DNA of 64,000 nucleotides from positions 62,001-126,000 of the IMG/VR virus record IMGVR_UViG_3300033182_000674; one strand, given 5' to 3'. Below the pieces are notes generated by a model, which saw only the letters and a list, made by a program, of their open reading frames with translations, ran no database searches and had not been told where the DNA came from. Both the position numbers and the translations under genes were made by a program. How positions within the stretch are numbered: the first letter of the stretch is position 1; each line of letters begins with the position of its first letter. This document shows, piece after piece, positions 1 through 64,000 of this stretch.

Positions 1-124
1 CAGGCGCGCCATAGATTCGTTCATAGTTACTATTTTCATCTAATAGTTTCTTATAATCATCATACGAACAAAATACTTCAAATTCTTCTTCAGTATCTTT
101 ATTTCTAATTCTATAAGTTGGCAT
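1..124 (-). CDS. Partial small conserved T4-like phage protein (MPTY... N-terminus), runs off the window
   Basis: Manual translation from ATG at 124 gives MPTYRIRNKDTEEEFEVFCSYDDYKKLLDENSNYERIYGAP, open to the window edge; the start overlaps the upstream stop region. Confidence 0.6.
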   Translation of the reverse strand, partial: MPTYRIRNKDTEEEFEVFCSYDDYKKLLDENSNYERIYGAP

Positions 125-662
125 TATTGCTCCTAAACCATTCTGGCATTTCTGTGTAATTCCATTTAGCGAATAATTTCTTTTCGTTAATATAATAGTT
201 ACGGTATGCTTTAATAGTATCATCACCCTTACAGTCATCTGGCATACACTGAGGTGGTTCTACAAATTTACCACAATCAATATTTTCTGGCTCTAATGCA
301 AGAATATTACGTAACTTCTTATCTGTTTCATGTTTCTTACCATATCGTTTAGTGTATTCATCACAGGTAGCAACAAATAGTTTATATAAGTAATTATAGT
401 TACCACATGATTTACGTGTCCAGACTGTATCTGGATGATTCACGTGTGCTGCTTTATATAGCTTTTCGTTACGAGCATCATCAATTTTCCACCGTTTAAT
501 TCTACGATTATTGGCAGTTAATTCAATATATTCTTCACCATCAAGAATGCGATGTGCTGTAGAAAGCATTTGCGCATACTCGATAACCATTTTAACTACG
601 TGCTTATCGCAATGTTGTGATGCACATACTACTGGATCTTTGTCTAGATAAAAAATATTCAT
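111..662 (-). CDS. Pyrimidine-dimer DNA glycosylase (DenV-like family)
   Basis: MNIFYLD..P..CA..HCDKHVVKM..E.AQMLSTAH and H.NHP...W motifs typical of this family. Confidence 0.75.
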   Translation of the reverse strand: MNIFYLDKDPVVCASQHCDKHVVKMVIEYAQMLSTAHRILDGEEYIELTANNRRIKRWKIDDARNEKLYKAAHVNHPDTVWTRKSCGNYNYLYKLFVATCDEYTKRYGKKHETDKKLRNILALEPENIDCGKFVEPPQCMPDDCKGDDTIKAYRNYYINEKKLFAKWNYTEMPEWFRSNNANL

Positions 663-682
663 AATGTATATTATACCACAGT

Positions 683-1102
683 TTACTCTTTAATTAAACC
701 AGGAAATGCTTCTGATACCATATTTTTTGTTACATATGGAATCTTTTGTTTACTAATCATTGAAATAACTAAATCAGCATCTTTAGGGTGAATTGATTCC
801 AATAAAGCAATATAGATCTTTTCTCTTTTTGCTTTCATCATCTTTTCACCTTGTCCACCTTTTACAAAATAAGTAAATTGTTTATTTTGTCGTAGCAATG
901 AACTAGGACTATTGTGTCCTTCTGCTGGAGTGAATGGTGGTTTACCATTTGGAATCAACCATTGGATAGTATCATCATATGTTCCACGGAGAATATCTTT
1001 TAGAGCCCAGCTTTCATTCTCTCTTAGAATCTTAATTTTATCTTCTTTTAATCGTGCTTTACGTGCAGCATCAATAACTTCGAATACTTGTTTAGTAGAC
1101 AT
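683..1102 (-). CDS. Conserved hypothetical protein of T4-like phages (downstream of rnh)
   Basis: 139 aa ORF coupled to rnh; KREK.YI.LLESIHP.DA motif; function unknown. Confidence 0.6.
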   Translation of the reverse strand: MSTKQVFEVIDAARKARLKEDKIKILRENESWALKDILRGTYDDTIQWLIPNGKPPFTPAEGHNSPSSLLRQNKQFTYFVKGGQGEKMMKAKREKIYIALLESIHPKDADLVISMISKQKIPYVTKNMVSEAFPGLIKE

Positions 1103-1953
1103 TATAAAAACTCCTGTACATTTTCTAATAAAAGCTTACAGCGCTTTTGTACCAAATATGGAAAAACCTTTCCTTTATTAGGATATGGATCTTGACTTTC
1201 ATACATATTTAGGATCTTTTCTATAACTGGTTCTGGTGTTTCAGATAGATCAATTAGTTTCTTATTACGAATAAAGTTACGATATACATCAGCACCCATA
1301 GCTTTTTCCATATCTTCTGATGCTAACCAAGCTTCCATTTTCTTTTTGGTTACAGGTGTTTGACGACGTCCATCAACAAATACATTGTCATCAGACATAA
1401 CATTAGGTACACCATCACCAGCATCACCTTTAAAGATATGCTCCATTAGTGTTAAACGTGGATTATCTGATTTAACAAATTTCTTTGTCATTGGAGAGAA
1501 TTGTTTGATGTTATCGTATTTCTGTAGTTGTACAAAGTCTTTATCCGCAGAAACAATCATAACTTGTTCATGTTTACCAAACTCTTGTGTGCTTAATGCA
1601 ATATGAGCAATAGCATCATCGGCTTCACAACCATGAACTTGTAGAACATGATAAGGGAAGTTTTCTTTGATTTCTTCTCTAATCATATTAATAATACGGA
1701 AAGCTTCATCCCAATCAATAGGAGATTCTTCACGGCCTTCCTTACGTTTAAATTTATATTGAGGGAAATACTCTTTACGCCAGTTATCTTTGCCATCTGC
1801 AACAATAACTACTTCGCCATAGTCTTTATGAAACTTTTGACGATACATACGAATAGAGTTTAGAATCATATGTCGAAGAAGGTTTTCCTCGACTGCGAGC
1901 TTTTGCACCACTAGGTTGCCAACGGCAATACCGTTAAAATCAATTATAATCAT
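1102..1953 (-). CDS. rnh: T4-type RNase H (5'-3' exonuclease)
   Basis: IIIDFN, WRK.YFP.YK..R, EADDAI, SADKDF.QL and GD.GDGVPN motifs of the FEN/5' nuclease family. Confidence 0.92.
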   Translation of the reverse strand: MIIIDFNGIAVGNLVVQKLAVEENLLRHMILNSIRMYRQKFHKDYGEVVIVADGKDNWRKEYFPQYKFKRKEGREESPIDWDEAFRIINMIREEIKENFPYHVLQVHGCEADDAIAHIALSTQEFGKHEQVMIVSADKDFVQLQKYDNIKQFSPMTKKFVKSDNPRLTLMEHIFKGDAGDGVPNVMSDDNVFVDGRRQTPVTKKKMEAWLASEDMEKAMGADVYRNFIRNKKLIDLSETPEPVIEKILNMYESQDPYPNKGKVFPYLVQKRCKLLLENVQEFL

Positions 1954-1978
1954 AATATGTTCCTGTGTTAGTATACTA

Positions 1979-2008
1979 ATTATATCACAGCCGAGTGAGA
2001 ATGTAAAC
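1979..2008 (-). promoter_or_regulatory. Sigma70-like early/middle promoter for rnh
   Basis: Minus strand gTTTACA-17 bp-TATAAT. Confidence 0.75.
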
Positions 2009-2010
2009 CT

Positions 2011-2490
2011 TTATTTCTTCTGTTTTGCTAGTTCTTTCTCATATTTTTCACGGTCAACCACTCCTTCATTTAAGAGCTTTTGTCTGTTAACTTCGTGTTG
2101 TGCTTGAGTATCGTCTTTAGAACCGCCAAAATAAGGAACACAATGACCTTCTTCAGCCATAACTTCAGTTACTAATCTACCATCAGCAATTTTAAAGTCG
2201 CCAAGAATACGGCCAAATTTGCCTTTCATATCTTCGCCAGACTTATCTTCTGTAGTGATTAGTGTAGCACCTTCTTTTAAGAGTTCTTTTAAACGCTTTT
2301 TAGCTGCTAAACCAAATAGTTTTTCAACTTTGTTAGAAGTACGTGATTCAGGAGTATCAATACCCATAATACGAACACGCTCATCTTTTAACCAAACGCC
2401 AAAACCAAGATCAATATCTACATCGACAGTATCACCATCGACAGCTTTTAATAGTACAACATCGTACTCATTTACTTTTAATTCACGCAT
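2011..2490 (-). CDS. Thermonuclease (SNase-like) nuclease
   Basis: VDGDTVD, RVRIMGIDTPE and GKFGRILG motifs. Confidence 0.85.
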   Translation of the reverse strand: MRELKVNEYDVVLLKAVDGDTVDVDIDLGFGVWLKDERVRIMGIDTPESRTSNKVEKLFGLAAKKRLKELLKEGATLITTEDKSGEDMKGKFGRILGDFKIADGRLVTEVMAEEGHCVPYFGGSKDDTQAQHEVNRQKLLNEGVVDREKYEKELAKQKK

Positions 2491-2496
2491 TATGAC

Positions 2497-2904
2497 TTAC
2501 CTAATGTGTTTAGAGTGAATTTTACCTCCAATAAACTCATTATAATATTCGTCAGAAAAAAGAACTTCCCTGTCAAATTGTTCTTTCATCTCGTAGTAAG
2601 TCATTTCGCCTTTTGATTTACATAATCTTAATATCTCACGATGGAATCTTTCACCACCATAATCTTCAACAAGTGTTTTGACTTGTTCGCTTGAACCATA
2701 ATAATCTTGCCAGTCTGAATCGACCTTCTCAATTCTTTTTCTTTTTTTACCTTTCAATGGAGGTCGTTTAATCGTTCTCCAGAAGAGTTTCTTACCAACA
2801 TACTTTTTATTATTTTCCTTATCTGTAATTAGATAAACAAAACCAGTATAGTCTTGGTAGTCATTCTCTTCTGGATTGAACAATTTATTTTTATAATACC
2901 ACAT
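2497..2904 (-). CDS. GIY-YIG family endonuclease-like protein
   Basis: GFVYLIT...KKYVGKK, Y.GSS, F.REIL, YYN motifs; late promoter TATAAATA at 2935-2942. Confidence 0.75.
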   Translation of the reverse strand: MWYYKNKLFNPEENDYQDYTGFVYLITDKENNKKYVGKKLFWRTIKRPPLKGKKRKRIEKVDSDWQDYYGSSEQVKTLVEDYGGERFHREILRLCKSKGEMTYYEMKEQFDREVLFSDEYYNEFIGGKIHSKHIR

Positions 2905-2949
2905 AACGAATCCTATTCAATTATTATATGGTATTATTTATAAGGTTTA

Positions 2950-3117
2950 TTATTCGTCTTCTTCTTCGCAATCATCGCATAATGAATCGATAATTTGTGC
3001 ATTAACATCTGCTGAACACATAGGACAATAACACGGCTCGTCCTCGTAGTCTTCCATATCAGTTGTTACTTGCGTTGTCGTCTCACATGATAAACACTCC
3101 AATAGATAATAGTACAT
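2950..3117 (-). CDS. Small acidic zinc-ribbon protein (55 aa), not in the ORF track
   Basis: Manual translation MYYYLLECLSCETTTQVTTDMEDYEDEPCYCPMCSADVNAQIIDSLCDDCEEEDE; CxxC...CPxC; GGAG upstream. Confidence 0.7.
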   Translation of the reverse strand: MYYYLLECLSCETTTQVTTDMEDYEDEPCYCPMCSADVNAQIIDSLCDDCEEEDE

Positions 3118-3120
3118 AGG

Positions 3121-4098
3121 TTATTCTCCTGCCCATACGTCATCCCACTTACCGGTTAATGCGCCTTTAGCATAATCGGTAGCTCTATTTTCGAAGAAAT
3201 TTGTATGAGTTGGAGCATTAATCATTTCCTCAACCCAAGGTAATGGATTGTTCTTTACTTTGAATATTCCCTTTAAGCCCATAGAAATTAATCTTCTATC
3301 TGCTATATATCTAATATATTCCTTTACTTCTGAGTCAGTCAATCCTTGAACTGTTCCCATTTGGAATGCTAGATCAACGAACTTATCTTCTAGATCAACC
3401 ATTTTGGTGGCAATGGTATAGATTTCACCCTTTGTTTTATCATTCCAGATTTCACGGTTTTCTTCGATATATGTTCTAAATAACTTAATAACACCTTCGG
3501 CGTGCATAGTTTCATCAACAATAGACCATGTTACAATTTGACCCATACCTTTCATTTTACCATGACGTGGGAAATTAAGCAACATAATGAATGATGAGAA
3601 TAATGCTAGACCTTCAGTAAATGCAGATACAGCAGCCATCTTTAATGGAAGACTACCGCCATTATCTACCTTAGATAAGAAATACTCATGCTTTTCACGC
3701 ATAGCATCATATTCAAGGAATTCATTATAAGTTGATTCTGGCATGCCTAATGATTCAATAAGGTGTGAATATGCCGCAATATGTAAAGCTTCACGAGCAG
3801 CAAAACCCATTAACATCATTCTTACTTCTGGTTGAGGGAAGTTTGGTAGATAATTTTTAACATAACCACCCGCAACATCAATATCAGATTGAGTAAAGAA
3901 TCTAAAGATATTAGTAAGGAAATACTTTTCTTCTTGTGTTAAGCGATTCTTCCAATCCTTTACATCTTCCAACATTGGTACTTCAGTGTGTAACCAATGG
4001 GATTGTTCATGCTTGAGCCACATATCATAAGCCCAAGGATAATGGAATGGTTTAAAGTATGTTCTTTCGTCGTTTAAGCGTAATTTCTTTGTGACCAT
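3121..4098 (-). CDS. nrdB: Ribonucleotide reductase class Ia beta subunit
   Basis: Di-iron ligands D, EALH, E, DETMH; radical Tyr in HIAAYS; C-terminal NFFE.R.TDY. Confidence 0.95.
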   Translation of the reverse strand: MVTKKLRLNDERTYFKPFHYPWAYDMWLKHEQSHWLHTEVPMLEDVKDWKNRLTQEEKYFLTNIFRFFTQSDIDVAGGYVKNYLPNFPQPEVRMMLMGFAAREALHIAAYSHLIESLGMPESTYNEFLEYDAMREKHEYFLSKVDNGGSLPLKMAAVSAFTEGLALFSSFIMLLNFPRHGKMKGMGQIVTWSIVDETMHAEGVIKLFRTYIEENREIWNDKTKGEIYTIATKMVDLEDKFVDLAFQMGTVQGLTDSEVKEYIRYIADRRLISMGLKGIFKVKNNPLPWVEEMINAPTHTNFFENRATDYAKGALTGKWDDVWAGE

Positions 4099-4346
4099 TA
4101 ATCTAACTCCAGCTCAGCTTTTAGCTTCTCTGGAGCATGTGCACCAACAACGCGCTTAATTTCATTTCCATCATCATCTAATAATACCATTGTAGGTACA
4201 CCACGAATACCAAATGATGCCGCTTTATCAGTATCTTCATCAATATCGATTTCAGTTAGAGGATAAGGTAATTCAATGTTCTCTAAGATCTTTGATAATT
4301 GTTGACATGGACCACACCATGACGCGCTAAATTTTAATAGTTCCAT
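4098..4346 (-). CDS. Thioredoxin
   Basis: WCGPC active site and GVPT cis-Pro motif; start reassigned to 4346 (GAGGAG RBS); lies between nrdA and nrdB. Confidence 0.92.
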   Translation of the reverse strand: MELLKFSASWCGPCQQLSKILENIELPYPLTEIDIDEDTDKAASFGIRGVPTMVLLDDDGNEIKRVVGAHAPEKLKAELELD

Positions 4347-4362
4347 TTTTTTCTCCTCTAAA

Positions 4363-6153
4363 TTAACCTTCACAAGCCAAGCATTCACTGCCGCCTGCTA
4401 CAGCTGTCATATCAATTTCTTTAATAATTTCTCTTTCAATCTTTTTAGATACTTTATCTGCTTTACCAATCTTTTCAGAGCGGCAATAGTACATAGTCTT
4501 AACACCTTTCTTCCACGCTAAGAAGTGTACTGCGTGCAAATAAGCAATATTAGCATCTGGTCTAAAGAATACATTCAATGATTGCGCCTGATCAATAAAC
4601 TCTTGACGATCAGCAGCATGTTCAATAACCCAACGTTGGTCAATTTCCATTGATGTTTTGTAAACTTCTTTTTCATGCTCATCTAAAATTTTAAGATGTT
4701 GCACAGATCCGTCATTTGAAATAATAGATGACCAAATCTTTTGATAATTTAATGATTCATCTTCTTCACATTTCTTTTTAATAAGAGCATCTAAATACTT
4801 ATTCTTATTTAAGAATGAACCACTTAACGTATCTTGACGATAAGCATTTGCTCTCCAAGGTTCAATAGAAGGTGAAGTATTACCCATAATAATAGATGAA
4901 GATGCATTAGGTGCAATAGCCATAACATGTGAACAACGTCGGCCAGTACCAATAGCATCAGGTGCTTCACCACGCTCTTGGCCAAGTTCTAAGTTTGCTT
5001 TTTCTAACATAGAGTTAATGTGTTTAAACATTCTAATATTAGCAGACTTAGCTAATGCAGATTCAAATGCAATATTTTTCTTTTGTAAATAAGCATGGAA
5101 TCCTAAAGCACCAACACCAACAGAACGCTCACGCTCTGCAGAATACTTAGCACGATCAATAGTAGATGGCGCATTAGAGATAAAGACTTGTAATACGTTA
5201 TCAAGCATTTCTAACATATCACGTAAGAACATCTTATCTTTAGACCATTCATCATAGTGTTCTAAATTAACTGATGATAAACAACAAACAGCAGTACGAT
5301 CTTTATTTGTTGGTAATATAATCTCAGAACACAAATTAGATTGATGAACCTTTAGACCTTTATTTTTTAACCATTCTGGTAGTTTATCATTAGAAGTATC
5401 AATAAAATGTAGGTATGGTTCACCAGTTTGCATACGCATTTCAATGATACGTTGCCATAATTCACGTGCTGATACTGTATCTTTTACTTCACCAGTATGT
5501 GGATCTTTTAATTGCCAAGTATCATCAGCTTCTGGATCAGTCATACATTCTTCAATTAAATGCATAAAGTCATCAGTAATATTAACGCCGTGATGTAGAT
5601 TTAAACAACGGAAGTTTTGATCACCAGTAGGTTTACGCATCTCAAGGAATAACAAAATATCTGGGTGGTTAATATCCAAATATGCTGCATAAGAACCACG
5701 ACGAGTTTTACCTTGACGATATGCTAAAGATGATGCATCATACATTTTAAGGTGAGGCATTACACCAGTTGATTTATCATCAGCTGAACGAATACCAAAA
5801 CCAATACCAACACCGCCGCCTAACATAGACAACCAGTTTGTTTCAGATAAGTTATCTACTAATCCTTCTGCGGTATCGTTAATAAAATTCAAATAGCATG
5901 AAATAGGTAAACCACGCTTACTACGGCCATATGATAATACTGGCGTAGAATATGATAACCAATGCTTCGATGCGTATTCATACAAACGTTGTGCATGATC
6001 CGGGTTTGAAGAAAAAGTTTTTGATACATATGCGAATCGTTCTTGAGGAGATATTTCACTTTCCATCATATAAGATTCTTTTAATCTCGTAACACCTAAT
6101 TCATCAAATAATGAATCCCTATTGGGATCAATAACAATTCCCATATGCTCCAT
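4363..6153 (-). CDS. nrdA: Ribonucleotide reductase class I alpha subunit (short, no ATP cone)
   Basis: PISCY, SNLCSEI, AVCCL, APNASSS, YY and C-terminal CLACEG. Confidence 0.95.
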   Translation of the reverse strand: MEHMGIVIDPNRDSLFDELGVTRLKESYMMESEISPQERFAYVSKTFSSNPDHAQRLYEYASKHWLSYSTPVLSYGRSKRGLPISCYLNFINDTAEGLVDNLSETNWLSMLGGGVGIGFGIRSADDKSTGVMPHLKMYDASSLAYRQGKTRRGSYAAYLDINHPDILLFLEMRKPTGDQNFRCLNLHHGVNITDDFMHLIEECMTDPEADDTWQLKDPHTGEVKDTVSARELWQRIIEMRMQTGEPYLHFIDTSNDKLPEWLKNKGLKVHQSNLCSEIILPTNKDRTAVCCLSSVNLEHYDEWSKDKMFLRDMLEMLDNVLQVFISNAPSTIDRAKYSAERERSVGVGALGFHAYLQKKNIAFESALAKSANIRMFKHINSMLEKANLELGQERGEAPDAIGTGRRCSHVMAIAPNASSSIIMGNTSPSIEPWRANAYRQDTLSGSFLNKNKYLDALIKKKCEEDESLNYQKIWSSIISNDGSVQHLKILDEHEKEVYKTSMEIDQRWVIEHAADRQEFIDQAQSLNVFFRPDANIAYLHAVHFLAWKKGVKTMYYCRSEKIGKADKVSKKIEREIIKEIDMTAVAGGSECLACEG

Positions 6154-6249
6154 ATTAAGCTCCTATTCTATAATGACCTTTCTTCAGGACAAACAAAGGC
6201 CTGCAAAAAGACTATGCTTTTTACTAAACTTTTTTTATTTAGTGGTAGT

Positions 6250-6278
6250 ATTATATATTAAAGTAAGTCAGATGTACA
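6250..6278 (-). promoter_or_regulatory. Sigma70-like promoter for the nrdA operon
   Basis: TGTACA-17 bp-TATAAT. Confidence 0.7.
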
Positions 6279-6315
6279 TCACTTTTTTTAAAAAAATTGT
6301 AATATACATTAAGGA

Positions 6316-6660
6316 TTAGAATTTATCTTCTACTGTATCCTTTGCTTTATCTACTGCCTTTTTGATCTTACCGCTGAAACCAAATGATTTCTTAGGAGCA
6401 GATGCTGTTACTTTAGGCGCCTCAGGTGCTTCTTCAAGTTCTTCAGCAACAAGTACTGGTGCTTCTTCTTGAACTTCTTCTACGACTGGCGCTGGCTTTG
6501 GTGCTGCTTTTTTAGCAGGCTTGACACCTAGATACTCATCAATCTCTTCTTGAGTGAAAGATCTAGGTAATAGAATTTCATTTCTAGCTGGATGCTTCCA
6601 ACCTTTAGTTGTTGGTACGCCGCCTTTTGCTGCTACCCACGCTGGTGCTTTAATTGCCAT
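6316..6660 (-). CDS. Hypothetical protein with Ala/Pro/Lys/Glu low-complexity tail
   Basis: 114 aa ORF with AGGA RBS; PT.KGW.HP...E.L motif. Confidence 0.6.
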   Translation of the reverse strand: MAIKAPAWVAAKGGVPTTKGWKHPARNEILLPRSFTQEEIDEYLGVKPAKKAAPKPAPVVEEVQEEAPVLVAEELEEAPEAPKVTASAPKKSFGFSGKIKKAVDKAKDTVEDKF

Positions 6661-6690
6661 ATTAGTATTCCTTTTTAAAAATTAAAAATA

Positions 6691-7656
6691 TCATGGTGTA
6701 GTATCATTCATCCAGCCACTAAACCTCTTAAGAAGTCTAGGTGCTTTATCTTTTCTTCGTCTTCTATCTATAGCGACGATACCATCATCACCTGCACCAG
6801 CCACACTAGTTGTATTAACTGCTGGTTCTTCGGTAATATTATATTTATCTTTATACATTTCTAGAAGATCATCTGGATCCATAGTTAAGTTATATGCTTT
6901 AGAAATGGTAACCGCATGATGTTCCATTGGAATATCAAGCTTATGAGATGAAATAAGTGTGTGTAAAGCTTTTACAGCCATTTCGATATTTAATTCGTGT
7001 TCTTCTTTCATTTGTTTACCGTTATCCTTAATCCATTTCTTTGCAATTGGATTTTCTGGTGATCTTTTAATCCATGCTCCCATTCTTTTATAAAGAGATT
7101 GAGTAGCACCTTTAAAGTTACCTTCATTAGAATTATCTATAACATACATGTGACGGCCAAATAAGTTTTGGAACTTACCAATATTATCTTGTACTTCTTG
7201 CCACATTTTCTTTACTATATCATCTGGTAAAGATCGTGCTCTAGCCGAATTACGATCTAGTGCAGTTTGTAGATTAGTATTAACAAAAATCATTGAAACA
7301 TCATAACCAAGCTTTCTTAATTCTTCTGCTTGGCCTTTAATTTTATCAAAGTTCTTACCAGTTCCATCAATAACTAATCCTAATCTACCTTTTAGGTATA
7401 GATTCATTTGTGATTTTGTTAATGCAACTGATTTCTTTCTAATTTCTTGACCCTTTGGTGAAAAAATATTAGATGGTGTCATATCCATTTGTGCTTTCTT
7501 AAGAGCTGCTTCAAAAAAATTATCTGAATTAACTAACTTTAAGCCAAATGAAGTTAATGCTGTTTGTCCTACAATAAATGATTTACCAGAACCTGGACCA
7601 CCGGCTAGAAACACAGCCTTAAAAATACCAGGATCATTTACTCCTTCTAATAACAT
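6691..7656 (-). CDS. P-loop kinase (zeta-toxin/AAA_33/PNK-like), possibly virion-internal
   Basis: Walker A GGPGSGKS, VNSD, LVIDGT and lid RN..R.R motifs. Confidence 0.8.
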   Translation of the reverse strand: MLLEGVNDPGIFKAVFLAGGPGSGKSFIVGQTALTSFGLKLVNSDNFFEAALKKAQMDMTPSNIFSPKGQEIRKKSVALTKSQMNLYLKGRLGLVIDGTGKNFDKIKGQAEELRKLGYDVSMIFVNTNLQTALDRNSARARSLPDDIVKKMWQEVQDNIGKFQNLFGRHMYVIDNSNEGNFKGATQSLYKRMGAWIKRSPENPIAKKWIKDNGKQMKEEHELNIEMAVKALHTLISSHKLDIPMEHHAVTISKAYNLTMDPDDLLEMYKDKYNITEEPAVNTTSVAGAGDDGIVAIDRRRRKDKAPRLLKRFSGWMNDTTP

Positions 7657-8240
7657 TAAATGATTTCCTCTATGGTGAAATATATTTTTTGTGCAGTTTT
7701 AATATGTGTACCTTCATATATATTCAAACCACAAATATCACCAACCGGCAAAGTATTTTCACTTACACGGACTTGATCACCAGGATTGACAATCTCTTCG
7801 CATGTTGAGTTAACCATTTTAGAATATTTTAATTTATAGACGCCGGGTGCTACTGAACCATCATCTAATAAGAACCAAGAACTTGATTCATTGAGAAATT
7901 GAACAGGCTCATAACCTGTCTCTTCTATAATCTTTTGTACACCTTTATCAGTAAGATTTAGATTTTCTTTAATAAGATATAAAGCAGCTGCATATGATGC
8001 AATAGAAGAACGACCACCCGGAATCTTACCAAGTAATCTTTTGATATTGAATACTAGACGGTGGAAAGGTGTGTATGCATTCTTTTCTTCAGACGTATTA
8101 ATCCGATTTTCTTTAATACGCTTACCTTTTTCATCAATAAGGCCAAGTTTAAATGCTTCAGTTTTTTCAAAAGGTGTTACCAATAATGTTAAGAAACGAA
8201 AGGTATAGACTAAGTCACCTGCTCTTTTTAAAATTCCCAT
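7656..8240 (-). CDS. Conserved hypothetical protein of marine T4-like phages
   Basis: Y.FRFL.LL.TPFEK..AFKLG.ID and FHRLVFNIKR motifs; translationally coupled. Confidence 0.6.
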   Translation of the reverse strand: MGILKRAGDLVYTFRFLTLLVTPFEKTEAFKLGLIDEKGKRIKENRINTSEEKNAYTPFHRLVFNIKRLLGKIPGGRSSIASYAAALYLIKENLNLTDKGVQKIIEETGYEPVQFLNESSSWFLLDDGSVAPGVYKLKYSKMVNSTCEEIVNPGDQVRVSENTLPVGDICGLNIYEGTHIKTAQKIYFTIEEII

Positions 8241-8250
8241 TTTATATCCC

Positions 8251-8622
8251 TTAAATCTCTCTTAATACAGCTACAACCTTTTTATCCATTGAAATACCAG
8301 TATATTGTTCATTAGTAATATATTTCATAAAAACTAGAAATGGCTTAATCACTGGCCAATGTTTTTCTTCTAGTTTTAATTCTAATATATTTAAAGAAGC
8401 TTCTATATTGAATGAATTAAAAATAACAATCAAATGATTTAAAATCAAACGTTCAGAAAGATTACCTGTTTCCAGATACTTATTTAGTAATCGCTTTAAG
8501 TATTTAAAACGATGTAAATCTTCTTGAAACTCTTCAAAGTCTATACACTTAGGATTATAATAATGCTTTGCAGCGTATAGCAGAAGATTATCTTCTGTTA
8601 GTACATAATTAGGTTGTTGCAT
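8251..8622 (-). CDS. Conserved hypothetical protein of T4-like phages
   Basis: YA.KHY.NP.C....EF.EDL.RFKY.KRL and ERLILNH motifs. Confidence 0.65.
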   Translation of the reverse strand: MQQPNYVLTEDNLLLYAAKHYYNPKCIDFEEFQEDLHRFKYLKRLLNKYLETGNLSERLILNHLIVIFNSFNIEASLNILELKLEEKHWPVIKPFLVFMKYITNEQYTGISMDKKVVAVLREI

Positions 8623-8638
8623 AATATAGTTTTATTTT

Positions 8639-9547
8639 TTATTTTCCGCTTTTTACAATACTCTTATCACCGGTTGCTTGATCAGCTGGTCTCTTAGGTG
8701 CAGCTTTAACATCAGCAGCAAATGATTTAAAGTTTTGTACGTTTACTTTCTCATGATCATATTTATCATCAGTTTCAACTTTATGCATATCAACAAAATC
8801 TTTTTCGCCTTTACGCTTCTTTAATTGATCTACCCAATTATCACGTGTAATAGGATCAGACTTGTGATTTGCGGTTGGCTTATCAGCTTTAGGCTCTTTA
8901 GGCTCAAATGCTTCAGTTGTTTCTACTTTCATATCTTCATCCTGATCTTCATGCTGTACTTGAGTATTATTACCAGACTTTAATCTTTTCTTACCAATAG
9001 ATCCAATACCTAGTTTACGCATTGCTTTTTCTTTCGCTTCTTTTTCAGAACGTGCAGATACAGTTGCAAAACCACGTCCGGGAATAGTGATTTTATAACT
9101 CTTATCTTCTGATACTTCTTCTACAGATTCTAGTTCTACACTTTCTTTTTGAGGCTCTACAACATCTTTTTCTTTTTCATCATCGCATTCACATGGTTCT
9201 TTACCGCATGAATCACAAACCTCATCAGATTCTTTAGCTTCATTCTTTACAGCTTTACTGACTGCTTTACGACGATTGTGGAGATATTCATCAGACTCAT
9301 CTTCATCACCATCATTATCGATGTCTTTATCTTTACGATCATCAAACTTTTTCTTTAATGCTTTAGGCTGAACCTTGTCCATACCTTCACCATCGTCTGA
9401 TACGTCGTTAGTATTATCTTCTTTCTTACAACTCTTTCTTTCTTCAAGAGTTTCTTCTTCAAGAGTTTCTTCCAAGACTTCTTCTTTCTTATTAAGTCCT
9501 AAGACTTCTAAATATGCTGAAGTCATGTTTTTGTAATCGATTGCCAT
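8639..9547 (-). CDS. Highly charged late protein, probable internal head/core protein
   Basis: D.D.DNDGD.D.SD.YL..RRKA motif, many LEE/VEE sites, late promoter at 9596-9603. Confidence 0.55.
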   Translation of the reverse strand: MAIDYKNMTSAYLEVLGLNKKEEVLEETLEEETLEERKSCKKEDNTNDVSDDGEGMDKVQPKALKKKFDDRKDKDIDNDGDEDESDEYLHNRRKAVSKAVKNEAKESDEVCDSCGKEPCECDDEKEKDVVEPQKESVELESVEEVSEDKSYKITIPGRGFATVSARSEKEAKEKAMRKLGIGSIGKKRLKSGNNTQVQHEDQDEDMKVETTEAFEPKEPKADKPTANHKSDPITRDNWVDQLKKRKGEKDFVDMHKVETDDKYDHEKVNVQNFKSFAADVKAAPKRPADQATGDKSIVKSGK

Positions 9548-9595
9548 TATTATCTCCCGGTTTATAATTTGTGGCTTTTCATTAAAGCTTATCTA

Positions 9596-9603
9596 TATTT
9601 ATA
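9596..9603 (-). promoter_or_regulatory. gp55-dependent late promoter (TATAAATA); further copies at 2935, 16553, 20128, 24906, 33447, 55292, 55776
   Basis: Exact T4 late consensus on the minus strand, each copy ~30-80 nt upstream of a gene start; gp55 is encoded in the window. Confidence 0.8.
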
Positions 9604-9607
9604 TAAG

Positions 9608-12205
9608 TTATCCCTTCAACGATGCTGAAGGTGGTGTAAAGTTTGCGGTATATCTTGCTAGACCTTTAGTGACGCGAGCATCTTCAATATAACCCGTAAA
9701 ATGCCAAGTATATTGATCTAAGCTAGTACCTCCACTCATTCTGCCAAGATATAAATTATCATTTGCTGGTATAGATACATCTAAATTAACACCATTAAAG
9801 GTTGAAGCATCCGATCCAACGTTTGTGCCATCATACCAGAAATTTATAGTACCAGATTCTCTAGTCACTGCAACATGGTGCCAGCCGCCTGTTCCCATAT
9901 TAATTGCATTTGAGTGTGATGATTTAAAAGTAGAATCAAAGTTATTAGTTGGTTTGTGACTAAGTTTCAATTTATTACCTTGTTGCTGGTTATACCTAAA
10001 ATCCCATGAAACTCTACTACTACTATTAGCACTAAAGAAATTACCCAAGCTAATAATAGGACTATAAGTTTCATTTGCGGCAGTTACACCGTCCACTGTT
10101 TGATATACCCAAGCTTCAATAGTAAAATCACCAGTATTTAAATCATATTCTGGAGTATGAGGGAGTGTGATATAATCACCAGTTCCATCTAAGTACATTG
10201 ATGAAGAACCATTATTTGTTACTGCAGTCGATGATTGAGTGTTACCATTTAGTACTAATCCGCCAGACTGTGCTTTATCAATTATAGCAGCATCATCATG
10301 GCCATTGACCAATAATACTGTATTAGTGATTTCTTCTAGTGGTTCTGTTGGTGGAGTAAACGCAGCAGTATAAAGTGCTGTGCCTTTTAAAATTCTTAAA
10401 TCAGTAGTAAAACCATTTACATAACCATTTGATCCATCCCATGCACCCCAGTGAATATGGAAGTCACCGCCTTTACACCAATCAATACTTCCAGCATTAC
10501 TGCCTGTTGCTTCTTGTTTACCATTAACCCAAAGCGTAAAATTATTACCACTTCTCGTTAATGCAATATGCATCCATTCATTTGCTCTAAACGATGATGA
10601 TGAAGTTAACCAAGGATCTCCTATGCCATTCCAGAAAAATGCTACTTTATTTGGTGCAGTAGTATTATTAAAACGTAATGCAACACCACCAGAAGGATTA
10701 GACCAACTTTCGCCTGAAACAATACTTGGATAGTTGCCTGGAGTACTAACATTATAATGCCAGAATTCAACAGTAAAATCACCAGTACCCATATCTAAAT
10801 CATTTGTATCTGCTACTGTTATATATTGTCCAGATGCAGTATATAGAGATGCGCCGTGTGTTGCCGAATCGTATTCTTTGTAATCGTATGGAGCAAAAGG
10901 TTTAGCACTTACGTTACCATTTACAGTAATTGTATGATCATTTGATGAGCTGTCTTTAGGATATGGCAGCTGACAAGTTAATAAAGATGTATTAGTAACT
11001 GCGGTTAAGCGTTCTGTTGGTGAGGTGAATGCTGATGTATAAAGAGCAGTACCGTTAACGATACGAGCGTCTGAAATATAACCATTAAATAGTTGTATTG
11101 AACCATCTTGATTCATTCCAACATATAAACTTGGCGCCGTAGAATTCATATTTGAGCTATCTGTTTGAGTGGTTCCTATTTGTGTGCCATTAAGGAAAAA
11201 CTTTAAATTAGTTCCTTCTCTAGACACAGCAATATGGTACCATTGTCCGGTAGTAAATGTTTCAGATGCGGTATACTGCGTTCCAAATGCACTGTTATTA
11301 CCAGTAGAAAATAAAAATGTATCAGATTTTATTTGAATAATAAAATTAAAAGCATTAGCTCCACCCCATGATCCAAACACCGTTTGATATGTAGAAGAGT
11401 TTATGCTAGTGAAATAAATCCAACTTTCAATAGTAAAATCACCAGTACCAAATTGAAGACTAGTATCATTAGGAATACTTAAATAATCTCCACTACCATC
11501 AAAATAATAACTATAACCACCCGAACGATATGGACTGAATGTCTGTGCAGTTGCACCAGATACAGTAAGTGTTTTTGGTGTGGTATTTTTATCTGTTAAA
11601 CCAGTATTAACATCGCCATTACCACCAATAGAAGTAATTAATGCTGATGTATATTTTGAATCTTCAACGAAGAAAGCCAATTCAAATGAATTAACATCTG
11701 TCGACAAGTTTACACCATCTGAAGCAGTAAATGTGATTGAGAATGTTCCCGCATCAGCTGAATTTGTAGATGGTGTGATAGTAAATACATTATCTGCTTG
11801 AGATACAGTAGCAGTATTTCCAAGAGAACCAGAAGTAACTGAATAGGACCATGTAATAGGCAACTCTTCTGGATCTGTAGCAACTAATGTAATAACGGTT
11901 GGTGTACCATCATCAGCAAGTGTATATGCTCCAGCTCCTCCTTGTGTGATCTGAGGGGCAGTATTAATTAATGCAATATTATACCAACCGTCGCCATTCC
12001 AGATGTAAAGACGGTTATTACCTGTGACATAAACCTGATCACCAGGATTGTTTCCTGTTAATGGTAAATCATTAACTGTACCATAATTAACAGTAGACGA
12101 TACATCACCTGCAGTTACTTTACTCCAAGCATTATCTGTGGAATTATAAATGTATCCACTATACTTATCACCATTTGCTGGATTTGTTGGAAATGTTATT
12201 GCCAT
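9608..12205 (-). CDS. Tail fibre/adhesin-like virion protein with cadherin-like domain and three LamG/ConA-like domains
   Basis: Three repeats of FDG.GDY...GDFTIE.W...W.H.A..R......F.NG...GYI.D.RI..G.A.YT..FT.P; N-terminal MAITFPTNP. Confidence 0.8.
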   Translation of the reverse strand: MAITFPTNPANGDKYSGYIYNSTDNAWSKVTAGDVSSTVNYGTVNDLPLTGNNPGDQVYVTGNNRLYIWNGDGWYNIALINTAPQITQGGAGAYTLADDGTPTVITLVATDPEELPITWSYSVTSGSLGNTATVSQADNVFTITPSTNSADAGTFSITFTASDGVNLSTDVNSFELAFFVEDSKYTSALITSIGGNGDVNTGLTDKNTTPKTLTVSGATAQTFSPYRSGGYSYYFDGSGDYLSIPNDTSLQFGTGDFTIESWIYFTSINSSTYQTVFGSWGGANAFNFIIQIKSDTFLFSTGNNSAFGTQYTASETFTTGQWYHIAVSREGTNLKFFLNGTQIGTTQTDSSNMNSTAPSLYVGMNQDGSIQLFNGYISDARIVNGTALYTSAFTSPTERLTAVTNTSLLTCQLPYPKDSSSNDHTITVNGNVSAKPFAPYDYKEYDSATHGASLYTASGQYITVADTNDLDMGTGDFTVEFWHYNVSTPGNYPSIVSGESWSNPSGGVALRFNNTTAPNKVAFFWNGIGDPWLTSSSSFRANEWMHIALTRSGNNFTLWVNGKQEATGSNAGSIDWCKGGDFHIHWGAWDGSNGYVNGFTTDLRILKGTALYTAAFTPPTEPLEEITNTVLLVNGHDDAAIIDKAQSGGLVLNGNTQSSTAVTNNGSSSMYLDGTGDYITLPHTPEYDLNTGDFTIEAWVYQTVDGVTAANETYSPIISLGNFFSANSSSRVSWDFRYNQQQGNKLKLSHKPTNNFDSTFKSSHSNAINMGTGGWHHVAVTRESGTINFWYDGTNVGSDASTFNGVNLDVSIPANDNLYLGRMSGGTSLDQYTWHFTGYIEDARVTKGLARYTANFTPPSASLKG

Positions 12206-12230
12206 TTACTATTCCTTAAAATTTTAAAAA

Positions 12231-13439
12231 TTAATATGCACTAAAACCAGATGGAGTACTATATACTCGTGAATCTTTATTAACGCCAATATGTAATTTA
12301 GCATCCATATAGGTAAAGCTAGATGTTCCACTAATATAGCCATAATAAAGATCTCCAGATCCACCAATTACTATACTACTGGAAGTAGTAGGATCTTCAT
12401 ACCAAACATTATTTCTAGCAAACCAAACTTCTCTTGTTGAAGTATCTACACAAATACCTATAATATCATTGACACCTATTGTACCTAATGAAACACCTGA
12501 AGTGCCACCATAATAAATAATACCATCTTCATATATTGAAGCTTGATTTGCCGATCCATAAGACATGTTTAGTGCTGCATCTGCAATACCGCCCCAAAAA
12601 TTGTAGCTACTATAAGTTACAACACTACTTTCAATATACCAACGTCCCGATTTTAAAGGATTATCAGCGGTACCATCATAAGGTGATCTAGAAAAGTTAT
12701 TATCAATTGAGCCAGTAAATGCACTGGTTTGAGTACCACCAGCAAATGTCATATCGCTTGAAAATGATAAATTAAACGTCGATGTTTTACCAATAACGTT
12801 TAATCCATCTGATGCTTTAAACCTCATTACAAAATCACCAGCGTCTGAATCATTTGTTGAAGGTGTGATTGTAAAAGTACCATCATTATTATTAACAATA
12901 GTGGCTTGAGTTTGATTTGATGGTGATGTATCATAGTCATATGTTATACCAAACCCATCAGGATCTGTTGCTTCTACAGTAGCAGTTGTTGCTGTACCAT
13001 CAGTTGCTAACAGATAAGTCGAATTAGGTTCAACAACCCAATCTGGATTTTGATTAGATCCACTATAAACTTGATCCCATTCTGCTCCATCCCATACATA
13101 TAATGCCTTCGTATCTTGAGCAATTACAAACTGGCCGAGAGTATTACCGGATGTTGGAAAGTTTGTTTTACTTGCATATTGTACTGCTGCTCCATCTGCT
13201 CCATCTGCACCGTCTGCACCAGTAGGACCACTAATAGCAACCCACACTGAACCATATCTTACATATAATGCACCAGTTGATGATTTCCACCACATTGTTC
13301 CTTGTACAGGATTATCTGGTGCAGTATCAGATACTTTAATTGCTGAAGATAATTTTTCCCAAACACCTACAGTACCATTATAAACATAGGTTTGGTAAAT
13401 ATCACCATCACTTGGATTTGTTGGAAAATCTAATGCCAT
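12231..13439 (-). CDS. Virion adhesin paralog with C-terminal SPRY-like domain
   Basis: MALDFPTNPSDG start, short collagen-like G-x-x run, ATDPDG Ig-like module, SGRWY.E and D.IG..VD......WF.RN..W motifs. Confidence 0.7.
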   Translation of the reverse strand: MALDFPTNPSDGDIYQTYVYNGTVGVWEKLSSAIKVSDTAPDNPVQGTMWWKSSTGALYVRYGSVWVAISGPTGADGADGADGAAVQYASKTNFPTSGNTLGQFVIAQDTKALYVWDGAEWDQVYSGSNQNPDWVVEPNSTYLLATDGTATTATVEATDPDGFGITYDYDTSPSNQTQATIVNNNDGTFTITPSTNDSDAGDFVMRFKASDGLNVIGKTSTFNLSFSSDMTFAGGTQTSAFTGSIDNNFSRSPYDGTADNPLKSGRWYIESSVVTYSSYNFWGGIADAALNMSYGSANQASIYEDGIIYYGGTSGVSLGTIGVNDIIGICVDTSTREVWFARNNVWYEDPTTSSSIVIGGSGDLYYGYISGTSSFTYMDAKLHIGVNKDSRVYSTPSGFSAY

Positions 13440-13449
13440 TTCTTATTCC

Positions 13450-14979
13450 TTAAAAAGTAATTGTTCCATCATCAGTAAATGTATACCAATAATAGCCACC
13501 ACTTTGAGTTTCTGTAACAGTACCTGTTGTTGCAGATGCTTGTCCATCTGCTCTTAATATGCAAACACCAGATCCACCAGAGCCTGCAAGGGCAGAGTGT
13601 GGTCCACCACCACCGCCGCCACCGGTATTAGCAGTACCATCAGAAGCAGCAGTTGTACCACGAATACCGCCTTGTCCACCGCCGCCTTGTCCACCGGCTG
13701 ATTGCACAGTCGATGAATCATCGCTATTACCGCCGCCACCGCCGGCATAATAGTTACCATCTATCCACTGTAAGCCAGCGCCACCAACACCGCCATAAGT
13801 GCCACCGCCATTACCTCCAGATGCGCCTGCGCCGCCACCGCCGCCAGCACCAGCACCTGCTCCTCCAGCACCAGAGTACGCAGCTCCACCGCCATTGCCG
13901 TATTTCTGCCAGCCTGTACCTGATACATTACCAACGCCAGTACCACCACTGCCACCAGTAGTGCCACCAACACCGCCGCCGCCGCCACAGCCGCCACTAT
14001 TACCTGAAGTACCAGTACCGGTAGTATAATGACCACCGCCACCGCCGCCTTCTGCAGTTAATGATGTAGAATCGGGTAATGTTAATGTTGATGCTGATCC
14101 ATTGAATCCATTAGTATGGCCATTTGCGGGATTGCTTCCAGCTCCGCCGGCGCCAACCACAACTGAGAAAGTTCCACTTAATAAACTTAATGCTTCAGTA
14201 CTAACAAGATAAGCGCCAGCACCACCAGCACCACCGCCGTCTGTACCACCGCCACCACCGCCGCCGACTAATAAATAATCAACAGTAGTATTCCAAGTTA
14301 AATTAAACGTATTTACATCATTTGTTGTATACACACCATCAGAAGCAGTAAATGTTAATTGGAATGTTCCTGCATCATTTTGATCAGTTGATGGTGTGAT
14401 CGTAAATACATTATCTGCTTGAGATACTGTTGCTGTACTTCCAAGAGAACCAGAGGTAACAGCATAAGACCAAGTAATAGGTAAACCTTCTGGATCAGTT
14501 GCACTTAATGTAATAACGGTTGGTGTACCATCTGTTGCTAATTTATATGTTCCTGCTCCGCCTTGTATAATATTAGGTCCAGTATTAGTTGTAGCAATAT
14601 GTTCCCATGCACTACCACTCCAAATGTATAGCTTAGACACGTCTTCTGCATATGCTAAATCACCTGCAGTATTACCAGATGTTGGAAATGAAGAAGTATT
14701 AGCATATGATACAGTTGCGTCTGCGCCAGCAGCACCGTCTAAACCATCAGCTCCATTACCTGCAGTAATCCATTGCCCATCATATCTAATGTACATTCCA
14801 CCAGTTGTAGAATTCCACCAGAATACACCTTCTGCTGCACTACTAGGTGCTGAAGCAGAAATAATAACAGGAGATTGAGATGCATCCCACACACCAGTAG
14901 TTGCATTATAAATGTATGCCGTTTGACCTACTAATGTAGTTTGACCGTCACTTGGATTTGTTGGAAATGTTATTGCCAT
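13450..14979 (-). CDS. Virion adhesin paralog with glycine-rich C-terminal domain
   Basis: Shared N-terminal modules followed by VDYLLVGGGGGGG...YYAGGGGG...ANTGGGGGG...GGSGV. Confidence 0.75.
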   Translation of the reverse strand: MAITFPTNPSDGQTTLVGQTAYIYNATTGVWDASQSPVIISASAPSSAAEGVFWWNSTTGGMYIRYDGQWITAGNGADGLDGAAGADATVSYANTSSFPTSGNTAGDLAYAEDVSKLYIWSGSAWEHIATTNTGPNIIQGGAGTYKLATDGTPTVITLSATDPEGLPITWSYAVTSGSLGSTATVSQADNVFTITPSTDQNDAGTFQLTFTASDGVYTTNDVNTFNLTWNTTVDYLLVGGGGGGGTDGGGAGGAGAYLVSTEALSLLSGTFSVVVGAGGAGSNPANGHTNGFNGSASTLTLPDSTSLTAEGGGGGGHYTTGTGTSGNSGGCGGGGGVGGTTGGSGGTGVGNVSGTGWQKYGNGGGAAYSGAGGAGAGAGGGGGAGASGGNGGGTYGGVGGAGLQWIDGNYYAGGGGGNSDDSSTVQSAGGQGGGGQGGIRGTTAASDGTANTGGGGGGGPHSALAGSGGSGVCILRADGQASATTGTVTETQSGGYYWYTFTDDGTITF

Positions 14980-14980
14980 A

Positions 14981-16204
14981 TTAAGCGCCCCAAATTTCTA
15001 ATTCACACATTGACAAGCCCCATTGACCAGATCTACTCAATGAAAGTCTTACGTATGTTGCGTTACGTTCGATCATTATCTCTTCACTCTGGCCAGTTGT
15101 ATATGTACCCCATGTCCAACCAGTAACAGCTGTCCAATTTGTACCATCACTAGATGTTTCTACTGCAGTAACAGATGTAAACGAATCACTACGAGAATAT
15201 GGATAAACTACAATCTTTTCAAGATAACTAAATGCAGCTCCATTTGTTACTTGATTTGAAAGATCTATTGTCAAAGTACCACTACTAGCATTATTTGATA
15301 GCCAGTAGGTAGTACCACCACTAGGAGAAGTTGTGCCATCAAATAAATATTCCAGATAATAATTAGGAGAACTACTATATGTTGGATCTGATGATGTAAC
15401 AACAGCGCCACTTGGTGCAGTATATACAGTTTGACCGGCTGTACCACCGGTGCCGCCAGACAAATCTAATAACGCAGAGTTGAAAATAGTTATAGTCGAA
15501 AGAGATTTAATTTTATTAACACCATCATCAGCTGTTACTCTTAATGAAAATTCACCAGTTGTTGCTGCATCAGGAGTAATAGTAAATTGATTGGAATTTG
15601 CTCCTGTACCTTGTGTTATAGTTGCTGAAGCGGGATTTGCTGAATCAGTTGTAAATCCATAATTAATTGGAAATCCATCTGGATCTGTGGCTTCAACTGT
15701 TATAGTATCAGCAGAATCTCCTATCTTATACAGATAGTTTGAATTAAGCGGTGTTGTCCATTCGGGTAATGATTGAGCGCCAGAAGATACTCTATCCCAT
15801 TCTGTTCCATCCCATACGTATAGCGCTTTTGTATCTTGAGCAAATGCCATATCACCAGCAGTATTACCAGATGTTGGAAATGAAGAAGTATTAGCATATG
15901 ATACAGTTGCGTCTGCACCAGCAGCGCCATCAGCACCAGCTGGGCCTTGTGGTCCTGGAGTACCTACAGCATTTGTTACAACCCATTGAGATGTAGTACC
16001 ATCATTATAATAAACATATGTTTTTAATGTACTACTATTAAACCAAAGATCACCCGCACTAGGATTCGCTGGAGGAGTATCAGCTGTAGTAACAGATGCA
16101 CCGCCACCGGAAGCGCCTTCAATTGAAATGCCAGCAAACCCACCTTCTTCTGTAGTAGTTTGCTTAATCAATTTACCTAATGAAAATCCATTACTAATTG
16201 CCAT
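14981..16204 (-). CDS. Virion adhesin paralog with discoidin/F5-8 type C-like C-terminal domain
   Basis: LFDG...YW...LTIDL...S.DG.NWT...YVRL...ELEIWG pattern. Confidence 0.7.
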   Translation of the reverse strand: MAISNGFSLGKLIKQTTTEEGGFAGISIEGASGGGASVTTADTPPANPSAGDLWFNSSTLKTYVYYNDGTTSQWVVTNAVGTPGPQGPAGADGAAGADATVSYANTSSFPTSGNTAGDMAFAQDTKALYVWDGTEWDRVSSGAQSLPEWTTPLNSNYLYKIGDSADTITVEATDPDGFPINYGFTTDSANPASATITQGTGANSNQFTITPDAATTGEFSLRVTADDGVNKIKSLSTITIFNSALLDLSGGTGGTAGQTVYTAPSGAVVTSSDPTYSSSPNYYLEYLFDGTTSPSGGTTYWLSNNASSGTLTIDLSNQVTNGAAFSYLEKIVVYPYSRSDSFTSVTAVETSSDGTNWTAVTGWTWGTYTTGQSEEIMIERNATYVRLSLSRSGQWGLSMCELEIWGA

Positions 16205-16213
16205 TTAATTATC

Positions 16214-16519
16214 CTACACTAAAAATACTTTAAAGCCTGTTGCAACTGCAGTTGCAATTAATATCCACATAAGTTTATTAATTGTAGCAACTGTTCTACT
16301 GTTAACAGAAACAGCTATAGTTAATTCATCTAATTTTTCTGAATGTTTATTTACTCTATTGTATAAATTCTGTTTGTCAGCATCTAATGCAATAAGTTTT
16401 TCTTCTGTACGAGCAAGAGAAACCATAGCTTCTGATAGCTTATCTATCTTTGTTTCAATGCGATCAAATCTTTCATTGATAATTACATTGTTTGAATTTG
16501 TTCTTCCGGTTGTATCCAT
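16214..16519 (-). CDS. Coiled-coil protein with C-terminal transmembrane helix (holin/XhlA-like architecture)
   Basis: Heptad region followed by LMWILIATAVATGFKVFLV; late promoter at 16553-16560. Confidence 0.55.
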   Translation of the reverse strand: MDTTGRTNSNNVIINERFDRIETKIDKLSEAMVSLARTEEKLIALDADKQNLYNRVNKHSEKLDELTIAVSVNSRTVATINKLMWILIATAVATGFKVFLV

Positions 16520-16565
16520 TTTAATTTTCTCTAAGGTTATGGTTATTAGATCTATTTATATGTTT

Positions 16566-17015
16566 TTAATATTGTTGTCCTGCTGCGCCATTACTGTATT
16601 CCAACCTCTCATTACTTATTGTTGCAAGATCATTACCCGAATCGGTAATAGAGTATGTCCATGTGAGTGGCAAACCTTCTGGATCAGTTGCAGACAATAC
16701 AATTGAAGTTGCACTACCACCAATCGAATCTAGATCATAAGCTGCTTCTGGCAAACCACCAGAATCCCAAGTAGGTGTTTGATTGATTAAAGCGATATTA
16801 TACCAGCCAGCACCAGTCCAGATATACAATCGATTTGTGTCTGCAACAAATACTTGATCACCAACTTGGTTACCTGATGCAGGTAGATCATTAGAAGTAT
16901 TATATGACTCTGCTGCAGGTGCTACTATTTCTTGCAATAAATCGGCATCAATATCAGAAGATTGTATTGTTGTTGATGTACCTAATAATAATCCTAAATT
17001 TCTACCGTTTGACAT
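16566..17015 (-). pseudogene. Truncated adhesin paralog
   Basis: Carries the GDQVFV..TNRLYIW.G.GWYNIALIN and ATDPEGLPLTW.Y modules but stops mid Ig-like domain with no terminal domain. Confidence 0.5.
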
Positions 17016-17027
17016 TCTTATTCCGCC

Positions 17028-18032
17028 TTAATACCAAATCTGTTTTATGCCAGATATAATTGTTGTTCCACCGCCTTCACCGCCTTCGCTGTTTATTGTA
17101 CGACCAACTATATACTTACTTCCACCACCATAGATTCTTTTTATCTCAGCAATATTATATGGCACATCACTTCTTAATGAAAAAATTCTTTTTCTACTTT
17201 CTGGTAAAGATGTTGATGTGGGTGAAGTGATTGAAGTAATTTTACGTCTTTTAGATAAATTAATTTCTGGTGCTACGCCATTACCATATGATAAAGTTTC
17301 TCTGTATACATCAGCAGGACCAATTGTTGTTTGACCAACAAAATTTGAACCATCACCAGCATAATAAAAATATTGAGAAAGATCTGTAGTTTTCGAAAGA
17401 CTAGGACCTGCCCAGTTAAATGTCATATTAGATCCACCAATCTGTTCTTCATGAACTATACGTATAGGATAATATACATCAGCAGTTAAAGAAATACTAC
17501 CACTTCTTTCTTGATTACCGTGGCCTGAACCCATATCATTATTTACAACTGCGTTAGAAGTAGTTCTTCCAGTTGCGTCTGATGCAATGTCACCAATCCA
17601 AACACCAGAGCCATCATCGGAAGATGTATAAAAAGTGTATGTTCCAGTTGTAGGAGGTCTAAAATACCCAATCCACATATAAGCATAGTTATTGCCAAGA
17701 TCGCCATAACTAATAGATGTAAATAATGTCGCACTTGTGAATGGTAATGTAATACCAACATCACCTGATGCTATTGTATTTCTTGCTGTAGAAGTTAAAA
17801 TTTGTTCACCATATAATCCACCTTGATTATATGTTACATTGCTTGCAGCAACAGCATCACCAATCGCATCACCTTGAGTTGAAAAATGATATGTTCCAGC
17901 TAATATATCAAGATCATTTTGTAACGTCCAAGAGACAGTGGATGAAGAACTTTTAATATGAGATGGCTCATAAAACGCATCTACCTTGTTCTCATCTCCA
18001 TGTCCGTTTGAACGTATACTAAACGTTGCCAT
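17028..18032 (-). CDS. PA14/GLEYA carbohydrate-binding domain virion protein
   Basis: W.GYF.PPTTGTYTF...SDDGS.VWI and L.A..YYPIRI motifs. Confidence 0.8.
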   Translation of the reverse strand: MATFSIRSNGHGDENKVDAFYEPSHIKSSSSTVSWTLQNDLDILAGTYHFSTQGDAIGDAVAASNVTYNQGGLYGEQILTSTARNTIASGDVGITLPFTSATLFTSISYGDLGNNYAYMWIGYFRPPTTGTYTFYTSSDDGSGVWIGDIASDATGRTTSNAVVNNDMGSGHGNQERSGSISLTADVYYPIRIVHEEQIGGSNMTFNWAGPSLSKTTDLSQYFYYAGDGSNFVGQTTIGPADVYRETLSYGNGVAPEINLSKRRKITSITSPTSTSLPESRKRIFSLRSDVPYNIAEIKRIYGGGSKYIVGRTINSEGGEGGGTTIISGIKQIWY

Positions 18033-18035
18033 ATA

Positions 18036-19850
18036 TTATACCTGAACATTTGCAATAATATCTGATAATCCAGCACCAGTAATAATAATAGCCTGTGATG
18101 TTTCACCTGTAGTTGATGTAGTAATTGTAGCAGTTGTACCACCATCACCAAATGTCATAGTACTACCATCAATTGATAATGCAACGTCAACAGCAATTCT
18201 TTCATTATTAATATTATATGCGCTAATATTAACAGTACTATTGATATTAGAACCTTGATAATCATAAGATGATGAAGCAGGATCAATAGTAATTTTTGTA
18301 GGAATTGTTGGAGTTAATACATGATATGATGCAGTATAACCATCACCTGAAGAAGCAACTGCCCAAATTCTATCAGTTGAATCTCTACCAACCATATGGA
18401 ATTTTTCTATAATTGTAGAAGTCAATTCCCAACCATTAGTATCATTCCATGTATAAATTAAGAATGAATTTTCTAAGAATACACCCATTATAGTTCTAGC
18501 ATCATTTAAGAAAAGAACTTGTCTTGGTGTTGCTGGAATAATTGTAGCACTATGGTGTGTTAATTGTTTTGGATCACTTGCATCTACTGAATATGTAACG
18601 TATGTTCTAGATAATGCACTTGCATCTGATGTTTGATGGAAAGCTGTTGCTTGCATCATTGTTAAATATCTAGTTCCGTTACTAACAAACCATTCATTCC
18701 AAATAACGGTACCTTCATCTGAATGATCGCCTTGACCACCTCTAATTGAATTGAAGTGAGTAGAACTTAAATCACCCGTAATAGTAATATCTTCATTACG
18801 TGTAAATGTATCGGTTGTAGTATCCCATGTATAATAGAATGGATGATAATTTAAACTAGTATCAAAGTATGGAAGATAGAAACCTTTAACGTTTGCAGAA
18901 ACATCCCATGAAGTTGATGCCATTTTAATTACATTACCAATAGAAGTATTTGCTCTTGCACCGCCATAACTTGTACCAGCAGCAGAAGGAGCTCCACTAA
19001 AATAATGTAAATCAGTTGTATTATTAGAACTAACATTATGTCGAGTTACATATTGTTGATAATCATTATCTTGTTTATTATACAAATATAATGGTTTACC
19101 ATCTACCGAAGATTTACCAATATACTGAATAGTGTAAACATTTCTTGAAGTTAAATCCCAATCTGTACCATTTGGTGCAGCAGTAAACTGAGTTCTTCCT
19201 AAAGCATACATTGGCCGATGACTATAACTACCATAATGCATGTACTTAGTAATCCAGGAAATATAGTCAGAACCAGTTTCTTTTGTAACAGGCCATACTC
19301 CTTGATAGGTGGTGTCGTTGCTAGTATTGCCGCCATAAGAGTATTCATTACCAGGCTCGGTTATATGAAATTCAGCACTATTATTAGACCACACTCTAAC
19401 ATATTGTTTGTTATATTTTGTTGAATATATATTCCAGATATCAACATATTGCTGGTCATTATCGTCATAGATTCTATTAATAAATGAATGCTTATTATCA
19501 GGATCAATTGACATCATATGATAAAATTCTACATTATTTTGACGGTCATTACCAGTACCAGATTGATTTTGTATGCAATAAGCAGTTTCTTTAGCTAGTG
19601 CTCCAGTCCAGCCGCCCATACCCATTCTAATATTATAGGTATTGCCATCGTTATTTCTTGCATAATTACCTTGTCCTAGAGTATATCCACTGACTGCGGT
19701 AGATCCTTTACTCATTATCATGGGAGCATCAAAAAGAGGCGCTAACGTATTTTTATTAAACCCATCGCCTTCGATATAAACCGTATTTTTCCAAGGATTT
19801 TCTACGAGTGCTATTGTATTTTGTTTTGATGATTTTTTAATTTTAGCCAT
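18036..19850 (-). CDS. Putative virion structural protein (beta-rich)
   Basis: 604 aa rich in Ser/Thr/Asn/Tyr, within the tail gene block. Confidence 0.55.
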   Translation of the reverse strand: MAKIKKSSKQNTIALVENPWKNTVYIEGDGFNKNTLAPLFDAPMIMSKGSTAVSGYTLGQGNYARNNDGNTYNIRMGMGGWTGALAKETAYCIQNQSGTGNDRQNNVEFYHMMSIDPDNKHSFINRIYDDNDQQYVDIWNIYSTKYNKQYVRVWSNNSAEFHITEPGNEYSYGGNTSNDTTYQGVWPVTKETGSDYISWITKYMHYGSYSHRPMYALGRTQFTAAPNGTDWDLTSRNVYTIQYIGKSSVDGKPLYLYNKQDNDYQQYVTRHNVSSNNTTDLHYFSGAPSAAGTSYGGARANTSIGNVIKMASTSWDVSANVKGFYLPYFDTSLNYHPFYYTWDTTTDTFTRNEDITITGDLSSTHFNSIRGGQGDHSDEGTVIWNEWFVSNGTRYLTMMQATAFHQTSDASALSRTYVTYSVDASDPKQLTHHSATIIPATPRQVLFLNDARTIMGVFLENSFLIYTWNDTNGWELTSTIIEKFHMVGRDSTDRIWAVASSGDGYTASYHVLTPTIPTKITIDPASSSYDYQGSNINSTVNISAYNINNERIAVDVALSIDGSTMTFGDGGTTATITTSTTGETSQAIIITGAGLSDIIANVQV

Positions 19851-19862
19851 TTTATGCTCCCA

Positions 19863-20099
19863 TTAATCTCTGGCTTTAAACCATTCAACGACTTCATCTT
19901 CAGAAGTCCAATCTGATCTAGATCCATCATTGTTTGTTTTCCAAGGTTGTAAGCAAACACTTCTTTTATTGTTACTATCAACAACCATAAAAATTTCTGC
20001 TACAGTACCATCTAATACTGCTTCATATGTTATGTCAATTGCAACTTCTGTTCCATCTGAATCAGCTGTTGTTTTTTGAATAATAAAATTGGTCGCCAT
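19863..20099 (-). CDS. Small hypothetical protein (possible fibre chaperone)
   Basis: GGAG RBS and late promoter at 20128-20135. Confidence 0.55.
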   Translation of the reverse strand: MATNFIIQKTTADSDGTEVAIDITYEAVLDGTVAEIFMVVDSNNKRSVCLQPWKTNNDGSRSDWTSEDEVVEWFKARD

Positions 20100-20130
20100 T
20101 GCGTTTATCTCCTTGGGTTTATATCTCTAT

Positions 20131-23118
20131 TTATAGTCTTTTATACATAAACTGCATATATAAATCTTCACCTTTTTGTGTGGTTCCAATTGCAGTTACA
20201 TCGACTGTTAAATAATCACCTTGATTCATACTAATAGATTGATTAGTAACATTTGCTGTAGTTTCACCTGCATTAAAATCAAATGCTGATGCTAAATTAC
20301 CATTTTTCTTAGCTTGAATAGTTACAGTATTATCTGCTGCAGTGCCTAGTTTAGCAGTAATAACAGATATCTGTAAATTATATGGTGCGTACCATCTAGT
20401 AGAACCAGTTAATAATTCAAGTTCACCAATAGTATGAAGATTAATTGGTGTTAATAACTCATCTTTAATTTGTGCGGTAACATCAGATGCAGTTACTTTA
20501 TCTGATGTATTAGTTTTAATAATGTCTTCAATCTTAGCTTTTAATTGTGGTGTCTCATCTAAATACTCACCAATATCTTTTGCTTTAAATGTTTTACTTG
20601 CTGCATCAAATACAAGTGTCATATTATCAGATGAATCAAATCCTGGCTTAGGTCTAACTTCTACAATTTGATCATGGCCTTCTTGATAATGTTGTAAGTA
20701 TAATCTTAAACGACCAGTACCATCTGATTCAGTCTTAAGATCTTTAATTGTAATTTCACCTTGCATTGCAGCATGAATACCACATTGATAGTACATTGTG
20801 TCAGGTGCTGAATCTGGAATAGTCCATACTAATTGTCCGTGGCCACCATCACTACCTTCTGCTCTTGAATTAACAACACCATGAGTATACTCGCCATAAT
20901 AACTACCACCAGCAAAGTTAGTTCCATCATCTGTTGTTAAATAGAATGGATGTCCAGAAGTATTACTATCTAATACAAATGTGTATGTACCACCTCTATA
21001 GAATGGTCCAAGATCTGTATTTCTACCAACTTGATGTCCGAAGTTATGATAATATGAAACATAAGCGCCTGGATTATCACTATCAAATGACATATAATAA
21101 TTTAAGTTTGGCAGTGTTAATTCTGGAATCGTAATATTTTCAGGCACAGTAAATTGTAATCTTTGTACTTGTGTTGCATTACCACCATTAATATCTGGAT
21201 GAGTAACAGAAGTACTATCATAATTAACCCAATCTACATTATGATCTAATCCTGCAACAGAAATCCATTTCAAGAATAACCCATGTGTTTGAGTCATATT
21301 ACCATGTAATTCATGAGCAAAGTTATTAATAATATAAGAACCTTGTTTATATAATGGTACTGATGATTGAATTTGATTTGTAATTTTTGTTCTTTGGTAT
21401 GAAGTACGACCTGCATCCCATGTCCAAAACCAATTAGTTCCATGACCAGCTAATGGGAAGTCTGCATTTAACACAAATGTTTCAGGTACAATTTCAGTAT
21501 CGAAGTTTGACATTTCTTGTAATTTAGTAGGAACTTGAGTATCACCCAATTTAGTTCCTTCAGGTAATTTAATACCGCCGCTAGTTGAATCTACTTCAAT
21601 CGCTGCTTCACCAATTTTAATACCACCAGTAGGTGTTGCTCCAAGTGCTGTATTACCAAGATAAATTGTACCAGTTGATAAATATAAATCTCTAAACTTA
21701 TGATTAGAATCACCTAAATCATAAAGCTCGTCGCCAGTTGGAATAATATTACCAGTGATAGTGAAACCTTGGTTATTGGTATCTAATGCAAAATTATATG
21801 TACCATCTGAAATTTGATTTCCACTTAATGTTGCATTACCACCATAAAACTTGTTAAAGTTATACATTACAAGTTCAGCACCAGAATCTAATCCTTGTAC
21901 TAATGTAATTGTATTAGCATCAGTTTGTGTATAGTCAGTACCAGCAAATAAGTTAATACCATTTAAGAATACAATTAGATTATCTTGGCTATAATTTAAT
22001 GAGTTACCATTAATATCTGGACCAGTAAATACAGACTGATTCGAATCAGCAACATACTTATAGTTTGTTACTTCTGTTACAGTTTTATATTCGCCAGCAA
22101 TATTATCTCTAACATAATTTAAATGAGTTGAATCAATTAAATCATTTAGGTCAAAACTAAATTTAGAATAATTATTTTGAATTAATACTTCATTACCAGC
22201 ATTCAATGAATCTAAAATAGTAATTGAAGAACCATCAGTAGCAGTAAAGTCTTGACCGTTTGTTAATAGAATACCATTTAAGAATACGTTAGCACTACCA
22301 GGATTATATGATAATGGAGTACCTGAAGCATCATTGCCAGTAAAGGTGCTTTGTCCTTCTATAGTCACATATCTAAATGACTGGAAGTTAATTTCTCCAC
22401 CTTTATATGGAAGGTTCCAGTGATTTGCAAATGATTGTATAGTAAACTGATCATTTAATGCAGCAGCTTGAGTTAAATTAATTGTATTATTAGAAACAGT
22501 ATAATCAGCTGGTGCAGATAACATTACACCATTAATAAAGACTAATATTGCTGCATCATTAATTTCTAATAAATTACCATTATCATCATTACCAGTTAAA
22601 GATGTTTGGCCTTGAGTAGTAGTAAAGAAATAAGTTGCAATAGATGATTTACCAAGATATAAATCACCAACTCTTGATGAAATATAATCAGAGTCAAAAT
22701 ATAATTCTAAGTTTGTATCTGATGTAGGATCATATGTAACAACCGTAATTTCATCATTTAAATTTGCGTTAAACGTTAATGTAATAGATGATCCAGAAAC
22801 AGTATAGTCATCGGTTTCAATTAAGAGAGCGCCATTCAAAAATACCGCAAGGTTTTGTCCAGTGAAACTTAATACATCACCATTATCATCACTATCAGCA
22901 AATATTGTTTGATTAGCTGTTGCGGTATAAACATATTGTTCAACACCGCCAGAAATAAGTTGGCCGCTACCTCCTGTAATGCCAAGAGCATTAACAAAAT
23001 CAACGTCAACAGTATCTTCAATAAGATTAATCGTCTGTTGAGAGTCAACAGAGCCTACACCGCCGCCTTCATTAATAAGCTTCAGTGTATCAAATAGTAA
23101 TCTAGCTTTAGACGACAT
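20131..23118 (-). CDS. Large tail/baseplate-associated protein with tandem repeats and a cupredoxin-like domain
   Basis: Four repeats of Y.A...Q..F.G.D.NG..L......VF.NG..L....DY; I.P..D..YDLG....FRDLYLS; GHPFYL...YYQCGIHAAM. Confidence 0.7.
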   Translation of the reverse strand: MSSKARLLFDTLKLINEGGGVGSVDSQQTINLIEDTVDVDFVNALGITGGSGQLISGGVEQYVYTATANQTIFADSDDNGDVLSFTGQNLAVFLNGALLIETDDYTVSGSSITLTFNANLNDEITVVTYDPTSDTNLELYFDSDYISSRVGDLYLGKSSIATYFFTTTQGQTSLTGNDDNGNLLEINDAAILVFINGVMLSAPADYTVSNNTINLTQAAALNDQFTIQSFANHWNLPYKGGEINFQSFRYVTIEGQSTFTGNDASGTPLSYNPGSANVFLNGILLTNGQDFTATDGSSITILDSLNAGNEVLIQNNYSKFSFDLNDLIDSTHLNYVRDNIAGEYKTVTEVTNYKYVADSNQSVFTGPDINGNSLNYSQDNLIVFLNGINLFAGTDYTQTDANTITLVQGLDSGAELVMYNFNKFYGGNATLSGNQISDGTYNFALDTNNQGFTITGNIIPTGDELYDLGDSNHKFRDLYLSTGTIYLGNTALGATPTGGIKIGEAAIEVDSTSGGIKLPEGTKLGDTQVPTKLQEMSNFDTEIVPETFVLNADFPLAGHGTNWFWTWDAGRTSYQRTKITNQIQSSVPLYKQGSYIINNFAHELHGNMTQTHGLFLKWISVAGLDHNVDWVNYDSTSVTHPDINGGNATQVQRLQFTVPENITIPELTLPNLNYYMSFDSDNPGAYVSYYHNFGHQVGRNTDLGPFYRGGTYTFVLDSNTSGHPFYLTTDDGTNFAGGSYYGEYTHGVVNSRAEGSDGGHGQLVWTIPDSAPDTMYYQCGIHAAMQGEITIKDLKTESDGTGRLRLYLQHYQEGHDQIVEVRPKPGFDSSDNMTLVFDAASKTFKAKDIGEYLDETPQLKAKIEDIIKTNTSDKVTASDVTAQIKDELLTPINLHTIGELELLTGSTRWYAPYNLQISVITAKLGTAADNTVTIQAKKNGNLASAFDFNAGETTANVTNQSISMNQGDYLTVDVTAIGTTQKGEDLYMQFMYKRL

Positions 23119-23137
23119 ATATTATAGTTCCAACAAA

Positions 23138-24871
23138 TTATTTACGTAAGTCTTTAAACGATTTATTAAGTACATTCTCGTTTTTGAGCTTGCCTCTCTT
23201 TTGTAACTCTCTTTTAGCAGCCATTGCGTGAGCACCACCTTTCTTTGCAAGAGTGTAAAGAGAGCTATCAGACATTTTAGATACCATCATATTCTGAGCT
23301 ACTGAATACATACCTTCATTAGTTTCTTTTTCTTCTTTAGGTACACAGTTAGGAACTTTCTTACCATTCTTATCTTTCATACCAACCATTTCATAATCTT
23401 TCCAACATGGATCATTATCTTCTTTTTTGGTTGTTGCCATACCTTTAGTAGCACCAGGCTTCTTCATATCTGATTTAGCTGCTGCTCTTGCTGCTTTTGC
23501 ATCTTGACGATTAATTTTTTGTGCAGCCTTTTTAATCATATCATAGCGTGCTGGATTACCTGCTTCATCTAATTCAACAGACTCTGGTAATTTACCACGT
23601 TTAACACTATTCTTTTGTTGCCATGAAATATTCTGCTTACCAAGACCTTTCTTAGCTGCTTTCTTTTGAGCTTTATCAGTATCAACGATGTTCTGAGCAT
23701 AACCACGTTTAGCCATCTTAGGATCCTGCGCCATGTGTGCATCGCTGCGCTTCTTAGATTGCTTTTCGCGCCACTTGTCGAACTTGTCACCTTTCATTTT
23801 AAGAGCACGATCATGGTGAGTATACTTACCACCAAATACACCTTGCTTATCTGCATACTTAGCAGCAGAACCAACTGCTTCTTCAATCTCTACTTCTTCA
23901 CTAATAGTACCATTAGCACGGAATTGACGCAGACTAGCAATTACAGAACTATGTGCTTGAGCAGAAGCAGTAACCCATAGGTCTTTACCTTTACGCTCAA
24001 CTTTAGCATTCTTATCACGCTCTTTAATTGAGTTCTCAATATACTTATCTGTTTTGTCTACATCATATTTAAATCTATGTTGACCAACAGGAACTTTACC
24101 ACCACGGAGTTTAACTTCTACTGCCTCATCGATTTGAAATTCAGTTTCTTCTTTCAAACCTGCTTTATGCATAAGTGATCTATGCATAGCTGGATCATGC
24201 TTTTTAATGATAGACATAACTTTATCACGTGGATCTGTATCCATACCACGAATATGTTTAGCAGCTTGATGTACAGCACCTGGATTACCAGTTTCTGAAT
24301 GATGTGCTAATTTACCAGCAACATGATGGAAATCTTTCTTATCGATACCACCACTCTTAGTACCATAATCATGAAGAGCTGCAGCAGCTTTAGACTTGGT
24401 TTTCAAACCTTCTTCTACTTCTTCTTTTTTTGATGCACCAGCTAAACCTTTCTTAGCAAGATGTTTGGCCATATTTTTGATAGGGTTGCCAAATCTGTCT
24501 TTACGCTGTTGACCAGGTTTTACTGTTTTATAAGGTTTTGAAAAAGGTGGTTTAACATCTTCGCTGAAATAATCTTGATAATCAACTGATTCATGCATAT
24601 GTGCTTTATTCTTAGTTCTATAATTTTGAACAGCTCTATTAGCAGCACGATCACCACTTTTTGAATAAGCACTTAAATAAGCATCAGCTTCACCTTTAGC
24701 ATGTTCAGGCTTCTTATAAGACCCGCCGCCATGATACATTGTATGGCCTTTAGTTTTATGTTTAATCTGAGCTCTATACCCACCTTTATGTCCTTTATCA
24801 GCATGAGTAGTATAGTCGGATGCGTAAATTGCTTCCTCTAAGCCTGTTTTAAAATTCTTAAAATTTTTCAT
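23138..24871 (-). CDS. Probable internal head polyprotein
   Basis: Capsid-targeting-like N-terminus MKNFKNFKTGLEE; basic modules separated by acidic (V/I/L)xE motifs; late promoter at 24906-24913. Confidence 0.6.
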   Translation of the reverse strand: MKNFKNFKTGLEEAIYASDYTTHADKGHKGGYRAQIKHKTKGHTMYHGGGSYKKPEHAKGEADAYLSAYSKSGDRAANRAVQNYRTKNKAHMHESVDYQDYFSEDVKPPFSKPYKTVKPGQQRKDRFGNPIKNMAKHLAKKGLAGASKKEEVEEGLKTKSKAAAALHDYGTKSGGIDKKDFHHVAGKLAHHSETGNPGAVHQAAKHIRGMDTDPRDKVMSIIKKHDPAMHRSLMHKAGLKEETEFQIDEAVEVKLRGGKVPVGQHRFKYDVDKTDKYIENSIKERDKNAKVERKGKDLWVTASAQAHSSVIASLRQFRANGTISEEVEIEEAVGSAAKYADKQGVFGGKYTHHDRALKMKGDKFDKWREKQSKKRSDAHMAQDPKMAKRGYAQNIVDTDKAQKKAAKKGLGKQNISWQQKNSVKRGKLPESVELDEAGNPARYDMIKKAAQKINRQDAKAARAAAKSDMKKPGATKGMATTKKEDNDPCWKDYEMVGMKDKNGKKVPNCVPKEEKETNEGMYSVAQNMMVSKMSDSSLYTLAKKGGAHAMAAKRELQKRGKLKNENVLNKSFKDLRK

Positions 24872-24923
24872 TTTGTTAAACCCTATCAGTTGTTTGTTAT
24901 TATACTATTTATAGTTATTTTAA

Positions 24924-27860
24924 TTAGCCATTCCATGTAGCCATTGAGCTAAATGTATTGTGAACATTTTGTACTTCACTTTGAGATAATTCAACATCCC
25001 AGAATAATATAGCTTGAATTTCATAACCAGATGACCAGCTTAATCCGTAATTGTTCAATTGGAAACCATTTGATGATGCGCCGCCAATTCCCGTTATAGC
25101 ATATGAATTAAATAAATTAGCATCCATCGCATTCCAAGCAGCTTGTCTATGTCCCACGTTTGTACCATTTACATATTGTGCAGTCCAAGTATAACTATTT
25201 CCAAGGTCTGAAGACGATGATGGATCCATTACACCTATATATTGCGACCCGCCAGGACCCCATAAAACTGTTTGATTATCGGCACCGTCATTGGGTACTG
25301 ATAATATTATAATAGCGGTATTAACATTACTAAAGATATTAGTATCGAATGGAATATTAGTATTAGTTGCAATATTAAGTACTGTAGTACCACCTATTCC
25401 AGCACCATAAGTAGCAGATCCAAGGGTAATAGTTTGATCGTTACCCGCCGCACTTAAATCATATAAATCTGTTCCAGTGCCAGGATAGCTACTTGTCTTT
25501 CTAAAATCATACCAACCAATCAAATTAGCTAATTGTGGTAAAGGAAACGCAAGTGATATTGTTGAATATGCTGAAGAGAAATTTAATCCATCAGTTGCAG
25601 TAAATCTAGCAGTAATATCACCAGAATTATTAAGATCAGAATCCGGAGTTAATGTAAATGTACCATCATTATTGTTTACGATTGTAACTTTAGTTTGATT
25701 AGATGGATTAATATCAACATCATATGTTATAGGGAAACCTTCTGGATCTTCTGCTGCAATTGTTAATGTTGATGCAGAATCTCCTATATTTAAGCTTAAT
25801 GTTGAAGGTGGGCTTGTTGTCCATAATGGTGAATCATTAGGACCACTATAAATTTGTTTCCAAGCTGAACCGTCCCAAACATATAATGTTTTAGAACCAG
25901 TAACAAATGCTAAACTACCAGCAGTATCTGGGAATGGTAGTTGTGCTTCAGCCGCATATTCTTCTACACCTTGTGGAATAGTTACTCTAGCTGCAACATA
26001 ATCAGAATCAACAACTGCTGCAACATTTGATTCAATATTATTCCAACCTAAATCATTAACTGCAGTATTAACAATTGAAGTTAATTGAGTATCTGGAATT
26101 TCTCTAATATAATATTTACTAAATGATGTTACTACCAATTCATCGTTTAATGACGCTGCTGGTGAAAGTGTTATAACTGTGCCATTTGTTGCAGTGTAAT
26201 CATCTGATGTTAATAACACACCATTCAAATGAACTAAAATATTTCCAGGATTATATGATAAAGTATTACCATTATCATCGCCATTAGAGAAAGCAACTTG
26301 CCCCGCAGTGGCAGTAAATTTAAATACATCTACTGTAGCTTCAGTATCAGGGAAACTATTATCTAAATAATTAGCTACCTTACTATTAATATAATCAGAG
26401 TCTAAATCAATATTAAACATCTGAGACATAGATACAATTAAGATCTCATCATTAGCATTAATAGCTTGCTGAATAGTTACTGTTGATCCATCATTTGCTG
26501 TATAGTCAGGACCTTCTACAATTAATACACCATTTAAATAAATTAAAATGTTACCATTATCATATGATAAAGTATTGCCATTAGCATCACTACCAGAGAA
26601 TATAGTCTGGCCTTGAGATGCAAGATATCTAAACTTTTGTAATCCTAATGTAGATGGAAAATCTGGTAAGTTAAGTGGGACATAATGTGCAACACGATTA
26701 TCAATATAAGATGAATCAATAATATCAGAAGCTTCTAATACATAACGTGTTTTAAAATTATGAATATTAACTGCATCTTGAGAATCTAATGCAGCATTAA
26801 ATACAATAGTATCACCTGCAGAATATGTTGTATAGTCATTTCCTTCAGTAAGTAAAATACCATTTACAAAGACTTGAAGATGACCAGCATCATAATTTAG
26901 TGTATTACCATTAATATCTAGACCAGTGAATTGAGTTTGACCTTGAGATGCAAAGTACTTAAACTTATCAATCTCTCTAGTACCGCCATAGATTTCATTG
27001 ATTCTATTTAAAACATAATTTGAATCAATAATATCTTCATACGCAAAATTAACTTTAACATTTGTTGTTACGATTGTAATTTCAGTATCAACCGCTAATT
27101 GAACAGTTGTTGTAATCTTTGAAGGACTGGTTGAAACAACATAGTCTTCGGTTTCAACTAATAAAACACCGTTAGAATATACATCAATCGTTTTATTAAC
27201 TAGATCTAATGTATTACCATTTGCATCAGTTCCAGTATATTCAGTTTGTCCAGAAGTTGTAACATAATGATATTTAGTTACATCAATTTCGCCTGGAAAA
27301 TCTAATGGAACATTAGGTGATAAGAATAATGTAGAGAAAGAGTTAATATAAATCTCTTCTCCAGCAAGAGCAGGTGTTGTTAATGTAATTGTATTACCAT
27401 TAGAAACGGTATAGTCTTCGCCTTGAATATAAAGAACACCATTTGAAAATACTTGTACAGCATTATCTTCAAAAGCTAAAGTATTACCATTTGCGTCCAA
27501 ACCAGTAAATTGTGTTTGATTTGCTGTAGCGACAAATTTAAAGTAATTAAAGAATCCTTGACCGACAAGTACTTGGCCATTAACCTTATTAAGAATATAA
27601 TCAGAATCAATAATTGCTTCTAATGATGCTGAATCGATTGTACCAGATCCACCACTACCAAAAGTAGCATCTCTAAATTCGAATTTATTTGTGGTATCAT
27701 TCCAAACAATAACTTGATTATCAGTAGCAGTATCAGTATCGATTCCTAATCCAGGCAGACGTAAACGATCGCTTGAGCTATCGCCCAAAACAATATCGTT
27801 AGCTGGTGCACTAGCAGTTAACGTAAAGACTTCAGCAAGTGATCTACCTTTTGTCGCCAT
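24924..27860 (-). CDS. Large tail-associated protein with five tandem repeats, Ig-like module and C-terminal lectin-like domain
   Basis: Same repeat as 20131-23118 plus LYVWDG, AEDPEG and WYD.....SYPGTG...DLS modules. Confidence 0.7.
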   Translation of the reverse strand: MATKGRSLAEVFTLTASAPANDIVLGDSSSDRLRLPGLGIDTDTATDNQVIVWNDTTNKFEFRDATFGSGGSGTIDSASLEAIIDSDYILNKVNGQVLVGQGFFNYFKFVATANQTQFTGLDANGNTLAFEDNAVQVFSNGVLYIQGEDYTVSNGNTITLTTPALAGEEIYINSFSTLFLSPNVPLDFPGEIDVTKYHYVTTSGQTEYTGTDANGNTLDLVNKTIDVYSNGVLLVETEDYVVSTSPSKITTTVQLAVDTEITIVTTNVKVNFAYEDIIDSNYVLNRINEIYGGTREIDKFKYFASQGQTQFTGLDINGNTLNYDAGHLQVFVNGILLTEGNDYTTYSAGDTIVFNAALDSQDAVNIHNFKTRYVLEASDIIDSSYIDNRVAHYVPLNLPDFPSTLGLQKFRYLASQGQTIFSGSDANGNTLSYDNGNILIYLNGVLIVEGPDYTANDGSTVTIQQAINANDEILIVSMSQMFNIDLDSDYINSKVANYLDNSFPDTEATVDVFKFTATAGQVAFSNGDDNGNTLSYNPGNILVHLNGVLLTSDDYTATNGTVITLSPAASLNDELVVTSFSKYYIREIPDTQLTSIVNTAVNDLGWNNIESNVAAVVDSDYVAARVTIPQGVEEYAAEAQLPFPDTAGSLAFVTGSKTLYVWDGSAWKQIYSGPNDSPLWTTSPPSTLSLNIGDSASTLTIAAEDPEGFPITYDVDINPSNQTKVTIVNNNDGTFTLTPDSDLNNSGDITARFTATDGLNFSSAYSTISLAFPLPQLANLIGWYDFRKTSSYPGTGTDLYDLSAAGNDQTITLGSATYGAGIGGTTVLNIATNTNIPFDTNIFSNVNTAIIILSVPNDGADNQTVLWGPGGSQYIGVMDPSSSSDLGNSYTWTAQYVNGTNVGHRQAAWNAMDANLFNSYAITGIGGASSNGFQLNNYGLSWSSGYEIQAILFWDVELSQSEVQNVHNTFSSMATWNG

Positions 27861-27861
27861 A

Positions 27862-28140
27862 TTAATATTCTCTTATTTGTAATACTAAATTAGTTTTGCC
27901 TTTAATTATACGATGATATTCACATGATTCAATATGAAATTCATCACCTACTTTTAGATCAAATGGAATTTCATTATCATATTGGAATTTCCATCCTTCT
28001 CCTTCTAGAACTTCTACGGTTCTATTATTTTCATCCCTATGCCACACAAGTTCTTTTGACGAAACGTCTTTATCAAATTCTCTAATAATATAACCATCTT
28101 CAACAACCTGTGTGTAAGGTCTATTAAGATTTTCTACCAA
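27862..28140 (-). CDS. Small cupin-like protein
   Basis: LVWHRD...R...V.EG.GW.FQ.D...YHR.IKG. Confidence 0.65.
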   Translation of the reverse strand: MVENLNRPYTQVVEDGYIIREFDKDVSSKELVWHRDENNRTVEVLEGEGWKFQYDNEIPFDLKVGDEFHIESCEYHRIIKGKTNLVLQIREY

Positions 28141-28925
28141 AAGAAATTGCCTCCACCACTAAGTCCTAATTGTTTTGCATAATATGGTAATCTACATGAC
28201 CAATAACCTGATGAAGTCTTGTCATTTTTTTGATCACAATTATGTCTTGCAACGAAAGACTTACGCGCTGCAGGGTCATCGATCTTAGCCTTAAGGCCAG
28301 TTGTATCTCCAAAAGAAACCTTTTTAACATTACCTGTTTTTGGATCTTTCACATAAACATAAAACTTTTTAGCGCCACCACGCTTTGGTTTATTAAGTTC
28401 TACATCTTTTTCTTCGTTAATTTTACCAACGATTTGCGCATCTACATCAACTGCAGATCCATCTTTAATTCTGAACTTAGCAGTACGTTTATTTGGTAAT
28501 TCTAGAGTAATAAATTGTTTACCAACGTTCTTAACTTTAAGTTTGTATTTACCAGACTTGCCGATTGGTCCAGAAGCAGTTAGATTAACTTCTACAGTAT
28601 CGCCTTTTTGAATATTCATCTTTTTCATAAAAGGACCCATACGTACTTCGTTAACGGATTCTCTTTCCATCATTGGACAATCTAAAGGTACATGCTTTCC
28701 TTCATACATATCAAATAAACCAATATCAGTTTGTTCTAATAAAAACTTATCAATTCCTTCTGGAATATATGTACCTTCTTCCATTTGTTTGCGTGCTTCA
28801 GCAAATAAAGCATAATAGCCTTCTGAACCAACACGAAAAACATTTTCATTTAATGGAATACCTTTTTCGATATGATACTCTAAATTTAGAGATGCATCAT
28901 TATTATATGTCTTAAATGTTTTCAT
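28134..28925 (-). CDS. Probable internal head protein (conserved C-terminal KF.VYV...KKV.FG...RKSF.ARH.C domain)
   Basis: MKTFK start, multi-module layout with VNE/INE boundaries. Confidence 0.6.
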   Translation of the reverse strand: MKTFKTYNNDASLNLEYHIEKGIPLNENVFRVGSEGYYALFAEARKQMEEGTYIPEGIDKFLLEQTDIGLFDMYEGKHVPLDCPMMERESVNEVRMGPFMKKMNIQKGDTVEVNLTASGPIGKSGKYKLKVKNVGKQFITLELPNKRTAKFRIKDGSAVDVDAQIVGKINEEKDVELNKPKRGGAKKFYVYVKDPKTGNVKKVSFGDTTGLKAKIDDPAARKSFVARHNCDQKNDKTSSGYWSCRLPYYAKQLGLSGGGNFFW

Positions 28926-29356
28926 CCGAATTCATGTCCTGCAACGCGTCTCATTTCTTTTTTAAATTGTTCATATGAAGGCTTTTCTTTATATAACTTA
29001 ATAGAAATTTCTGGTCTATCTTTACCTTTAATTCTCCAGTTATAACCTTTTTCTTTATGTTCAGGTTTAGTTGTTTTTACAACTCGTCTTTTATAACCAG
29101 CTTCCCAGCTTTCTGAACCTTCATCTAAACTTTCGGTAACCATATTAGCTAATTCTCTAGCATCAACACCATTATATTGTTTTGCTATTTGAGAAGCATA
29201 ATATTCAATACCATGTTTCTTATCTTTCTTTTTACGTGCCCATACTTTTTTTAGTGTATCAGCAGCATGCTTATAAGCTTTCTTATGAGTTAGCTTACTT
29301 ACACCTCTGGTAAACCAATTACCATCTTCTTCTATATAGGACTTAAACGTTTTCAA
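28922..29356 (-). CDS. Probable internal head protein
   Basis: MKTFKSYIEE resembles the T4 capsid-targeting sequence; two basic modules split by ESLDE. Confidence 0.6.
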   Translation of the reverse strand: MKTFKSYIEEDGNWFTRGVSKLTHKKAYKHAADTLKKVWARKKKDKKHGIEYYASQIAKQYNGVDARELANMVTESLDEGSESWEAGYKRRVVKTTKPEHKEKGYNWRIKGKDRPEISIKLYKEKPSYEQFKKEMRRVAGHEFG

Positions 29357-30729
29357 TTCTTTTTACCACGCTCTTTAGCCATTAATGCTGCCAATTTACC
29401 AAGAGTATGTTGATCTTTATGAGTCATATTATCTCTTTTTCTTTGGTCTAATTGTCTATTCATAGACTTACCATACTCAGCAGATGATTCATTCTTTTCT
29501 TTGCGTTCTGCATCTAAGAAAGCAGCTACTGCCATTTTCTTACGCTCATCTTTATCTTTACCTTTAAATTGAGGAGCATCGGATGATTGAAAATCTTTAA
29601 CCCAAGCACCCATTCCATCAGATACTTTAAGAACTTCATTTACACTTTCTTGATGATCAGAATTTGCAACCTTTTTACGTTGCTTTGGAATCATCTTAAT
29701 TCTCATTTTACCCATAGCATCTCGATATGTTACAGGTTTCTTATCAGCAGAAGTTACAAAGTTTGCTGTATTAACATCGCCAGATGCTTCATCAATATCA
29801 TCTTTTCCTGTAGCTTTTGCTCTAAATGCTTTCTTTGCATCAGCAGGAGTAACTCTATCAATACTCTTAATCATTTCTTCTGGCTTCTTTAATTTTTGTC
29901 TAAGAGAAGCTTTAATTTCGCCAGCTGATCCACCATCAATATACATCTTTGGCAAACCTTCAATGTCTACTTTATATAATGCTTCATTAACATCTTCTTT
30001 CTTCAACGCTTCTTTTTCACGTTGGTGTTTATCTGCTAATGATTCTTTTTCTCTGGCATGCTTAAGTTTTAGTTGAGCCTTTTGTGCTTCTGATGCAGCT
30101 TCTTCAACTTGCTCTTCTTTTAACTTACCTTTCATTGCACCATACATTTTATCGCTTTTACCTGCTTCGCGATCCTTATCTTTTTTCTTTTCAGCATCTG
30201 TAGGTGGTGTATATCTTAAAGAGCTAGATTGTTTTTGTTTAATTAAACGACCTAATGTTCTTGGTCTGCTCCAAGCTTCATCAACGCTTTCAAATTTCAT
30301 ATCATCAAGATCTAAATCTTTTACATCTTCTTCATCTTCAATATCTGACTTATTAGCCATCATATAATCTCTAACAGTATCTAAATCTTCCATAGCTCTA
30401 GAGATTTTTCCCTGACACCATTCAGGAAGATTTTCATCATCTTCCATCATATCATGTAATTCTTCTGCAGCATCAGCAATAACAACTAAATGATCTTTAG
30501 CCATATCACCTTCATTATCATATTCATCATCGTCTTCATACATTGCATGATAGTTTCTATAGCCTTCATGTAGTTTACTATCTAAACCACCAGCAAGTGC
30601 ATCGAATAATGAGAAGGCTGAGATGTTTTCGATTTGCTCCATCTCTTCAGCCAATTTAATAAACTCTGGCTTATTTGCATTATGAGCAATAGCCGATCTA
30701 AAAGTATTAAGCCATTTATCTGCTGACAT
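29353..30729 (-). CDS. Probable internal head polyprotein
   Basis: Modules separated by ESVDEA, EQVEEA, EDVNEA, DIDEA, ESVNEV. Confidence 0.55.
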   Translation of the reverse strand: MSADKWLNTFRSAIAHNANKPEFIKLAEEMEQIENISAFSLFDALAGGLDSKLHEGYRNYHAMYEDDDEYDNEGDMAKDHLVVIADAAEELHDMMEDDENLPEWCQGKISRAMEDLDTVRDYMMANKSDIEDEEDVKDLDLDDMKFESVDEAWSRPRTLGRLIKQKQSSSLRYTPPTDAEKKKDKDREAGKSDKMYGAMKGKLKEEQVEEAASEAQKAQLKLKHAREKESLADKHQREKEALKKEDVNEALYKVDIEGLPKMYIDGGSAGEIKASLRQKLKKPEEMIKSIDRVTPADAKKAFRAKATGKDDIDEASGDVNTANFVTSADKKPVTYRDAMGKMRIKMIPKQRKKVANSDHQESVNEVLKVSDGMGAWVKDFQSSDAPQFKGKDKDERKKMAVAAFLDAERKEKNESSAEYGKSMNRQLDQRKRDNMTHKDQHTLGKLAALMAKERGKKN

Positions 30730-31732
30730 TTTTATCTCCCTTGGAATTTCTCAATCTAGCAGACTGAGCTCTTTTAATAGTATTAAATGTTTTAGGAACC
30801 TTTGCCGTTGGCTTTGGTTGTATTGACTTTTCGTTACTAGGTAATTGGCCTGGAATAATTTTCTTTAAATCATTTGTATATTCAGGCGTACCAACTTCAT
30901 ATACTTTTTCTTCTAGTGGCTCTACAGCATCTAGCCATTTACGAATAGTCTTACCATCTGATAATTCTAAAATCAGATAATTAGATCCTTTATGTTGCAC
31001 TGTTGCAACTTCTTCGGTTTCTTTAATAACAACTTGATCACCTTTATTGAAAATATCTCCGGTAACAAATTGTTCTCTAATCTGTGAAACAGGTTCCATT
31101 TGAACATGATTTCTAAATTCGGTTTGCTCTTTAAGACCCATACCTTTTCTCACTGCATTAAATAAATCTTTTGAATCTTTATTAGAAAAGTTCTTAGGAA
31201 GACCATGTGAGAATTGAACAAAGTCATTGTCTGCTGCAGCATTTCTTTGTTTGGTTGCAGACGCGCCAGATACATCATCAGAATCTGGATCTCTTTCACC
31301 TGCTGAAATAACCTTAATAGATTTAAAGTTATATAAACCATGACGAGCTTTAACACCATTATATTTGTTTAAAAGCATGTCGAATTCTTTTATACGATCA
31401 TCACCAACAACCATAACTAAATTTACATAGCCTTCTTCAAACATTGAAGTGGCCGCGCCCATAACATTCTTTACGTTCTTATTCATCATAATAAAACGAG
31501 CATGTTTTGGAAACATCTTACGCACAAATTTAACTTTCTCTGTATACGACAAGGGATTCTTTTTAGCGTCCTGTGACTGCGTAAGATAGACACGATATGG
31601 ATTACGTTGTGCTTTAGATGATAATTTATCTAAAAGCATACCATGTCCAATAGTAGGAGGATTCATTCTACCAAGAGTAAAATAAATTGTTTTTTCTTCT
31701 TCTACTAAATATTGTCTGAAGGAATTAATCAT
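30716..31732 (-). CDS. HxGH-type nucleotidyltransferase (cytidylyltransferase-like) with C-terminal SH3/KOW-like domain
   Basis: GRMNPPTIGH, KNPL, VVG.DR and SATK.R motifs; N-terminus MINSFRQYLVEE. Confidence 0.8.
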   Translation of the reverse strand: MINSFRQYLVEEEKTIYFTLGRMNPPTIGHGMLLDKLSSKAQRNPYRVYLTQSQDAKKNPLSYTEKVKFVRKMFPKHARFIMMNKNVKNVMGAATSMFEEGYVNLVMVVGDDRIKEFDMLLNKYNGVKARHGLYNFKSIKVISAGERDPDSDDVSGASATKQRNAAADNDFVQFSHGLPKNFSNKDSKDLFNAVRKGMGLKEQTEFRNHVQMEPVSQIREQFVTGDIFNKGDQVVIKETEEVATVQHKGSNYLILELSDGKTIRKWLDAVEPLEEKVYEVGTPEYTNDLKKIIPGQLPSNEKSIQPKPTAKVPKTFNTIKRAQSARLRNSKGDKNVSR

Positions 31733-32169
31733 TTCGAACCGCCACCCCTTTTTCTGGCTAACTCAGCTTTACGAATCTTAGGTAGTAGTTTCTTTGCAAT
31801 ACGATCTATTCTACCGCCCATTCTTTCGAGTTTCTTTTCAATTTCCTGCTTACGAGCGTATGTCAATTCGCTCTTAGGAATTCCTTTAGTAATTTTCTTA
31901 AGGACTAAATTTCTTGCTGCACGTCTAGAACGTTTCTTTAGCACAGGCAAAGATGCAACTCTTCGCTTAGCTCTTAAACGTCCCATGCGAATCTTTGATT
32001 TGTTTTTACGGAGAGAACGAGCACGCTTTAAACGTTGTTGTAAACTAAGCGCTTCGCCAACAGGACCGCCGCCAAGGCCTCTACGCTTTCTACGTTGTGC
32101 TCTATAATTCATGAAGTCGTCTTCACCTGCAAGAGTATCGACGACAGTTAAGTCTTTAAAATCTAACAT
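31729..32169 (-). CDS. Extremely Arg/Lys-rich protein, possible DNA-condensing internal protein
   Basis: Composition; VGEAL possible processing site. Confidence 0.6.
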   Translation of the reverse strand: MLDFKDLTVVDTLAGEDDFMNYRAQRRKRRGLGGGPVGEALSLQQRLKRARSLRKNKSKIRMGRLRAKRRVASLPVLKKRSRRAARNLVLKKITKGIPKSELTYARKQEIEKKLERMGGRIDRIAKKLLPKIRKAELARKRGGGSK

Positions 32170-33395
32170 TAGTTTCTTCCTGGTTTATCCCATCCCTTTA
32201 ATACATCTGGCGAAAAGTTGTTGTATGAAAATTCCAATCTGTCAACAATCTTTACCGCGTCACCACCAAGTCTATCGATAGCAACATAACCTTCATGGCC
32301 TGTTACCTTAAAACCGTCCTTAGTTTTCACAAACGTATCGATAGTTTTCATCTTATTAAGTATATTTATAAGCTTTAACTTGACTTCTACTATTAATTTT
32401 TGCAAGTCAAACATCTTTTTAAGATTAGCTTTATTGCTATCACTAAAGAATAAAAGTAACTCATCTAACTTTTTTTGTTTAGATGCTTTACCTTTATCTG
32501 ATTTCATTTTTTCTTTTTCTGCTAGAACTTTTTGAATAATCCATTTAATAAGACCATTTACATGTCTTGTTGTATTTGTAATTGATTGACCAGCTCTAAC
32601 ATGAGTATTATTATATTGTTCAATCATTCTAGGTAATTCAGGATGCGCTTGTAATTGTTTTAGAGTAGTACTAGAAATTTGATTAAAGAGTTTACCAATC
32701 ATAGTTAATTTTTTATTAACATCATCAGTATCTCTTTTCGTCATAGTAATATTAGTCATATCTCTAAGCATTGCATCTTGTGACCACACATTAGCAGATT
32801 TTTTAAACTTACTAACATCTACACCGTATGAAGCTTTCATTGATTCGAAAGTACTTCCCGTATAAGTAGTATGCCATACAATACCAATCTTTGCACGTTT
32901 AATTTCTCTAGCGCCAGGTGATTTTGCTGGTACTGCGTAAATGATCGTATTAGGATGGAAAGTTAAATAGCTTTCACCATCAATAGTTTCAGTACTTAAA
33001 TCTGATTTTGAGAATAGAAAATCACCTTGTACAACACCTTTAATTCCTAGCTCTGGTAAATATTGTAGTGCTGCTTTAAGTTTATCTGAGAGGTCACCAG
33101 AGGTGTCTGCATCCACTTCTTCGGGTGTTTTATAGACCTTAGGGTTCTTATTAAAGATACCTTTCTTAGCTACAAAGAATTTACCATCAGATGGATCAAT
33201 ACCAGCAAATACGGCAGGAGCGCCGTCCCACTTAACACTAACAGAACCGCCATGACCACCAAGCATATTTCTCAAATCTCTAAGAGCAAAGATTGCTTCA
33301 CGGACACCATTCACGCCACCATATAATACTCTATCCTCAATATGAGTCATATGAGTATTTTTCTGTTCGTTAAGTGTTTGACTAAATGTTTTCAT
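32169..33395 (-). CDS. Ligase-fold nucleotidyltransferase-like protein (DUF6267-like)
   Basis: KWDG (motif I), VQGDF (III), EGYV (IV), VKIVDR (V); N-terminus MKTFSQTLNE; late promoter at 33447. Confidence 0.65.
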   Translation of the reverse strand: MKTFSQTLNEQKNTHMTHIEDRVLYGGVNGVREAIFALRDLRNMLGGHGGSVSVKWDGAPAVFAGIDPSDGKFFVAKKGIFNKNPKVYKTPEEVDADTSGDLSDKLKAALQYLPELGIKGVVQGDFLFSKSDLSTETIDGESYLTFHPNTIIYAVPAKSPGAREIKRAKIGIVWHTTYTGSTFESMKASYGVDVSKFKKSANVWSQDAMLRDMTNITMTKRDTDDVNKKLTMIGKLFNQISSTTLKQLQAHPELPRMIEQYNNTHVRAGQSITNTTRHVNGLIKWIIQKVLAEKEKMKSDKGKASKQKKLDELLLFFSDSNKANLKKMFDLQKLIVEVKLKLINILNKMKTIDTFVKTKDGFKVTGHEGYVAIDRLGGDAVKIVDRLEFSYNNFSPDVLKGWDKPGRN

Positions 33396-33460
33396 TCATT
33401 ATCCACCAAAAATACTAATACCTTGTTGTTTTAATAATTATACTACTATTTATATAAATT

Positions 33461-33486
33461 AAAAAAGGAGCCGAAGCTCCTTTTTT
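33461..33486 (-). terminator. Rho-independent terminator with UUCG tetraloop
   Basis: Minus strand AAAAAAGGAGC-TTCG-GCTCCTTTTTT directly after the DUF932 stop; likely bidirectional. Confidence 0.92.
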
Positions 33487-33487
33487 A

Positions 33488-34441
33488 TTAAGCTGCTGTG
33501 GCAAATTTGACTGCCTCTTCAGCGGCTTGGACTTTACGTCGTTGGTTATTACCAAACCATTGACTATGTAGTCGATTCTCTGCATTTCGACCTTGCACGT
33601 GGTCAGTAATATAAGTTACTGAATTAAGTGCTTGCCACCACGAACCTTCTGCAAAGTTAGCACCAGGTTGAGTCTCAAGAACGTCAAATGCTTGTTGTGC
33701 AGAACGTGAAAGATCATCATATGTTTTAACAACCTTTTCACCTTTACGCGATGTTGAAGGGAATACTTGGTTATAGTATTGAATCAATGCATCCATATCG
33801 AAACGTTTCTTACCAAGGAATTCAGCCATCTCTTTGTACTTAGCAAACTTTTCATGTGCAATACCAAGAGTCTCTTTTACAGTATCTGCGTTAAATTCAG
33901 TACGGTGACCAACTTTAACTGCACGTTGTGCTTGCTCATTTAGTGACATTGTCAAAGTATTATTACATACCACACGGATAGGTGTGAAACGAATATCAAT
34001 TGACTTACCATATTGGTGTGGATTAGAGAACAAGAGATATGAATCAACTTGGTCACCACCAAAGATATCAAATGACTCTTTAACTTTTGCAAGAGCCCAT
34101 ACAACTTGTCCATCACGAAGTGAACCCGCTGTATGCATTTCCATATCACCTGCAAGTACATATTCATTAAAGAAGTCAAATGCTTCTTCATTTTGTACTG
34201 GCTTCCAATCTTTACCAACGTTAGTTAGGATACGACCGTCTGTTGAACGAACCAAAGACTTTTGACCAGTTGGAATACGATCACCTTTGAATTCAACAAA
34301 TGATTCTACTTCTTCAACACCCCAATCAACACCAGCTTTTTGCATCATTTGAGCTGGAGTTAGATCATTACTAACTGATACACCAAGACCATGCCAAGGG
34401 ACCTGACCTGCGTATGCCATTGTTTCTACCATATGTGCCAT
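33488..34441 (-). CDS. DUF932 / phage-plasmid-like protein
   Basis: MAH.VETMAY....PWHGLG, VQN.EAF.F, TAGSL..G..VW.LA, TPIRVVCNNTL motifs. Confidence 0.85.
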   Translation of the reverse strand: MAHMVETMAYAGQVPWHGLGVSVSNDLTPAQMMQKAGVDWGVEEVESFVEFKGDRIPTGQKSLVRSTDGRILTNVGKDWKPVQNEEAFDFFNEYVLAGDMEMHTAGSLRDGQVVWALAKVKESFDIFGGDQVDSYLLFSNPHQYGKSIDIRFTPIRVVCNNTLTMSLNEQAQRAVKVGHRTEFNADTVKETLGIAHEKFAKYKEMAEFLGKKRFDMDALIQYYNQVFPSTSRKGEKVVKTYDDLSRSAQQAFDVLETQPGANFAEGSWWQALNSVTYITDHVQGRNAENRLHSQWFGNNQRRKVQAAEEAVKFATAA

Positions 34442-34452
34442 ATTATTTCTCC

Positions 34453-34845
34453 TTAGTGAGTTTTAGCGGCTTTGGTGGAAGATAATACCACCCAATTAGG
34501 ATTAGAATAGCGATCAAATACAAACCACTTTCCATCTTTAAATAAGTAAGCAAATTCTGCACCATAATTAGTCATATTTGCTTCAAGATCTGCTTCACTA
34601 TCAAAATATTCTGGATCATCTTTATTTGCATGCTGATCCGGATCAAGATTAGCTTTCATTGTATCATGCAATGAAGATAGGTAACCTAGATCTGCAAGAG
34701 TAAAAGCAGATTCTTCATCATTGAAGTTACGAAGAAGAGTAGTACCTACACCTTCAAGATAACCATCATAGTGACAATAAGTGGCAACTACACCACCACC
34801 ATTTTCTTGATTAAATTCTGCTGCAATAATTGAACGAGTAGCCAT
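34453..34845 (-). CDS. Conserved phage early hypothetical protein
   Basis: MATRS.I...YCHYDGYLEGVG..L and EFAYLF.DG.W motifs; GGAG RBS. Confidence 0.7.
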   Translation of the reverse strand: MATRSIIAAEFNQENGGGVVATYCHYDGYLEGVGTTLLRNFNDEESAFTLADLGYLSSLHDTMKANLDPDQHANKDDPEYFDSEADLEANMTNYGAEFAYLFKDGKWFVFDRYSNPNWVVLSSTKAAKTH

Positions 34846-34863
34846 GATAAATTCTCCTTAAGA

Positions 34864-35196
34864 TTAACGACGGTGGATGTAAGCATCAACACGATCAGCA
34901 CATGAGATTGGTAAACTCATCGCTACACGTGATTTGATATACCAATCTGGGACTGTATTACCGTGTTTTTTACGATAATATTCTTTGCAACGTTCAAAAC
35001 GATTTTTGCCACGTCCTTGACATTTAACATAGAATTGATAATCCATACCTGCATTACGAAGTGAACGATTCATATATTTGACAATGTTACGAACTTCGTC
35101 CAACTGCTGCATATCTGCTACAGAATTACAGTCGAAAGTACCAACATATGCGTTACTACGATTTTTATCCATTTTAATACCCATAATATTCACCAA
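34864..35196 (-). CDS. Hypothetical early protein
   Basis: ORF within the early cassette. Confidence 0.6.
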   Translation of the reverse strand: MVNIMGIKMDKNRSNAYVGTFDCNSVADMQQLDEVRNIVKYMNRSLRNAGMDYQFYVKCQGRGKNRFERCKEYYRKKHGNTVPDWYIKSRVAMSLPISCADRVDAYIHRR

Positions 35197-35526
35197 TTAA
35201 AAGTTGTAGTCATAGTATTTGTAAGGTTCGTCAGCAAGAACAAACTCGCTGTTTTTGTAACCAAACAATTCTTTGTTACGATATTTCTGTTTCTTTTTAC
35301 GACGAAGACGAATAACTTCGTTGTTTTCATTAGAAGAGAAAATCCATTTCTGTTCGTGATCATTAGTACAATAGCCTGAATAACCGCCAACAATAAATTC
35401 TGGTTTAAAAGAAGGATCAAGTTCAGCATCTAATTGACGAACTTCGATAGTTTTGTCTGAGATTACTCGAATAACTTCATAAGCTTCACGGTCTGTATAA
35501 CCAAGATATGTTGCGAACTTTTTCAT
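35197..35526 (-). CDS. Hypothetical early protein
   Basis: First ORF after the 35558-35586 promoter; ends YYDYNF. Confidence 0.65.
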   Translation of the reverse strand: MKKFATYLGYTDREAYEVIRVISDKTIEVRQLDAELDPSFKPEFIVGGYSGYCTNDHEQKWIFSSNENNEVIRLRRKKKQKYRNKELFGYKNSEFVLADEPYKYYDYNF

Positions 35527-35546
35527 AATTTCTATCCTTTTTCCAA

Positions 35547-35666
35547 TTTATGGTTATATTATAAGCTAATTCTTCTTAAATGTACACAGTTTTTTTCATT
35601 TTTTTGAAAAGAATTTTTGCTTTAGAATCAATGGCTTGCGTAAGAGAAGGCTCTAAGCCATTGATT
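35547..35666 (-). promoter_or_regulatory. Strong early promoter (TGTACA-17-TATAAT, A-tract UP element) with two inverted IHF-consensus sites
   Basis: -10 at 35558-35563, -35 at 35581-35586; WATCAANNNNTTR at 35626-35638 (+) and 35654-35666 (-); near-identical copy at 50524-50605. Confidence 0.8.
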
Positions 35667-35733
35667 TATAAGGATATTTTATTTTTTAATGGATATGTGA
35701 TTTATGATTAAAATCTTTAATAATGAGAGAAAG

Positions 35734-36030
35734 TAGCAGGGTTTTGGGTGATAAGGAAACCCTGCTAGAACCTCAGATGGATCATGCTGCTAGAGCATAA
35801 CCACCATAAACGTCATCGTTTGCGTTTACTTTAAATGACAGTTAGGCTGTCTAGCCATTCTCAGTAATGCTTTCAAAACCCTGTCGAAACTGATCATCCC
35901 CGCCATAAGCACACCCTGCGTAGTCTTCAAACGTACTCGTCGAACCTTACTGCGCCTGACGGGTGTGCTTATGGTGGAGATGGTGGGAATCGCACCCACG
36001 TCCAGAGCTCCTATTGACATTACGTCAACG
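35734..36030 (-). ncRNA. ssrA: Circularly permuted two-piece tmRNA
   Basis: Acceptor piece with T-arm GTGGG-TGCGATT-CCCAC and CATCTCC-ACCA ending at 35972; 70 nt intervening hairpin; coding piece starting GGGGATG at 35901 (G3.U70 pair); tag frame 35823-35782 = ANDDVYGGYALAA*; terminal hairpin 35734-35767. Confidence 0.93.
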
Positions 36031-36159
36031 AATTAATTGCATCATTTCTGCTGTGACAAAAATAACTTTGCCTAAAAGAAATGTTGCTGCAACCCACAAA
36101 ATCACATAGCACCAACAGCAACTACATGATCCTATGGATTTAAACCATTTATCAAGCAT
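36025..36159 (-). CDS. Small Cys-rich membrane peptide (44 aa)
   Basis: MLDKWFKSIGSCSCCWCYVILWVAATFLLGKVIFVTAEMMQLIR; start overlaps the end of the upstream gene. Confidence 0.45.
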   Translation of the reverse strand: MLDKWFKSIGSCSCCWCYVILWVAATFLLGKVIFVTAEMMQLIR

Positions 36160-36421
36160 CTTTCTTAGAAGCAGTCTTTTTCTTAGTAGTCTTCTTCTTA
36201 GTCGTTGCTTTCTTTTTGGTTGTCTTTTTAGCTGGTGCTTTCTTAGCAGGTTCAGCTGCTTTATCTGCTGCTGTAGCTGGACCAACTTTACCTTTCATTT
36301 GTACATTATGTACGTTAGGTGCTTTATGATTCATATCAACAGGCTTATTGCGATATTTTACAAGCATTGAAATTACCAAAGCTGCAACTACCACACCAAC
36401 AATAATTAATAATGTATCCAT
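36152..36421 (-). CDS. Membrane-anchored protein with histone-like Lys/Ala/Thr tail
   Basis: N-terminal TM helix followed by PAKKAPAKKTTKKK repeats; AGGAG RBS; promoter at 36452-36480. Confidence 0.7.
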   Translation of the reverse strand: MDTLLIIVGVVVAALVISMLVKYRNKPVDMNHKAPNVHNVQMKGKVGPATAADKAAEPAKKAPAKKTTKKKATTKKKTTKKKTASKKDA

Positions 36422-36451
36422 AATAATTTAACTCCTTTCGATATATGGTAT

Positions 36452-36480
36452 ATTATATATCATTTTCTCTGTAATGTAAA
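36452..36480 (-). promoter_or_regulatory. Sigma70-like promoter, probably also driving the tmRNA
   Basis: gTTTACA-17 bp-TATAAT. Confidence 0.75.
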
Positions 36481-36864
36481 CTACTTTTTAGTAGCGTTTT
36501 CCATCAAATATTCAACTTTCTCTTTAAGATCGTCAAGCATTTTTTGATGTTCTTCTAACAAAAGTTCAGTACTTAATACTAAATCATTTGCTTGGTTTAA
36601 TTCTGATAACATAATATCAGAACCATATGTGATATAATCAGACATATCAACAATATTTTGTACAGCATCATCTGAAATATAAACAGTTCCACCTGCATCA
36701 AAATCACAATTTATTTCATAATCATCTAATGAAACTGTGTATGTAGCATCAGCAGAATATTGATCTGGCCAATATGTTGTAGTTGCACCATATGTTTCAC
36801 TTAGATCAATAGTAATAGTTGTACCATCTACAGTAATGATATCGTCATCTTTATCTTTACTCAT
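36481..36864 (-). CDS. Acidic hypothetical protein
   Basis: 127 aa ORF with GGAG RBS. Confidence 0.6.
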   Translation of the reverse strand: MSKDKDDDIITVDGTTITIDLSETYGATTTYWPDQYSADATYTVSLDDYEINCDFDAGGTVYISDDAVQNIVDMSDYITYGSDIMLSELNQANDLVLSTELLLEEHQKMLDDLKEKVEYLMENATKK

Positions 36865-36873
36865 AGTATTCTC

Positions 36874-37149
36874 CTATACATTATCGTGTACATATAGCTG
36901 TAAAAGAGCATAATGAAGTACTTTCATCATATCCTTTTTAGCATCTTCTTTGGTGCCTTTATTACCATATCTTTGGGCGTACTTTAAGATATTACCAACA
37001 AAGAAACCAGCTCCGTGGCCAGCATCAACTATAACTTCACTGGCTTGTATATTACCTTGAGCATAGTGTTGTCCATAAGTTGCGTTAATGTAATCACTAA
37101 GCTCTTTAATATATTTATCTTCGTTGAATTTATAATTTATATTAGCCAT
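36874..37149 (-). CDS. DUF3310-like conserved phage protein
   Basis: YI..TY..HY, GF..GNI.KYA.RYG.K, D..K..HYA motifs. Confidence 0.7.
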   Translation of the reverse strand: MANINYKFNEDKYIKELSDYINATYGQHYAQGNIQASEVIVDAGHGAGFFVGNILKYAQRYGNKGTKEDAKKDMMKVLHYALLQLYVHDNV

Positions 37150-37358
37150 TAGTAGGCAATCTCCTTAATTCCTAAGGTCCAATTTTCAGCAGCATCTTGT
37201 ACGTAATGTTGACTTTTTCCTGGAAAATTTTCAGTAAAAAATACTTTTCCTTCCGAATTAGCATATTCGATAAAATATTCACCATCTTCAAAGGTATGTA
37301 CTACTCTTGCTTCTTCACCTTTTTCAGTATAATATACACTTACGACATCTCTATGCAT
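37149..37358 (-). CDS. Hypothetical protein
   Basis: Start reassigned to ATG at 37358 (AGGAG RBS); KS..YV.DAAENW motif. Confidence 0.6.
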   Translation of the reverse strand: MHRDVVSVYYTEKGEEARVVHTFEDGEYFIEYANSEGKVFFTENFPGKSQHYVQDAAENWTLGIKEIAY

Positions 37359-37368
37359 AGCTATGCTC

Positions 37369-38055
37369 CTATTCTGATATAAAATCATTTGCCATAGGGA
37401 ATACCTCAGCAATCACCTTGGCACATTCTCTTGCAAGTTCCATATGCTCTTTTTGAGTTCCATGACCAGATCGCAATTGGATATAATGTACCCAACTACG
37501 AAGAGTTCCATTGACATACAATCTAGACTTAGTTAAACCTTCTGGTAAAACAACTCTAGCTTGTTCTTTTGCAATACCATTATGGATTGCCCATTCATAT
37601 GCTTCTTTAGCAGCATCAATAACTCTTTTCTGATGTTGTTCAAAAAGATAAGCTAACTTTTGATCATCAGTTGGAATAGAGTTTTGACGATTATTATAAT
37701 CTTGTAGACGACATTCACGTGTTACAAATTGATCACCAAACTCTGCTGGATCTGCATAACGTTGTGAAAATTCTTGGAATGAAAAAGATCTATGACGGAG
37801 TAATTGACGAGCAATATCTCTAGTAGTATCTACTTCAATACAAGCGCTTACCATCTCTAATGGAGACCAATGAGCATGCTTAATAAGATAATTAATAAGC
37901 TTTTCTGAAGTTTCAATATTATATTGATTATTAGGATTAGATACTCTAGCTGCAAATGCAATCAACTCTTGAACATTATTCATTTGTTCAGATAGATTGT
38001 CATCAAATACATCTTTATGTAATTGTGAGTAACTTATAAGTTTTGCTTTCATCAT
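37369..38055 (-). CDS. thyX: FAD-dependent thymidylate synthase
   Basis: RHRSFSFQEFSQRY ThyX signature, H.SP.E, EQAR.VLP. Confidence 0.95.
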   Translation of the reverse strand: MMKAKLISYSQLHKDVFDDNLSEQMNNVQELIAFAARVSNPNNQYNIETSEKLINYLIKHAHWSPLEMVSACIEVDTTRDIARQLLRHRSFSFQEFSQRYADPAEFGDQFVTRECRLQDYNNRQNSIPTDDQKLAYLFEQHQKRVIDAAKEAYEWAIHNGIAKEQARVVLPEGLTKSRLYVNGTLRSWVHYIQLRSGHGTQKEHMELARECAKVIAEVFPMANDFISE

Positions 38056-39425
38056 AATTTAAAATCCGTAAATTTGCTATCATCTGGAGAAGGTTGCTTT
38101 TGATAAACTGGTGTATCATCAACTAATGTTTGTTCACCTTCATCAACATCATACAATCTCATTTTAGATCGGTCAACACCAATAACAAAACGTTTCTTGT
38201 ACGTTGGATCATTATATCTATTCTTCAATTGTTTTACTGCAATTTGACCCATATTCTCAAGTTCTTCAGTTGAAACAATCGCAAACATTAAATCGGCTGT
38301 AGCAGGTAGACCAAATGATTCTGAAGTATCTTCAAGACCAACATCAGTATTACCATAACCAGAACGAGTTGTTTGTGTGGCTGACATAATTGGTGCATCA
38401 AACTCTACAGCAAGACCACGTAGTTCTTCAGCGATTGCTTTGATATAACTATAAGAGTTAATAGAACCACCCATACCTTTCATACGAGATGAAGCACAGA
38501 TGTTTAAGTAATCAATAAAGATAATATCTGGTTTGAATGATTTCTTAAGTTGTAATTCATTCAATAAAGCTCTAAAGTGGCTAGCATGTGCTTGGCCAGT
38601 TGGATATTCTTTAATGATTAATTTACCATTAGTCTTATTAGAAATATCTCTTACTTTATCAGAGAACATATCTTTGGTCAAGTTTTCAAGTTGATCAATA
38701 GGTACATTTAGTAAGTTAGCATCGATACGTTCTGCGATACGTTCTTCTGCCATTTCCATAGTTATATATAAAACATTCTTGCTCTGAGACAAAACCGCGG
38801 CAGCATGATGACACATAAACAATGACTTACCCACACCAGTACCAGCAAGGATAATATTCAACGATTTCTTTGGCAAACCACCTTTTGTAATAAGATTGAA
38901 GTAATTCAAATCGAAAGGTAAACGTTCTTCATCACGATGATAGAATTCAAAACGTTCTTGATAATTTTCTAAGTAGTCGTGACCAACGTTATTATCAAAT
39001 GAAACCGCAAGAGCTTTTGTTAAAATGTCTGGTAATGAATTCTTAGTAAGAGTGTTGTGTTTACCATCAATAATCTGAATAGATTCCATAACCGCATTAT
39101 ACAATGCACGATCTTGACACCATTTTTCAGTCGTATCATATAACCATGTCTTATCAGTTTCTTCATGAGCAAAAAGATTAGGAAGTACTTCTACTGCATG
39201 GCTATATTGTTCTTCATTCAAATTTTCAAGATTATCAATTTCAATCTTAAACGCTTCAGCTGTTGGTAGTTTATTATACTTACCAACAAACTTACCAGCT
39301 TCTTTAAATAAAATTTTGTATACACCTTCAAAATAATCAGGTTTAATGAAAGGCAAAACCTTTCTCATATATTCTTCATTGGTAAGAATATTTTTTAATA
39401 CAACTTGTTCGATATTTGTGTTCAA
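38052..39425 (-). CDS. 41: Replicative DNA helicase gp41
   Basis: AGTGVGKS, EMAEERIAERIDAN, IDYLNIC, SESFGLPATAD. Confidence 0.96.
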   Translation of the reverse strand: MNTNIEQVVLKNILTNEEYMRKVLPFIKPDYFEGVYKILFKEAGKFVGKYNKLPTAEAFKIEIDNLENLNEEQYSHAVEVLPNLFAHEETDKTWLYDTTEKWCQDRALYNAVMESIQIIDGKHNTLTKNSLPDILTKALAVSFDNNVGHDYLENYQERFEFYHRDEERLPFDLNYFNLITKGGLPKKSLNIILAGTGVGKSLFMCHHAAAVLSQSKNVLYITMEMAEERIAERIDANLLNVPIDQLENLTKDMFSDKVRDISNKTNGKLIIKEYPTGQAHASHFRALLNELQLKKSFKPDIIFIDYLNICASSRMKGMGGSINSYSYIKAIAEELRGLAVEFDAPIMSATQTTRSGYGNTDVGLEDTSESFGLPATADLMFAIVSTEELENMGQIAVKQLKNRYNDPTYKKRFVIGVDRSKMRLYDVDEGEQTLVDDTPVYQKQPSPDDSKFTDFKL

Positions 39426-39766
39426 ATTACGTCCTTCATGGTAATGCCTTCATTATTTACAATAGCTGATTCAATAATAGCTAGTAAAGTATCTGCAGCT
39501 TGTTGTTGTAGCCCAACTGTATCTTCTGTTACAGTTTCATCTGGACTACTTATAAGACTAAAATCAAATGTCATGTAAGATTGTTGTTCATCTAACTCAC
39601 CATTTTCATCTTCACCTTTAATAGTAATCTTGCCATATTCAATTACAGTTTCAGGATAATCACCAGTTAGAAAACGAACACGCCAAAGATCACCGTCAGC
39701 TGGAACAAGTTGATAATCTTTATTCTCATAAAGACCAGTTTGCGGTTTATATTTTTCTTTACTCAT
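39422..39766 (-). CDS. Hypothetical protein at the gp40 position between uvsX and 41
   Basis: Synteny with T4 uvsX-40-41; start reassigned to 39766. Confidence 0.5.
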   Translation of the reverse strand: MSKEKYKPQTGLYENKDYQLVPADGDLWRVRFLTGDYPETVIEYGKITIKGEDENGELDEQQSYMTFDFSLISSPDETVTEDTVGLQQQAADTLLAIIESAIVNNEGITMKDVI

Positions 39767-40814
39767 CTGCATTCTCCGCAATCTCTTCCATATCAACTAA
39801 TGAATTGTAGCCAATAGAGTATTGCTTCTTAAGAAACTCTTTAAAGTCTGTACCTTCAAAGATTGGAGTCCAGAATTCTTCTTCTAACGTTTGGGCTTCT
39901 CGTACTTTAGGCTCCACAAGTTCACCAGTTTCTTTATCCACCCGACAATACCAACCATTGCTAGGCTTAACGACGTAACCACCAGCAAGGCCAGCATCGA
40001 GAAGACCACTATAACGCTGAACACCACCTTCCCAAGAAACAGTAATAGGAATTTTAGATTTTTCTTTAACATATCTTGACTTCTCTACATTAATTACAAA
40101 ATGATAACCTTGGATTTCTGTACCTTTCTTATCTTGTTGACGGCCAAGGATCCAGATGTTATCAGCTGAATAGTAGATACCAGTACCACCACCAACTACA
40201 TCTTTAGGGAACAAACCAATCTCTTTATAGGTGTGGTTAATAGCCAACAATGGAATATCTTTCATTGTTAGATAAGGTGTTGTCATACGGAACAAACCTT
40301 TAAGTGCTTTAGCGCGAGACATATCAGCAACTGATTTTTCATTCAATGCATCTTCCATTTCTTTCTTTGATGCAAGGTTACCAATAGAATCAATAACAAC
40401 AATTACTTTATCACCACGTTCGATTTGCTCAAGCTGGCCAATCATATCAAACTTAAGTTCTTCTACGTTAGTAATAGGAGTATGAAGAACACGTGAAGTG
40501 TCAATACCATATTGTTCAAAGTAAGATTGTGGTGAACCAAATTCTGAATCATAGAATAGCATAACAGCATCATCATATTTTTTCATATAAGCTGCAGCCA
40601 TCAACAAAGCAAAAGAAGTTTTAAAGTGTTTAGATGGACCAGCAAGAACTGTTAGTCCAGGAGTAACACCGCCATCAACAGAACCAGATAACGCAACGTT
40701 AATCATAGGAACGTTCGTTGGTACCATATCTTTTTCTTTAAAAAATTTAGATTCAGAAAGAACTTCAGTATGCTTAAGCTTAGAGTTCTTTTTAAGTTTG
40801 TCCATTATACTCAT
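39759..40814 (-). CDS. uvsX: RecA-like recombinase UvsX
   Basis: AGPSKHFKT, YDSEFG, DSIGNLASKKE, DMSRAK. Confidence 0.96.
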   Translation of the reverse strand: MSIMDKLKKNSKLKHTEVLSESKFFKEKDMVPTNVPMINVALSGSVDGGVTPGLTVLAGPSKHFKTSFALLMAAAYMKKYDDAVMLFYDSEFGSPQSYFEQYGIDTSRVLHTPITNVEELKFDMIGQLEQIERGDKVIVVIDSIGNLASKKEMEDALNEKSVADMSRAKALKGLFRMTTPYLTMKDIPLLAINHTYKEIGLFPKDVVGGGTGIYYSADNIWILGRQQDKKGTEIQGYHFVINVEKSRYVKEKSKIPITVSWEGGVQRYSGLLDAGLAGGYVVKPSNGWYCRVDKETGELVEPKVREAQTLEEEFWTPIFEGTDFKEFLKKQYSIGYNSLVDMEEIAENADE

Positions 40815-40817
40815 AAA

Positions 40818-41141
40818 TTAAACCTCGTCAAATTTGACTATCCACTCTTTTTTATGTTCCCAACCAATTTCACTAAAATATTCAGAAATTATACCTGGAA
40901 GAGTGTTTTCCAAGCGTTCACGTGGAACAAGCATTTTATACTCAAATAACTCTTTTGAAGAAATTGGAGTTGTATTTCTGAGTTTTACTTTTTCAAGTGT
41001 TTTACGATTTTCGAGAACAACATTTTTTGCATTAATAGCATATAAGCCTCTGTCAAGAGTTTTATACATTGCTTTGGCCATATAATCTGGCATATATGTA
41101 AAAGCAGAAGTGATGCTAGAAACTTCTAAAATTGTTTTCAT
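40818..41141 (-). CDS. Hypothetical protein
   Basis: GGAG RBS; promoter TGTACT-17-TATAAT at 41170-41198. Confidence 0.55.
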   Translation of the reverse strand: MKTILEVSSITSAFTYMPDYMAKAMYKTLDRGLYAINAKNVVLENRKTLEKVKLRNTTPISSKELFEYKMLVPRERLENTLPGIISEYFSEIGWEHKKEWIVKFDEV

Positions 41142-41206
41142 ATTTTATCTCCGTTATATCAGTAGATATATTATAACAAAATTTCTCGTCAAAGTACATA
41201 ATAATT

Positions 41207-42400
41207 TTACATAAAACCGTCAAGAGTTGATGGCTCGTATTCAGACCAGAATGTCTGAGCTTTATTATCTTGAACAGCATATGGTGCTTCAATAGTATCA
41301 ATATTGCCACCTAAGAAGTTTTTAATATTAGTTGCCATATCCATTGCAGTACTTACTGGAACATTTTGTGCAATCATATTAAGATTTCTGCGTCCACCGT
41401 GCAAGATAAAATCTTTTGGCATCTTCATAATATCAAGAGCTTCTCTTGTATTGATATAACGATTTTCATCAGGGTGCGTAAGAGTAGTTACAAAATGACC
41501 AACAAAAGCACCAATATGTCCTTTACCAATCTCTGTCATCTTACGCATTAAGTTACCACCATTATCTAACTTATCTTGCATACGCTTACATTTTTGAGCA
41601 ATACTATCATGACCATTTGCTCTCATCCATTTAGCAACTTCAGTATATTTTATTTTATTTGCTTCAATATAAACCAATGGATTAGTCGACTTCTCAATCA
41701 TATTAAAGAAATCCATATGAGTAATTCCACCGTGCATTTCTTCTAAAATATATTGATAGTATGGATTATCAGTTGGCTTTTGTAAATTAGTTGGACTATT
41801 CCACATTAAGTCATTTACAATATCATCATGTTTAGATGATCTAATCTGTTCTTCAATACGAGTAAAAGGCCGTTTATAATATTCAAATACTGGAATCTTA
41901 TTACCTTTCCAAAAGAAGTAAAAGGTTCTATCACGTACTTGTGATAAGCCATGAAGAAGAGATTTAGTTTTGTATATACTAAGTGTATATCCATTTTCTC
42001 TTGCAAGCTTTCTCATTTGATGAACGATTGGTGCACCCATTTTACTTGCAAGACGTGGAGCATTTTCTCCCCAAAAAACAGCAGGTTTAATTTCTTCAAG
42101 AACATATTTAGCTGATGTAATCATCCAATCATTAGTTGTACTATCACTACGACTACTTGGGCTTAAAGAAGATAAACCTGCACAAGGACAAACTGCATTC
42201 ACTACGTCCACAGATTTATTTTGTAAATCACCTTGATCTAATAAATGATAAGGTACTTCATTATTATAATATTCTAAAAGTTGTTTATCATTATTTTCAA
42301 AAGGTGTATAAGAGAGAATATAATCAGGTTTATTACCAAATACATTCTGCATTGCAATCGTTTCACCACCAATAAGTGGTACTATACTAGCGTACTTCAT
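41207..42400 (-). CDS. DNA cytosine-C5 methyltransferase-like protein
   Basis: Motif IV CPCAGLS, VI ENA, VIII Q.R.R, IX/X R....RE....M..P.DF...QNVP; degenerate motif I (PLIGG). Confidence 0.75.
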   Translation of the reverse strand: MKYASIVPLIGGETIAMQNVFGNKPDYILSYTPFENNDKQLLEYYNNEVPYHLLDQGDLQNKSVDVVNAVCPCAGLSSLSPSSRSDSTTNDWMITSAKYVLEEIKPAVFWGENAPRLASKMGAPIVHQMRKLARENGYTLSIYKTKSLLHGLSQVRDRTFYFFWKGNKIPVFEYYKRPFTRIEEQIRSSKHDDIVNDLMWNSPTNLQKPTDNPYYQYILEEMHGGITHMDFFNMIEKSTNPLVYIEANKIKYTEVAKWMRANGHDSIAQKCKRMQDKLDNGGNLMRKMTEIGKGHIGAFVGHFVTTLTHPDENRYINTREALDIMKMPKDFILHGGRRNLNMIAQNVPVSTAMDMATNIKNFLGGNIDTIEAPYAVQDNKAQTFWSEYEPSTLDGFM

Positions 42401-43400
42401 TTAAAAATTTCCTCGCAGTTGCTAGTGCAGAATTAATTGCTTGGTGCATATCAACATAAACGTACATACCACAACGACCAATAAACTGCATCTTAGTTTC
42501 ATCTACCATATCTTTATACAGTTTATATATCTTTCTATTCTTGCCTTCTACATCTTTTACTGGATAATAACGCTCAAGATTATTATCACGATAGTCACAC
42601 GGTTCTTCATAAGTAAGAACAGTCATCTTATTATTATCGCCATGACCTGGAATATTTTTCCATTCGGTTACTCGAGTATATGGACCATCATGAGTAAAGT
42701 TAACAGTACCAGTTGGTAGCACTTTAGACATTGGTAATTCCACATTATGGAACTTAATAGAGCGATACGGTAATTCGCCATGACAAAAATGGAAGTAATC
42801 ATCAATTGGCATTGAATTAAAGATATAATCGTAATCATCTTCCATTTCATATGTAAATTCTGTATCTAAATTTACTGTAATGTTTTCATGTAAGAAAATA
42901 CTTTCAAAGACTTCAGTATAACCATTCTTTGGCATCATCTGATATTCATCATTAGGAAAATATAATTCGTTATCATCATCGCGAGTAGGAATACGATTAA
43001 TAATTGATGGATCTAGTTCATCAAGTGTTTTACCCCACATTTTTAGAGTATAAGGTCTAAAGAAAATATCTAAAACGTTTTCTTCACCAACAATCTCTTT
43101 AGTTTCTTTATTTACTGGAAGAGTTACATAACGGCCATCACTTAACTGTGCTTTTACTTTATGTTTATAATCAATCCATTCAGTAAACTTAGATAGCCAA
43201 TCAACAACATCTTTATTATTAGTATGAAACAAATGTGGACCATACTGGTGGATTCTGATGCCATTCGCATCAACATAATCATAGGCATTACCACCAATAT
43301 GGTCGCGTTTATCGATGACAGTTACTTCATGATCTGCTTCTGCTAATTCACGAGCAATAACTGCACCAGAAAATCCAGCACCAACTACTAAGACTTTCAT
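42387..43400 (-). CDS. glf: UDP-galactopyranose mutase
   Basis: VVGAGFSG, HIGGNAYD, H.YGPHLFHT, LPYRS, RYYP, GRCG.Y.Y.DMHQAI. Confidence 0.92.
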   Translation of the reverse strand: MKVLVVGAGFSGAVIARELAEADHEVTVIDKRDHIGGNAYDYVDANGIRIHQYGPHLFHTNNKDVVDWLSKFTEWIDYKHKVKAQLSDGRYVTLPVNKETKEIVGEENVLDIFFRPYTLKMWGKTLDELDPSIINRIPTRDDDNELYFPNDEYQMMPKNGYTEVFESIFLHENITVNLDTEFTYEMEDDYDYIFNSMPIDDYFHFCHGELPYRSIKFHNVELPMSKVLPTGTVNFTHDGPYTRVTEWKNIPGHGDNNKMTVLTYEEPCDYRDNNLERYYPVKDVEGKNRKIYKLYKDMVDETKMQFIGRCGMYVYVDMHQAINSALATARKFLNEVR

Positions 43401-44509
43401 AGAATAACTCCAAGTTCTTTTTGCTGTAGTTCTTTATCTAATGGATGATTCTTATATAGCATATGTTTTTGTGCTGCTGCTGTTTCCATCAATTCGTCAA
43501 GAGACATTTGCTCTACATCATGAGCAGTTAAGCTTGCAAGTTTTTCATCTCCATATAATAAAAACATTTCATCATATGCACCAATAAGAATAGAACCTGC
43601 GTCGGCAACTTGTAATGGACGAGCTCTCCACCAGCCTGATCCTGCATGATCATAACCTGGCATTAAACAACCCCATTGTTCTGCATAAACTTTACACATA
43701 TCACCTTCACCAAGCCGACGTTGTTTTTCTTTACGAGAACCAAAGAATTCAATCTCCCAATTAGTCACATTTTGTTTCTTTAACCACTTAGCAGTCTTAC
43801 CTTGTACTAATGAAGCAAAGTTAAAGATCTTAGCTTTATTAGAAGGAGATACAGTATCTTCAGCTTCAGTTAACGTCATTTGTTGTTCCATAAAATCCAT
43901 TTCATCTACAGGAATATCACCACGATCACCGGGTTTACGGTTACGATGATATGGATTAGGATTATAACCAACCAACAATTCTTTAGGATAGTCAATCAAC
44001 TTACTTAGATCACCACCCATAAAGACAGACATTAATACACGAGCTTTCTTTTCGCCAATATATTTTACTGCATCTAAAAGAATATCAGTATGTGGTTCCA
44101 ATACTTCACGTGAAAGAGTTGGATCACAACCTTGACTTTGTTGAATAGTAAACTCTTTTAATAGAGATTCTTTATCAGTGCATGATTGAATACCTTTAAA
44201 AATATCAGCTGTTTGCCAATCATCAAATGCTAGTACAAGATTTTCTTTTGGTGTAGCGTGAATAGCCCATAGACCATTATAAAAAGCAAGTTGTAATGCT
44301 TGACGTGGTGAAGCAAGAAAACAAATAACACGATGATATTCAGATAAATCTTCACCAATATTAACAAGACGTTGTTCTACTTCATAACCCATATCTTCTA
44401 AACAACGTATTAAAGAATAATGTGAAGGAACTACTTTCAATTGCTGGCGTAAATAAAAATCTTTTGTTGTTTGATTCTTATTCATACCAGTGATTAGAAT
44501 TTTTTTCAT
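43397..44509 (-). CDS. Putative GT-B DNA glycosyltransferase (T4 beta-glucosyltransferase-like)
   Basis: KVVPS...L..MGYEV...D...Y.R.I N-terminus and R..Q...AG.IL. C-terminal motif resemble T4 BGT as I recall it; start reassigned to 44509 (TAATG overlap). Confidence 0.6.
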   Translation of the reverse strand: MKKILITGMNKNQTTKDFYLRQQLKVVPSHYSLIRCLEDMGYEVEQRLVNIGEDLSEYHRVICFLASPRQALQLAFYNGLWAIHATPKENLVLAFDDWQTADIFKGIQSCTDKESLLKEFTIQQSQGCDPTLSREVLEPHTDILLDAVKYIGEKKARVLMSVFMGGDLSKLIDYPKELLVGYNPNPYHRNRKPGDRGDIPVDEMDFMEQQMTLTEAEDTVSPSNKAKIFNFASLVQGKTAKWLKKQNVTNWEIEFFGSRKEKQRRLGEGDMCKVYAEQWGCLMPGYDHAGSGWWRARPLQVADAGSILIGAYDEMFLLYGDEKLASLTAHDVEQMSLDELMETAAAQKHMLYKNHPLDKELQQKELGVIL

Positions 44510-45366
44510 TATTTTAACTCCATTTGATATGCTGATTCGCACATATCTTTTAGATCACGTTTAGTTTCCAAATACTTAGATTTGTTATCAACACACAACT
44601 CAGCTGGATCGCCTTCGCGGCGTGGTCCATATTCAATTTTAAAGTTGTTTGTACATTGTACCATTATATCACAAACCTCTGCATTTGTAAACCCTTTACC
44701 AGAACCAAGACATTCATAGTCTTTATTCTCAGGAGTATTTAGTGCAGCATTACAGATAGCATCTGCGAGATCTACCACATGAATATAATCACGAATACAT
44801 GTTCCATCACGCGTAGGATAATCATCTCCAAAGATAACCATCTTCTCTCTTTTACCAGCAGCAACCTCAGCTGCTACTCTAATAATATGAGTCGATTCAC
44901 CAATCTGTCTAAACTCACCACCAGATCCAGCAACATTAAAGAATCTAAAGATAGTATAATTCTTTGCCATCTGTTTAATAACATCTTCAGCCGCTACTTT
45001 AGATTTAGCATATGGAGAAATAGGATCAAATGCGCCAGCAGTAGAAGCAAAGATAAAGTGATCACAATCTACATTCTTTAAAACTTTCATTGTCTTATGA
45101 AGATTAGTATCATAATATTTTGCAGGATTAGTCATCGATTCTGCAACAGAAATATAACCTGCACAATGTACTACTACATCATATCGTCCAACCCACAAAG
45201 CAGCATCATGAATATCATAATGTGTTAGGTACTTTCTAACTGGTTTAGCATTAGGTGAATCTTCAATATCAACACCTGTTACTTTAAATCCAGCATCATA
45301 TAATGCTTTTGCGGTATGAGAACCAATATAACCATTTACACCTGTTACTAATGCAGTCTTACTCAT
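44509..45366 (-). CDS. galE: UDP-glucose 4-epimerase-like SDR
   Basis: TG..GYIGSH, ES...P.KYY..N, YAKSK, R.FNVAG, DGTCIRDYIHV.DLA, RREGDP. Confidence 0.88.
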   Translation of the reverse strand: MSKTALVTGVNGYIGSHTAKALYDAGFKVTGVDIEDSPNAKPVRKYLTHYDIHDAALWVGRYDVVVHCAGYISVAESMTNPAKYYDTNLHKTMKVLKNVDCDHFIFASTAGAFDPISPYAKSKVAAEDVIKQMAKNYTIFRFFNVAGSGGEFRQIGESTHIIRVAAEVAAGKREKMVIFGDDYPTRDGTCIRDYIHVVDLADAICNAALNTPENKDYECLGSGKGFTNAEVCDIMVQCTNNFKIEYGPRREGDPAELCVDNKSKYLETKRDLKDMCESAYQMELK

Positions 45367-45835
45367 TTTCTACTCCCAAGCGTTTAATATTAACTTTTGC
45401 TTCATTGCACATCGAAACAGTAGTATCATAAGACTCTTGCCAAATTGGTGGAATCTCTCCTTCCATATCCCAATAGATGTTTTTGACACCTACTTGGATA
45501 ACACCTTTGGCACATTCAGAGCACATAGGAAGCCCCCAGATGTAAAGATCTGATCCGTCTAAAGATACACCATTATACGTTGCATTATATATGCAGTTCA
45601 TTTCTGCGTGCACGACGTATTTATATTTAGTCTCGCGATCCTCATATCGGTTCTCGTCATCATTGATTCCTCGTGGGAAACCATTATAACCCTGTGCAAG
45701 TACTTGACCTTTTGAGCCGACTGCTACAGCACCGATCTTTTTAGATGGATCCTTAGACCAACCAGAAAATTCTTTCGCTAAATTCATATAGCGGTTTTGC
45801 CATGATTTATTAACAGGCCACATAATTAATCCCAC
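45359..45835 (-). CDS. cd: dCMP deaminase
   Basis: SKDPS, GYNGFPRG, HAE.N, P.C.EC. Confidence 0.92.
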   Translation of the reverse strand: MGLIMWPVNKSWQNRYMNLAKEFSGWSKDPSKKIGAVAVGSKGQVLAQGYNGFPRGINDDENRYEDRETKYKYVVHAEMNCIYNATYNGVSLDGSDLYIWGLPMCSECAKGVIQVGVKNIYWDMEGEIPPIWQESYDTTVSMCNEAKVNIKRLGVENE

Positions 45836-46371
45836 AAACTTCTAAAATATTTTCCAAATAAACGAAATCCATTGTCCATACGTTTAGAATATTCATCATA
45901 CTTTTCTTTATCAAACTTTCCTTTTAAAGAACTTGTATCCATTTCATACCACTCATATTCTTCATTTTCACCCTCATCATTAGGAAATAAAAGTAATTGA
46001 GCTGGTCCAACACCAGTACTCTCCATTTCAAATAAACTTACTGAATCGCTATCATAGTTAAAGAACTGGTCTTCCCATTCGTTATTAAGACTAGCAAAAG
46101 CAAAAATCATTTCATCAATTACATAATCCCAAGCTTTAAAATGATATGGATCTGTTTCACCTACTTCAATAGGCAAATCACAGCGTAAGCGTTCTGGACG
46201 ATCTTCCATATCAACAAATGGCGCACCATGTTTTTCCTTTTTTAATTGTCTCAACATTGGTTCAACTAACAATGCTAGTGTATGATCCATTGACCAAGTA
46301 TCGTAATCATCTATATGAATAGAGACATCACGATAACCTTCTTCTACATATGGTCCAATTTGTACATTCAT
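45826..46371 (-). CDS. Conserved phage hypothetical protein
   Basis: DTWSMD.TLA, W....DEMIFAF, GF.LFGKY...LWD; start reassigned to 46371 (ATGA overlap). Confidence 0.65.
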   Translation of the reverse strand: MNVQIGPYVEEGYRDVSIHIDDYDTWSMDHTLALLVEPMLRQLKKEKHGAPFVDMEDRPERLRCDLPIEVGETDPYHFKAWDYVIDEMIFAFASLNNEWEDQFFNYDSDSVSLFEMESTGVGPAQLLLFPNDEGENEEYEWYEMDTSSLKGKFDKEKYDEYSKRMDNGFRLFGKYFRSLWD

Positions 46372-46823
46372 TTCATTAAATCTCCAAAGAAAGAGAAAGC
46401 AACATCTTTTGCAACTTGATCTGTTACTTCCCACATCGGTATCATAAGATTAATTTCCTCTGATGTTGGTGGTACAAACATTTTATTTGTATCATCAAAC
46501 CGACCTTCATTAATAGTATTCATCCAAATTACATAATCAGGTTTAAGCAACTTACGCGTTTCAGGTGTAGGAGAAATCATATCAACAATAGAATAAGGAT
46601 ATACAGAATTATCTACAAGTTTACGCATACGAGTTGCAGCTCGAATACGACCTTCTTCTGAAAAATCCCAATCTTGATATGCTTCACGAATTTTATCTGC
46701 ATTAAACCAATTAGGAATTACGCCATGATTTTCAAATTCAGTTTTTAGTTTTTCAGCAAATGTAGTCTTACCTGAACCAGGTAGACCCATCACTAATATC
46801 ATTTTATTCGACATCCCAATCAT
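46368..46823 (-). CDS. Adenylylsulfate-kinase-like P-loop kinase
   Basis: GLPGSGKTT, NAD.IR, DFS.EGR.R. Confidence 0.75.
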   Translation of the reverse strand: MIGMSNKMILVMGLPGSGKTTFAEKLKTEFENHGVIPNWFNADKIREAYQDWDFSEEGRIRAATRMRKLVDNSVYPYSIVDMISPTPETRKLLKPDYVIWMNTINEGRFDDTNKMFVPPTSEEINLMIPMWEVTDQVAKDVAFSFFGDLMK

Positions 46824-47511
46824 TCCTAATTAAATCAAAATGGCGTTCATATACATGTAAATTTTGAACTTGCCAGTAAATTGTACTTGGTGTAATAACA
46901 TCATCAATAGTTTCTGTTTGACGATTAATGTCATCACATAGTTTACGAAGAACATATTTTTGCCAAGCAAAATCATTCTTATATCCAAAGACGACATCAT
47001 TTGATCGCATTTGAACTACTGCATACATTTTTTTATTACGAATATAATAAGTTACACCATTAGTACAAATAAAATCAGACTTACCATCTTCATTAAATTC
47101 TGTCCAGATAGTTGGACGTTGATAAACCATTTCAGCACGACGGCCGTCTGGATTATTGAGTAACTCATTTAATACTTTCTCGTATTGATTACCATATTGT
47201 TCAGAGAAAATTAGTAATCCATAATTTGAATTAATAAGGCCGTCGCTGTTAGCAGCATACTTCCAAGCAGCAGGAGGATCGCGATCTTCGCCGAAAATGT
47301 CATTGATATTGTTCGATTGTTTTTCATACCATTCAATCTCCTTCATGATATATTCATTATTAGGTTTACCAAAGATTGCTGGTTCATCAGCAATAAAAGA
47401 AGCGCCAATCCATTCAATAGTCTTAGCACCAGTTTTATCTGTGGTAAAGTTCTTTGCTCTTAGTTCGCCTTCAAAGAAAGCACGGACATTTTTAACTGTT
47501 GGGATATTCAT
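46804..47511 (-). CDS. 42: dCMP hydroxymethylase (T4 gp42 homolog)
   Basis: DKTG.KTIE.IGASF.ADEP.IFG, INSNYG, SDF.CTN, MRSNDVVFG..ND.AWQKYVL, LHVY.RHF, all closely matching T4 gp42; Asp retained at the cytosine-specificity position. Confidence 0.92.
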   Translation of the reverse strand: MNIPTVKNVRAFFEGELRAKNFTTDKTGAKTIEWIGASFIADEPAIFGKPNNEYIMKEIEWYEKQSNNINDIFGEDRDPPAAWKYAANSDGLINSNYGLLIFSEQYGNQYEKVLNELLNNPDGRRAEMVYQRPTIWTEFNEDGKSDFICTNGVTYYIRNKKMYAVVQMRSNDVVFGYKNDFAWQKYVLRKLCDDINRQTETIDDVITPSTIYWQVQNLHVYERHFDLIRNDWDVE

Positions 47512-47930
47512 TATTTAGCCTTTTCAATATTATAAACTGATTTACGTAAACCACTACTTGAGAATCTATGATCTCGTTTATTAAAGTAAAGTTCAATATC
47601 ACGTCGACGACATTCATCTTTACCAGTAAAGTCTTTATCACGATACTCATCACCGAGAATACGAATATTAATCGGATACATGTTTATTATATCAAGTAAA
47701 TCGGCTTCTGTACAATACGGAATGATTTCATCTACATATTTTACTGCAGCCAATTGTGTATGTCTTTCTACAATGGTTTGTACCGGTGAATTCTTTTCAG
47801 GACGATCAACTGATGGATCTACTTGTAATCCACAAATTAAATAATCACATCGTGCTTTTGCATCACGCAACATTGTGATATGACCAGCATGTAATAAATC
47901 AAATGTACTACAAGTAAATCCTACAATCAT
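47511..47930 (-). CDS. TagD/RfaE-like cytidylyltransferase
   Basis: FDLLHAGH, ER...L....YVDE, R.H..SSS. Confidence 0.85.
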   Translation of the reverse strand: MIVGFTCSTFDLLHAGHITMLRDAKARCDYLICGLQVDPSVDRPEKNSPVQTIVERHTQLAAVKYVDEIIPYCTEADLLDIINMYPINIRILGDEYRDKDFTGKDECRRRDIELYFNKRDHRFSSSGLRKSVYNIEKAK

Positions 47931-48040
47931 TGCTTCTTTTCCTTCGCTTTGTTATTCATCAATTTACAAGATCCCCATTTACATGATGGGTTTATTTTCT
48001 TTTTACATACTACACAAGTATCAGTCTGAGATGAATTCAT
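47927..48040 (-). CDS. Small Cys/Lys-rich peptide (37 aa), not in the ORF track
   Basis: MNSSQTDTCVVCKKKINPSCKWGSCKLMNNKAKEKKQ; stop overlaps the next ATG (ATGA). Confidence 0.4.
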   Translation of the reverse strand: MNSSQTDTCVVCKKKINPSCKWGSCKLMNNKAKEKKQ

Positions 48041-48377
48041 TGTATTCTTCTTCTGTCATAAATGATTCAATTAAACTAGTATCTTCAACTTCTAATTTAA
48101 ACATCCATACAGATGCATCATCATTTAAAGTTTCTGGTGTATCTAGAATATCTTCATTAACTTCGACTACTGTTCCAGCCATTGGACAATAAACATCTGA
48201 TGCTGCTTTTACAGATTCAACTACTGCACAATCTTCATCTGCTTCATAGTACTTACCAACTTCTGGTAACTCAATGAAAACTAAATCACCAAGTAATTCT
48301 GCAGCATGCGCAGTAATACCAACAAAGACGTAATCTCCGTCTTGTTCTACCCATTCGTGTTCTTTTGTATAACGCAT
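48021..48377 (-). CDS. gcvH: Glycine cleavage system H protein
   Basis: YT.EHEWV, VGIT..A...LGD.VF.ELP, lipoyl-Lys motif VESVKAASD. Confidence 0.93.
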   Translation of the reverse strand: MRYTKEHEWVEQDGDYVFVGITAHAAELLGDLVFIELPEVGKYYEADEDCAVVESVKAASDVYCPMAGTVVEVNEDILDTPETLNDDASVWMFKLEVEDTSLIESFMTEEEYNEFISD

Positions 48378-48721
48378 TATTCTTTTCTTCCTCCGTCAAA
48401 GACGCAAACAAAGTATAAGCCATTCTCATTAGCATATACTCTATGAAAAGCACCATCTGGTATTTGAATAATATCACCTGCTCTTACATTGAACACTTCA
48501 TCATCAATTTCCATTTCACCATCGCCATACATGAAAAAATAAACTTCTTCTTGTCCTTCATGGCTATGACCATTGGTTGCTTTATTTGGTTGTAATCTTG
48601 TTGAACTAAGTACTAGGTTATTTAGTAATGTATTATCAGTGACCACATAACGATCATCTGATTTTACTACATTACCATTTACTACCCACCCAGCATGAAC
48701 ATAATCTTCAATATCAATCAT
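48377..48721 (-). CDS. Cupin-domain protein
   Basis: GHSH..QEEVY.F..G.G and GD...IP.G.FHRV. Confidence 0.85.
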   Translation of the reverse strand: MIDIEDYVHAGWVVNGNVVKSDDRYVVTDNTLLNNLVLSSTRLQPNKATNGHSHEGQEEVYFFMYGDGEMEIDDEVFNVRAGDIIQIPDGAFHRVYANENGLYFVCVFDGGRKE

Positions 48722-49481
48722 TATTAAAACCTAACAATTTATTGTTATATTCCAATAGAGATTTAGTAGCAGTTGGATCAATGCCTACACTTTCAGCCCA
48801 AGCACACCAACCATAGATATCTTTTGGAATACATTTACTATTAGCTCCACGATTATCAGGGAAGACAAAAGTCCACCATAGATTTTGTCGTGGGTCATCA
48901 CCATAAACAGCTTCTCGAATAGTATAATAATCTACTCCAGCTGCTTCACATGCATCATATAATTCTTGGCATTGCATTACCTTATAGAAAATTGCACGAT
49001 TTTCAGAGAATTTAATAATCTCTGCTTCATATGCAGATACTTGACGAATATTAACATTAGCATTATAAGCTTGTTGATAACATTCAATAACTTTACGAGT
49101 ATCTTCTTTAGTACCACCAAGAATCATAAACTGACGAGAATCCATTTGTAAGAATGGATGATTAGGTGTTTCACCAAGATATTCTGGTTGAACTACAATG
49201 CGTTTATTATATTTCTTAGCCATCTCATCAGCAAATCCTGGTTGAGTAGCAGAACGAATAACAATGAAATCACATCCGCATTCTTTAATAGCATCTTCTA
49301 CAGCAGAACAATCTAATCCATCGCCTTGATTCCACGGAGTAGGTACGGCAAGAAAAGCAATATCACAATTTTCTAAAGGCTTTGTAAATCCTTCGATATA
49401 TTTATCGTAAACTTGTGCATCAGGAAAAAGTTTTTGTGTTGCTTTGCCAATCCAACCGTATCCAATGATTCCTACTTTCAT
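48714..49481 (-). CDS. UDP-glucose/GDP-mannose dehydrogenase-like protein (lacks C-terminal domain)
   Basis: GIIGYG.IG, AVPTP, IRS, PEYL, AE..K..EN, CIPKD. Confidence 0.8.
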   Translation of the reverse strand: MKVGIIGYGWIGKATQKLFPDAQVYDKYIEGFTKPLENCDIAFLAVPTPWNQGDGLDCSAVEDAIKECGCDFIVIRSATQPGFADEMAKKYNKRIVVQPEYLGETPNHPFLQMDSRQFMILGGTKEDTRKVIECYQQAYNANVNIRQVSAYEAEIIKFSENRAIFYKVMQCQELYDACEAAGVDYYTIREAVYGDDPRQNLWWTFVFPDNRGANSKCIPKDIYGWCAWAESVGIDPTATKSLLEYNNKLLGFNND

Positions 49482-49493
49482 ATTATTATTCTC

Positions 49494-49727
49494 CTAAACA
49501 ATTTTTTGTTTTGTACATTCTTCAAAGGTCTTAAAGGTTCGATCAAACTTAATCTCGTATAATTCCATTACACCAATAAGAAGATTTATAAGTTTATCTT
49601 GATGCTCTGGTTTCATACCTTCAAAGAATGGATCATCACCAACGAACTTATATATGTCTTTTATATCTGTTGTTATATTCCAACAGTCAAGAATTTCTTG
49701 TTCTAGGTCAAATCGTGTTTTATTCAT
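49494..49727 (-). CDS. Conserved phage hypothetical protein
   Basis: RFDLEQ.I..CW....DI and N.L.G...LY..KF motifs. Confidence 0.6.
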   Translation of the reverse strand: MNKTRFDLEQEILDCWNITTDIKDIYKFVGDDPFFEGMKPEHQDKLINLLIGVMELYEIKFDRTFKTFEECTKQKIV

Positions 49728-50031
49728 TGTCGGCTGCCACATATCTATCATCCCATTTCTTTTGTTCTAAAAAGTAAACATACAAGAAAGCACATTGTGT
49801 TAAAGCATGTGCTAAATGAGGTTCACCAGATTCTGGATCAAAGTCTTCACCACTCCAAAAAGAATTTAGATGTCGTTGAAGAGAAGAATAAGAACGTGAC
49901 CATTCAGAAGGATCTTTACGCCAGTTATTAGCGCCATATTTTGTAGCACCAAACTCTAGTACTGTAGCCATAGCTTCGATAACTTCTGGGGGTACTAAAG
50001 CGATAGGTGCTTTACCATCATCGTATTTCAT
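49720..50031 (-). CDS. DUF5664-like (dATP/dGTP diphosphohydrolase N-terminal-like) protein
   Basis: K.D.GK....L.P, V..FGA.KYG..NW, RHL....GE..DPESG..HLAHA. Confidence 0.85.
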   Translation of the reverse strand: MKYDDGKAPIALVPPEVIEAMATVLEFGATKYGANNWRKDPSEWSRSYSSLQRHLNSFWSGEDFDPESGEPHLAHALTQCAFLYVYFLEQKKWDDRYVAADNE

Positions 50032-50039
50032 ATTATATC

Positions 50040-50510
50040 TCAGTTAAGTTGATTACAAAATGGAAGCTCATTACTTGAGCTTTCCGCTAAGTATTTATGC
50101 GTCAAACGAGTCTCAGTTTCTTTATGTGTTGAAATTTCTTCTTTTATTTTATGACCCGTTAATGGACAAGGATATTCTACCACATGTCGAGGACAACGTA
50201 CACAGTAAACTTCTACAGTATCTTCTTCAATAGAATCTAGTACATCCATAATACGACGATTAGTAGCATCACCATATTTACCACGACCTTGTTGATAAGT
50301 ATTTAGTCGACCAGCAAAACCCATTTTACCGCCAGCTTTACCAATCTTCATTAATTGATTATTTACAAACATAAAATAAACAATATCACCCATAGCAATT
50401 AGATCTTTACGACGTAGACCTTCGTCAAGTTTAAAACGAAACTCGTCGCCATTCATAACGAACTTACCTAGGTATTTAGTATTACGTAAAACATTCTGTT
50501 CAAAATTCAT
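50040..50510 (-). CDS. GIY-YIG nuclease resembling T4 endonuclease II (DenA)
   Basis: IVY....N..L..IGK, R.N.Y, D.T, VE.Y...C, E...P..N in EndoII-like spacing (recalled). Confidence 0.6.
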   Translation of the reverse strand: MNFEQNVLRNTKYLGKFVMNGDEFRFKLDEGLRRKDLIAMGDIVYFMFVNNQLMKIGKAGGKMGFAGRLNTYQQGRGKYGDATNRRIMDVLDSIEEDTVEVYCVRCPRHVVEYPCPLTGHKIKEEISTHKETETRLTHKYLAESSSNELPFCNQLN

Positions 50511-50523
50511 AGCAAATCTCCAC

Positions 50524-50605
50524 TTTATGGATATATTATAAGCTAATTCTTCTCAAATGTACACAGTTTTTTTCAGTTATTTTTTCTTTTAGAATCAATG
50601 GCTTA
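50524..50605 (-). promoter_or_regulatory. Second copy of the early promoter/IHF-site element
   Basis: TGTACA(50558-63)-17-TATAAT(50535-40); AATCAATGGCTTA at 50593-50605; ~50 bp near-identical to 35547-35598. Confidence 0.8.
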
Positions 50606-50607
50606 GA

Positions 50608-51543
50608 TCAAACCATCTTATATGCGTACTCAATAGCACGATCTGCTTCCACATTTAGTGGTCTATTTTCATACAAATTTGATGTATCTCTATCAAGTTC
50701 ACGTATAAGCATTTCAATTTCTGTTGCAGAGATAGGATATTCTTTCTTAAGAGCATTAATTGCAATAGAACTCATAATACGATATATCATAGCATAACGA
50801 CCAGTATTATCAATATGAGCAATGTCTTTATATTCTTTTACTAGCTTCTTATTTACAAATGGACAATCAGTATAACCTGACCAAGATATAGTAGTATTTT
50901 GAAGTTTAGATTTTTTGTATTCGATAACTTTCTTTTGTAAATCATCAGGCAGACGATCCATAAAAGTTCTGCCTTCTTTTATTGGAGCTGGATGTTTTTC
51001 TATAAGTGCATAAGGATCAACGTAATCACCAATATTAGTGAAAATAAAGTTATCAGCAGAATCGTAAGCTGCAGGGATGTAATACATTCTAGATAAGTCT
51101 TTAGTTTGTCTATCTCCCACTGAACCAACTTCTGTGTTGAGAGCGTACCAGAATTTTTTGATTGCATCTGCTCCAACTGTTGTTTTAAGTGGGAAAACAA
51201 GTCTGAACTTTGGTTTAGCAATGGTATTACTAGCAGTACTATAACAAACATAGTAATACCTGCCGAAACGAGAATGAAGTTCATTTTTTAGATCGCCTTT
51301 GAATTCGTGATCGTCTACATCGATCGCTGCCCAACCAGCCCAAGCAATAACGTTTTTATTCGCTCGAGTAGTACCATTAGTATATATGGCTGGAGACATC
51401 AATTGTGCGTCTTTTTTTCCTTTACGTCGTATTTTTGACAGATCGTATAAAAACTTCTCAAACTTATTCCAGTCTGAGAAGTTCATATTTTTGTCAGTCT
51501 TATTATCGTAAATAGACTTAAAAAATGTCGCTGAGATTTCCAT
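50608..51543 (-). CDS. Archaeo-eukaryotic primase (prim-pol)-like protein
   Basis: SPA.Y....R...NV, AIDVDD, YSTAS....PKFRLVFPL, D....D.SR.YY.P and a helical C-terminal domain. Confidence 0.7.
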   Translation of the reverse strand: MEISATFFKSIYDNKTDKNMNFSDWNKFEKFLYDLSKIRRKGKKDAQLMSPAIYTNGTTRANKNVIAWAGWAAIDVDDHEFKGDLKNELHSRFGRYYYVCYSTASNTIAKPKFRLVFPLKTTVGADAIKKFWYALNTEVGSVGDRQTKDLSRMYYIPAAYDSADNFIFTNIGDYVDPYALIEKHPAPIKEGRTFMDRLPDDLQKKVIEYKKSKLQNTTISWSGYTDCPFVNKKLVKEYKDIAHIDNTGRYAMIYRIMSSIAINALKKEYPISATEIEMLIRELDRDTSNLYENRPLNVEADRAIEYAYKMV

Positions 51544-51937
51544 GATTATCTTTATGGCTTGGTGCAGTCCAACCTTCTGGTTTCATTAGATCTGGTAATC
51601 CAAGTGGATTAGGACGCTCTGGTTTAATACCAGGTTCTTTTGACATATTAGCTGCATGTACACGATCCCATGCTTCATGTGCGTTAACACCAAATGCATC
51701 AAGTGTTCCAATTGCAACTACACATAAATCAATTAAGCCATCAACAACTTCTTCTGCATCTTTATTCATAAGAGCTGAACGTGTTTCATTATACTCTTCA
51801 CCAATAAAATCTAAGCGAAATTGTAGAAACTTTTGAAGTGTTTCATAATCTTTTTCAAATAATTTTTTAAGTGCCCACTCATGCACACCAAACTTTTGAT
51901 GCATATCGTGAATATCTTTTACCCAATCTTTAGACAT
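51518..51937 (-). CDS. MazG-like/PRA-PH NTP pyrophosphohydrolase (candidate dCTPase/dUTPase)
   Basis: EE..E, E.VD.L.D, V..ANMSK, KPEGW..P; promoter at 51963-51991. Confidence 0.8.
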   Translation of the reverse strand: MSKDWVKDIHDMHQKFGVHEWALKKLFEKDYETLQKFLQFRLDFIGEEYNETRSALMNKDAEEVVDGLIDLCVVAIGTLDAFGVNAHEAWDRVHAANMSKEPGIKPERPNPLGLPDLMKPEGWTAPSHKDNHGNLSDIF

Positions 51938-51994
51938 TATAAACTCCTTTGTTATAGACTATATTATAACACATGATCAAGAATTTGTAAACCA

Positions 51995-54544
51995 TTACGA
52001 GAAGAAATCTTCAAGAGTATTTCTTTCGTCAACAGACCAACCAACAGCTTCAAGGATAGGACTTAGAGGTTCAATGAAAGTCTTTTCAAACTGCATATCA
52101 TAGTCAATATACTTATTTAGATTCAATGGCTCTGGAAGGTAATCAGGGAACGAGATAACGTTTTCCTTGATAGGATTAGGTAACTTCATATATGAGAATT
52201 TAACCTTATCACCAGGTTGAATCATTGAATATTTGTTTTCAAGAGATAACTCTTTGATATAGTGATTATATAGCAAAGCACCGCGAACATGAATCGGCGT
52301 GCCTTTACCATAAATTGTAGTGCGGTTTTTCCACTTGTCAATTTCATTTACACCACGAGGGAATGATACATCTTCAGGTGGTAGTTGTTTAAATTCTTGT
52401 TTGAAGTCATTGATAAACTTACGTGTCTTTTCTTCAGAACCAGAGATAATAATCTTAAATGATTCCTTAAACTTATTACGAACAACTTCTGGTGTAGATG
52501 ATTTAATAGCTTCGATACCCATGATCTTGAGTTTAGGTTCAGCATATTGTACACCTTCATTGTTATGTACATTAAGGATATAACGTTTCTTTGCAGTCCA
52601 AATACCACGATCAGCAATAACTTCACGACCCATTTCCATTCGAGCACGGTAACCATTCATTACATCGAATAGTTTAGCATAAGCATCAGCAATAACTTTT
52701 TCAAAATGTTCTTGGCAGATTTTATCAAGTGCAGCAACTGGATCTTTAGGCTGTAACTTTTCTACAAATGGACCGAAGTTAATATAAACAGAATCAGTAT
52801 CAATCGCAATAACATAATCAACGTTATCAGTCTTAAGAATCTTATTCATCTCGATGTTGATAGCTTTTTCAGCCCACTTAATCGATAATTGGCCTGTAAG
52901 AGTTACACTTTCAGCCAAAGCATTGTCGAAGTACTTAAAGTATTTGTTAGCTAATGCACCATAAAGAGAGTTAAGAAGAATCTTAATCGCCATCTGGTTA
53001 TTTTCAAGTTGGTTAATTTCAGATTCTATTTCATGAGATTTTTCTTGTTCATAACGCTGTTTAGCTTCAAGCATTTTCTTCTTGACTACTTTACGTTCTG
53101 AATACAATTCAACGATAAGTTCCGGAATAATACCTTGACGATCTTTATGAAAACCAACACCACTTGCTGTTGCAGCTATATCACCAGTAGTAACTGGTTC
53201 AGACATATTTAAATATTTTTCTGGGCCAACTGGGAAACGTTTATCGATATCACGTACAATAGTTTCGGGTGAGATATTATATTGTACAATAATATTAGGA
53301 TACAGTGAGTTTAAGTCAAATGATACCACCCAATTATGTAGACCAACTTGTGGATCTTTTACATAACCACCAGCAATACTTTTATTTTCACCGCTAGAGC
53401 CTTCAGCACCAACAACTGCGTATGGAATCTTAGGAATCTGACCAATTGGAGATATAATACGTTTCTTCATCAAACGACGATAGATAATTGATTCCCATAT
53501 AGAAGTAGTACCAAAAGTATCATTAATGTTAACGCCACCTTTAAATGCAATCGTAAGAGCTAGGTTAATAAGACCCATCTTATCGTCCATACGTTTAACA
53601 AGCAAAGTATCTTTAATATTATAGTCAATAAACTTTTGGTGATTATGTTTATATAGAGTATGAAGACTACCATACTCAGAATATGATAATTTACTTTCGC
53701 CAAGTACCACGTGAGCAATATGATCTAACTTGTAAGATTCTTGAGCACCATAAGAGTAACCAAACTTCTTAAACAATTCAAGATAGTCTGCTTGTTGAAT
53801 GCCAGTTAGTTCATAACCATATTGAGTTCGTCCACCAATAACAGTATTACGTTCGTTAATAAGTTTCCAAGGAGACAAATGTTTAACTGCTTCTTCACCG
53901 CCAATTGCACGTATACGATTTACAAGATAAGGTACGTCAAAGAAACGAATATTCCAACCTGTTATAACATCAGGTGTATTTGCAATCCAATATTGTAAGA
54001 AAGAAGATAAAAGTTTTGCTTCGTTTTCACAACGATGATAAGCAATACCAACACCATGAGTATCAATCTCTGTTGCTTCAGGATTATATTCGTCCAATCC
54101 CCATACTTGATAGTAATCAGACTTACTAGATTTTAATGCAATAGAGATGACGGGATATGCTGCTTCCTCAGGCTTGGGGAAACCTTCATCGGAAGCAACC
54201 TCGATATCGAAAGTTACAACATTAACGTCATCCATGTTGAACTTGATGTCATTAGGGAATCTTTCAGTAATATACTGATGGATATAGTTGGTCGTACCAT
54301 AGATTTTGAAGTTGTCCATATCACCATACGATGTCATAAACTCTTTAGCTTCTTTCATCGTATCAAAATGAATTGAATCAACTGGAACGCCATCGAATGA
54401 TGTCCATTTAGTCTGACCTTTTGCTGGTACAAAAAAGGTAGGTGAGAATTTTTCTTTCTTTTCGACTTTTATGCCGTTTTCGTCATAGCCGCGATAAAGA
54501 ATGCTATTGCCATAACGATTAACTGATGTGTAAAAACCTGACAC
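51995..54544 (-). CDS. 43: Family B DNA polymerase gp43
   Basis: ExoI FDIEV, DLNSLYP, KILLNSLYGA, DTDS, KKRY; GTG start; promoter TTTACT-17-TATAAT at 54576-54604. Confidence 0.97.
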   Translation of the reverse strand: MSGFYTSVNRYGNSILYRGYDENGIKVEKKEKFSPTFFVPAKGQTKWTSFDGVPVDSIHFDTMKEAKEFMTSYGDMDNFKIYGTTNYIHQYITERFPNDIKFNMDDVNVVTFDIEVASDEGFPKPEEAAYPVISIALKSSKSDYYQVWGLDEYNPEATEIDTHGVGIAYHRCENEAKLLSSFLQYWIANTPDVITGWNIRFFDVPYLVNRIRAIGGEEAVKHLSPWKLINERNTVIGGRTQYGYELTGIQQADYLELFKKFGYSYGAQESYKLDHIAHVVLGESKLSYSEYGSLHTLYKHNHQKFIDYNIKDTLLVKRMDDKMGLINLALTIAFKGGVNINDTFGTTSIWESIIYRRLMKKRIISPIGQIPKIPYAVVGAEGSSGENKSIAGGYVKDPQVGLHNWVVSFDLNSLYPNIIVQYNISPETIVRDIDKRFPVGPEKYLNMSEPVTTGDIAATASGVGFHKDRQGIIPELIVELYSERKVVKKKMLEAKQRYEQEKSHEIESEINQLENNQMAIKILLNSLYGALANKYFKYFDNALAESVTLTGQLSIKWAEKAINIEMNKILKTDNVDYVIAIDTDSVYINFGPFVEKLQPKDPVAALDKICQEHFEKVIADAYAKLFDVMNGYRARMEMGREVIADRGIWTAKKRYILNVHNNEGVQYAEPKLKIMGIEAIKSSTPEVVRNKFKESFKIIISGSEEKTRKFINDFKQEFKQLPPEDVSFPRGVNEIDKWKNRTTIYGKGTPIHVRGALLYNHYIKELSLENKYSMIQPGDKVKFSYMKLPNPIKENVISFPDYLPEPLNLNKYIDYDMQFEKTFIEPLSPILEAVGWSVDERNTLEDFFS

Positions 54545-54608
54545 TGAGACCTCATGATATATGTGATAATACTATATTATACCACACTTCAAAGATAAAG
54601 TAAATAGG

Positions 54609-54703
54609 TGGTAGCGACGGAGTGACTCAGTACCTTATTTAACTACCCTGATGTCTTCCGTGAGACGGGCACTGTCCCTATCTAGCCACAAACGTCGCTA
54701 CCA
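54609..54703 (-). ncRNA. Candidate structured small RNA (long hairpin with central bubble)
   Basis: Perfect 11 bp terminal stem TGGTAGCGACG/CGTCGCTACCA plus inner stems; GC-rich in an AT-rich intergenic gap; AATAAATA late-like promoter just upstream. Confidence 0.6.
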
Positions 54704-54721
54704 ATAGTTATTTATTAAAAT

Positions 54722-55210
54722 TTAGATCACAAAATCCTTTTCATCAACATTTTCAGCCAAATATTCTGGCTCATATGTTTTAGAATTGTATTCGATCTCA
54801 ACTTTACGTGGTTGCTTTTCATCTGGTAAAATTCTTTCTAAATGAATAGATAGAATACCATCATTAAGTTCAGCACCCATTACCTCTACATATTCTGATA
54901 GAGTAAATGCACGCTTAAACTTTCTCTGAGAGATGCCTTTATATTCATATTCTGAATCTTCACGTTTGGTATCACCAAGATCACCAGCAATAACTAGTTC
55001 ACGATCGTTCACATCAATATCAATGCTGTCACGGTTATAACCGGCAACAGCCAACTCAATAATGTATCGGTTGTCTCCAACTCGAACGATGTTGTGAGGG
55101 GGAAAGGAAGGTTCTTGTCTTGAAGAGAGTTTCTCCAAATCGTGAAATAAACGATCAAAGCCAACAAAAGAATTAGGGAAAGCACGTCCCATAGAAAAAG
55201 TATTAGTCAT
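54722..55210 (-). CDS. hsp20: Small heat shock protein (IbpA-like Hsp20)
   Basis: GFDRLF, FPPHNI, IELAVAG, GIS.R.F.R.F.L, A.L.DGIL.I.L....P......I.I. Confidence 0.93.
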   Translation of the reverse strand: MTNTFSMGRAFPNSFVGFDRLFHDLEKLSSRQEPSFPPHNIVRVGDNRYIIELAVAGYNRDSIDIDVNDRELVIAGDLGDTKREDSEYEYKGISQRKFKRAFTLSEYVEVMGAELNDGILSIHLERILPDEKQPRKVEIEYNSKTYEPEYLAENVDEKDFVI

Positions 55211-55299
55211 AATGACCTCCTATTAAGCAAGGTTAAGTTGTGCCCCTATTGCGGGGCGGTTATAGGACCCGACTATTCGGCATCCTAAAATTATTTATA
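55211..55299 (-). promoter_or_regulatory. Late promoter plus ROSE-like RNA thermometer 5' UTR of hsp20
   Basis: TATAAATA then three hairpins; the last pairs CCUUGCU with the SD AGGAGG. Confidence 0.7.
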
Positions 55300-55305
55300 C
55301 GAGTT

Positions 55306-55716
55306 TTACTTTCTGCCGATGTTATACTTAGGACAAAGATCCCATTCATTTCTTTCTTTGAATGGAATAATTTTAATTTGTCTAAGTGGTGCCAATGGCT
55401 GAGCTTCTTCTGGCTGTTCAATTGAAATTAAACCCCAATCAGACATTAGTGTAGCGATAGTATTTCTACGTGCAATGTCAGATTCTTCAAGAGTAGAACG
55501 TTTTCCGTCTAATAAAAATAGTTCTTTAAAGTGAACTATAAAATATCTACCTTGTTTGTGTAGAATATGACATGATTGAAATAACTTCTTATCTTTTCTT
55601 GAAGCTACTCCAATACGAGTAAGAGTTTCTCTGACCTTTAAAAAATCGTCAGGTTCATTTAAGTTAACCTCCAGCATCATTTCTGGAGTCCATTCTATAG
55701 TTGTATTTTCTTCCAT
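55306..55716 (-). CDS. regA: Translational repressor RegA
   Basis: PDDFLKVRETLTRIG, QSCHILHKQG.Y.IVHFKELF.LDG. Confidence 0.96.
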   Translation of the reverse strand: MEENTTIEWTPEMMLEVNLNEPDDFLKVRETLTRIGVASRKDKKLFQSCHILHKQGRYFIVHFKELFLLDGKRSTLEESDIARRNTIATLMSDWGLISIEQPEEAQPLAPLRQIKIIPFKERNEWDLCPKYNIGRK

Positions 55717-55795
55717 TTTTTCAACTCACTTTTTTGTTATTATTGATAAAACATGCTATTGCATAATACTATCTTTATTTATATAAAATAAGTTT

Positions 55796-56173
55796 TTAAC
55801 CTTTACCACCTTTATATAATTTCTTTTTGATAGTAGTAAGTTGATCTTTAGTTAACAATGAAAGAACTTGACTTGCTTTCTCGTTGGAATATCCATAGTA
55901 CTCTTTAATAGCATCAATATCTGCTGAAGTCTCTGGTTTATTCCACTTAGAAAATCTCTTACGTTTACGAATAAGGAGACGAAGAAAATCATACTGCATT
56001 CTATTATCTAGATGATGCTGTATATTCATTTCATTCGCCATAAGTACAGTATCTTGAAAGTAAGATAATCCTCTATTTACCATAAAAGGATTATAAGCTT
56101 TCTCTGCAAGATCATCAACCATGATGTCCTTTTTAGTATCATTAATAGAATTTAAATACTCAAAAGGATTCAT
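55796..56173 (-). CDS. 62: Clamp loader small subunit gp62
   Basis: Y.PFM.NR.LS...D....ANEMN, RKR.SKW, YYGYS..KA. Confidence 0.9.
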   Translation of the reverse strand: MNPFEYLNSINDTKKDIMVDDLAEKAYNPFMVNRGLSYFQDTVLMANEMNIQHHLDNRMQYDFLRLLIRKRKRFSKWNKPETSADIDAIKEYYGYSNEKASQVLSLLTKDQLTTIKKKLYKGGKG

Positions 56174-56784
56174 GAGTTCAATGCCTGTATAATAGTTTGC
56201 ATACGCATAACATCCATAGCAATATCATGACGCGGATCATGACCAACAAATGATTCTTCAAGACCAGGTGGAATAAATTTATTATCTGCGCCTGTGCCCC
56301 AAAGTAAACCATCAAGTAATGAACGAGTATCACGTACTGTCCACCAAGGATATGGATCTTCTTTGCCAATCTGCTTCATAATGTATTCAAAGAAGATTGG
56401 ATCAAATGTGTTACCACGAGTATAGACTTTTTTAATCTGTTCAACGTCAGCATTTTCTACAAAGAAAGAATATAACTCAGTAATAGACTTATCTGTAGAC
56501 ATTGGCTTTAGAGATTGTTCTTGAGCTTCTTTAGGTTGGCTTTGCCACCATTCTAAAGTAGGCTTATCAATCTTACGGTCAAACTTCTTAACTTGTTCAG
56601 CAACATCAAACTTAATCATCTTAGCAGAGTTAACTAACTCTTGATAAGAATAAGGTGATGAAGTAAAACGACTTTCACTATAGTTAACCATAGCAAAAGA
56701 AAGTACCACACCATTGATTTGATTTTGAGATAAAGTTTCGAAATCGTATATTACACATTCGTTAATCATATTAGTTCCATTCAA
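56170..56784 (-). CDS. dexA: DexA-like DEDDh 3'-5' exonuclease
   Basis: DFETL, T..WW..Q, RG..FD, RD.RS, HD..HD...D. Confidence 0.8.
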   Translation of the reverse strand: MNGTNMINECVIYDFETLSQNQINGVVLSFAMVNYSESRFTSSPYSYQELVNSAKMIKFDVAEQVKKFDRKIDKPTLEWWQSQPKEAQEQSLKPMSTDKSITELYSFFVENADVEQIKKVYTRGNTFDPIFFEYIMKQIGKEDPYPWWTVRDTRSLLDGLLWGTGADNKFIPPGLEESFVGHDPRHDIAMDVMRMQTIIQALNS

Positions 56785-57709
56785 TATTAGCCATAATTTC
56801 AGTCATACATGCAACTACATTCAATTCATGGTCTGCAACAAAAGCATTCTTATATTGGTAATCAGCAAGAATCAAAACCAGTTGAGGAATTGATTGTGGC
56901 TTAACATAATCATTCATACGATCATAGATACCTCTAAAGATTGCAGATGCATCAGTATCAATATTATTAACAACCCACTTACGCATCATCTTAAAGTTTT
57001 TATCTTTTAGATGCTTGAGTAGTTCATCATAAGATTGTTCACCAATATTAACAAGAATACCAGTATCTATTTTACCACTAATTGCATAGCGTTGACACTC
57101 ATTTAATACACGGCGCCAATCTGGTGCAAACTTCATAATAAGTTCAGCAAGAGTCTTATCATCATGTTCAACCTGTTCAGCATCAAGGATAACCTTTAGA
57201 CGCTTCATAAATTGACCAGATAATCCAGCTAGAGTTTTCTTATCTGAATTAAACTCATATACAGAACAACGAGAATGTAATGGTTCAATAATACGATTCT
57301 TAAAGTTACATGTTAGAATAAAACGACAATTGTTTGAGAATTCTTCAATGAAACCACGAAGTGCTGGTTGAGTTGATTGCGCATTAAGATAATCTGCCTC
57401 ATCGAGGATGACTACTTTATAACCACCTTGTAATGAAACGGTGGATGCAAACTGTTTGATCTTAGTACGTAATGTATCAATGTTACCTTCTTCAGATCCA
57501 TTGATTAACATATAGTCAAGATCTAGCTCATTACATAGAGCTTTGGCAACTGTCGTTTTGCCAAGTCCAGCGGATCCCGAAAAAAGCATATTCGGAATCT
57601 CACCAGACTCAACAATCTTTCGAAAGACCGCTTTTAATTTTTCATCAAGGATAGTGTCGTTAATAGTCTGAGGGCGATATTTTTCAACCCACAAGAAATT
57701 ATTTTTCAT
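56771..57709 (-). CDS. 44: Clamp loader large subunit gp44
   Basis: LWVEKYRP, G.GKTT, DEAD, SRC. Confidence 0.96.
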   Translation of the reverse strand: MKNNFLWVEKYRPQTINDTILDEKLKAVFRKIVESGEIPNMLFSGSAGLGKTTVAKALCNELDLDYMLINGSEEGNIDTLRTKIKQFASTVSLQGGYKVVILDEADYLNAQSTQPALRGFIEEFSNNCRFILTCNFKNRIIEPLHSRCSVYEFNSDKKTLAGLSGQFMKRLKVILDAEQVEHDDKTLAELIMKFAPDWRRVLNECQRYAISGKIDTGILVNIGEQSYDELLKHLKDKNFKMMRKWVVNNIDTDASAIFRGIYDRMNDYVKPQSIPQLVLILADYQYKNAFVADHELNVVACMTEIMANIEWN

Positions 57710-57736
57710 AATGTAGTGTTATCCTTTAATGATAAA

Positions 57737-57940
57737 TTATTCAGAAGCTTGTTCTTGTTTGAATGCTTCTACAAGTTGTACACCTTGAGTGCACTGATCA
57801 CGCAATTGACCGATAGTAGATAGTTCTTCACCACGGAATCCACCGCGTTGAGTAACCGTATCAATCACTGCGATTGCAGATCGAGCAACCTGATTGAGTA
57901 CGTCATAAGCACGTTGGTGCTGAGCATTATCATCTGGCAT
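57737..57940 (-). CDS. Small conserved hypothetical protein
   Basis: ID...QRG.F.GEEL..IG.LR motif; start reassigned to 57940 (GGAG RBS). Confidence 0.65.
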   Translation of the reverse strand: MPDDNAQHQRAYDVLNQVARSAIAVIDTVTQRGGFRGEELSTIGQLRDQCTQGVQLVEAFKQEQASE

Positions 57941-57942
57941 AA

Positions 57943-58629
57943 TTATTCTCCATATGTTGAATTTTTCTCTAGAGCGATCCAATACTTCAATCCGTTTTCT
58001 TTGTTCTTGAATTCAGAAATAAGCTTGGAAGAAATACTAACTTGATAATCACCTGAAAGGATCTTTAAGTTAGGAATGTTAAATACGAAATTGTATTTAT
58101 CGATTTTAGAAGAGCCTTCGACATCAATTGTGAATGTGTTCGCTGTGCTATTACCTTTAGTAGTTACAACAAGTGTTACACTATTGGAGTCACCGGTGAC
58201 ACAGAGTTCACTATGTCCCAATGCGCCTGCAGCTCTCTTGATACGCGATAACGTATCATTATCTAAAGTAAAGGTAACATCAGGTTCTGGCATGTTTACA
58301 TCTTTTGCGGGAGCTGTAAGCATTTCAATATCTGAAAAGAAATATTTTACTTTAGATCGTCCAGTTGAATCACCAATAGTCACAGAGTTTTCATCAAACT
58401 TTAGACGTGGTGTGTCAACAAGATTTAGTACACCCAAGAATTCGGTAAGATCATAGATACCAAAAGCTTGAGGGAATTGTTCGGGTACTTCAACTTTAGC
58501 TAATACATTCTTAGCTTCAGCGATTGTTTGAAGAACATTACCTTGTCCAACAACTAAGTTAGCATTAATGCCAGCAAAGTTCTTCAAAATATTAATGGTA
58601 GATTCACTTAGTTCCATGATAAGCTCCAA
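57943..58629 (-). CDS. 45: Sliding clamp gp45
   Basis: LS..T...LKNFA.IN, F.IYDL.EFL, YWIALE; promoter at 58649-58677. Confidence 0.93.
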   Translation of the reverse strand: MELIMELSESTINILKNFAGINANLVVGQGNVLQTIAEAKNVLAKVEVPEQFPQAFGIYDLTEFLGVLNLVDTPRLKFDENSVTIGDSTGRSKVKYFFSDIEMLTAPAKDVNMPEPDVTFTLDNDTLSRIKRAAGALGHSELCVTGDSNSVTLVVTTKGNSTANTFTIDVEGSSKIDKYNFVFNIPNLKILSGDYQVSISSKLISEFKNKENGLKYWIALEKNSTYGE

Positions 58630-58664
58630 TTGTGTTTGTGTAGAATATATTATAACATGTTTGT

Positions 58665-60392
58665 TTAGGATTGTACATACTCTTGTTTCATTTTACTGAA
58701 ATTTTTATCCTTATAAAATTCAATCTTAGATAAGAATTTGTTCTCTAAGATATCACCTTTATGAGATATTACAAATGTGTTTGTATTATCATCTAGAGTA
58801 GATAGAATCTTGATTAGATTCTCAACTCCATCATGATCCAAAGAAGAATCAAATGTTTCGTCAAGGATAAGAAGATTAGTAGCAACCGAATTCTTCATCT
58901 TAGCAATCTGACGCCAAGTAAAGAGAAGAGATAAGTCGATCCTTTGCTTCTCACCTTCAGAAAATGAATCATAACTAAATGCATCACGATGTCTTGAACG
59001 AATAGTTTCAGTAAAGCTTTCATCAAGATCAAAATGAACAAAGAAGTCTAAGACTTGCAAATATGAATTCACGAGTTTATTTATAACAGGAAGATACTGT
59101 TTTATGACTTTTGTTTTGATACCAGTATCTTTTAACATTTCAGCCATTGCATTCTTATAAGCTAATTCATCAGACAAAGTTAACTTTCTTTCTAATAGAT
59201 CATCTTTGTCTTGAATCATCTTAGATAATTCTTCTTTAGCTTCATTTAAATCAGCTACAGCAGAACCAGCAATATCTTCTTCAAGAGTTATAATATGATT
59301 TTGTAATCGAGTAATCGCTTGGTTATTAATATGAATTTGACTTTGTTTTGATTTAATAACACCCAAATCAGAATCAATCATACTAATTTCGTTTTCAATT
59401 ATTGTAGTTTCTTCAGAAGCTTTATCCATAGCAGCTTTAAGTTCTTTAGCTCTGGTCTTTGCATCTTCCATTTTACTACTACGAAGAACATCATCTATAG
59501 ATTGATCACATGTTGGACATGTTTCATTCTCTGAATAGAATTTAGCATCCTTTGCTACAGCAGACATTTGCGATTTAAATTGACCACTGAATTGTACTAA
59601 TGATTGTTTCTTAGTTTGGAATGAAGCTAGCTTCTGATGTAATGGTTCATAATGTTCATCAACCATACTTGAAAGATCAATATTATGTTCTTGAAGCGCT
59701 TCAATCTCTTCACGATCATTTTCAATATTCTTTTTCTTATTATTAATATTAGTTTCAGTTAAATCATTAACATCTTTAATATATTTGTTTTGAGTATCGA
59801 TTTTATTCTTTACTATATCTAAAGAATATGATGTATCATTAATCTTATCTTTAAGATCACTAATCTTTTCTTTTAAAAGAACATTCATCTTCGAAAAGAT
59901 ATTAATATCCAATAGATCTTCAATAACATCTCTACGATGTTGTGCAGGTAACTGCATAAAAGGAATAAATGAAGATGAACCAAGTACTACAACTTGGTGA
60001 AAAGATTTATGATTTAACTTAAGAATATTTTGTTCTAATAACTTTTGATATTCTTTAGTATGAGATTCTTGATTAAAGAGTTTACCATTCTTATAGATTT
60101 CAAAGATACCAGGTTTAATACCACGTTTTACTTTAAATTCAGAACTACCAACTCTAAATTCAACTTCAACAATACAATCTTTATTATTGATAGTGTTAAC
60201 AAGTTGTGGCTTATTAATACTACGATGTGGTTTACCAAACAAAGCAAACGAAATAGCATCAAGTAAAGTCGATTTACCTGCACCATTTTGACCTACAATA
60301 AGAGTAGATCTAGAATCATTTAGCTTTATTTCAGTAAAAGAATTACCGGTGGAAAGAAAGTTTTTCCACCTAATCTTTGTAAATTCAATCAT
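58665..60392 (-). CDS. 46: Recombination ATPase gp46 (Rad50/SbcC-like)
   Basis: G.NGAGKST, CPTC zinc hook, FSEGEK signature, LILDE. Confidence 0.96.
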   Translation of the reverse strand: MIEFTKIRWKNFLSTGNSFTEIKLNDSRSTLIVGQNGAGKSTLLDAISFALFGKPHRSINKPQLVNTINNKDCIVEVEFRVGSSEFKVKRGIKPGIFEIYKNGKLFNQESHTKEYQKLLEQNILKLNHKSFHQVVVLGSSSFIPFMQLPAQHRRDVIEDLLDINIFSKMNVLLKEKISDLKDKINDTSYSLDIVKNKIDTQNKYIKDVNDLTETNINNKKKNIENDREEIEALQEHNIDLSSMVDEHYEPLHQKLASFQTKKQSLVQFSGQFKSQMSAVAKDAKFYSENETCPTCDQSIDDVLRSSKMEDAKTRAKELKAAMDKASEETTIIENEISMIDSDLGVIKSKQSQIHINNQAITRLQNHIITLEEDIAGSAVADLNEAKEELSKMIQDKDDLLERKLTLSDELAYKNAMAEMLKDTGIKTKVIKQYLPVINKLVNSYLQVLDFFVHFDLDESFTETIRSRHRDAFSYDSFSEGEKQRIDLSLLFTWRQIAKMKNSVATNLLILDETFDSSLDHDGVENLIKILSTLDDNTNTFVISHKGDILENKFLSKIEFYKDKNFSKMKQEYVQS

Positions 60393-60395
60393 TAT

Positions 60396-61457
60396 TTATG
60401 CTACCTCGAGAGCCTGAGCTTCCGTCAATAGATTTCGCATATTTACTTTAATACGATCTTTATCTAATTCAGTGTCGACACTTTCAACATAACTATCAAG
60501 AAGACTTGATGTATCTTCTACCGAAATAGATTCATCATCAATATTACCACCAACAAACTCGTCAAAAGTTTCAGCAATCTTCAGTTCGTGAATCTTACGG
60601 CTTTGAATTCTATCAACGAATCGATCAAAGGTAAATGGATCTTTCTTGTTAACTACAACGATCTTAACAAACTTATCGTCAAGATGGTCAACTTCTATAG
60701 TATTATAATCCATATTTGTGTCGTCGTACACTATTTTTTCAAATAAAGTGTAAGGATTATTTACAGCTGTCAATTCACGTGTTTCTGTGTCCAATACATG
60801 GAAGGCTTTGGGATCATTTGCATCAGACCAGAAAAATTCCATTTGACTACCAAGATAGATGATATTATCTTTCTCTGATTTAGTATGGAAATGACCAGAT
60901 AAAACCATCTCGAAACGATTAAATAATTTGTGATCCATACCATGTTTATTGGTAATACCTTTCATTAAATCAAAACCGCTTAGTTCAAGGTGAGCACCAA
61001 GAATATCAGCACGACAATTACGAATAAAGCTCATAGAGTCTTCATAATTTTCTGGATTGATCCAAGGAAGTAATGCCATACGTAAAGAACCATATTCCAT
61101 AACAGTAGGTTCCATAACAATATGGATCTCATTCATATAATGACCAAGTAATTCTTTTAGAGAATTTAATTCATTTGTATTCTTATAGTAAGTATCATGA
61201 TTGCCCGGAATAATATCCATAGCAATACCATACTCACGTAGCTTATCCAAAAATATTTTACGATTATGGTTTAGCGCTTTAAAATTTACAAACTTACGAT
61301 GATCATAATAATCGCCAAGATGCACAATTTGCTTAATATCATTTTCTAGTAAGTATGGAAAAAATACTTTACTATAAAAATTATCAGCGTGCTTCAAAAA
61401 TACATCAGAGCTATTTCTGATACCACAATGTGTATCATTCAATAATGCTATTTTCAT
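60396..61457 (-). CDS. 47: Recombination nuclease gp47 (Mre11/SbcD-like)
   Basis: DTH.G, LGD, GNHD, HLE, SGHFH. Confidence 0.96.
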   Translation of the reverse strand: MKIALLNDTHCGIRNSSDVFLKHADNFYSKVFFPYLLENDIKQIVHLGDYYDHRKFVNFKALNHNRKIFLDKLREYGIAMDIIPGNHDTYYKNTNELNSLKELLGHYMNEIHIVMEPTVMEYGSLRMALLPWINPENYEDSMSFIRNCRADILGAHLELSGFDLMKGITNKHGMDHKLFNRFEMVLSGHFHTKSEKDNIIYLGSQMEFFWSDANDPKAFHVLDTETRELTAVNNPYTLFEKIVYDDTNMDYNTIEVDHLDDKFVKIVVVNKKDPFTFDRFVDRIQSRKIHELKIAETFDEFVGGNIDDESISVEDTSSLLDSYVESVDTELDKDRIKVNMRNLLTEAQALEVA

Positions 61458-62078
61458 TTAGTCTTCCATCATAAACTCTGAAAGATCTGAATCAACAGAT
61501 TTCTTTCTTTTCTTACGAGTATTTAGATTATTGTCTTTTGCAAACTGTTTAATCTCATTATCGTAAGTTTTAACTTTATCAATTCTTTCTCTTAGATTAT
61601 CAACAAAGTGATTAGCATAAGTTTGTGCTACTTCATTATCTTCACCTTCAACTAAGAATTGATCATAAGAAGCCTGAGCCATATATCTTTCTTTGATTTC
61701 TTGTTGCTTCTTTTCTTTTGTAATACGACGCAAGAATGCATACCAGATTATCTGGGTAAAATAAGCAAACGCATTAGGTTTACCAGTTCTTGTTGTAGCA
61801 TTAACGTTATAGTTTTCAATCGCTTTTAAACAATTTTCTACTGCATCCATTACCATTTCTTCACGATACGTATATCTGATAAAGTTTGCTTTATGAGATA
61901 AATTCTCTGCAATCTTTAGAAATGACTCTGCAATGTAATTAGGAATAATAGGTGCTTTATTACCTTTATCTTTCTCTTTTTTTGCTTCATTAACATAGTC
62001 AACTACTGCTTGAGAAAATTCCTTATTATTAACGTAATGTACAGGTTGAGTTTTTGTCTTTGCCATCAAAGCCTCCAC
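61458..62078 (-). CDS. 55: Late-transcription sigma factor gp55
   Basis: HYVNNK.F, NF..Y.Y.EEM..D..E, NAFAYFTQI...AF..RI.KEK; acidic-hydrophobic C-terminal clamp-binding tail; promoter at 62102-62130. Confidence 0.93.
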   Translation of the reverse strand: MEALMAKTKTQPVHYVNNKEFSQAVVDYVNEAKKEKDKGNKAPIIPNYIAESFLKIAENLSHKANFIRYTYREEMVMDAVENCLKAIENYNVNATTRTGKPNAFAYFTQIIWYAFLRRITKEKKQQEIKERYMAQASYDQFLVEGEDNEVAQTYANHFVDNLRERIDKVKTYDNEIKQFAKDNNLNTRKKRKKSVDSDLSEFMMED

Positions 62079-62162
62079 ATTATTACTCTAATAATAGTTA
62101 TATTATAAACTATTTTGGAGTAAAAGTACATAAAAAAATTTATTAATTAATTAAAAAAACTG

Positions 62163-62191
62163 TGTACAAATCTTAAAAAGTATGATATAAT
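62163..62191 (+). promoter_or_regulatory. Plus-strand (antisense) sigma70-like promoter
   Basis: TGTACA-17 bp-TATAAT on the + strand, back to back with the gp55 promoter. Confidence 0.65.
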
Positions 62192-62226
62192 ATTTTAGTT
62201 CCCGGCGGGGAGGGTAGTATATAAGA

Positions 62227-62625
62227 TTAGTGTACTACAGTTTCACCATCATTGAATACATTAACAAAAGAAGAATCAGCCTGAGTGTCAAAGTATTCAT
62301 CTAAAGTTTCACTATCTTCTTCTAATTCACCATCTGCTTCAATATAAGTCTTTACTGTCTCTAAGTAACTCTCAGCAAATTCATAATCAGGTAGAGCCAT
62401 TGCGACTACTTGGCTACCATTAACAACAATGGGTCGTTGTTCTTTATTAATTTGATATACCATATAAGGTCTAAACAAATAAACAGTTTGATTGCGTGCT
62501 ATATCATCTACTCTTTCAATACGCAACGGATTCCTAACAACAAAATCGCCAGTATCTGTTTGATTATCTACGATTTCTACCATTAGCTCACTTCCGTCTG
62601 TGAGTCTTATTTGTTTAATATTCAT
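62227..62625 (-). CDS. Conserved hypothetical protein between uvsW and gp55 (Sm-like fold possible)
   Basis: I.L..G.E....I...........NP pattern; synteny. Confidence 0.6.
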   Translation of the reverse strand: MNIKQIRLTDGSELMVEIVDNQTDTGDFVVRNPLRIERVDDIARNQTVYLFRPYMVYQINKEQRPIVVNGSQVVAMALPDYEFAESYLETVKTYIEADGELEEDSETLDEYFDTQADSSFVNVFNDGETVVH

Positions 62626-62626
62626 A

Positions 62627-64000
62627 TTATAGATCTACCTTATATAGTTTAGATTTGAAGTTCTCTTTATTATATATCTTGACTCTTTCTTCACCATGTT
62701 TTAAACAATAATTCTTCTTTGATTTATGTTGAAGATCGTCGATAAGATCATATAATATAGTAGTTTCACCGTTTTCAGATTTACGTAACCCACGACCAAT
62801 TGATTGCAATACTCTAATTTGTGATTTAGATGGTGAAGCAAATACAATATTATGTAGGTTCCTAATATTTATACCTGTACTAAATGTGCCAAAACTCGCT
62901 ACAATAATAGCATCTTTCTGTGACTCAGTGATTTTACGTATAGCTTCTCTATCTGTAGCATCTGTTTGGCCAGATACAAAAAATACTTTTCTCTTTTCAT
63001 GCGCTTTATCTGTAATCATATCAAATAAAGGTTTACCGTGTTTCTCTACATATTGGAATAGAACTAGTGTATTACCTTTTTGATCTAATGCTAAGTTAGT
63101 AATAAACTTATTTCGTTTATCGTGTTTTACAATAAAATCAATTTCTTTTTGATAAGTATTACCTGCGCATGCTTTACAAGTCTCATCATCATATTTTAAA
63201 TTAAGTAACTTAATATCTAAGTCAGCAAGAGTATCTTTATCTTGAAGATCTTTAGTTGTAGTAACTTTCATTGTTTTACCAAATAATCCTTCAAGAACTA
63301 ATTGGTGAGTTTGAGTTCCATCTAATGTACCAGTTGTACCAAATCTATAAGCTACATCTCTAGATTTATTCATAATAGATGACAATGATTTAGATTTAAA
63401 TCCGTGACACTCATCTCCAAATATGACACCAAATTGATCAAACCATGTCATAGGTAATTTGTAAATAGATTGCCATGTACTAATAAAGACTCTTTCACTA
63501 ATATTTGTTTTTGGCTGTCCTGAATAGATAACGTGACAATCTTCTTCAGCATTAAATGATGGATCATTATCAGAATAGTCAGCAAAATCAGAATACATCT
63601 GTTGCACAAGAGAAGTTGTTGGTACAATTACAAGAGCTTTGTTATCGTGATTTTCTAAGTACCATCTTAATAACACATATATGATAAGAGATTTACCAGA
63701 ACCTGTTGGTGATAGTAATATTACACGCTTTCTTCTAATACTTTCACATATAGCGTTAAACTGATAATCTCTAACTTGAATTTTTTCACCATGACTCTTA
63801 AGTTCTAAACTATCAATAAAGGTCATAATTTCGTTAGGATCTACTTCATTATAATTTTCTGGTGGACCATAAGGACCATCAACAAACTCTACTTCATAAT
63901 GTCTCTTAGCTGCAAAGTTTGTAACATATGGTAATAAGCCTACTGGTAATTCTTGTGCTTGTTGATTATATAAGTAGACTTTTCCATCCCATACTTTATT
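62627..64000 (-). CDS. uvsW: UvsW SF2 helicase (5' end outside the window)
   Basis: Frame is open to the window edge (NKVWDGKVYL); R.YQ, SPTGSGKS, DECH, QSIGRGLR. Confidence 0.95.
   Translation of the reverse strand, partial: NKVWDGKVYLYNQQAQELPVGLLPYVTNFAAKRHYEVEFVDGPYGPPENYNEVDPNEIMTFIDSLELKSHGEKIQVRDYQFNAICESIRRKRVILLSPTGSGKSLIIYVLLRWYLENHDNKALVIVPTTSLVQQMYSDFADYSDNDPSFNAEEDCHVIYSGQPKTNISERVFISTWQSIYKLPMTWFDQFGVIFGDECHGFKSKSLSSIMNKSRDVAYRFGTTGTLDGTQTHQLVLEGLFGKTMKVTTTKDLQDKDTLADLDIKLLNLKYDDETCKACAGNTYQKEIDFIVKHDKRNKFITNLALDQKGNTLVLFQYVEKHGKPLFDMITDKAHEKRKVFFVSGQTDATDREAIRKITESQKDAIIVASFGTFSTGINIRNLHNIVFASPSKSQIRVLQSIGRGLRKSENGETTILYDLIDDLQHKSKKNYCLKHGEERVKIYNKENFKSKLYKVDL

What the first reader, a model, noticed from the sequence alone, without database searches (positions are those of the whole stretch)
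48021..48377. Phage-encoded GcvH inside the modification island: one-carbon supply for hmC and dTMP
GcvH with an intact lipoyl-lysine motif lies ~500 nt from the hydroxymethylase. Glycine cleavage regenerates 5,10-methylene-THF from THF. Both gp42 and ThyX (37369-38055) consume methylene-THF and release THF rather than DHF, and no DHFR is seen in this window. Inference: the phage boosts host glycine cleavage to feed both reactions, or uses GcvH as a carrier protein in the modification pathway.
Basis: partly seen in the sequence, partly recalled or inferred. Interest (0 to 1): 0.6.

Follow-up and report, generated by a model that had tools for sequence, protein, structure and literature searches.

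The report
Marine phage carries lone GcvH gene
A large T4-like marine phage carries a complete glycine-cleavage H-protein gene and no other part of that system, beside its hydroxymethylcytosine and thymidylate genes. It most likely boosts the host's supply of one-carbon units for phage DNA synthesis, but this has not been tested.

Summary
Window 48021-48377 (minus strand) encodes a 118-aa protein that passes the curated cut-offs for true GcvH. It keeps the lipoyl-lysine (K57), the residues that hold the aminomethyl-lipoyl arm, and the acidic face used by lipoate ligase. It lies 510 nt upstream of a T4 gp42-type dCMP hydroxymethylase, with catalytic Cys and cytosine-specifying Asp kept. ThyX is at 37369-38055.

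The complete 219.7-kb phage genome has no DHFR, GcvT, GcvP, SHMT, FolD or lipoate ligase. So GcvH must be lipoylated by, and work with, host enzymes.

GcvH is rare in viruses: 28 of 2.9 million IMG/VR contigs. It was probably acquired at least three times, and never together with GcvT or a ligase. In other T4-like lineages it overlaps ThyX, sits one gene from gp42, or abuts dCMP deaminase.

However, gp42 is common in this phage's nearest relatives (14 of 30 contigs) and none of them has GcvH. In other phages GcvH sits next to recombination genes or a DsrC-like gene. The link to one-carbon supply for hmC and dTMP is therefore plausible (about 0.5) but not specific or proven. It is a new member of a known kind: a carrier-protein auxiliary metabolic gene.

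The parts
48021..48377 (-). gcvH: 118-aa glycine-cleavage H protein, the only glycine-cleavage component in the phage genome
   Evidence: Pfam GCV_H E 4.5e-39. NCBIfam gcvH equivalog above cut-off. E. coli GcvH structures E 7e-34. pI 4.05, 31 acidic and 5 basic residues.
48207..48209 (-). Codon of the lipoyl-lysine K57, in the motif E-S-V-K-A-A-S-D
   Evidence: Sequence read directly. Aligned with the E. coli lipoyl-lysine (K64 in mature E. coli numbering, from the residue mapping used). Invariant in all 26 viral and metagenomic GcvH sequences aligned.
48377..48721 (-). 114-aa cupin. Its stop overlaps the gcvH start (TAATG), so the two are probably translationally coupled
   Evidence: Pfam Cupin_2 E 2.4e-11. 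Coordinates. The same arrangement occurs in L008. Not conserved next to GcvH in other lineages.
48714..49481 (-). Short (255-aa) nucleotide-sugar dehydrogenase-like protein
   Evidence: Pfam UDPG_MGDP_dh N-terminal and central domains. NCBIfam NDP-sugar dehydrogenase E 6e-24, below cut-off. PHROG 9148.
47931..48020 (-). 90-nt spacer between gcvH and the next gene. It has no minus-strand terminator and is the site of a 572-bp (185-aa methyltransferase gene) insertion/deletion among close relatives
   Evidence: Terminator scan. Alignment with L008 shows the extra gene flanked by a direct repeat of the ribosome-binding site plus start codon. Both forms occur in public runs.
47511..47930 (-). 139-aa cytidylyl/adenylyl-transferase (RfaE domain II / TagD-like)
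   Evidence: Pfam CTP_transf_like E 2.9e-11. PHROG 7878 E 7e-33. NCBIfam.
46804..47511 (-). gp42-type dCMP hydroxymethylase, a consumer of methylene-THF
   Evidence: PDB 1b49 (T4 dCMP hydroxymethylase) E 8.7e-71. Catalytic Cys and the Asp179 equivalent are kept.
46368..46823 (-). 151-aa P-loop kinase, a candidate hydroxymethyl-dCMP kinase (inference)
   Evidence: Pfam APS_kinase E 2e-7. PHROG 10255 'kinase' E 7e-24. A homologue lies directly upstream of GcvH in L014.
45359..45835 (-). dCMP deaminase, which supplies dUMP to ThyX
   Evidence: Pfam dCMP_cyt_deam_1 E 1.3e-16. A homologue abuts GcvH in L032.
37369..38055 (-). ThyX, the flavin-dependent thymidylate synthase and second consumer of methylene-THF
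   Evidence: Pfam Thy1 E 4.7e-45. NCBIfam thyX equivalog 152 bits against a cut-off of 87.9.
41207..45366 (-). The rest of the sugar and DNA-modification island: GalE-like epimerase (44509-45366), a virus-only 381-aa protein (43397-44542, possible glycosyltransferase, lead only), UDP-galactopyranose mutase (42387-43400) and a C5 DNA methyltransferase-like protein (41207-42400)

Best explanation
The gene is an auxiliary metabolic gene encoding a true H-protein, the small lipoylated carrier of the glycine cleavage system.

Proposed mechanism:
1. It is transcribed with the early nucleotide-metabolism genes.
2. The host's LipB/LipA or LplA lipoylates it on K57.
3. It joins the host's pool of H-protein, which shuttles between the host P-, T- and L-proteins.
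4. H-protein is a stoichiometric co-substrate of those enzymes, so more of it raises glycine-cleavage flux. That recharges THF to 5,10-methylene-THF and also yields NADH.
5. The phage's own folate-dependent enzymes, gp42 dCMP hydroxymethylase and ThyX, release THF rather than DHF. They are the main sinks: up to 74,583 hydroxymethyl-C plus 145,093 T per genome copy.

Shown here: the identity of the protein, its intact functional residues, the absence of all other glycine-cleavage, lipoylation and folate-recycling genes, and recurrent placement beside ThyX, gp42 or dCMP deaminase in other phages. Inferred: lipoylation by the host, co-transcription, the rise in flux, and the destination of the one-carbon units.
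For: True GcvH:
- It passes the gcvH equivalog cut-off. It fails the 'not_gcvH' and GcvH-related models.
- E. coli residues that hold the aminomethyl-lipoyl arm (Glu12, His13, Glu14, Leu35, Ser67, Asp68, Tyr70; PMC7733448) are all kept, as E6, H7, E8, L28, S60, D61 and Y63.
- The acidic residues that contact lipoate ligase (Asp43, Glu46, Glu61, Asp68, Asp86; bioRxiv 10.64898/2026.10.01.755906) are kept, as E36, E39, E54, D61 and D79. The pI is 4.05.

Dependence on the host:
- The genome has no GcvT, GcvP, LplA/LipB, SHMT, FolD, formyltransferase or DHFR.
- None of 28 GcvH-bearing viral records has GcvT or a lipoate ligase.

Consumers:
- gp42 has intact catalytic residues. ThyX is confirmed.

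Context in other lineages:
- A MazG-ThyX-GcvH cassette with an 8-nt ThyX/GcvH overlap in L013.
- gp42, a 112-aa gene, then GcvH in L026/L033-35.
- dCMP deaminase directly followed by GcvH in L032.
- A gp42-type TS-family gene three genes upstream of GcvH in L030/31.
- Binomial p = 0.008 under the naive null.

Selection:
- The GcvH tree forces at least three changes of the viral label.
- K57 is kept in 26 of 26 sequences.
- pN/pS is 0.21 against the 97% relative.

Precedent:
- Over-expressing the H-protein alone raises photosynthesis and biomass in plants (PMC6330538).

Operon-like layout:
- No minus-strand terminator separates gcvH from gp42. Upstream genes overlap one another.
Against: - GcvH is dispensable for hmC phages. 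None of the 30 nearest DNA-polymerase relatives has it, although 14 have gp42. One of these is a 152-kb contig that is 86% complete. Among the 954 GenBank phage records with a gp42 homologue (mostly phages of enterobacteria, Aeromonas and Microbacterium), none of the 15 GcvH-positive records is one of these; most of those 15 look like host DNA.
- Position is not conserved. In the L002 group GcvH lies about 10 kb from gp42, and in the P0002 phage it follows DsrC.
- A 203-kb GcvH-bearing contig (57% complete) shows neither gp42 nor ThyX.
- The neighbourhood enrichment falls to p 0.08-0.2 if only the early half of the genome is eligible, or if related lineages are merged.
- pN/pS is higher than in the core genes and rests on nine substitutions.
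- There is no evidence of expression. The one metatranscriptome that matched covers 272 nt of gp42 and nothing of gcvH.
- The host is unknown, so the presence of P-, T- and L-proteins in it is assumed.
Confidence: 0.5

Rival explanations
1. GcvH boosts host glycine cleavage, but for general ends rather than for hmC and dTMP in particular. Such ends include NADH and energy, ammonia release, purine and formyl-Met one-carbon units, or use of glycine-betaine-derived glycine. Its place in the island simply reflects a hot spot for accessory genes.
For: GcvH sits in several unrelated slots in other T4-like phages: between gp55-like and gp47 genes, between regA and the polymerase, and among small ORFs. 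gp42-bearing relatives lack it. It also occurs in viruses that have a classical ThyA, and in a giant-virus MAG. The spacer next to it is itself an insertion/deletion site.
Against: GcvH is tightly coupled to ThyX in L013, and it recurs within three genes of gp42-type genes in three further lineages and directly beside dCMP deaminase in L032. gp42 and ThyX are the only folate-dependent enzymes found in this genome.
Confidence: 0.2
2. GcvH works outside glycine cleavage as a lipoyl, redox or sulfur carrier. It could act like the LbpA proteins of sHdr sulfur oxidation, as a lipoyl-relay donor, or as an antioxidant dithiol, perhaps together with the phage's DsrC/TusE-like sulfur carriers.
For: In the phage with the 78%-identical GcvH, a DsrC-family gene overlaps the gcvH start. 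This genome has three DsrC-family genes elsewhere. Phages often encode small carrier proteins.
Against: The LbpA features are absent: no N- and C-terminal cysteine pair, and a pI of 4.05 rather than a basic surface. The protein fails the GcvH-related models. No sLpl/LplA-type ligase is present. The genome's radical-SAM genes are SPASM peptide-maturase-like, not LipA or LipS. No DsrC occurs in the 27 other GcvH viral records. The residues specific to the aminomethyl arm are kept.
Confidence: 0.1
3. GcvH is a dedicated carrier in DNA hypermodification or nucleotide synthesis. It might donate the aminomethyl group, or reducing equivalents, directly to a phage enzyme of the hmC and sugar island or to ThyX.
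For: GcvH is embedded in modification islands in two lineages. In the window it lies among sugar-nucleotide genes and gp42. In L026 the order is gp42, GcvH, a 2OG-Fe(II) oxygenase, a TET-associated glycosyltransferase and a C5 methyltransferase. It is translationally coupled to ThyX in L013. There is a precedent for aminomethyl-lipoyl-H protein donating to a pathway outside glycine cleavage, in [FeFe]-hydrogenase maturation (abstract of PMC11736057, listed).
Against: No conserved phage partner is shared across GcvH neighbourhoods. The phage has no enzyme to load the arm, so host P-protein would still be needed. There is no known modified base that needs such a donor. The protein has not diverged from housekeeping GcvH.
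Confidence: 0.08
4. GcvH is a passenger gene picked up from a host, with no function.
For: Its distribution is sporadic. pN/pS is higher than in the core genes.
Against: A viral clade spans 43-97% identity with every key residue kept. No bacterial donor is closer than about 62%. The frame is intact in four independent samples.
Confidence: 0.05

Closest known systems
Bacterial GcvH (E. coli gcvH; TIGR00527 / PF01597)
   Same: Same length, fold family, lipoyl-lysine motif, aminomethyl-arm cavity residues and acidic ligase-contact surface. It is 47% identical to E. coli GcvH and 49-62% identical to alpha- and gammaproteobacterial GcvH.
   Different: It is encoded by a virus and stands alone, without gcvT or gcvP. 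It sits among hmC and nucleotide-sugar genes. The phage clade has a 1-4 residue shorter loop before W91.
Carrier-protein auxiliary metabolic genes of marine phages (DsrC/TusE-like, SoxYZ, ferredoxin, plastocyanin). This comparison is from my own knowledge of the literature and was not tested here.
   Same: The phage encodes the small, substrate-like carrier of a host multi-enzyme pathway rather than the catalytic subunits. This genome also carries three DsrC-family genes.
   Different: The pathway is glycine cleavage and folate one-carbon supply. I found no study of this in phages. The one published mention found lists gcvH as an auxiliary gene of Marine Group II archaeal proviruses (PMC11515562).
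T4 deoxynucleotide module (gp42, td, frd, cd, gp1, gp56)
   Same: A gp42 homologue, a dCMP deaminase, MazG-type pyrophosphatases and a P-loop kinase are clustered near the replication genes.
   Different: T4 uses ThyA plus its own DHFR. This phage uses ThyX, has no DHFR, and adds GcvH.
LbpA lipoate-binding proteins of the sHdr sulfur-oxidation system
   Same: Homologous fold and a lipoylated lysine.
   Different: It lacks the terminal cysteine pair, the basic surface and the dedicated ligase and LipS genes.

Membership tests
GcvH (glycine cleavage system H protein) | Full-length match above the curated family cut-offs | tested here: met
   Pfam 133.5 bits against 22.2. TIGR00527 137.9 against 115.85, and NF002270 150 against 117.
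GcvH (glycine cleavage system H protein) | Lipoyl-lysine in the conserved E-S-V-K-A motif | tested here: met
   K57 aligns with the E. coli lipoyl-lysine.
GcvH (glycine cleavage system H protein) | Cavity residues that lock the aminomethyl-lipoyl arm (E. coli Glu12, His13, Glu14, Leu35, Ser67, Asp68, Tyr70) | tested here: met
   E6, H7, E8, L28, S60, D61 and Y63, from the alignment. The residue list is from PMC7733448.
GcvH (glycine cleavage system H protein) | Acidic surface recognised by canonical lipoate ligase, with pI below 4.5 | tested here: met
   E36, E39, E54, D61 and D79 are kept. The pI is 4.05.
GcvH (glycine cleavage system H protein) | Partner P-, T- and L-proteins available in the same genome | tested here: not met
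   No GCV_T or GDC-P in the complete phage genome. The L-protein was not searched for. Any partners must come from the unknown host.
GcvH (glycine cleavage system H protein) | Is lipoylated and supports glycine cleavage | not testable with these tools
   This needs an anti-lipoate blot or mass spectrometry, plus an enzyme assay or complementation.
LbpA (sHdr-associated lipoate-binding protein) | [quoted passage not shown] | tested here: not met
   Cysteines occur only at positions 50 and 64. There are 31 acidic and 5 basic residues. Criteria.
LbpA (sHdr-associated lipoate-binding protein) | Genomic association with sLpl(AB) ligase and LipS1/LipS2 | tested here: not met
   No BPL_LplA_LipB domain is present. 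The radical-SAM genes are SPASM-type.
GcvH-L of the SirTM / macrodomain / LplA2 operon | Adjacent sirtuin and lipoate ligase | tested here: not met
   No SIR2 and no LplA in the genome. The macrodomain was not searched for.
T4 gp42 dCMP hydroxymethylase (the neighbour at 46804-47511) | Catalytic Cys, and Asp in place of the TS Asn that selects uracil | tested here: met
   SDFICTN and KNDFAW align with T4 Cys148 and Asp179.

The most novel reading that the evidence does not exclude
The phage H-protein couples directly to the phage's own enzymes. Reduced (dihydrolipoyl) H-protein left after the T-protein step hands its electrons to the FAD of ThyX. Glycine would then supply both the methylene group and the reducing power for dTMP, in a closed glycine + dUMP -> dTMP + CO2 + NH3 cycle. 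Alternatively, the aminomethyl-lipoyl arm is a donor for a further cytosine modification. The ThyX/GcvH overlap in L013 and the placement inside two modification islands do not exclude this, and no tool here could test it.
Probability: 0.06. Interest if true: 0.85.

Novelty: new member of a known kind. Interest (0 to 1): 0.5.

Why it matters
hmC cannot be salvaged from host DNA. Every hmC, and every de novo T, costs one methylene-THF. For this genome that is up to about 220,000 one-carbon units per copy.

If a lone H-protein raises host glycine-cleavage flux, it would show that one-carbon supply limits replication of phages with modified DNA in the sea. It would add glycine and folate metabolism to the pathways that marine viruses rewire. 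It would also give a simple experimental handle, because the H-protein alone would act as a flux valve.

The fact that different virus lineages took H, and never T or P, is in itself evidence about which component limits the system in vivo.

Tried and rejected
- **Complex prediction.** A job with E. coli GcvT and the phage GcvH returned no verdict (score 0.00, controls not run). It counts neither for nor against binding.
- **Expression.** The only RNA run that matched holds one 272-nt contig on gp42 and nothing on gcvH. It is a contig set, so it shows nothing about transcription.
- **LipA or LipS among the genome's four radical-SAM hits.** Rejected. They are weak SPASM-type peptide-maturase-like proteins near tail genes.
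- **LbpA-like sulfur role prompted by the DsrC neighbour.** Disfavoured on sequence criteria.
- **SirTM / GcvH-L operon.** No sirtuin or ligase found.
- **A conserved partner next to GcvH.** All-against-all comparison of neighbours found none. The cupin is a neighbour only in the window and its 97% relative.
- **Close relatives in public collections.** Megablast of the island against GenBank phages found nothing. A single-protein scan of IMG/VR also found nothing. An alignment-based scan was needed.
- **PHROGs.** It has no GcvH family.
- **Donor or host inference from the nearest bacterial GcvH.** Only 49-57% identity to Rhodobacterales and Rhizobiales representatives, which is too distant to name a host.
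- **Large all-protein representative search.** Not used, because the family scans had settled the identity.
- **Other operator limits.** No other genetic code was needed. Read laying was given 2,678 letters.
Full report
**What is there**

The window is bases 62001-126000 of a 219,676-bp IMG/VR virus record that CheckV rates 100% complete. Its G+C content is 34%. Its DNA polymerase is 54% identical to marine Phage C48C1 and 46-48% identical to T4-like cyanophages. It also carries UvsX, UvsW, UvsY, gp41, gp44, gp45, gp46 and gp47-type genes. It is therefore a T4-like marine or estuarine myovirus. Public runs holding parts of this stretch are labelled marine, estuary, seawater and aquaculture metagenomes, from 16 studies.

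The ORF at 48021-48377 on the minus strand encodes 118 residues.
- It matches Pfam GCV_H over its whole length at E 4.5e-39.
- It passes the curated cut-offs of NCBI's gcvH equivalog and subfamily models. It falls far below the cut-offs for the 'not_gcvH' and 'GcvH-related' models.
- It aligns end to end with the E. coli GcvH crystal-structure sequences at E 7e-34.

**Functional residues**

The lipoyl-lysine is K57 (codon 48207-48209), in the motif E54-S-V-K-A-A-S-D61. This motif is invariant in an alignment with phage-like and bacterial relatives. K57 is kept in all 26 viral and metagenomic sequences compared.

Seven E. coli H-protein residues lock and then release the aminomethyl-lipoyl arm: Glu12, His13, Glu14, Leu35, Ser67, Asp68 and Tyr70 (PMC7733448). 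They correspond to E6, H7, E8, L28, S60, D61 and Y63 in the phage protein, and all are kept.

Five acidic E. coli residues contact lipoate ligase: Asp43, Glu46, Glu61, Asp68 and Asp86 (bioRxiv 10.64898/2026.10.01.755906). They correspond to E36, E39, E54, D61 and D79, and all are kept. The protein has 31 acidic and 5 basic residues and a pI of 4.05.

By the same preprint's criteria this is a GcvH-type protein and not an LbpA-type one. LbpA proteins have a cysteine pair near the two termini and a basic surface. The phage protein has cysteines only at positions 50 and 64.

**The neighbours**

All genes in this region lie on the minus strand, with overlaps or gaps of a few bases. In the direction of transcription the order is:
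- DNA polymerase
- a MazG-like pyrophosphatase
- a primase-like protein
- a 156-aa endonuclease-like protein
- a dATP/dGTP-pyrophosphohydrolase-like domain protein
- an 85-aa ORF
- a short nucleotide-sugar dehydrogenase-like protein
- a cupin, whose stop overlaps the gcvH start
- gcvH
- a 90-nt spacer
- a cytidylyl/adenylyl-transferase
- a thymidylate-synthase-family protein
- a P-loop kinase
- a virus-only 202-aa protein
- dCMP deaminase
- a GalE-like epimerase
- a virus-only 381-aa protein
- UDP-galactopyranose mutase
- a C5 DNA-methyltransferase-like protein
- UvsX

The thymidylate-synthase-family protein is a clear homologue of T4 gp42 (E 8.7e-71 to PDB 1b49). The nucleophilic Cys is kept, and so is the Asp that replaces the uracil-selecting Asn of thymidylate synthase. 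ThyX lies at 37369-38055. No minus-strand terminator lies between gcvH and gp42.

**What the genome lacks**

Family searches of the whole genome found none of the following:
- DHFR
- GcvT
- GcvP
- a lipoate or octanoyl transferase or ligase
- SHMT
- FolD
- a formyltransferase
- a sirtuin

The control genomes gave the expected hits in each search. Four weak radical-SAM hits far outside the window are SPASM-type, peptide-maturase-like proteins, not lipoyl synthases.

GcvH is thus the only glycine-cleavage part in the phage. gp42 and ThyX are the only folate-dependent enzymes identified. The H-protein can only work if the host lipoylates it and supplies the P-, T- and L-proteins.

**How common it is, and where it sits in other viruses**

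GenBank phages give 15 tblastn hits. Most are records whose context or size looks like host DNA, and none is a T4-like phage. PHROGs has no GcvH family. An alignment-based scan of 2.9 million IMG/VR contigs found 28 contigs. None of 27 searched carries GcvT. None of 28, including this genome, carries a lipoate ligase.

A maximum-likelihood tree of 65 sequences places the viral proteins in several separate clusters. Starred branches force at least three changes of the viral label:
- One clade contains only phage or metagenome sequences: the window, P0001 to P0004, L002, L029 and L026/L032/L033.
- Another cluster lies beside Rhodobacterales sequences.
- A distant clade includes a giant-virus MAG.

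The nearest bacterial representatives are only 49-57% identical, and at most 62% in the larger protein collection.

Contexts differ between lineages:
- **L008 (97%-identical relative).** Same island, plus one extra methyltransferase gene in the spacer.
- **L013 (142 kb).** A MazG-ThyX-GcvH cassette in which the ThyX stop overlaps the GcvH GTG start by 8 nt. gp42 lies 8 kb upstream.
- **L026 and L033-35.** The order is MazG, pyrophosphohydrolase domain, gp42, a 112-aa ORF, GcvH, a 2OG-Fe(II) oxygenase, a TET-associated glycosyltransferase and a C5 methyltransferase.
- **L032.** dCMP deaminase abuts GcvH.
- **L030/31.** A gp42-type gene lies three genes upstream of GcvH, and dCMP deaminase lies four genes downstream.
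- **L014.** A homologue of the window's P-loop kinase lies directly upstream.
- **L002 group.** GcvH lies between a gp55-like gene and gp47, about 10 kb from gp42.
- **P0002 phage (78% identical).** GcvH follows a DsrC/TusE-family gene.

Every thymidylate-synthase-family gene found in the T4-like GcvH contigs has the Cys plus Asp signature of gp42.

**How strong the link to gp42 and ThyX is**

Counting lineages, 4 of 13 have GcvH within three genes of gp42 or ThyX. Random placement in this genome would put 6.5% of genes that close.
- The naive binomial p is 0.008.
- It is 0.04 if the two lineages of one GcvH clade are merged.
- It is 0.08 to 0.2 if only the early half of the genome is eligible.

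This is suggestive, not decisive.

A control weakens the specific claim. Among the 30 nearest DNA-polymerase relatives with contigs of at least 10 kb, 14 carry gp42 and none carries GcvH. One of these is a 152-kb contig that is 86% complete. gp42 is therefore a trait of the clade, and GcvH is a sporadic accessory gene that hmC phages can do without.

**Is it under selection?**

Against the 97% relative, gcvH shows 5 synonymous and 4 non-synonymous differences, giving pN/pS 0.21. The polymerase, gp42, the deaminase and UvsX give 0 to 0.08. The cupin gives 0.40 and the kinase 0.21.

The counts are small. Together with the deep, residue-conserving divergence inside the phage clade, they argue for purifying selection that is weaker than on core genes. 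The same stretch, with an intact frame, is present in contigs of three further metagenome runs.

**Most likely mechanism**

I conclude that this is a carrier-type auxiliary metabolic gene. The host lipoylates the phage H-protein, and it enlarges the pool of the mobile co-substrate of the host P-, T- and L-proteins. This raises conversion of glycine plus THF to methylene-THF.

Over-expression of H-protein alone raises photosynthesis and biomass in plants (PMC6330538). That shows H can limit the pathway in vivo.

The phage's gp42 and ThyX both return THF (established enzymology). This explains why recharging THF matters, rather than reducing DHF, and why no DHFR is needed. The demand is large: 74,583 C and 145,093 T per duplex genome. 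hmC cannot be salvaged from host DNA.

I put this at about 0.5. A further 0.2 goes to the same mechanism serving general ends rather than pyrimidine synthesis in particular.

**Rivals**

- **Sulfur or redox carrier (about 0.1).** This was prompted by the DsrC neighbour and the genome's three DsrC-family genes. It conflicts with the sequence criteria that separate GcvH from LbpA.
- **Dedicated carrier in DNA modification, or a direct partner of ThyX (about 0.08).** It is not excluded, but no partner is conserved across GcvH neighbourhoods.
- **Functionless passenger (about 0.05).** Unlikely given the conservation.

**Novelty**

I found no paper that studies a phage GcvH. One survey lists gcvH as an auxiliary gene of Marine Group II archaeal proviruses (PMC11515562). 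Searches that combined GcvH or glycine cleavage with phage, hmC or auxiliary metabolic genes gave nothing else relevant.

The protein is an ordinary GcvH, and carrier-type auxiliary genes are a known kind. So this is a new member of a known kind. What is noteworthy is that unrelated viruses took H alone.

**Limits**

- Most comparison contigs are fragments, so absences in them are weak evidence.
- The host is unknown.
- No expression or activity data exist.
- The complex prediction gave no verdict.

Noticed in passing
window 47931-48020; L008:10358-11017: The 97%-identical relative has a 185-aa IRX15/GXM-like methyltransferase gene inserted between gcvH and the cytidylyltransferase. It is flanked by a direct repeat of the ribosome-binding site plus start codon (GGAAAAGAAGCAATGAT). 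Both the long and the short form occur in public metagenome contigs.
   Followed up: partly
G000:C1:26597-26902, 26925-27233 and 52917-53207 (outside the window); L135:401-697: The phage genome carries three DsrC/TusE-family genes. In the phage with the 78%-identical GcvH, a single-cysteine DsrC-like gene (C-terminus ...PKPTGCV) overlaps the gcvH start.
   Followed up: partly
G000:C1:179639-187306 (outside the window; locus L134:4640-12307): A cluster of about six paralogous ORFs of 311-349 aa lies next to a tail-fibre-like gene (Peptidase_G2). At least four have weak radical-SAM/SPASM peptide-maturase signatures. Their function is unknown, and they are not lipoyl synthases.
   Followed up: partly
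window 41207-45366: A GalE-like epimerase, UDP-galactopyranose mutase, a virus-only 381-aa protein (weak glycosyltransferase lead) and a C5 DNA-methyltransferase-like gene sit beside gp42. This suggests a galactofuranose-type sugar on hmC. It also raises the question of what a C5 methyltransferase does in an hmC phage.
   Followed up: partly
L026:3535-7880: Another T4-like lineage combines gp42, GcvH, a 2OG-Fe(II) oxygenase, a TET-associated glycosyltransferase and a C5 methyltransferase in one block. It therefore holds both the pre-replicative (gp42) and the post-replicative (methylase plus oxygenase) routes to modified cytosine.
   Followed up: no
L029:13880-16699 and 16709-18276: In this GcvH-bearing contig the DNA polymerase and UvsX homologues each appear as two consecutive ORFs. 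Possible causes are introns, inteins, frameshifts or split genes.
   Followed up: no
L048 (G018:C1:301883-302587): A gp42-like frame in a 380-kb record classed as a provirus has three in-frame TAA codons. It could be a pseudogene or a sign of stop-codon reassignment.
   Followed up: no
L002:9483-11421: In the L002 phage group gcvH occupies the slot between the gp55-like and gp47-like genes. In T4 (from memory) that slot holds the alpha-glucosyltransferase gene, which would make it a recurring accessory-gene slot.
   Followed up: no

What the first reader, a model, noticed from the sequence alone, without database searches (positions are those of the whole stretch)
54609..54716. Orphan ~95 nt structured RNA between hsp20 and gp43 (mini-6S-like or protein sponge)
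The minus-strand sequence folds as an 11 bp perfect stem, a second stem (GUGGCU-AG/CU-G-AGUCAC), a purine-rich two-sided bubble, and an apical GCCC/GGGU + GUCU/AGAC hairpin with ACGGA in the loop. It starts a few nt after AATAAATA (one mismatch from the late promoter), has no U-tract, and lies upstream of gp43's own promoter, so it is neither a simple terminator nor the gp43 leader. A hairpin with a central bubble recalls 6S RNA, which could sequester sigma70-RNAP late in infection. Its ANGGA motifs alternatively recall CsrA/Rsm sponges.
Basis: partly seen in the sequence, partly recalled or inferred. Interest (0 to 1): 0.7.

Follow-up and report, generated by a model that had tools for sequence, protein, structure and literature searches.

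The report
Long conserved hairpin upstream of gp43
A 95-nt rod-shaped RNA hairpin between the heat-shock gene hsp20 and the DNA polymerase gene of an uncultured marine T4-like phage is real and kept by compensatory mutations. It sits where related phages carry a small terminator hairpin fused to the polymerase promoter, so it is most likely an oversized terminator/3'-end hairpin rather than a 6S-like or CsrA-sponge RNA.

Summary
The structure is in the sequence as described: minus strand 54703-54609, 95 nt, -35.2 kcal/mol, z = -2.9. Two diverged relatives keep it between hsp20 and gp43. L128 has 17 substitutions and no broken pair (P about 0.006). L140 has a basal stem of quite different sequence that still pairs. 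Every lineage folds better on the sense strand, so it acts as RNA.

No Rfam family matches. There is no second copy in the 219.7-kb phage genome.

The stem ends 2-3 nt before a U-rich tail that contains the -35 of a sigma70-type gp43 promoter (TTTACT-17-TGgTATAAT). About 80 more distant relatives have an ordinary short terminator hairpin at this position. This stem-loop-plus-early-promoter layout is the "PeSL" cassette described for T4-type phages.

- The loop ACGGA is lost.
- The late-promoter-like octamer is absent in L140, and AATAAATA shows no strand bias in this genome.
- 95 nt is too short for a 6S mimic.

Best reading (about 0.5): an enlarged PeSL-type terminator and 3'-end-protecting hairpin for hsp20 transcripts that insulates the gp43 promoter. 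A processed, protein-binding small RNA is not excluded.

The parts
54722..55210 (-). hsp20 (IbpA-like small heat-shock protein) gene; the element starts 19 nt after its stop codon
   Evidence: Pfam HSP20, E = 2e-15. ORF list.
54709..54716 (-). AATAAATA, one mismatch from the T4-type late promoter TATAAATA; probably not functional here
   Evidence: Sequence. Perfect TATAAATA in L128, absent in L140. AATAAATA shows no strand bias in the genome.
54609..54703 (-). The 95-nt structured element as a whole (rod: P1, small internal loop, P2, 12 x 16 nt internal loop, P3, 4-nt bulge, P4, 6-nt loop)
   Evidence: Folds. Covariance-model hits in L128 and L140. Pair counts.
54693..54703 (-). P1 5' arm (UGGUAGCGACG)
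   Evidence: Pairs with 54609-54619. Of 11 pairs, 5 change on both sides and 2 on one side across three lineages, none broken.
54609..54619 (-). P1 3' arm (CGUCGCUACCA); ends 2 nt before the U-rich tail
54684..54689 (-). P2 5' arm (GUGGCU)
   Evidence: Pairs with 54622-54627. G-C to A-U and G.U to A-U to U-A changes in relatives.
54622..54627 (-). P2 3' arm (AGUCAC)
54628..54683 (-). Interior: internal-loop strands (54672-54683 and 54628-54643), apical P3 (54667-54671 with 54644-54648), P4 (54663-54666 with 54653-54656), loop CACGGA (54657-54662), bulge AUCA (54649-54652)
   Evidence: Centroid fold. P3/P4 are pair-compatible in all three lineages, but conservation is not statistically separable from neutral drift (P = 0.52). 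The loop sequence is not conserved.
54591..54608 (-). U-rich tail CCUAUUUACUUUAUCUUU directly after P1
   Evidence: Sequence. The same 15-mer CCACCTATTTACTTT follows a simple terminator-like hairpin in L074-L078 and relatives.
54576..54604 (-). sigma70-type early promoter of gp43: -35 TTTACT, 17-nt spacer, TGg, -10 TATAAT
   Evidence: Consensus scan, 10 of 12 plus TG. The same promoter type recurs 12 times on this strand of the window and upstream of gp43 in relatives.
51995..54544 (-). gp43 family-B DNA polymerase, GTG start, GAGG Shine-Dalgarno at 54550-54553
   Evidence: Pfam DNA_pol_B and exonuclease domain. Sequence.

Best explanation
The element is the stem-loop half of a PeSL-type 'stem-loop plus early promoter' cassette at the hsp20/gp43 junction, enlarged from the usual 15-25 nt hairpin to a 95-nt rod. 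It is transcribed as the 3' untranslated end of hsp20 mRNA, on transcripts that start at the late promoter at 55299 or further upstream.

Proposed mechanism: the GC-rich basal helix (11 + 6 bp) closes just before the tail CCUAUUUACUUUAUCUUU. This stops or attenuates RNA polymerase. Whether or not termination is efficient, it leaves a 3' end that exonucleases cannot easily pass. That would keep upstream transcription from running over the gp43 early promoter, whose -35 lies inside the tail, and would stabilise hsp20 mRNA.

Shown: the structure, its conservation at RNA level on the sense strand, its position relative to the promoter, and the simple terminators at the same position in relatives.

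Inferred: termination or attenuation, 3'-end protection, and promoter insulation.
For: 1. Position. In about 80 IMG/VR relatives (gp43 59-72% identical) the region just upstream of gp43 is a short GC hairpin plus T-run fused to or overlapping a TTTACA/TGTACA-N17-TAtAAT promoter. The L074-L078 group has a 10-bp hairpin followed by the same 15-mer tail as the window, and the terminator scan accepts it.
2. The window's stem ends 2 nt before that tail, and L140's ends 3 nt before it.
3. Selection acts on the basal helices. Window against L128: 7 substitutions in or beside 17 pairs, none broken, P = 0.005. In L140 the helix has a different sequence but still forms about 15 bp.
4. The sense strand is more stable in every lineage: -35.2 against -30.8, -33.0 against -25.5, and -33.4 against -18.5 kcal/mol.
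5. A 151-nt metatranscriptome contig joins the hsp20 3' coding end to the element, 54771-54622.
6. hsp20 genes of other relatives are also followed by a stable hairpin.
7. PeSL cassettes (sigma70-like promoter plus stem-loop, including a subclass with the stem-loop upstream of the -35) were shown to terminate and promote transcription in RB49/phi1, and PeSL-like sequences were noted at the g43 locus (PMC2839356).
Against: - A 95-nt rod is far larger than termination needs.
- The first two tail residues are C, so by E. coli rules this is a poor intrinsic terminator. The simple scan does not call it, because its loop limit is 3-8 nt.
- Interior pairs (P3, P4, and a possible C30-G76 to U-A change) also stay compatible, and total length is conserved: the spacers are 177, 175 and 177 nt. 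This hints that more than the basal stem matters.
- Most other early promoters in this genome have no hairpin upstream, so this is not a general feature of this phage.
- No transcript-end data exist.
Confidence: 0.5

Rival explanations
1. RNase III-type processing and stabiliser site. The coaxial P1+P2 helix with small internal defects is cut by a host double-strand RNase. This separates hsp20 and gp43 messages on read-through transcripts and leaves a protective 3' hairpin, as at phage T7 intergenic R sites.
For: Intergenic position. About 17-19 bp near-continuous basal helix with a small internal loop or bulge in all three lineages. Rod shape is maintained along its length.
Against: No cleavage data. 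T4-type phages are not known to rely on RNase III intergenic sites (my own knowledge). The position tight against a promoter and on a U-rich tail fits termination better.
Confidence: 0.15
2. A stable small RNA, either cut out of the hsp20 3' UTR or made from the TATAAATA-like motif. Its internal loop and bulges would bind a protein (for example RegA, gp43 or RNA polymerase) or pair with a target.
For: - The whole rod, not only the base, stays pair-compatible across lineages.
- A 21-nt block (GGGUAGUUAAAUAAGGUACU region) is unchanged between the window and L128, and internal-loop sizes are kept at 12x16 and 11x15.
- L128 has a perfect TATAAATA placed so that transcription would start at the first stem residue.
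- regA lies two genes upstream.
Against: - The invariant run is not significant (P = 0.16), and interior pairing is not distinguishable from drift (P = 0.52).
- The promoter motif is absent in L140 and AATAAATA is not enriched.
- Loop and bubble sequences differ in L140.
- There is no paralogue and no wider family.
- The one RNA contig is continuous with hsp20.
Confidence: 0.15
3. Mini-6S RNA that sequesters sigma70 RNA polymerase, or a CsrA/Rsm sponge.
For: Hairpin with a two-sided internal loop. Several GG-containing purine motifs in the window copy.
Against: - No 6S, CsrB or Rsm hit at E<=10.
- It is about half the length of any known 6S, and the apical arm of 9-10 bp cannot mimic upstream promoter DNA (my own knowledge of 6S).
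- The loop ANGGA is lost in L128 and L140.
- Bubble sequences are not conserved.
Confidence: 0.04
4. A DNA-level element: the inverted repeat serves as a recombination or shuffling hotspot (PeSL-mediated cassette exchange that brought hsp20 in), or as a protein-binding or replication signal, with RNA folding incidental.
For: PeSL stem-loops are proposed recombination sites. hsp20 is a cassette present only in some relatives, and the gene upstream of gp43 varies widely.
Against: G.U pairs make the sense strand markedly more stable than the antisense strand in all three lineages. The complementary strand has 3-5 mismatched pairs. That is not expected for a duplex or cruciform signal.
Confidence: 0.08

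Closest known systems
PeSL (promoter-early stem-loop) regulatory cassettes of T4-type phages (Arbiol et al. 2010, PMC2839356)
   Same: Intergenic position. A strong sigma70-like early promoter joined to a stable stem-loop lying upstream of the -35 (one of five described subclasses). A Shine-Dalgarno sequence and start codon of the next gene at the 3' end. Association with a variable cassette gene and with the g43 locus.
   Different: PeSL stem-loops are short (often GGGG...CCCC) and repeated about 50 times per genome with shared sequence. Here the stem-loop is a 95-nt branched or bulged rod, unique in the genome, and most other early promoters of this phage lack a hairpin.
Intrinsic (rho-independent) terminators, including the C(UUCG)G intercistronic hairpins of T4
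   Same: GC-rich helix followed by a U-rich stretch at a gene end. Relatives carry textbook versions, some with a UUCG loop, at the same position.
   Different: An 73-nt 'loop' inside P1 rather than 3-8 nt. The tail starts with CC and is interrupted. The stem is closed by arms 73 nt apart.
Phage T7 RNase III processing sites
   Same: Intergenic hairpins with an internal loop that separate messages and leave a protective 3' hairpin.
   Different: No sequence or experimental link. The internal loop here is much larger. Not tested.
6S RNA (Rfam RF00013)
   Same: Rod with a central two-sided loop.
   Different: Half the size, no Rfam match, bubble not conserved, and a 9-10 bp apical arm.

Membership tests
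PeSL cassette | Lies between the stop codon of one gene and the start codon of the next, ending with a Shine-Dalgarno sequence and start codon | tested here: met
   hsp20 stop at 54722, gp43 GTG at 54544, GAGG at 54550-54553.
PeSL cassette | sigma70-like early promoter (-35 and -10) | tested here: met
   TTTACT-17-TATAAT with TG, 10 of 12. The same type is found 12 times in the window. Activity not tested.
PeSL cassette | Stable stem-loop adjacent to or overlapping the promoter | tested here: met
   P1 ends 4 nt before the -35. -35.2 kcal/mol.
PeSL cassette | Short conserved stem-loop repeated many times in the genome | tested here: not met
   Single copy. 95 nt long. Other early promoters lack hairpins.
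PeSL cassette | Stem-loop terminates or attenuates transcription | not testable with these tools
   Needs a reporter or in vitro assay.
Intrinsic terminator | GC-rich hairpin with a short loop | tested here: not met
   The basal stem is GC-rich, but its arms are 73 nt apart. Not called by the scan.
Intrinsic terminator | U-tract directly after the stem | tested here: inconclusive
   CC, then UAUUUACUUUAUCUUU. With a 2-nt offset, 5 of 8 residues are U. The same tail passes behind the simple hairpin of L074.
6S RNA | Match to the RF00013 covariance model; about 180 nt with long closing and terminal arms | tested here: not met
   No hit at E<=10. 95 nt.
6S RNA | Binds sigma70 holoenzyme and templates product RNA | not testable with these tools
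   Biochemical assay needed.
CsrB/RsmZ-type sponge | Multiple conserved GGA motifs in hairpin loops | tested here: not met
   There is only one loop GGA, and it is lost in L128 (AUAGA) and L140 (GCAAU). No Rfam hit.
T4-type late-promoter transcript | TATAAATA positioned about 6 nt before the start, conserved among relatives | tested here: inconclusive
   AATAAATA in the window, TATAAATA in L128, none in L140. TATAAATA is strand-biased 39:5 and AATAAATA is not, at 7:10.

The most novel reading that the evidence does not exclude
The rod is released from hsp20 transcripts (or made from its own late promoter in some lineages) as a stable ~95-nt RNA. Its conserved helix, large internal loop and second helix would then be a binding platform for a phage protein, such as the translational repressor RegA or the polymerase, or for host RNA polymerase. 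That would make it a new phage regulatory or decoy RNA class.
Probability: 0.13. Interest if true: 0.65.

Novelty: new variant of a known kind. Interest (0 to 1): 0.35.

Why it matters
If the main reading holds, the stem-loop-plus-promoter cassettes that organise T4-type phage genomes also exist in uncultured marine relatives. Their stem-loop can evolve into a large, selectively maintained RNA rod, which is useful for annotating transcription units in metagenomic phage genomes. If the minority reading holds, it would add a small regulatory RNA to a phage group in which almost none are known.

Tried and rejected
- Rfam at gathering thresholds on the whole window, and at E<=10 on 54400-54900: nothing relevant.
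- ARAGORN: no tRNA-like gene at the site.
- BLASTN of the locus against GenBank phages: no match.
- BLASTN and nhmmer of the element against 80 relatives: only the promoter and tail match.
- Own-genome search by DNA and by covariance model: no paralogue.
- IMG/VR scan for the invariant 19-mer: none.
- JGI metagenome scan with the gp43 N-terminus: one distant relative without the element.
- Protein search with the gp43 N-terminal piece: no further close lineages.
- Model R1 (three-hairpin interior) did not find L140. Model R2 (rod) found it only weakly, at 18 bits and E = 0.14.
- Small ORF in the element: none of 20 aa or more inside it.
- Hammerhead core and K-turn, checked by eye: the motifs are absent or not conserved in L128.
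- Cloverleaf or tRNA remnant: rejected, because there is no T-loop or anticodon arm and the 'acceptor' would be 17 bp.
- One randomisation run used a mis-typed structure string ('all B') and is disregarded.
- The first whole-genome folding scan timed out. The rerun shows windows as stable as this element rank about 12th-16th of about 8,800 on this strand; the top windows are the tmRNA and some coding regions.

Full report
**Context.** The window is part of a 219,676-bp IMG/VR virus record rated complete. It is a marine T4-like myophage. On the minus strand the order is clamp-loader gp62, translational repressor RegA, Hsp20, a 177-nt spacer, then family-B DNA polymerase gp43. No named phage in GenBank has gp43 more than 54% identical.

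**The observation.**
- an 11-bp perfect basal stem (P1);
- a 3x2 internal loop;
- a 6-bp stem (P2);
- a large two-sided internal loop of 12 and 16 nt;
- an apical 5-bp plus 4-bp hairpin with a 4-nt bulge and the loop CACGGA.

The energy is -35.2 kcal/mol against -25.3 +/- 3.4 for shuffles, z = -2.9. The MFE draws the interior as three small hairpins and the centroid draws it as a rod, so the interior fold is ambiguous from one sequence. In a fold scan of the whole genome, 110-nt windows average -18.8 +/- 5.2 kcal/mol. The element is therefore among the more stable spots but not unique.

**Known RNA families and copies.** Rfam gives nothing at gathering thresholds or at E<=10 around the site. 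ARAGORN finds no tRNA there. There is no second copy in the genome by BLAST or by covariance model.

**Relatives.**
- *Near-identical strains.* Four estuary and marine metagenome runs hold strains about 97-98% identical. In the element they differ at four sites. Three are unpaired, and one turns an A-U pair of P1 into G-U.
- *L128-L131.* These Logan contigs (hsp20 86%, gp43 92% identical) keep the synteny and a 175-nt spacer. The element has 17 substitutions in 95 nt, about the neutral rate, since four-fold sites differ by 11-32%. None of the 30 pairs predicted from the window alone is broken. Two pairs change on both sides and four change through G.U.
- *Significance of the L128 comparison.* Redistributing the same substitution types at random breaks 3.4 pairs on average and gives zero broken pairs in 0.6% of trials. 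The signal comes from P1+P2 (P = 0.005). The interior alone has no statistical power (P = 0.52), and the 21-nt invariant run is not significant (P = 0.16).
- *L140.* This 75-kb ENA contig (gp43 86%, hsp20 63% identical) again has hsp20, a 177-nt spacer and gp43. An 85-nt rod sits at the same place. Its basal helix has a quite different sequence but forms about 15 bp. It folds at -33.4 kcal/mol with z = -5.0. The rod model R2 finds it at 18 bits, E = 0.14.
- *Three-way alignment.* In a structure-guided alignment that I built by hand, which therefore leans towards the structure, 77 of 77 cells pair. Nine pairs change on both sides and seven on one side. RNAalifold returns the same rod.
- *Strand.* All three lineages fold better on the sense strand: -35.2 against -30.8, -33.0 against -25.5, and -33.4 against -18.5 kcal/mol. 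The constraint therefore acts on RNA read in the gene direction.
- *No further lineages.* None was found in IMG/VR, JGI metagenomes or the protein collection.

**What stands at this position in other relatives.** In 80 IMG/VR loci with gp43 59-72% identical, the sequence just upstream of gp43 is nearly always a short GC hairpin with a T-run. It is fused to or overlaps a TTTACA/TGTACA-N17-TAtAAT promoter, and several hairpins have C(UUCG)G loops.

One group (L074-L078 and others) has a 10-bp hairpin followed by exactly the 15-mer that follows P1 in the window, CCACCTATTTACTTT. This 15-mer contains the -35. The scan accepts that hairpin plus tail as terminator-like.

In the window the promoter is TTTACT-17-TGgTATAAT at 54604-54576. 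P1 ends 2 nt before the tail, and in L140 it ends 3 nt before. hsp20 genes of more distant relatives are also followed by a stable hairpin.

This arrangement is the PeSL cassette of T4-type phages: a sigma70-like early promoter joined to a stem-loop. The stem-loop was shown to terminate transcription. There are five positional subclasses, one with the stem-loop upstream of the -35, and PeSL-like sequences were noted at the g43 locus (PMC2839356).

- *Late promoter.* TATAAATA is a real signal in this genome: 39 copies on the coding strand against 5, and in the window 12 against 0, mostly 30-80 nt before ORFs. AATAAATA shows no such bias (7 against 10). L128 has a perfect TATAAATA at the site, but L140 has none.
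- *GGA motif.* The loop ACGGA is AUGGA in the near-identical strains, AUAGA in L128 and GCAAU in L140.
- *6S.* The bubble sizes are similar (12x16 and 11x15), but the sequences are only loosely alike. The RNA is half the size of any 6S that I know of.
- *Transcript continuity.* One 151-nt metatranscriptome contig runs from inside hsp20 (54771) into the element (54622). At least some RNA therefore carries the element as the hsp20 3' end. This rests on the library not being contaminated with DNA. Coverage is too thin to map ends.

**Interpretation.** The best-supported reading is an enlarged PeSL-type stem-loop. It would act as a terminator or attenuator and 3'-end-protecting hairpin for hsp20 transcripts, and would shield the gp43 early promoter from upstream transcription. 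I put this at about 0.5.

What keeps it from being higher: the rod is much larger than termination needs, the tail begins with CC, interior pairs and total length look maintained, and other early promoters in this phage have no hairpin.

The rivals are:
- an RNase III-type processing site (0.15);
- a released protein-binding small RNA (0.15);
- a DNA-level recombination signal (0.08), disfavoured by the strand asymmetry;

**Novelty.** The element matches no described RNA family. By place and parts it is a variant of a described cassette type, so I class it as a new variant of a known kind. It is moderately interesting. The open question is why this lineage keeps a 95-nt rod where its relatives manage with 20 nt.

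Noticed in passing
window 35691-36085 (-): A two-piece (permuted) tmRNA gene of the alphaproteobacterial type, with tag peptide ANDDVYGGYALAA (Rfam tmRNA_permuted 116.6 bits; ARAGORN). Permuted tmRNAs are already reported in Melnitz-like phages and pelagimyophages (PMC9004378).
   Followed up: partly
window 55205-55289 (-), the hsp20 5' leader: The regA-hsp20 spacer holds TATAAATA (55299-55292), then a hairpin GGAUGCCGAAUAGUCGGGUCC, then a UUGCU...AGGAGG hairpin that masks the Shine-Dalgarno sequence. It gives a sub-threshold hit to the ROSE_3 RNA thermometer (23 bits, gathering score 43, E = 0.005). The hairpins are conserved in L128 and L140, although L140 swaps the late promoter for a sigma70-type one. 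This is a candidate phage-borne RNA thermometer for hsp20.
   Followed up: partly
L001-L080, about 60 nt upstream of gp43: In many marine T4-like relatives the -35 hexamer (TGTACA/TTTACA) of the gp43 promoter lies inside the loop or arm of a terminator hairpin, and the terminator's T-run forms the promoter spacer. This is a very compact terminator-promoter overlap.
   Followed up: partly
window, whole; genome G000: TATAAATA is strongly biased to the coding strand (12:0 in the window, 39:5 in the genome) and mostly lies 30-80 nt before ORFs, including regA (55783) and hsp20 (55299). This fits T4-type late promoters.
   Followed up: partly
window 13517-13976 (-): Three adjacent 110-nt windows fold at -42 to -46 kcal/mol, among the most stable in the genome. 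They lie inside a 509-aa ORF (13450-14979). I did not examine whether this reflects GC-rich coding sequence or an embedded RNA.
   Followed up: no
window 55212: All four metagenomic strains, and one RNA contig, carry one extra T just upstream of the hsp20 start codon relative to the window. This is a strain difference or an assembly slip in a T-run.
   Followed up: no
window 56170-56784 (-) / L128 439-1038: An Rv2179c-like (3'-5' exoribonuclease-type) ORF sits between gp44 and gp62 in this lineage, according to the precomputed Pfam annotation of the relatives.
   Followed up: no
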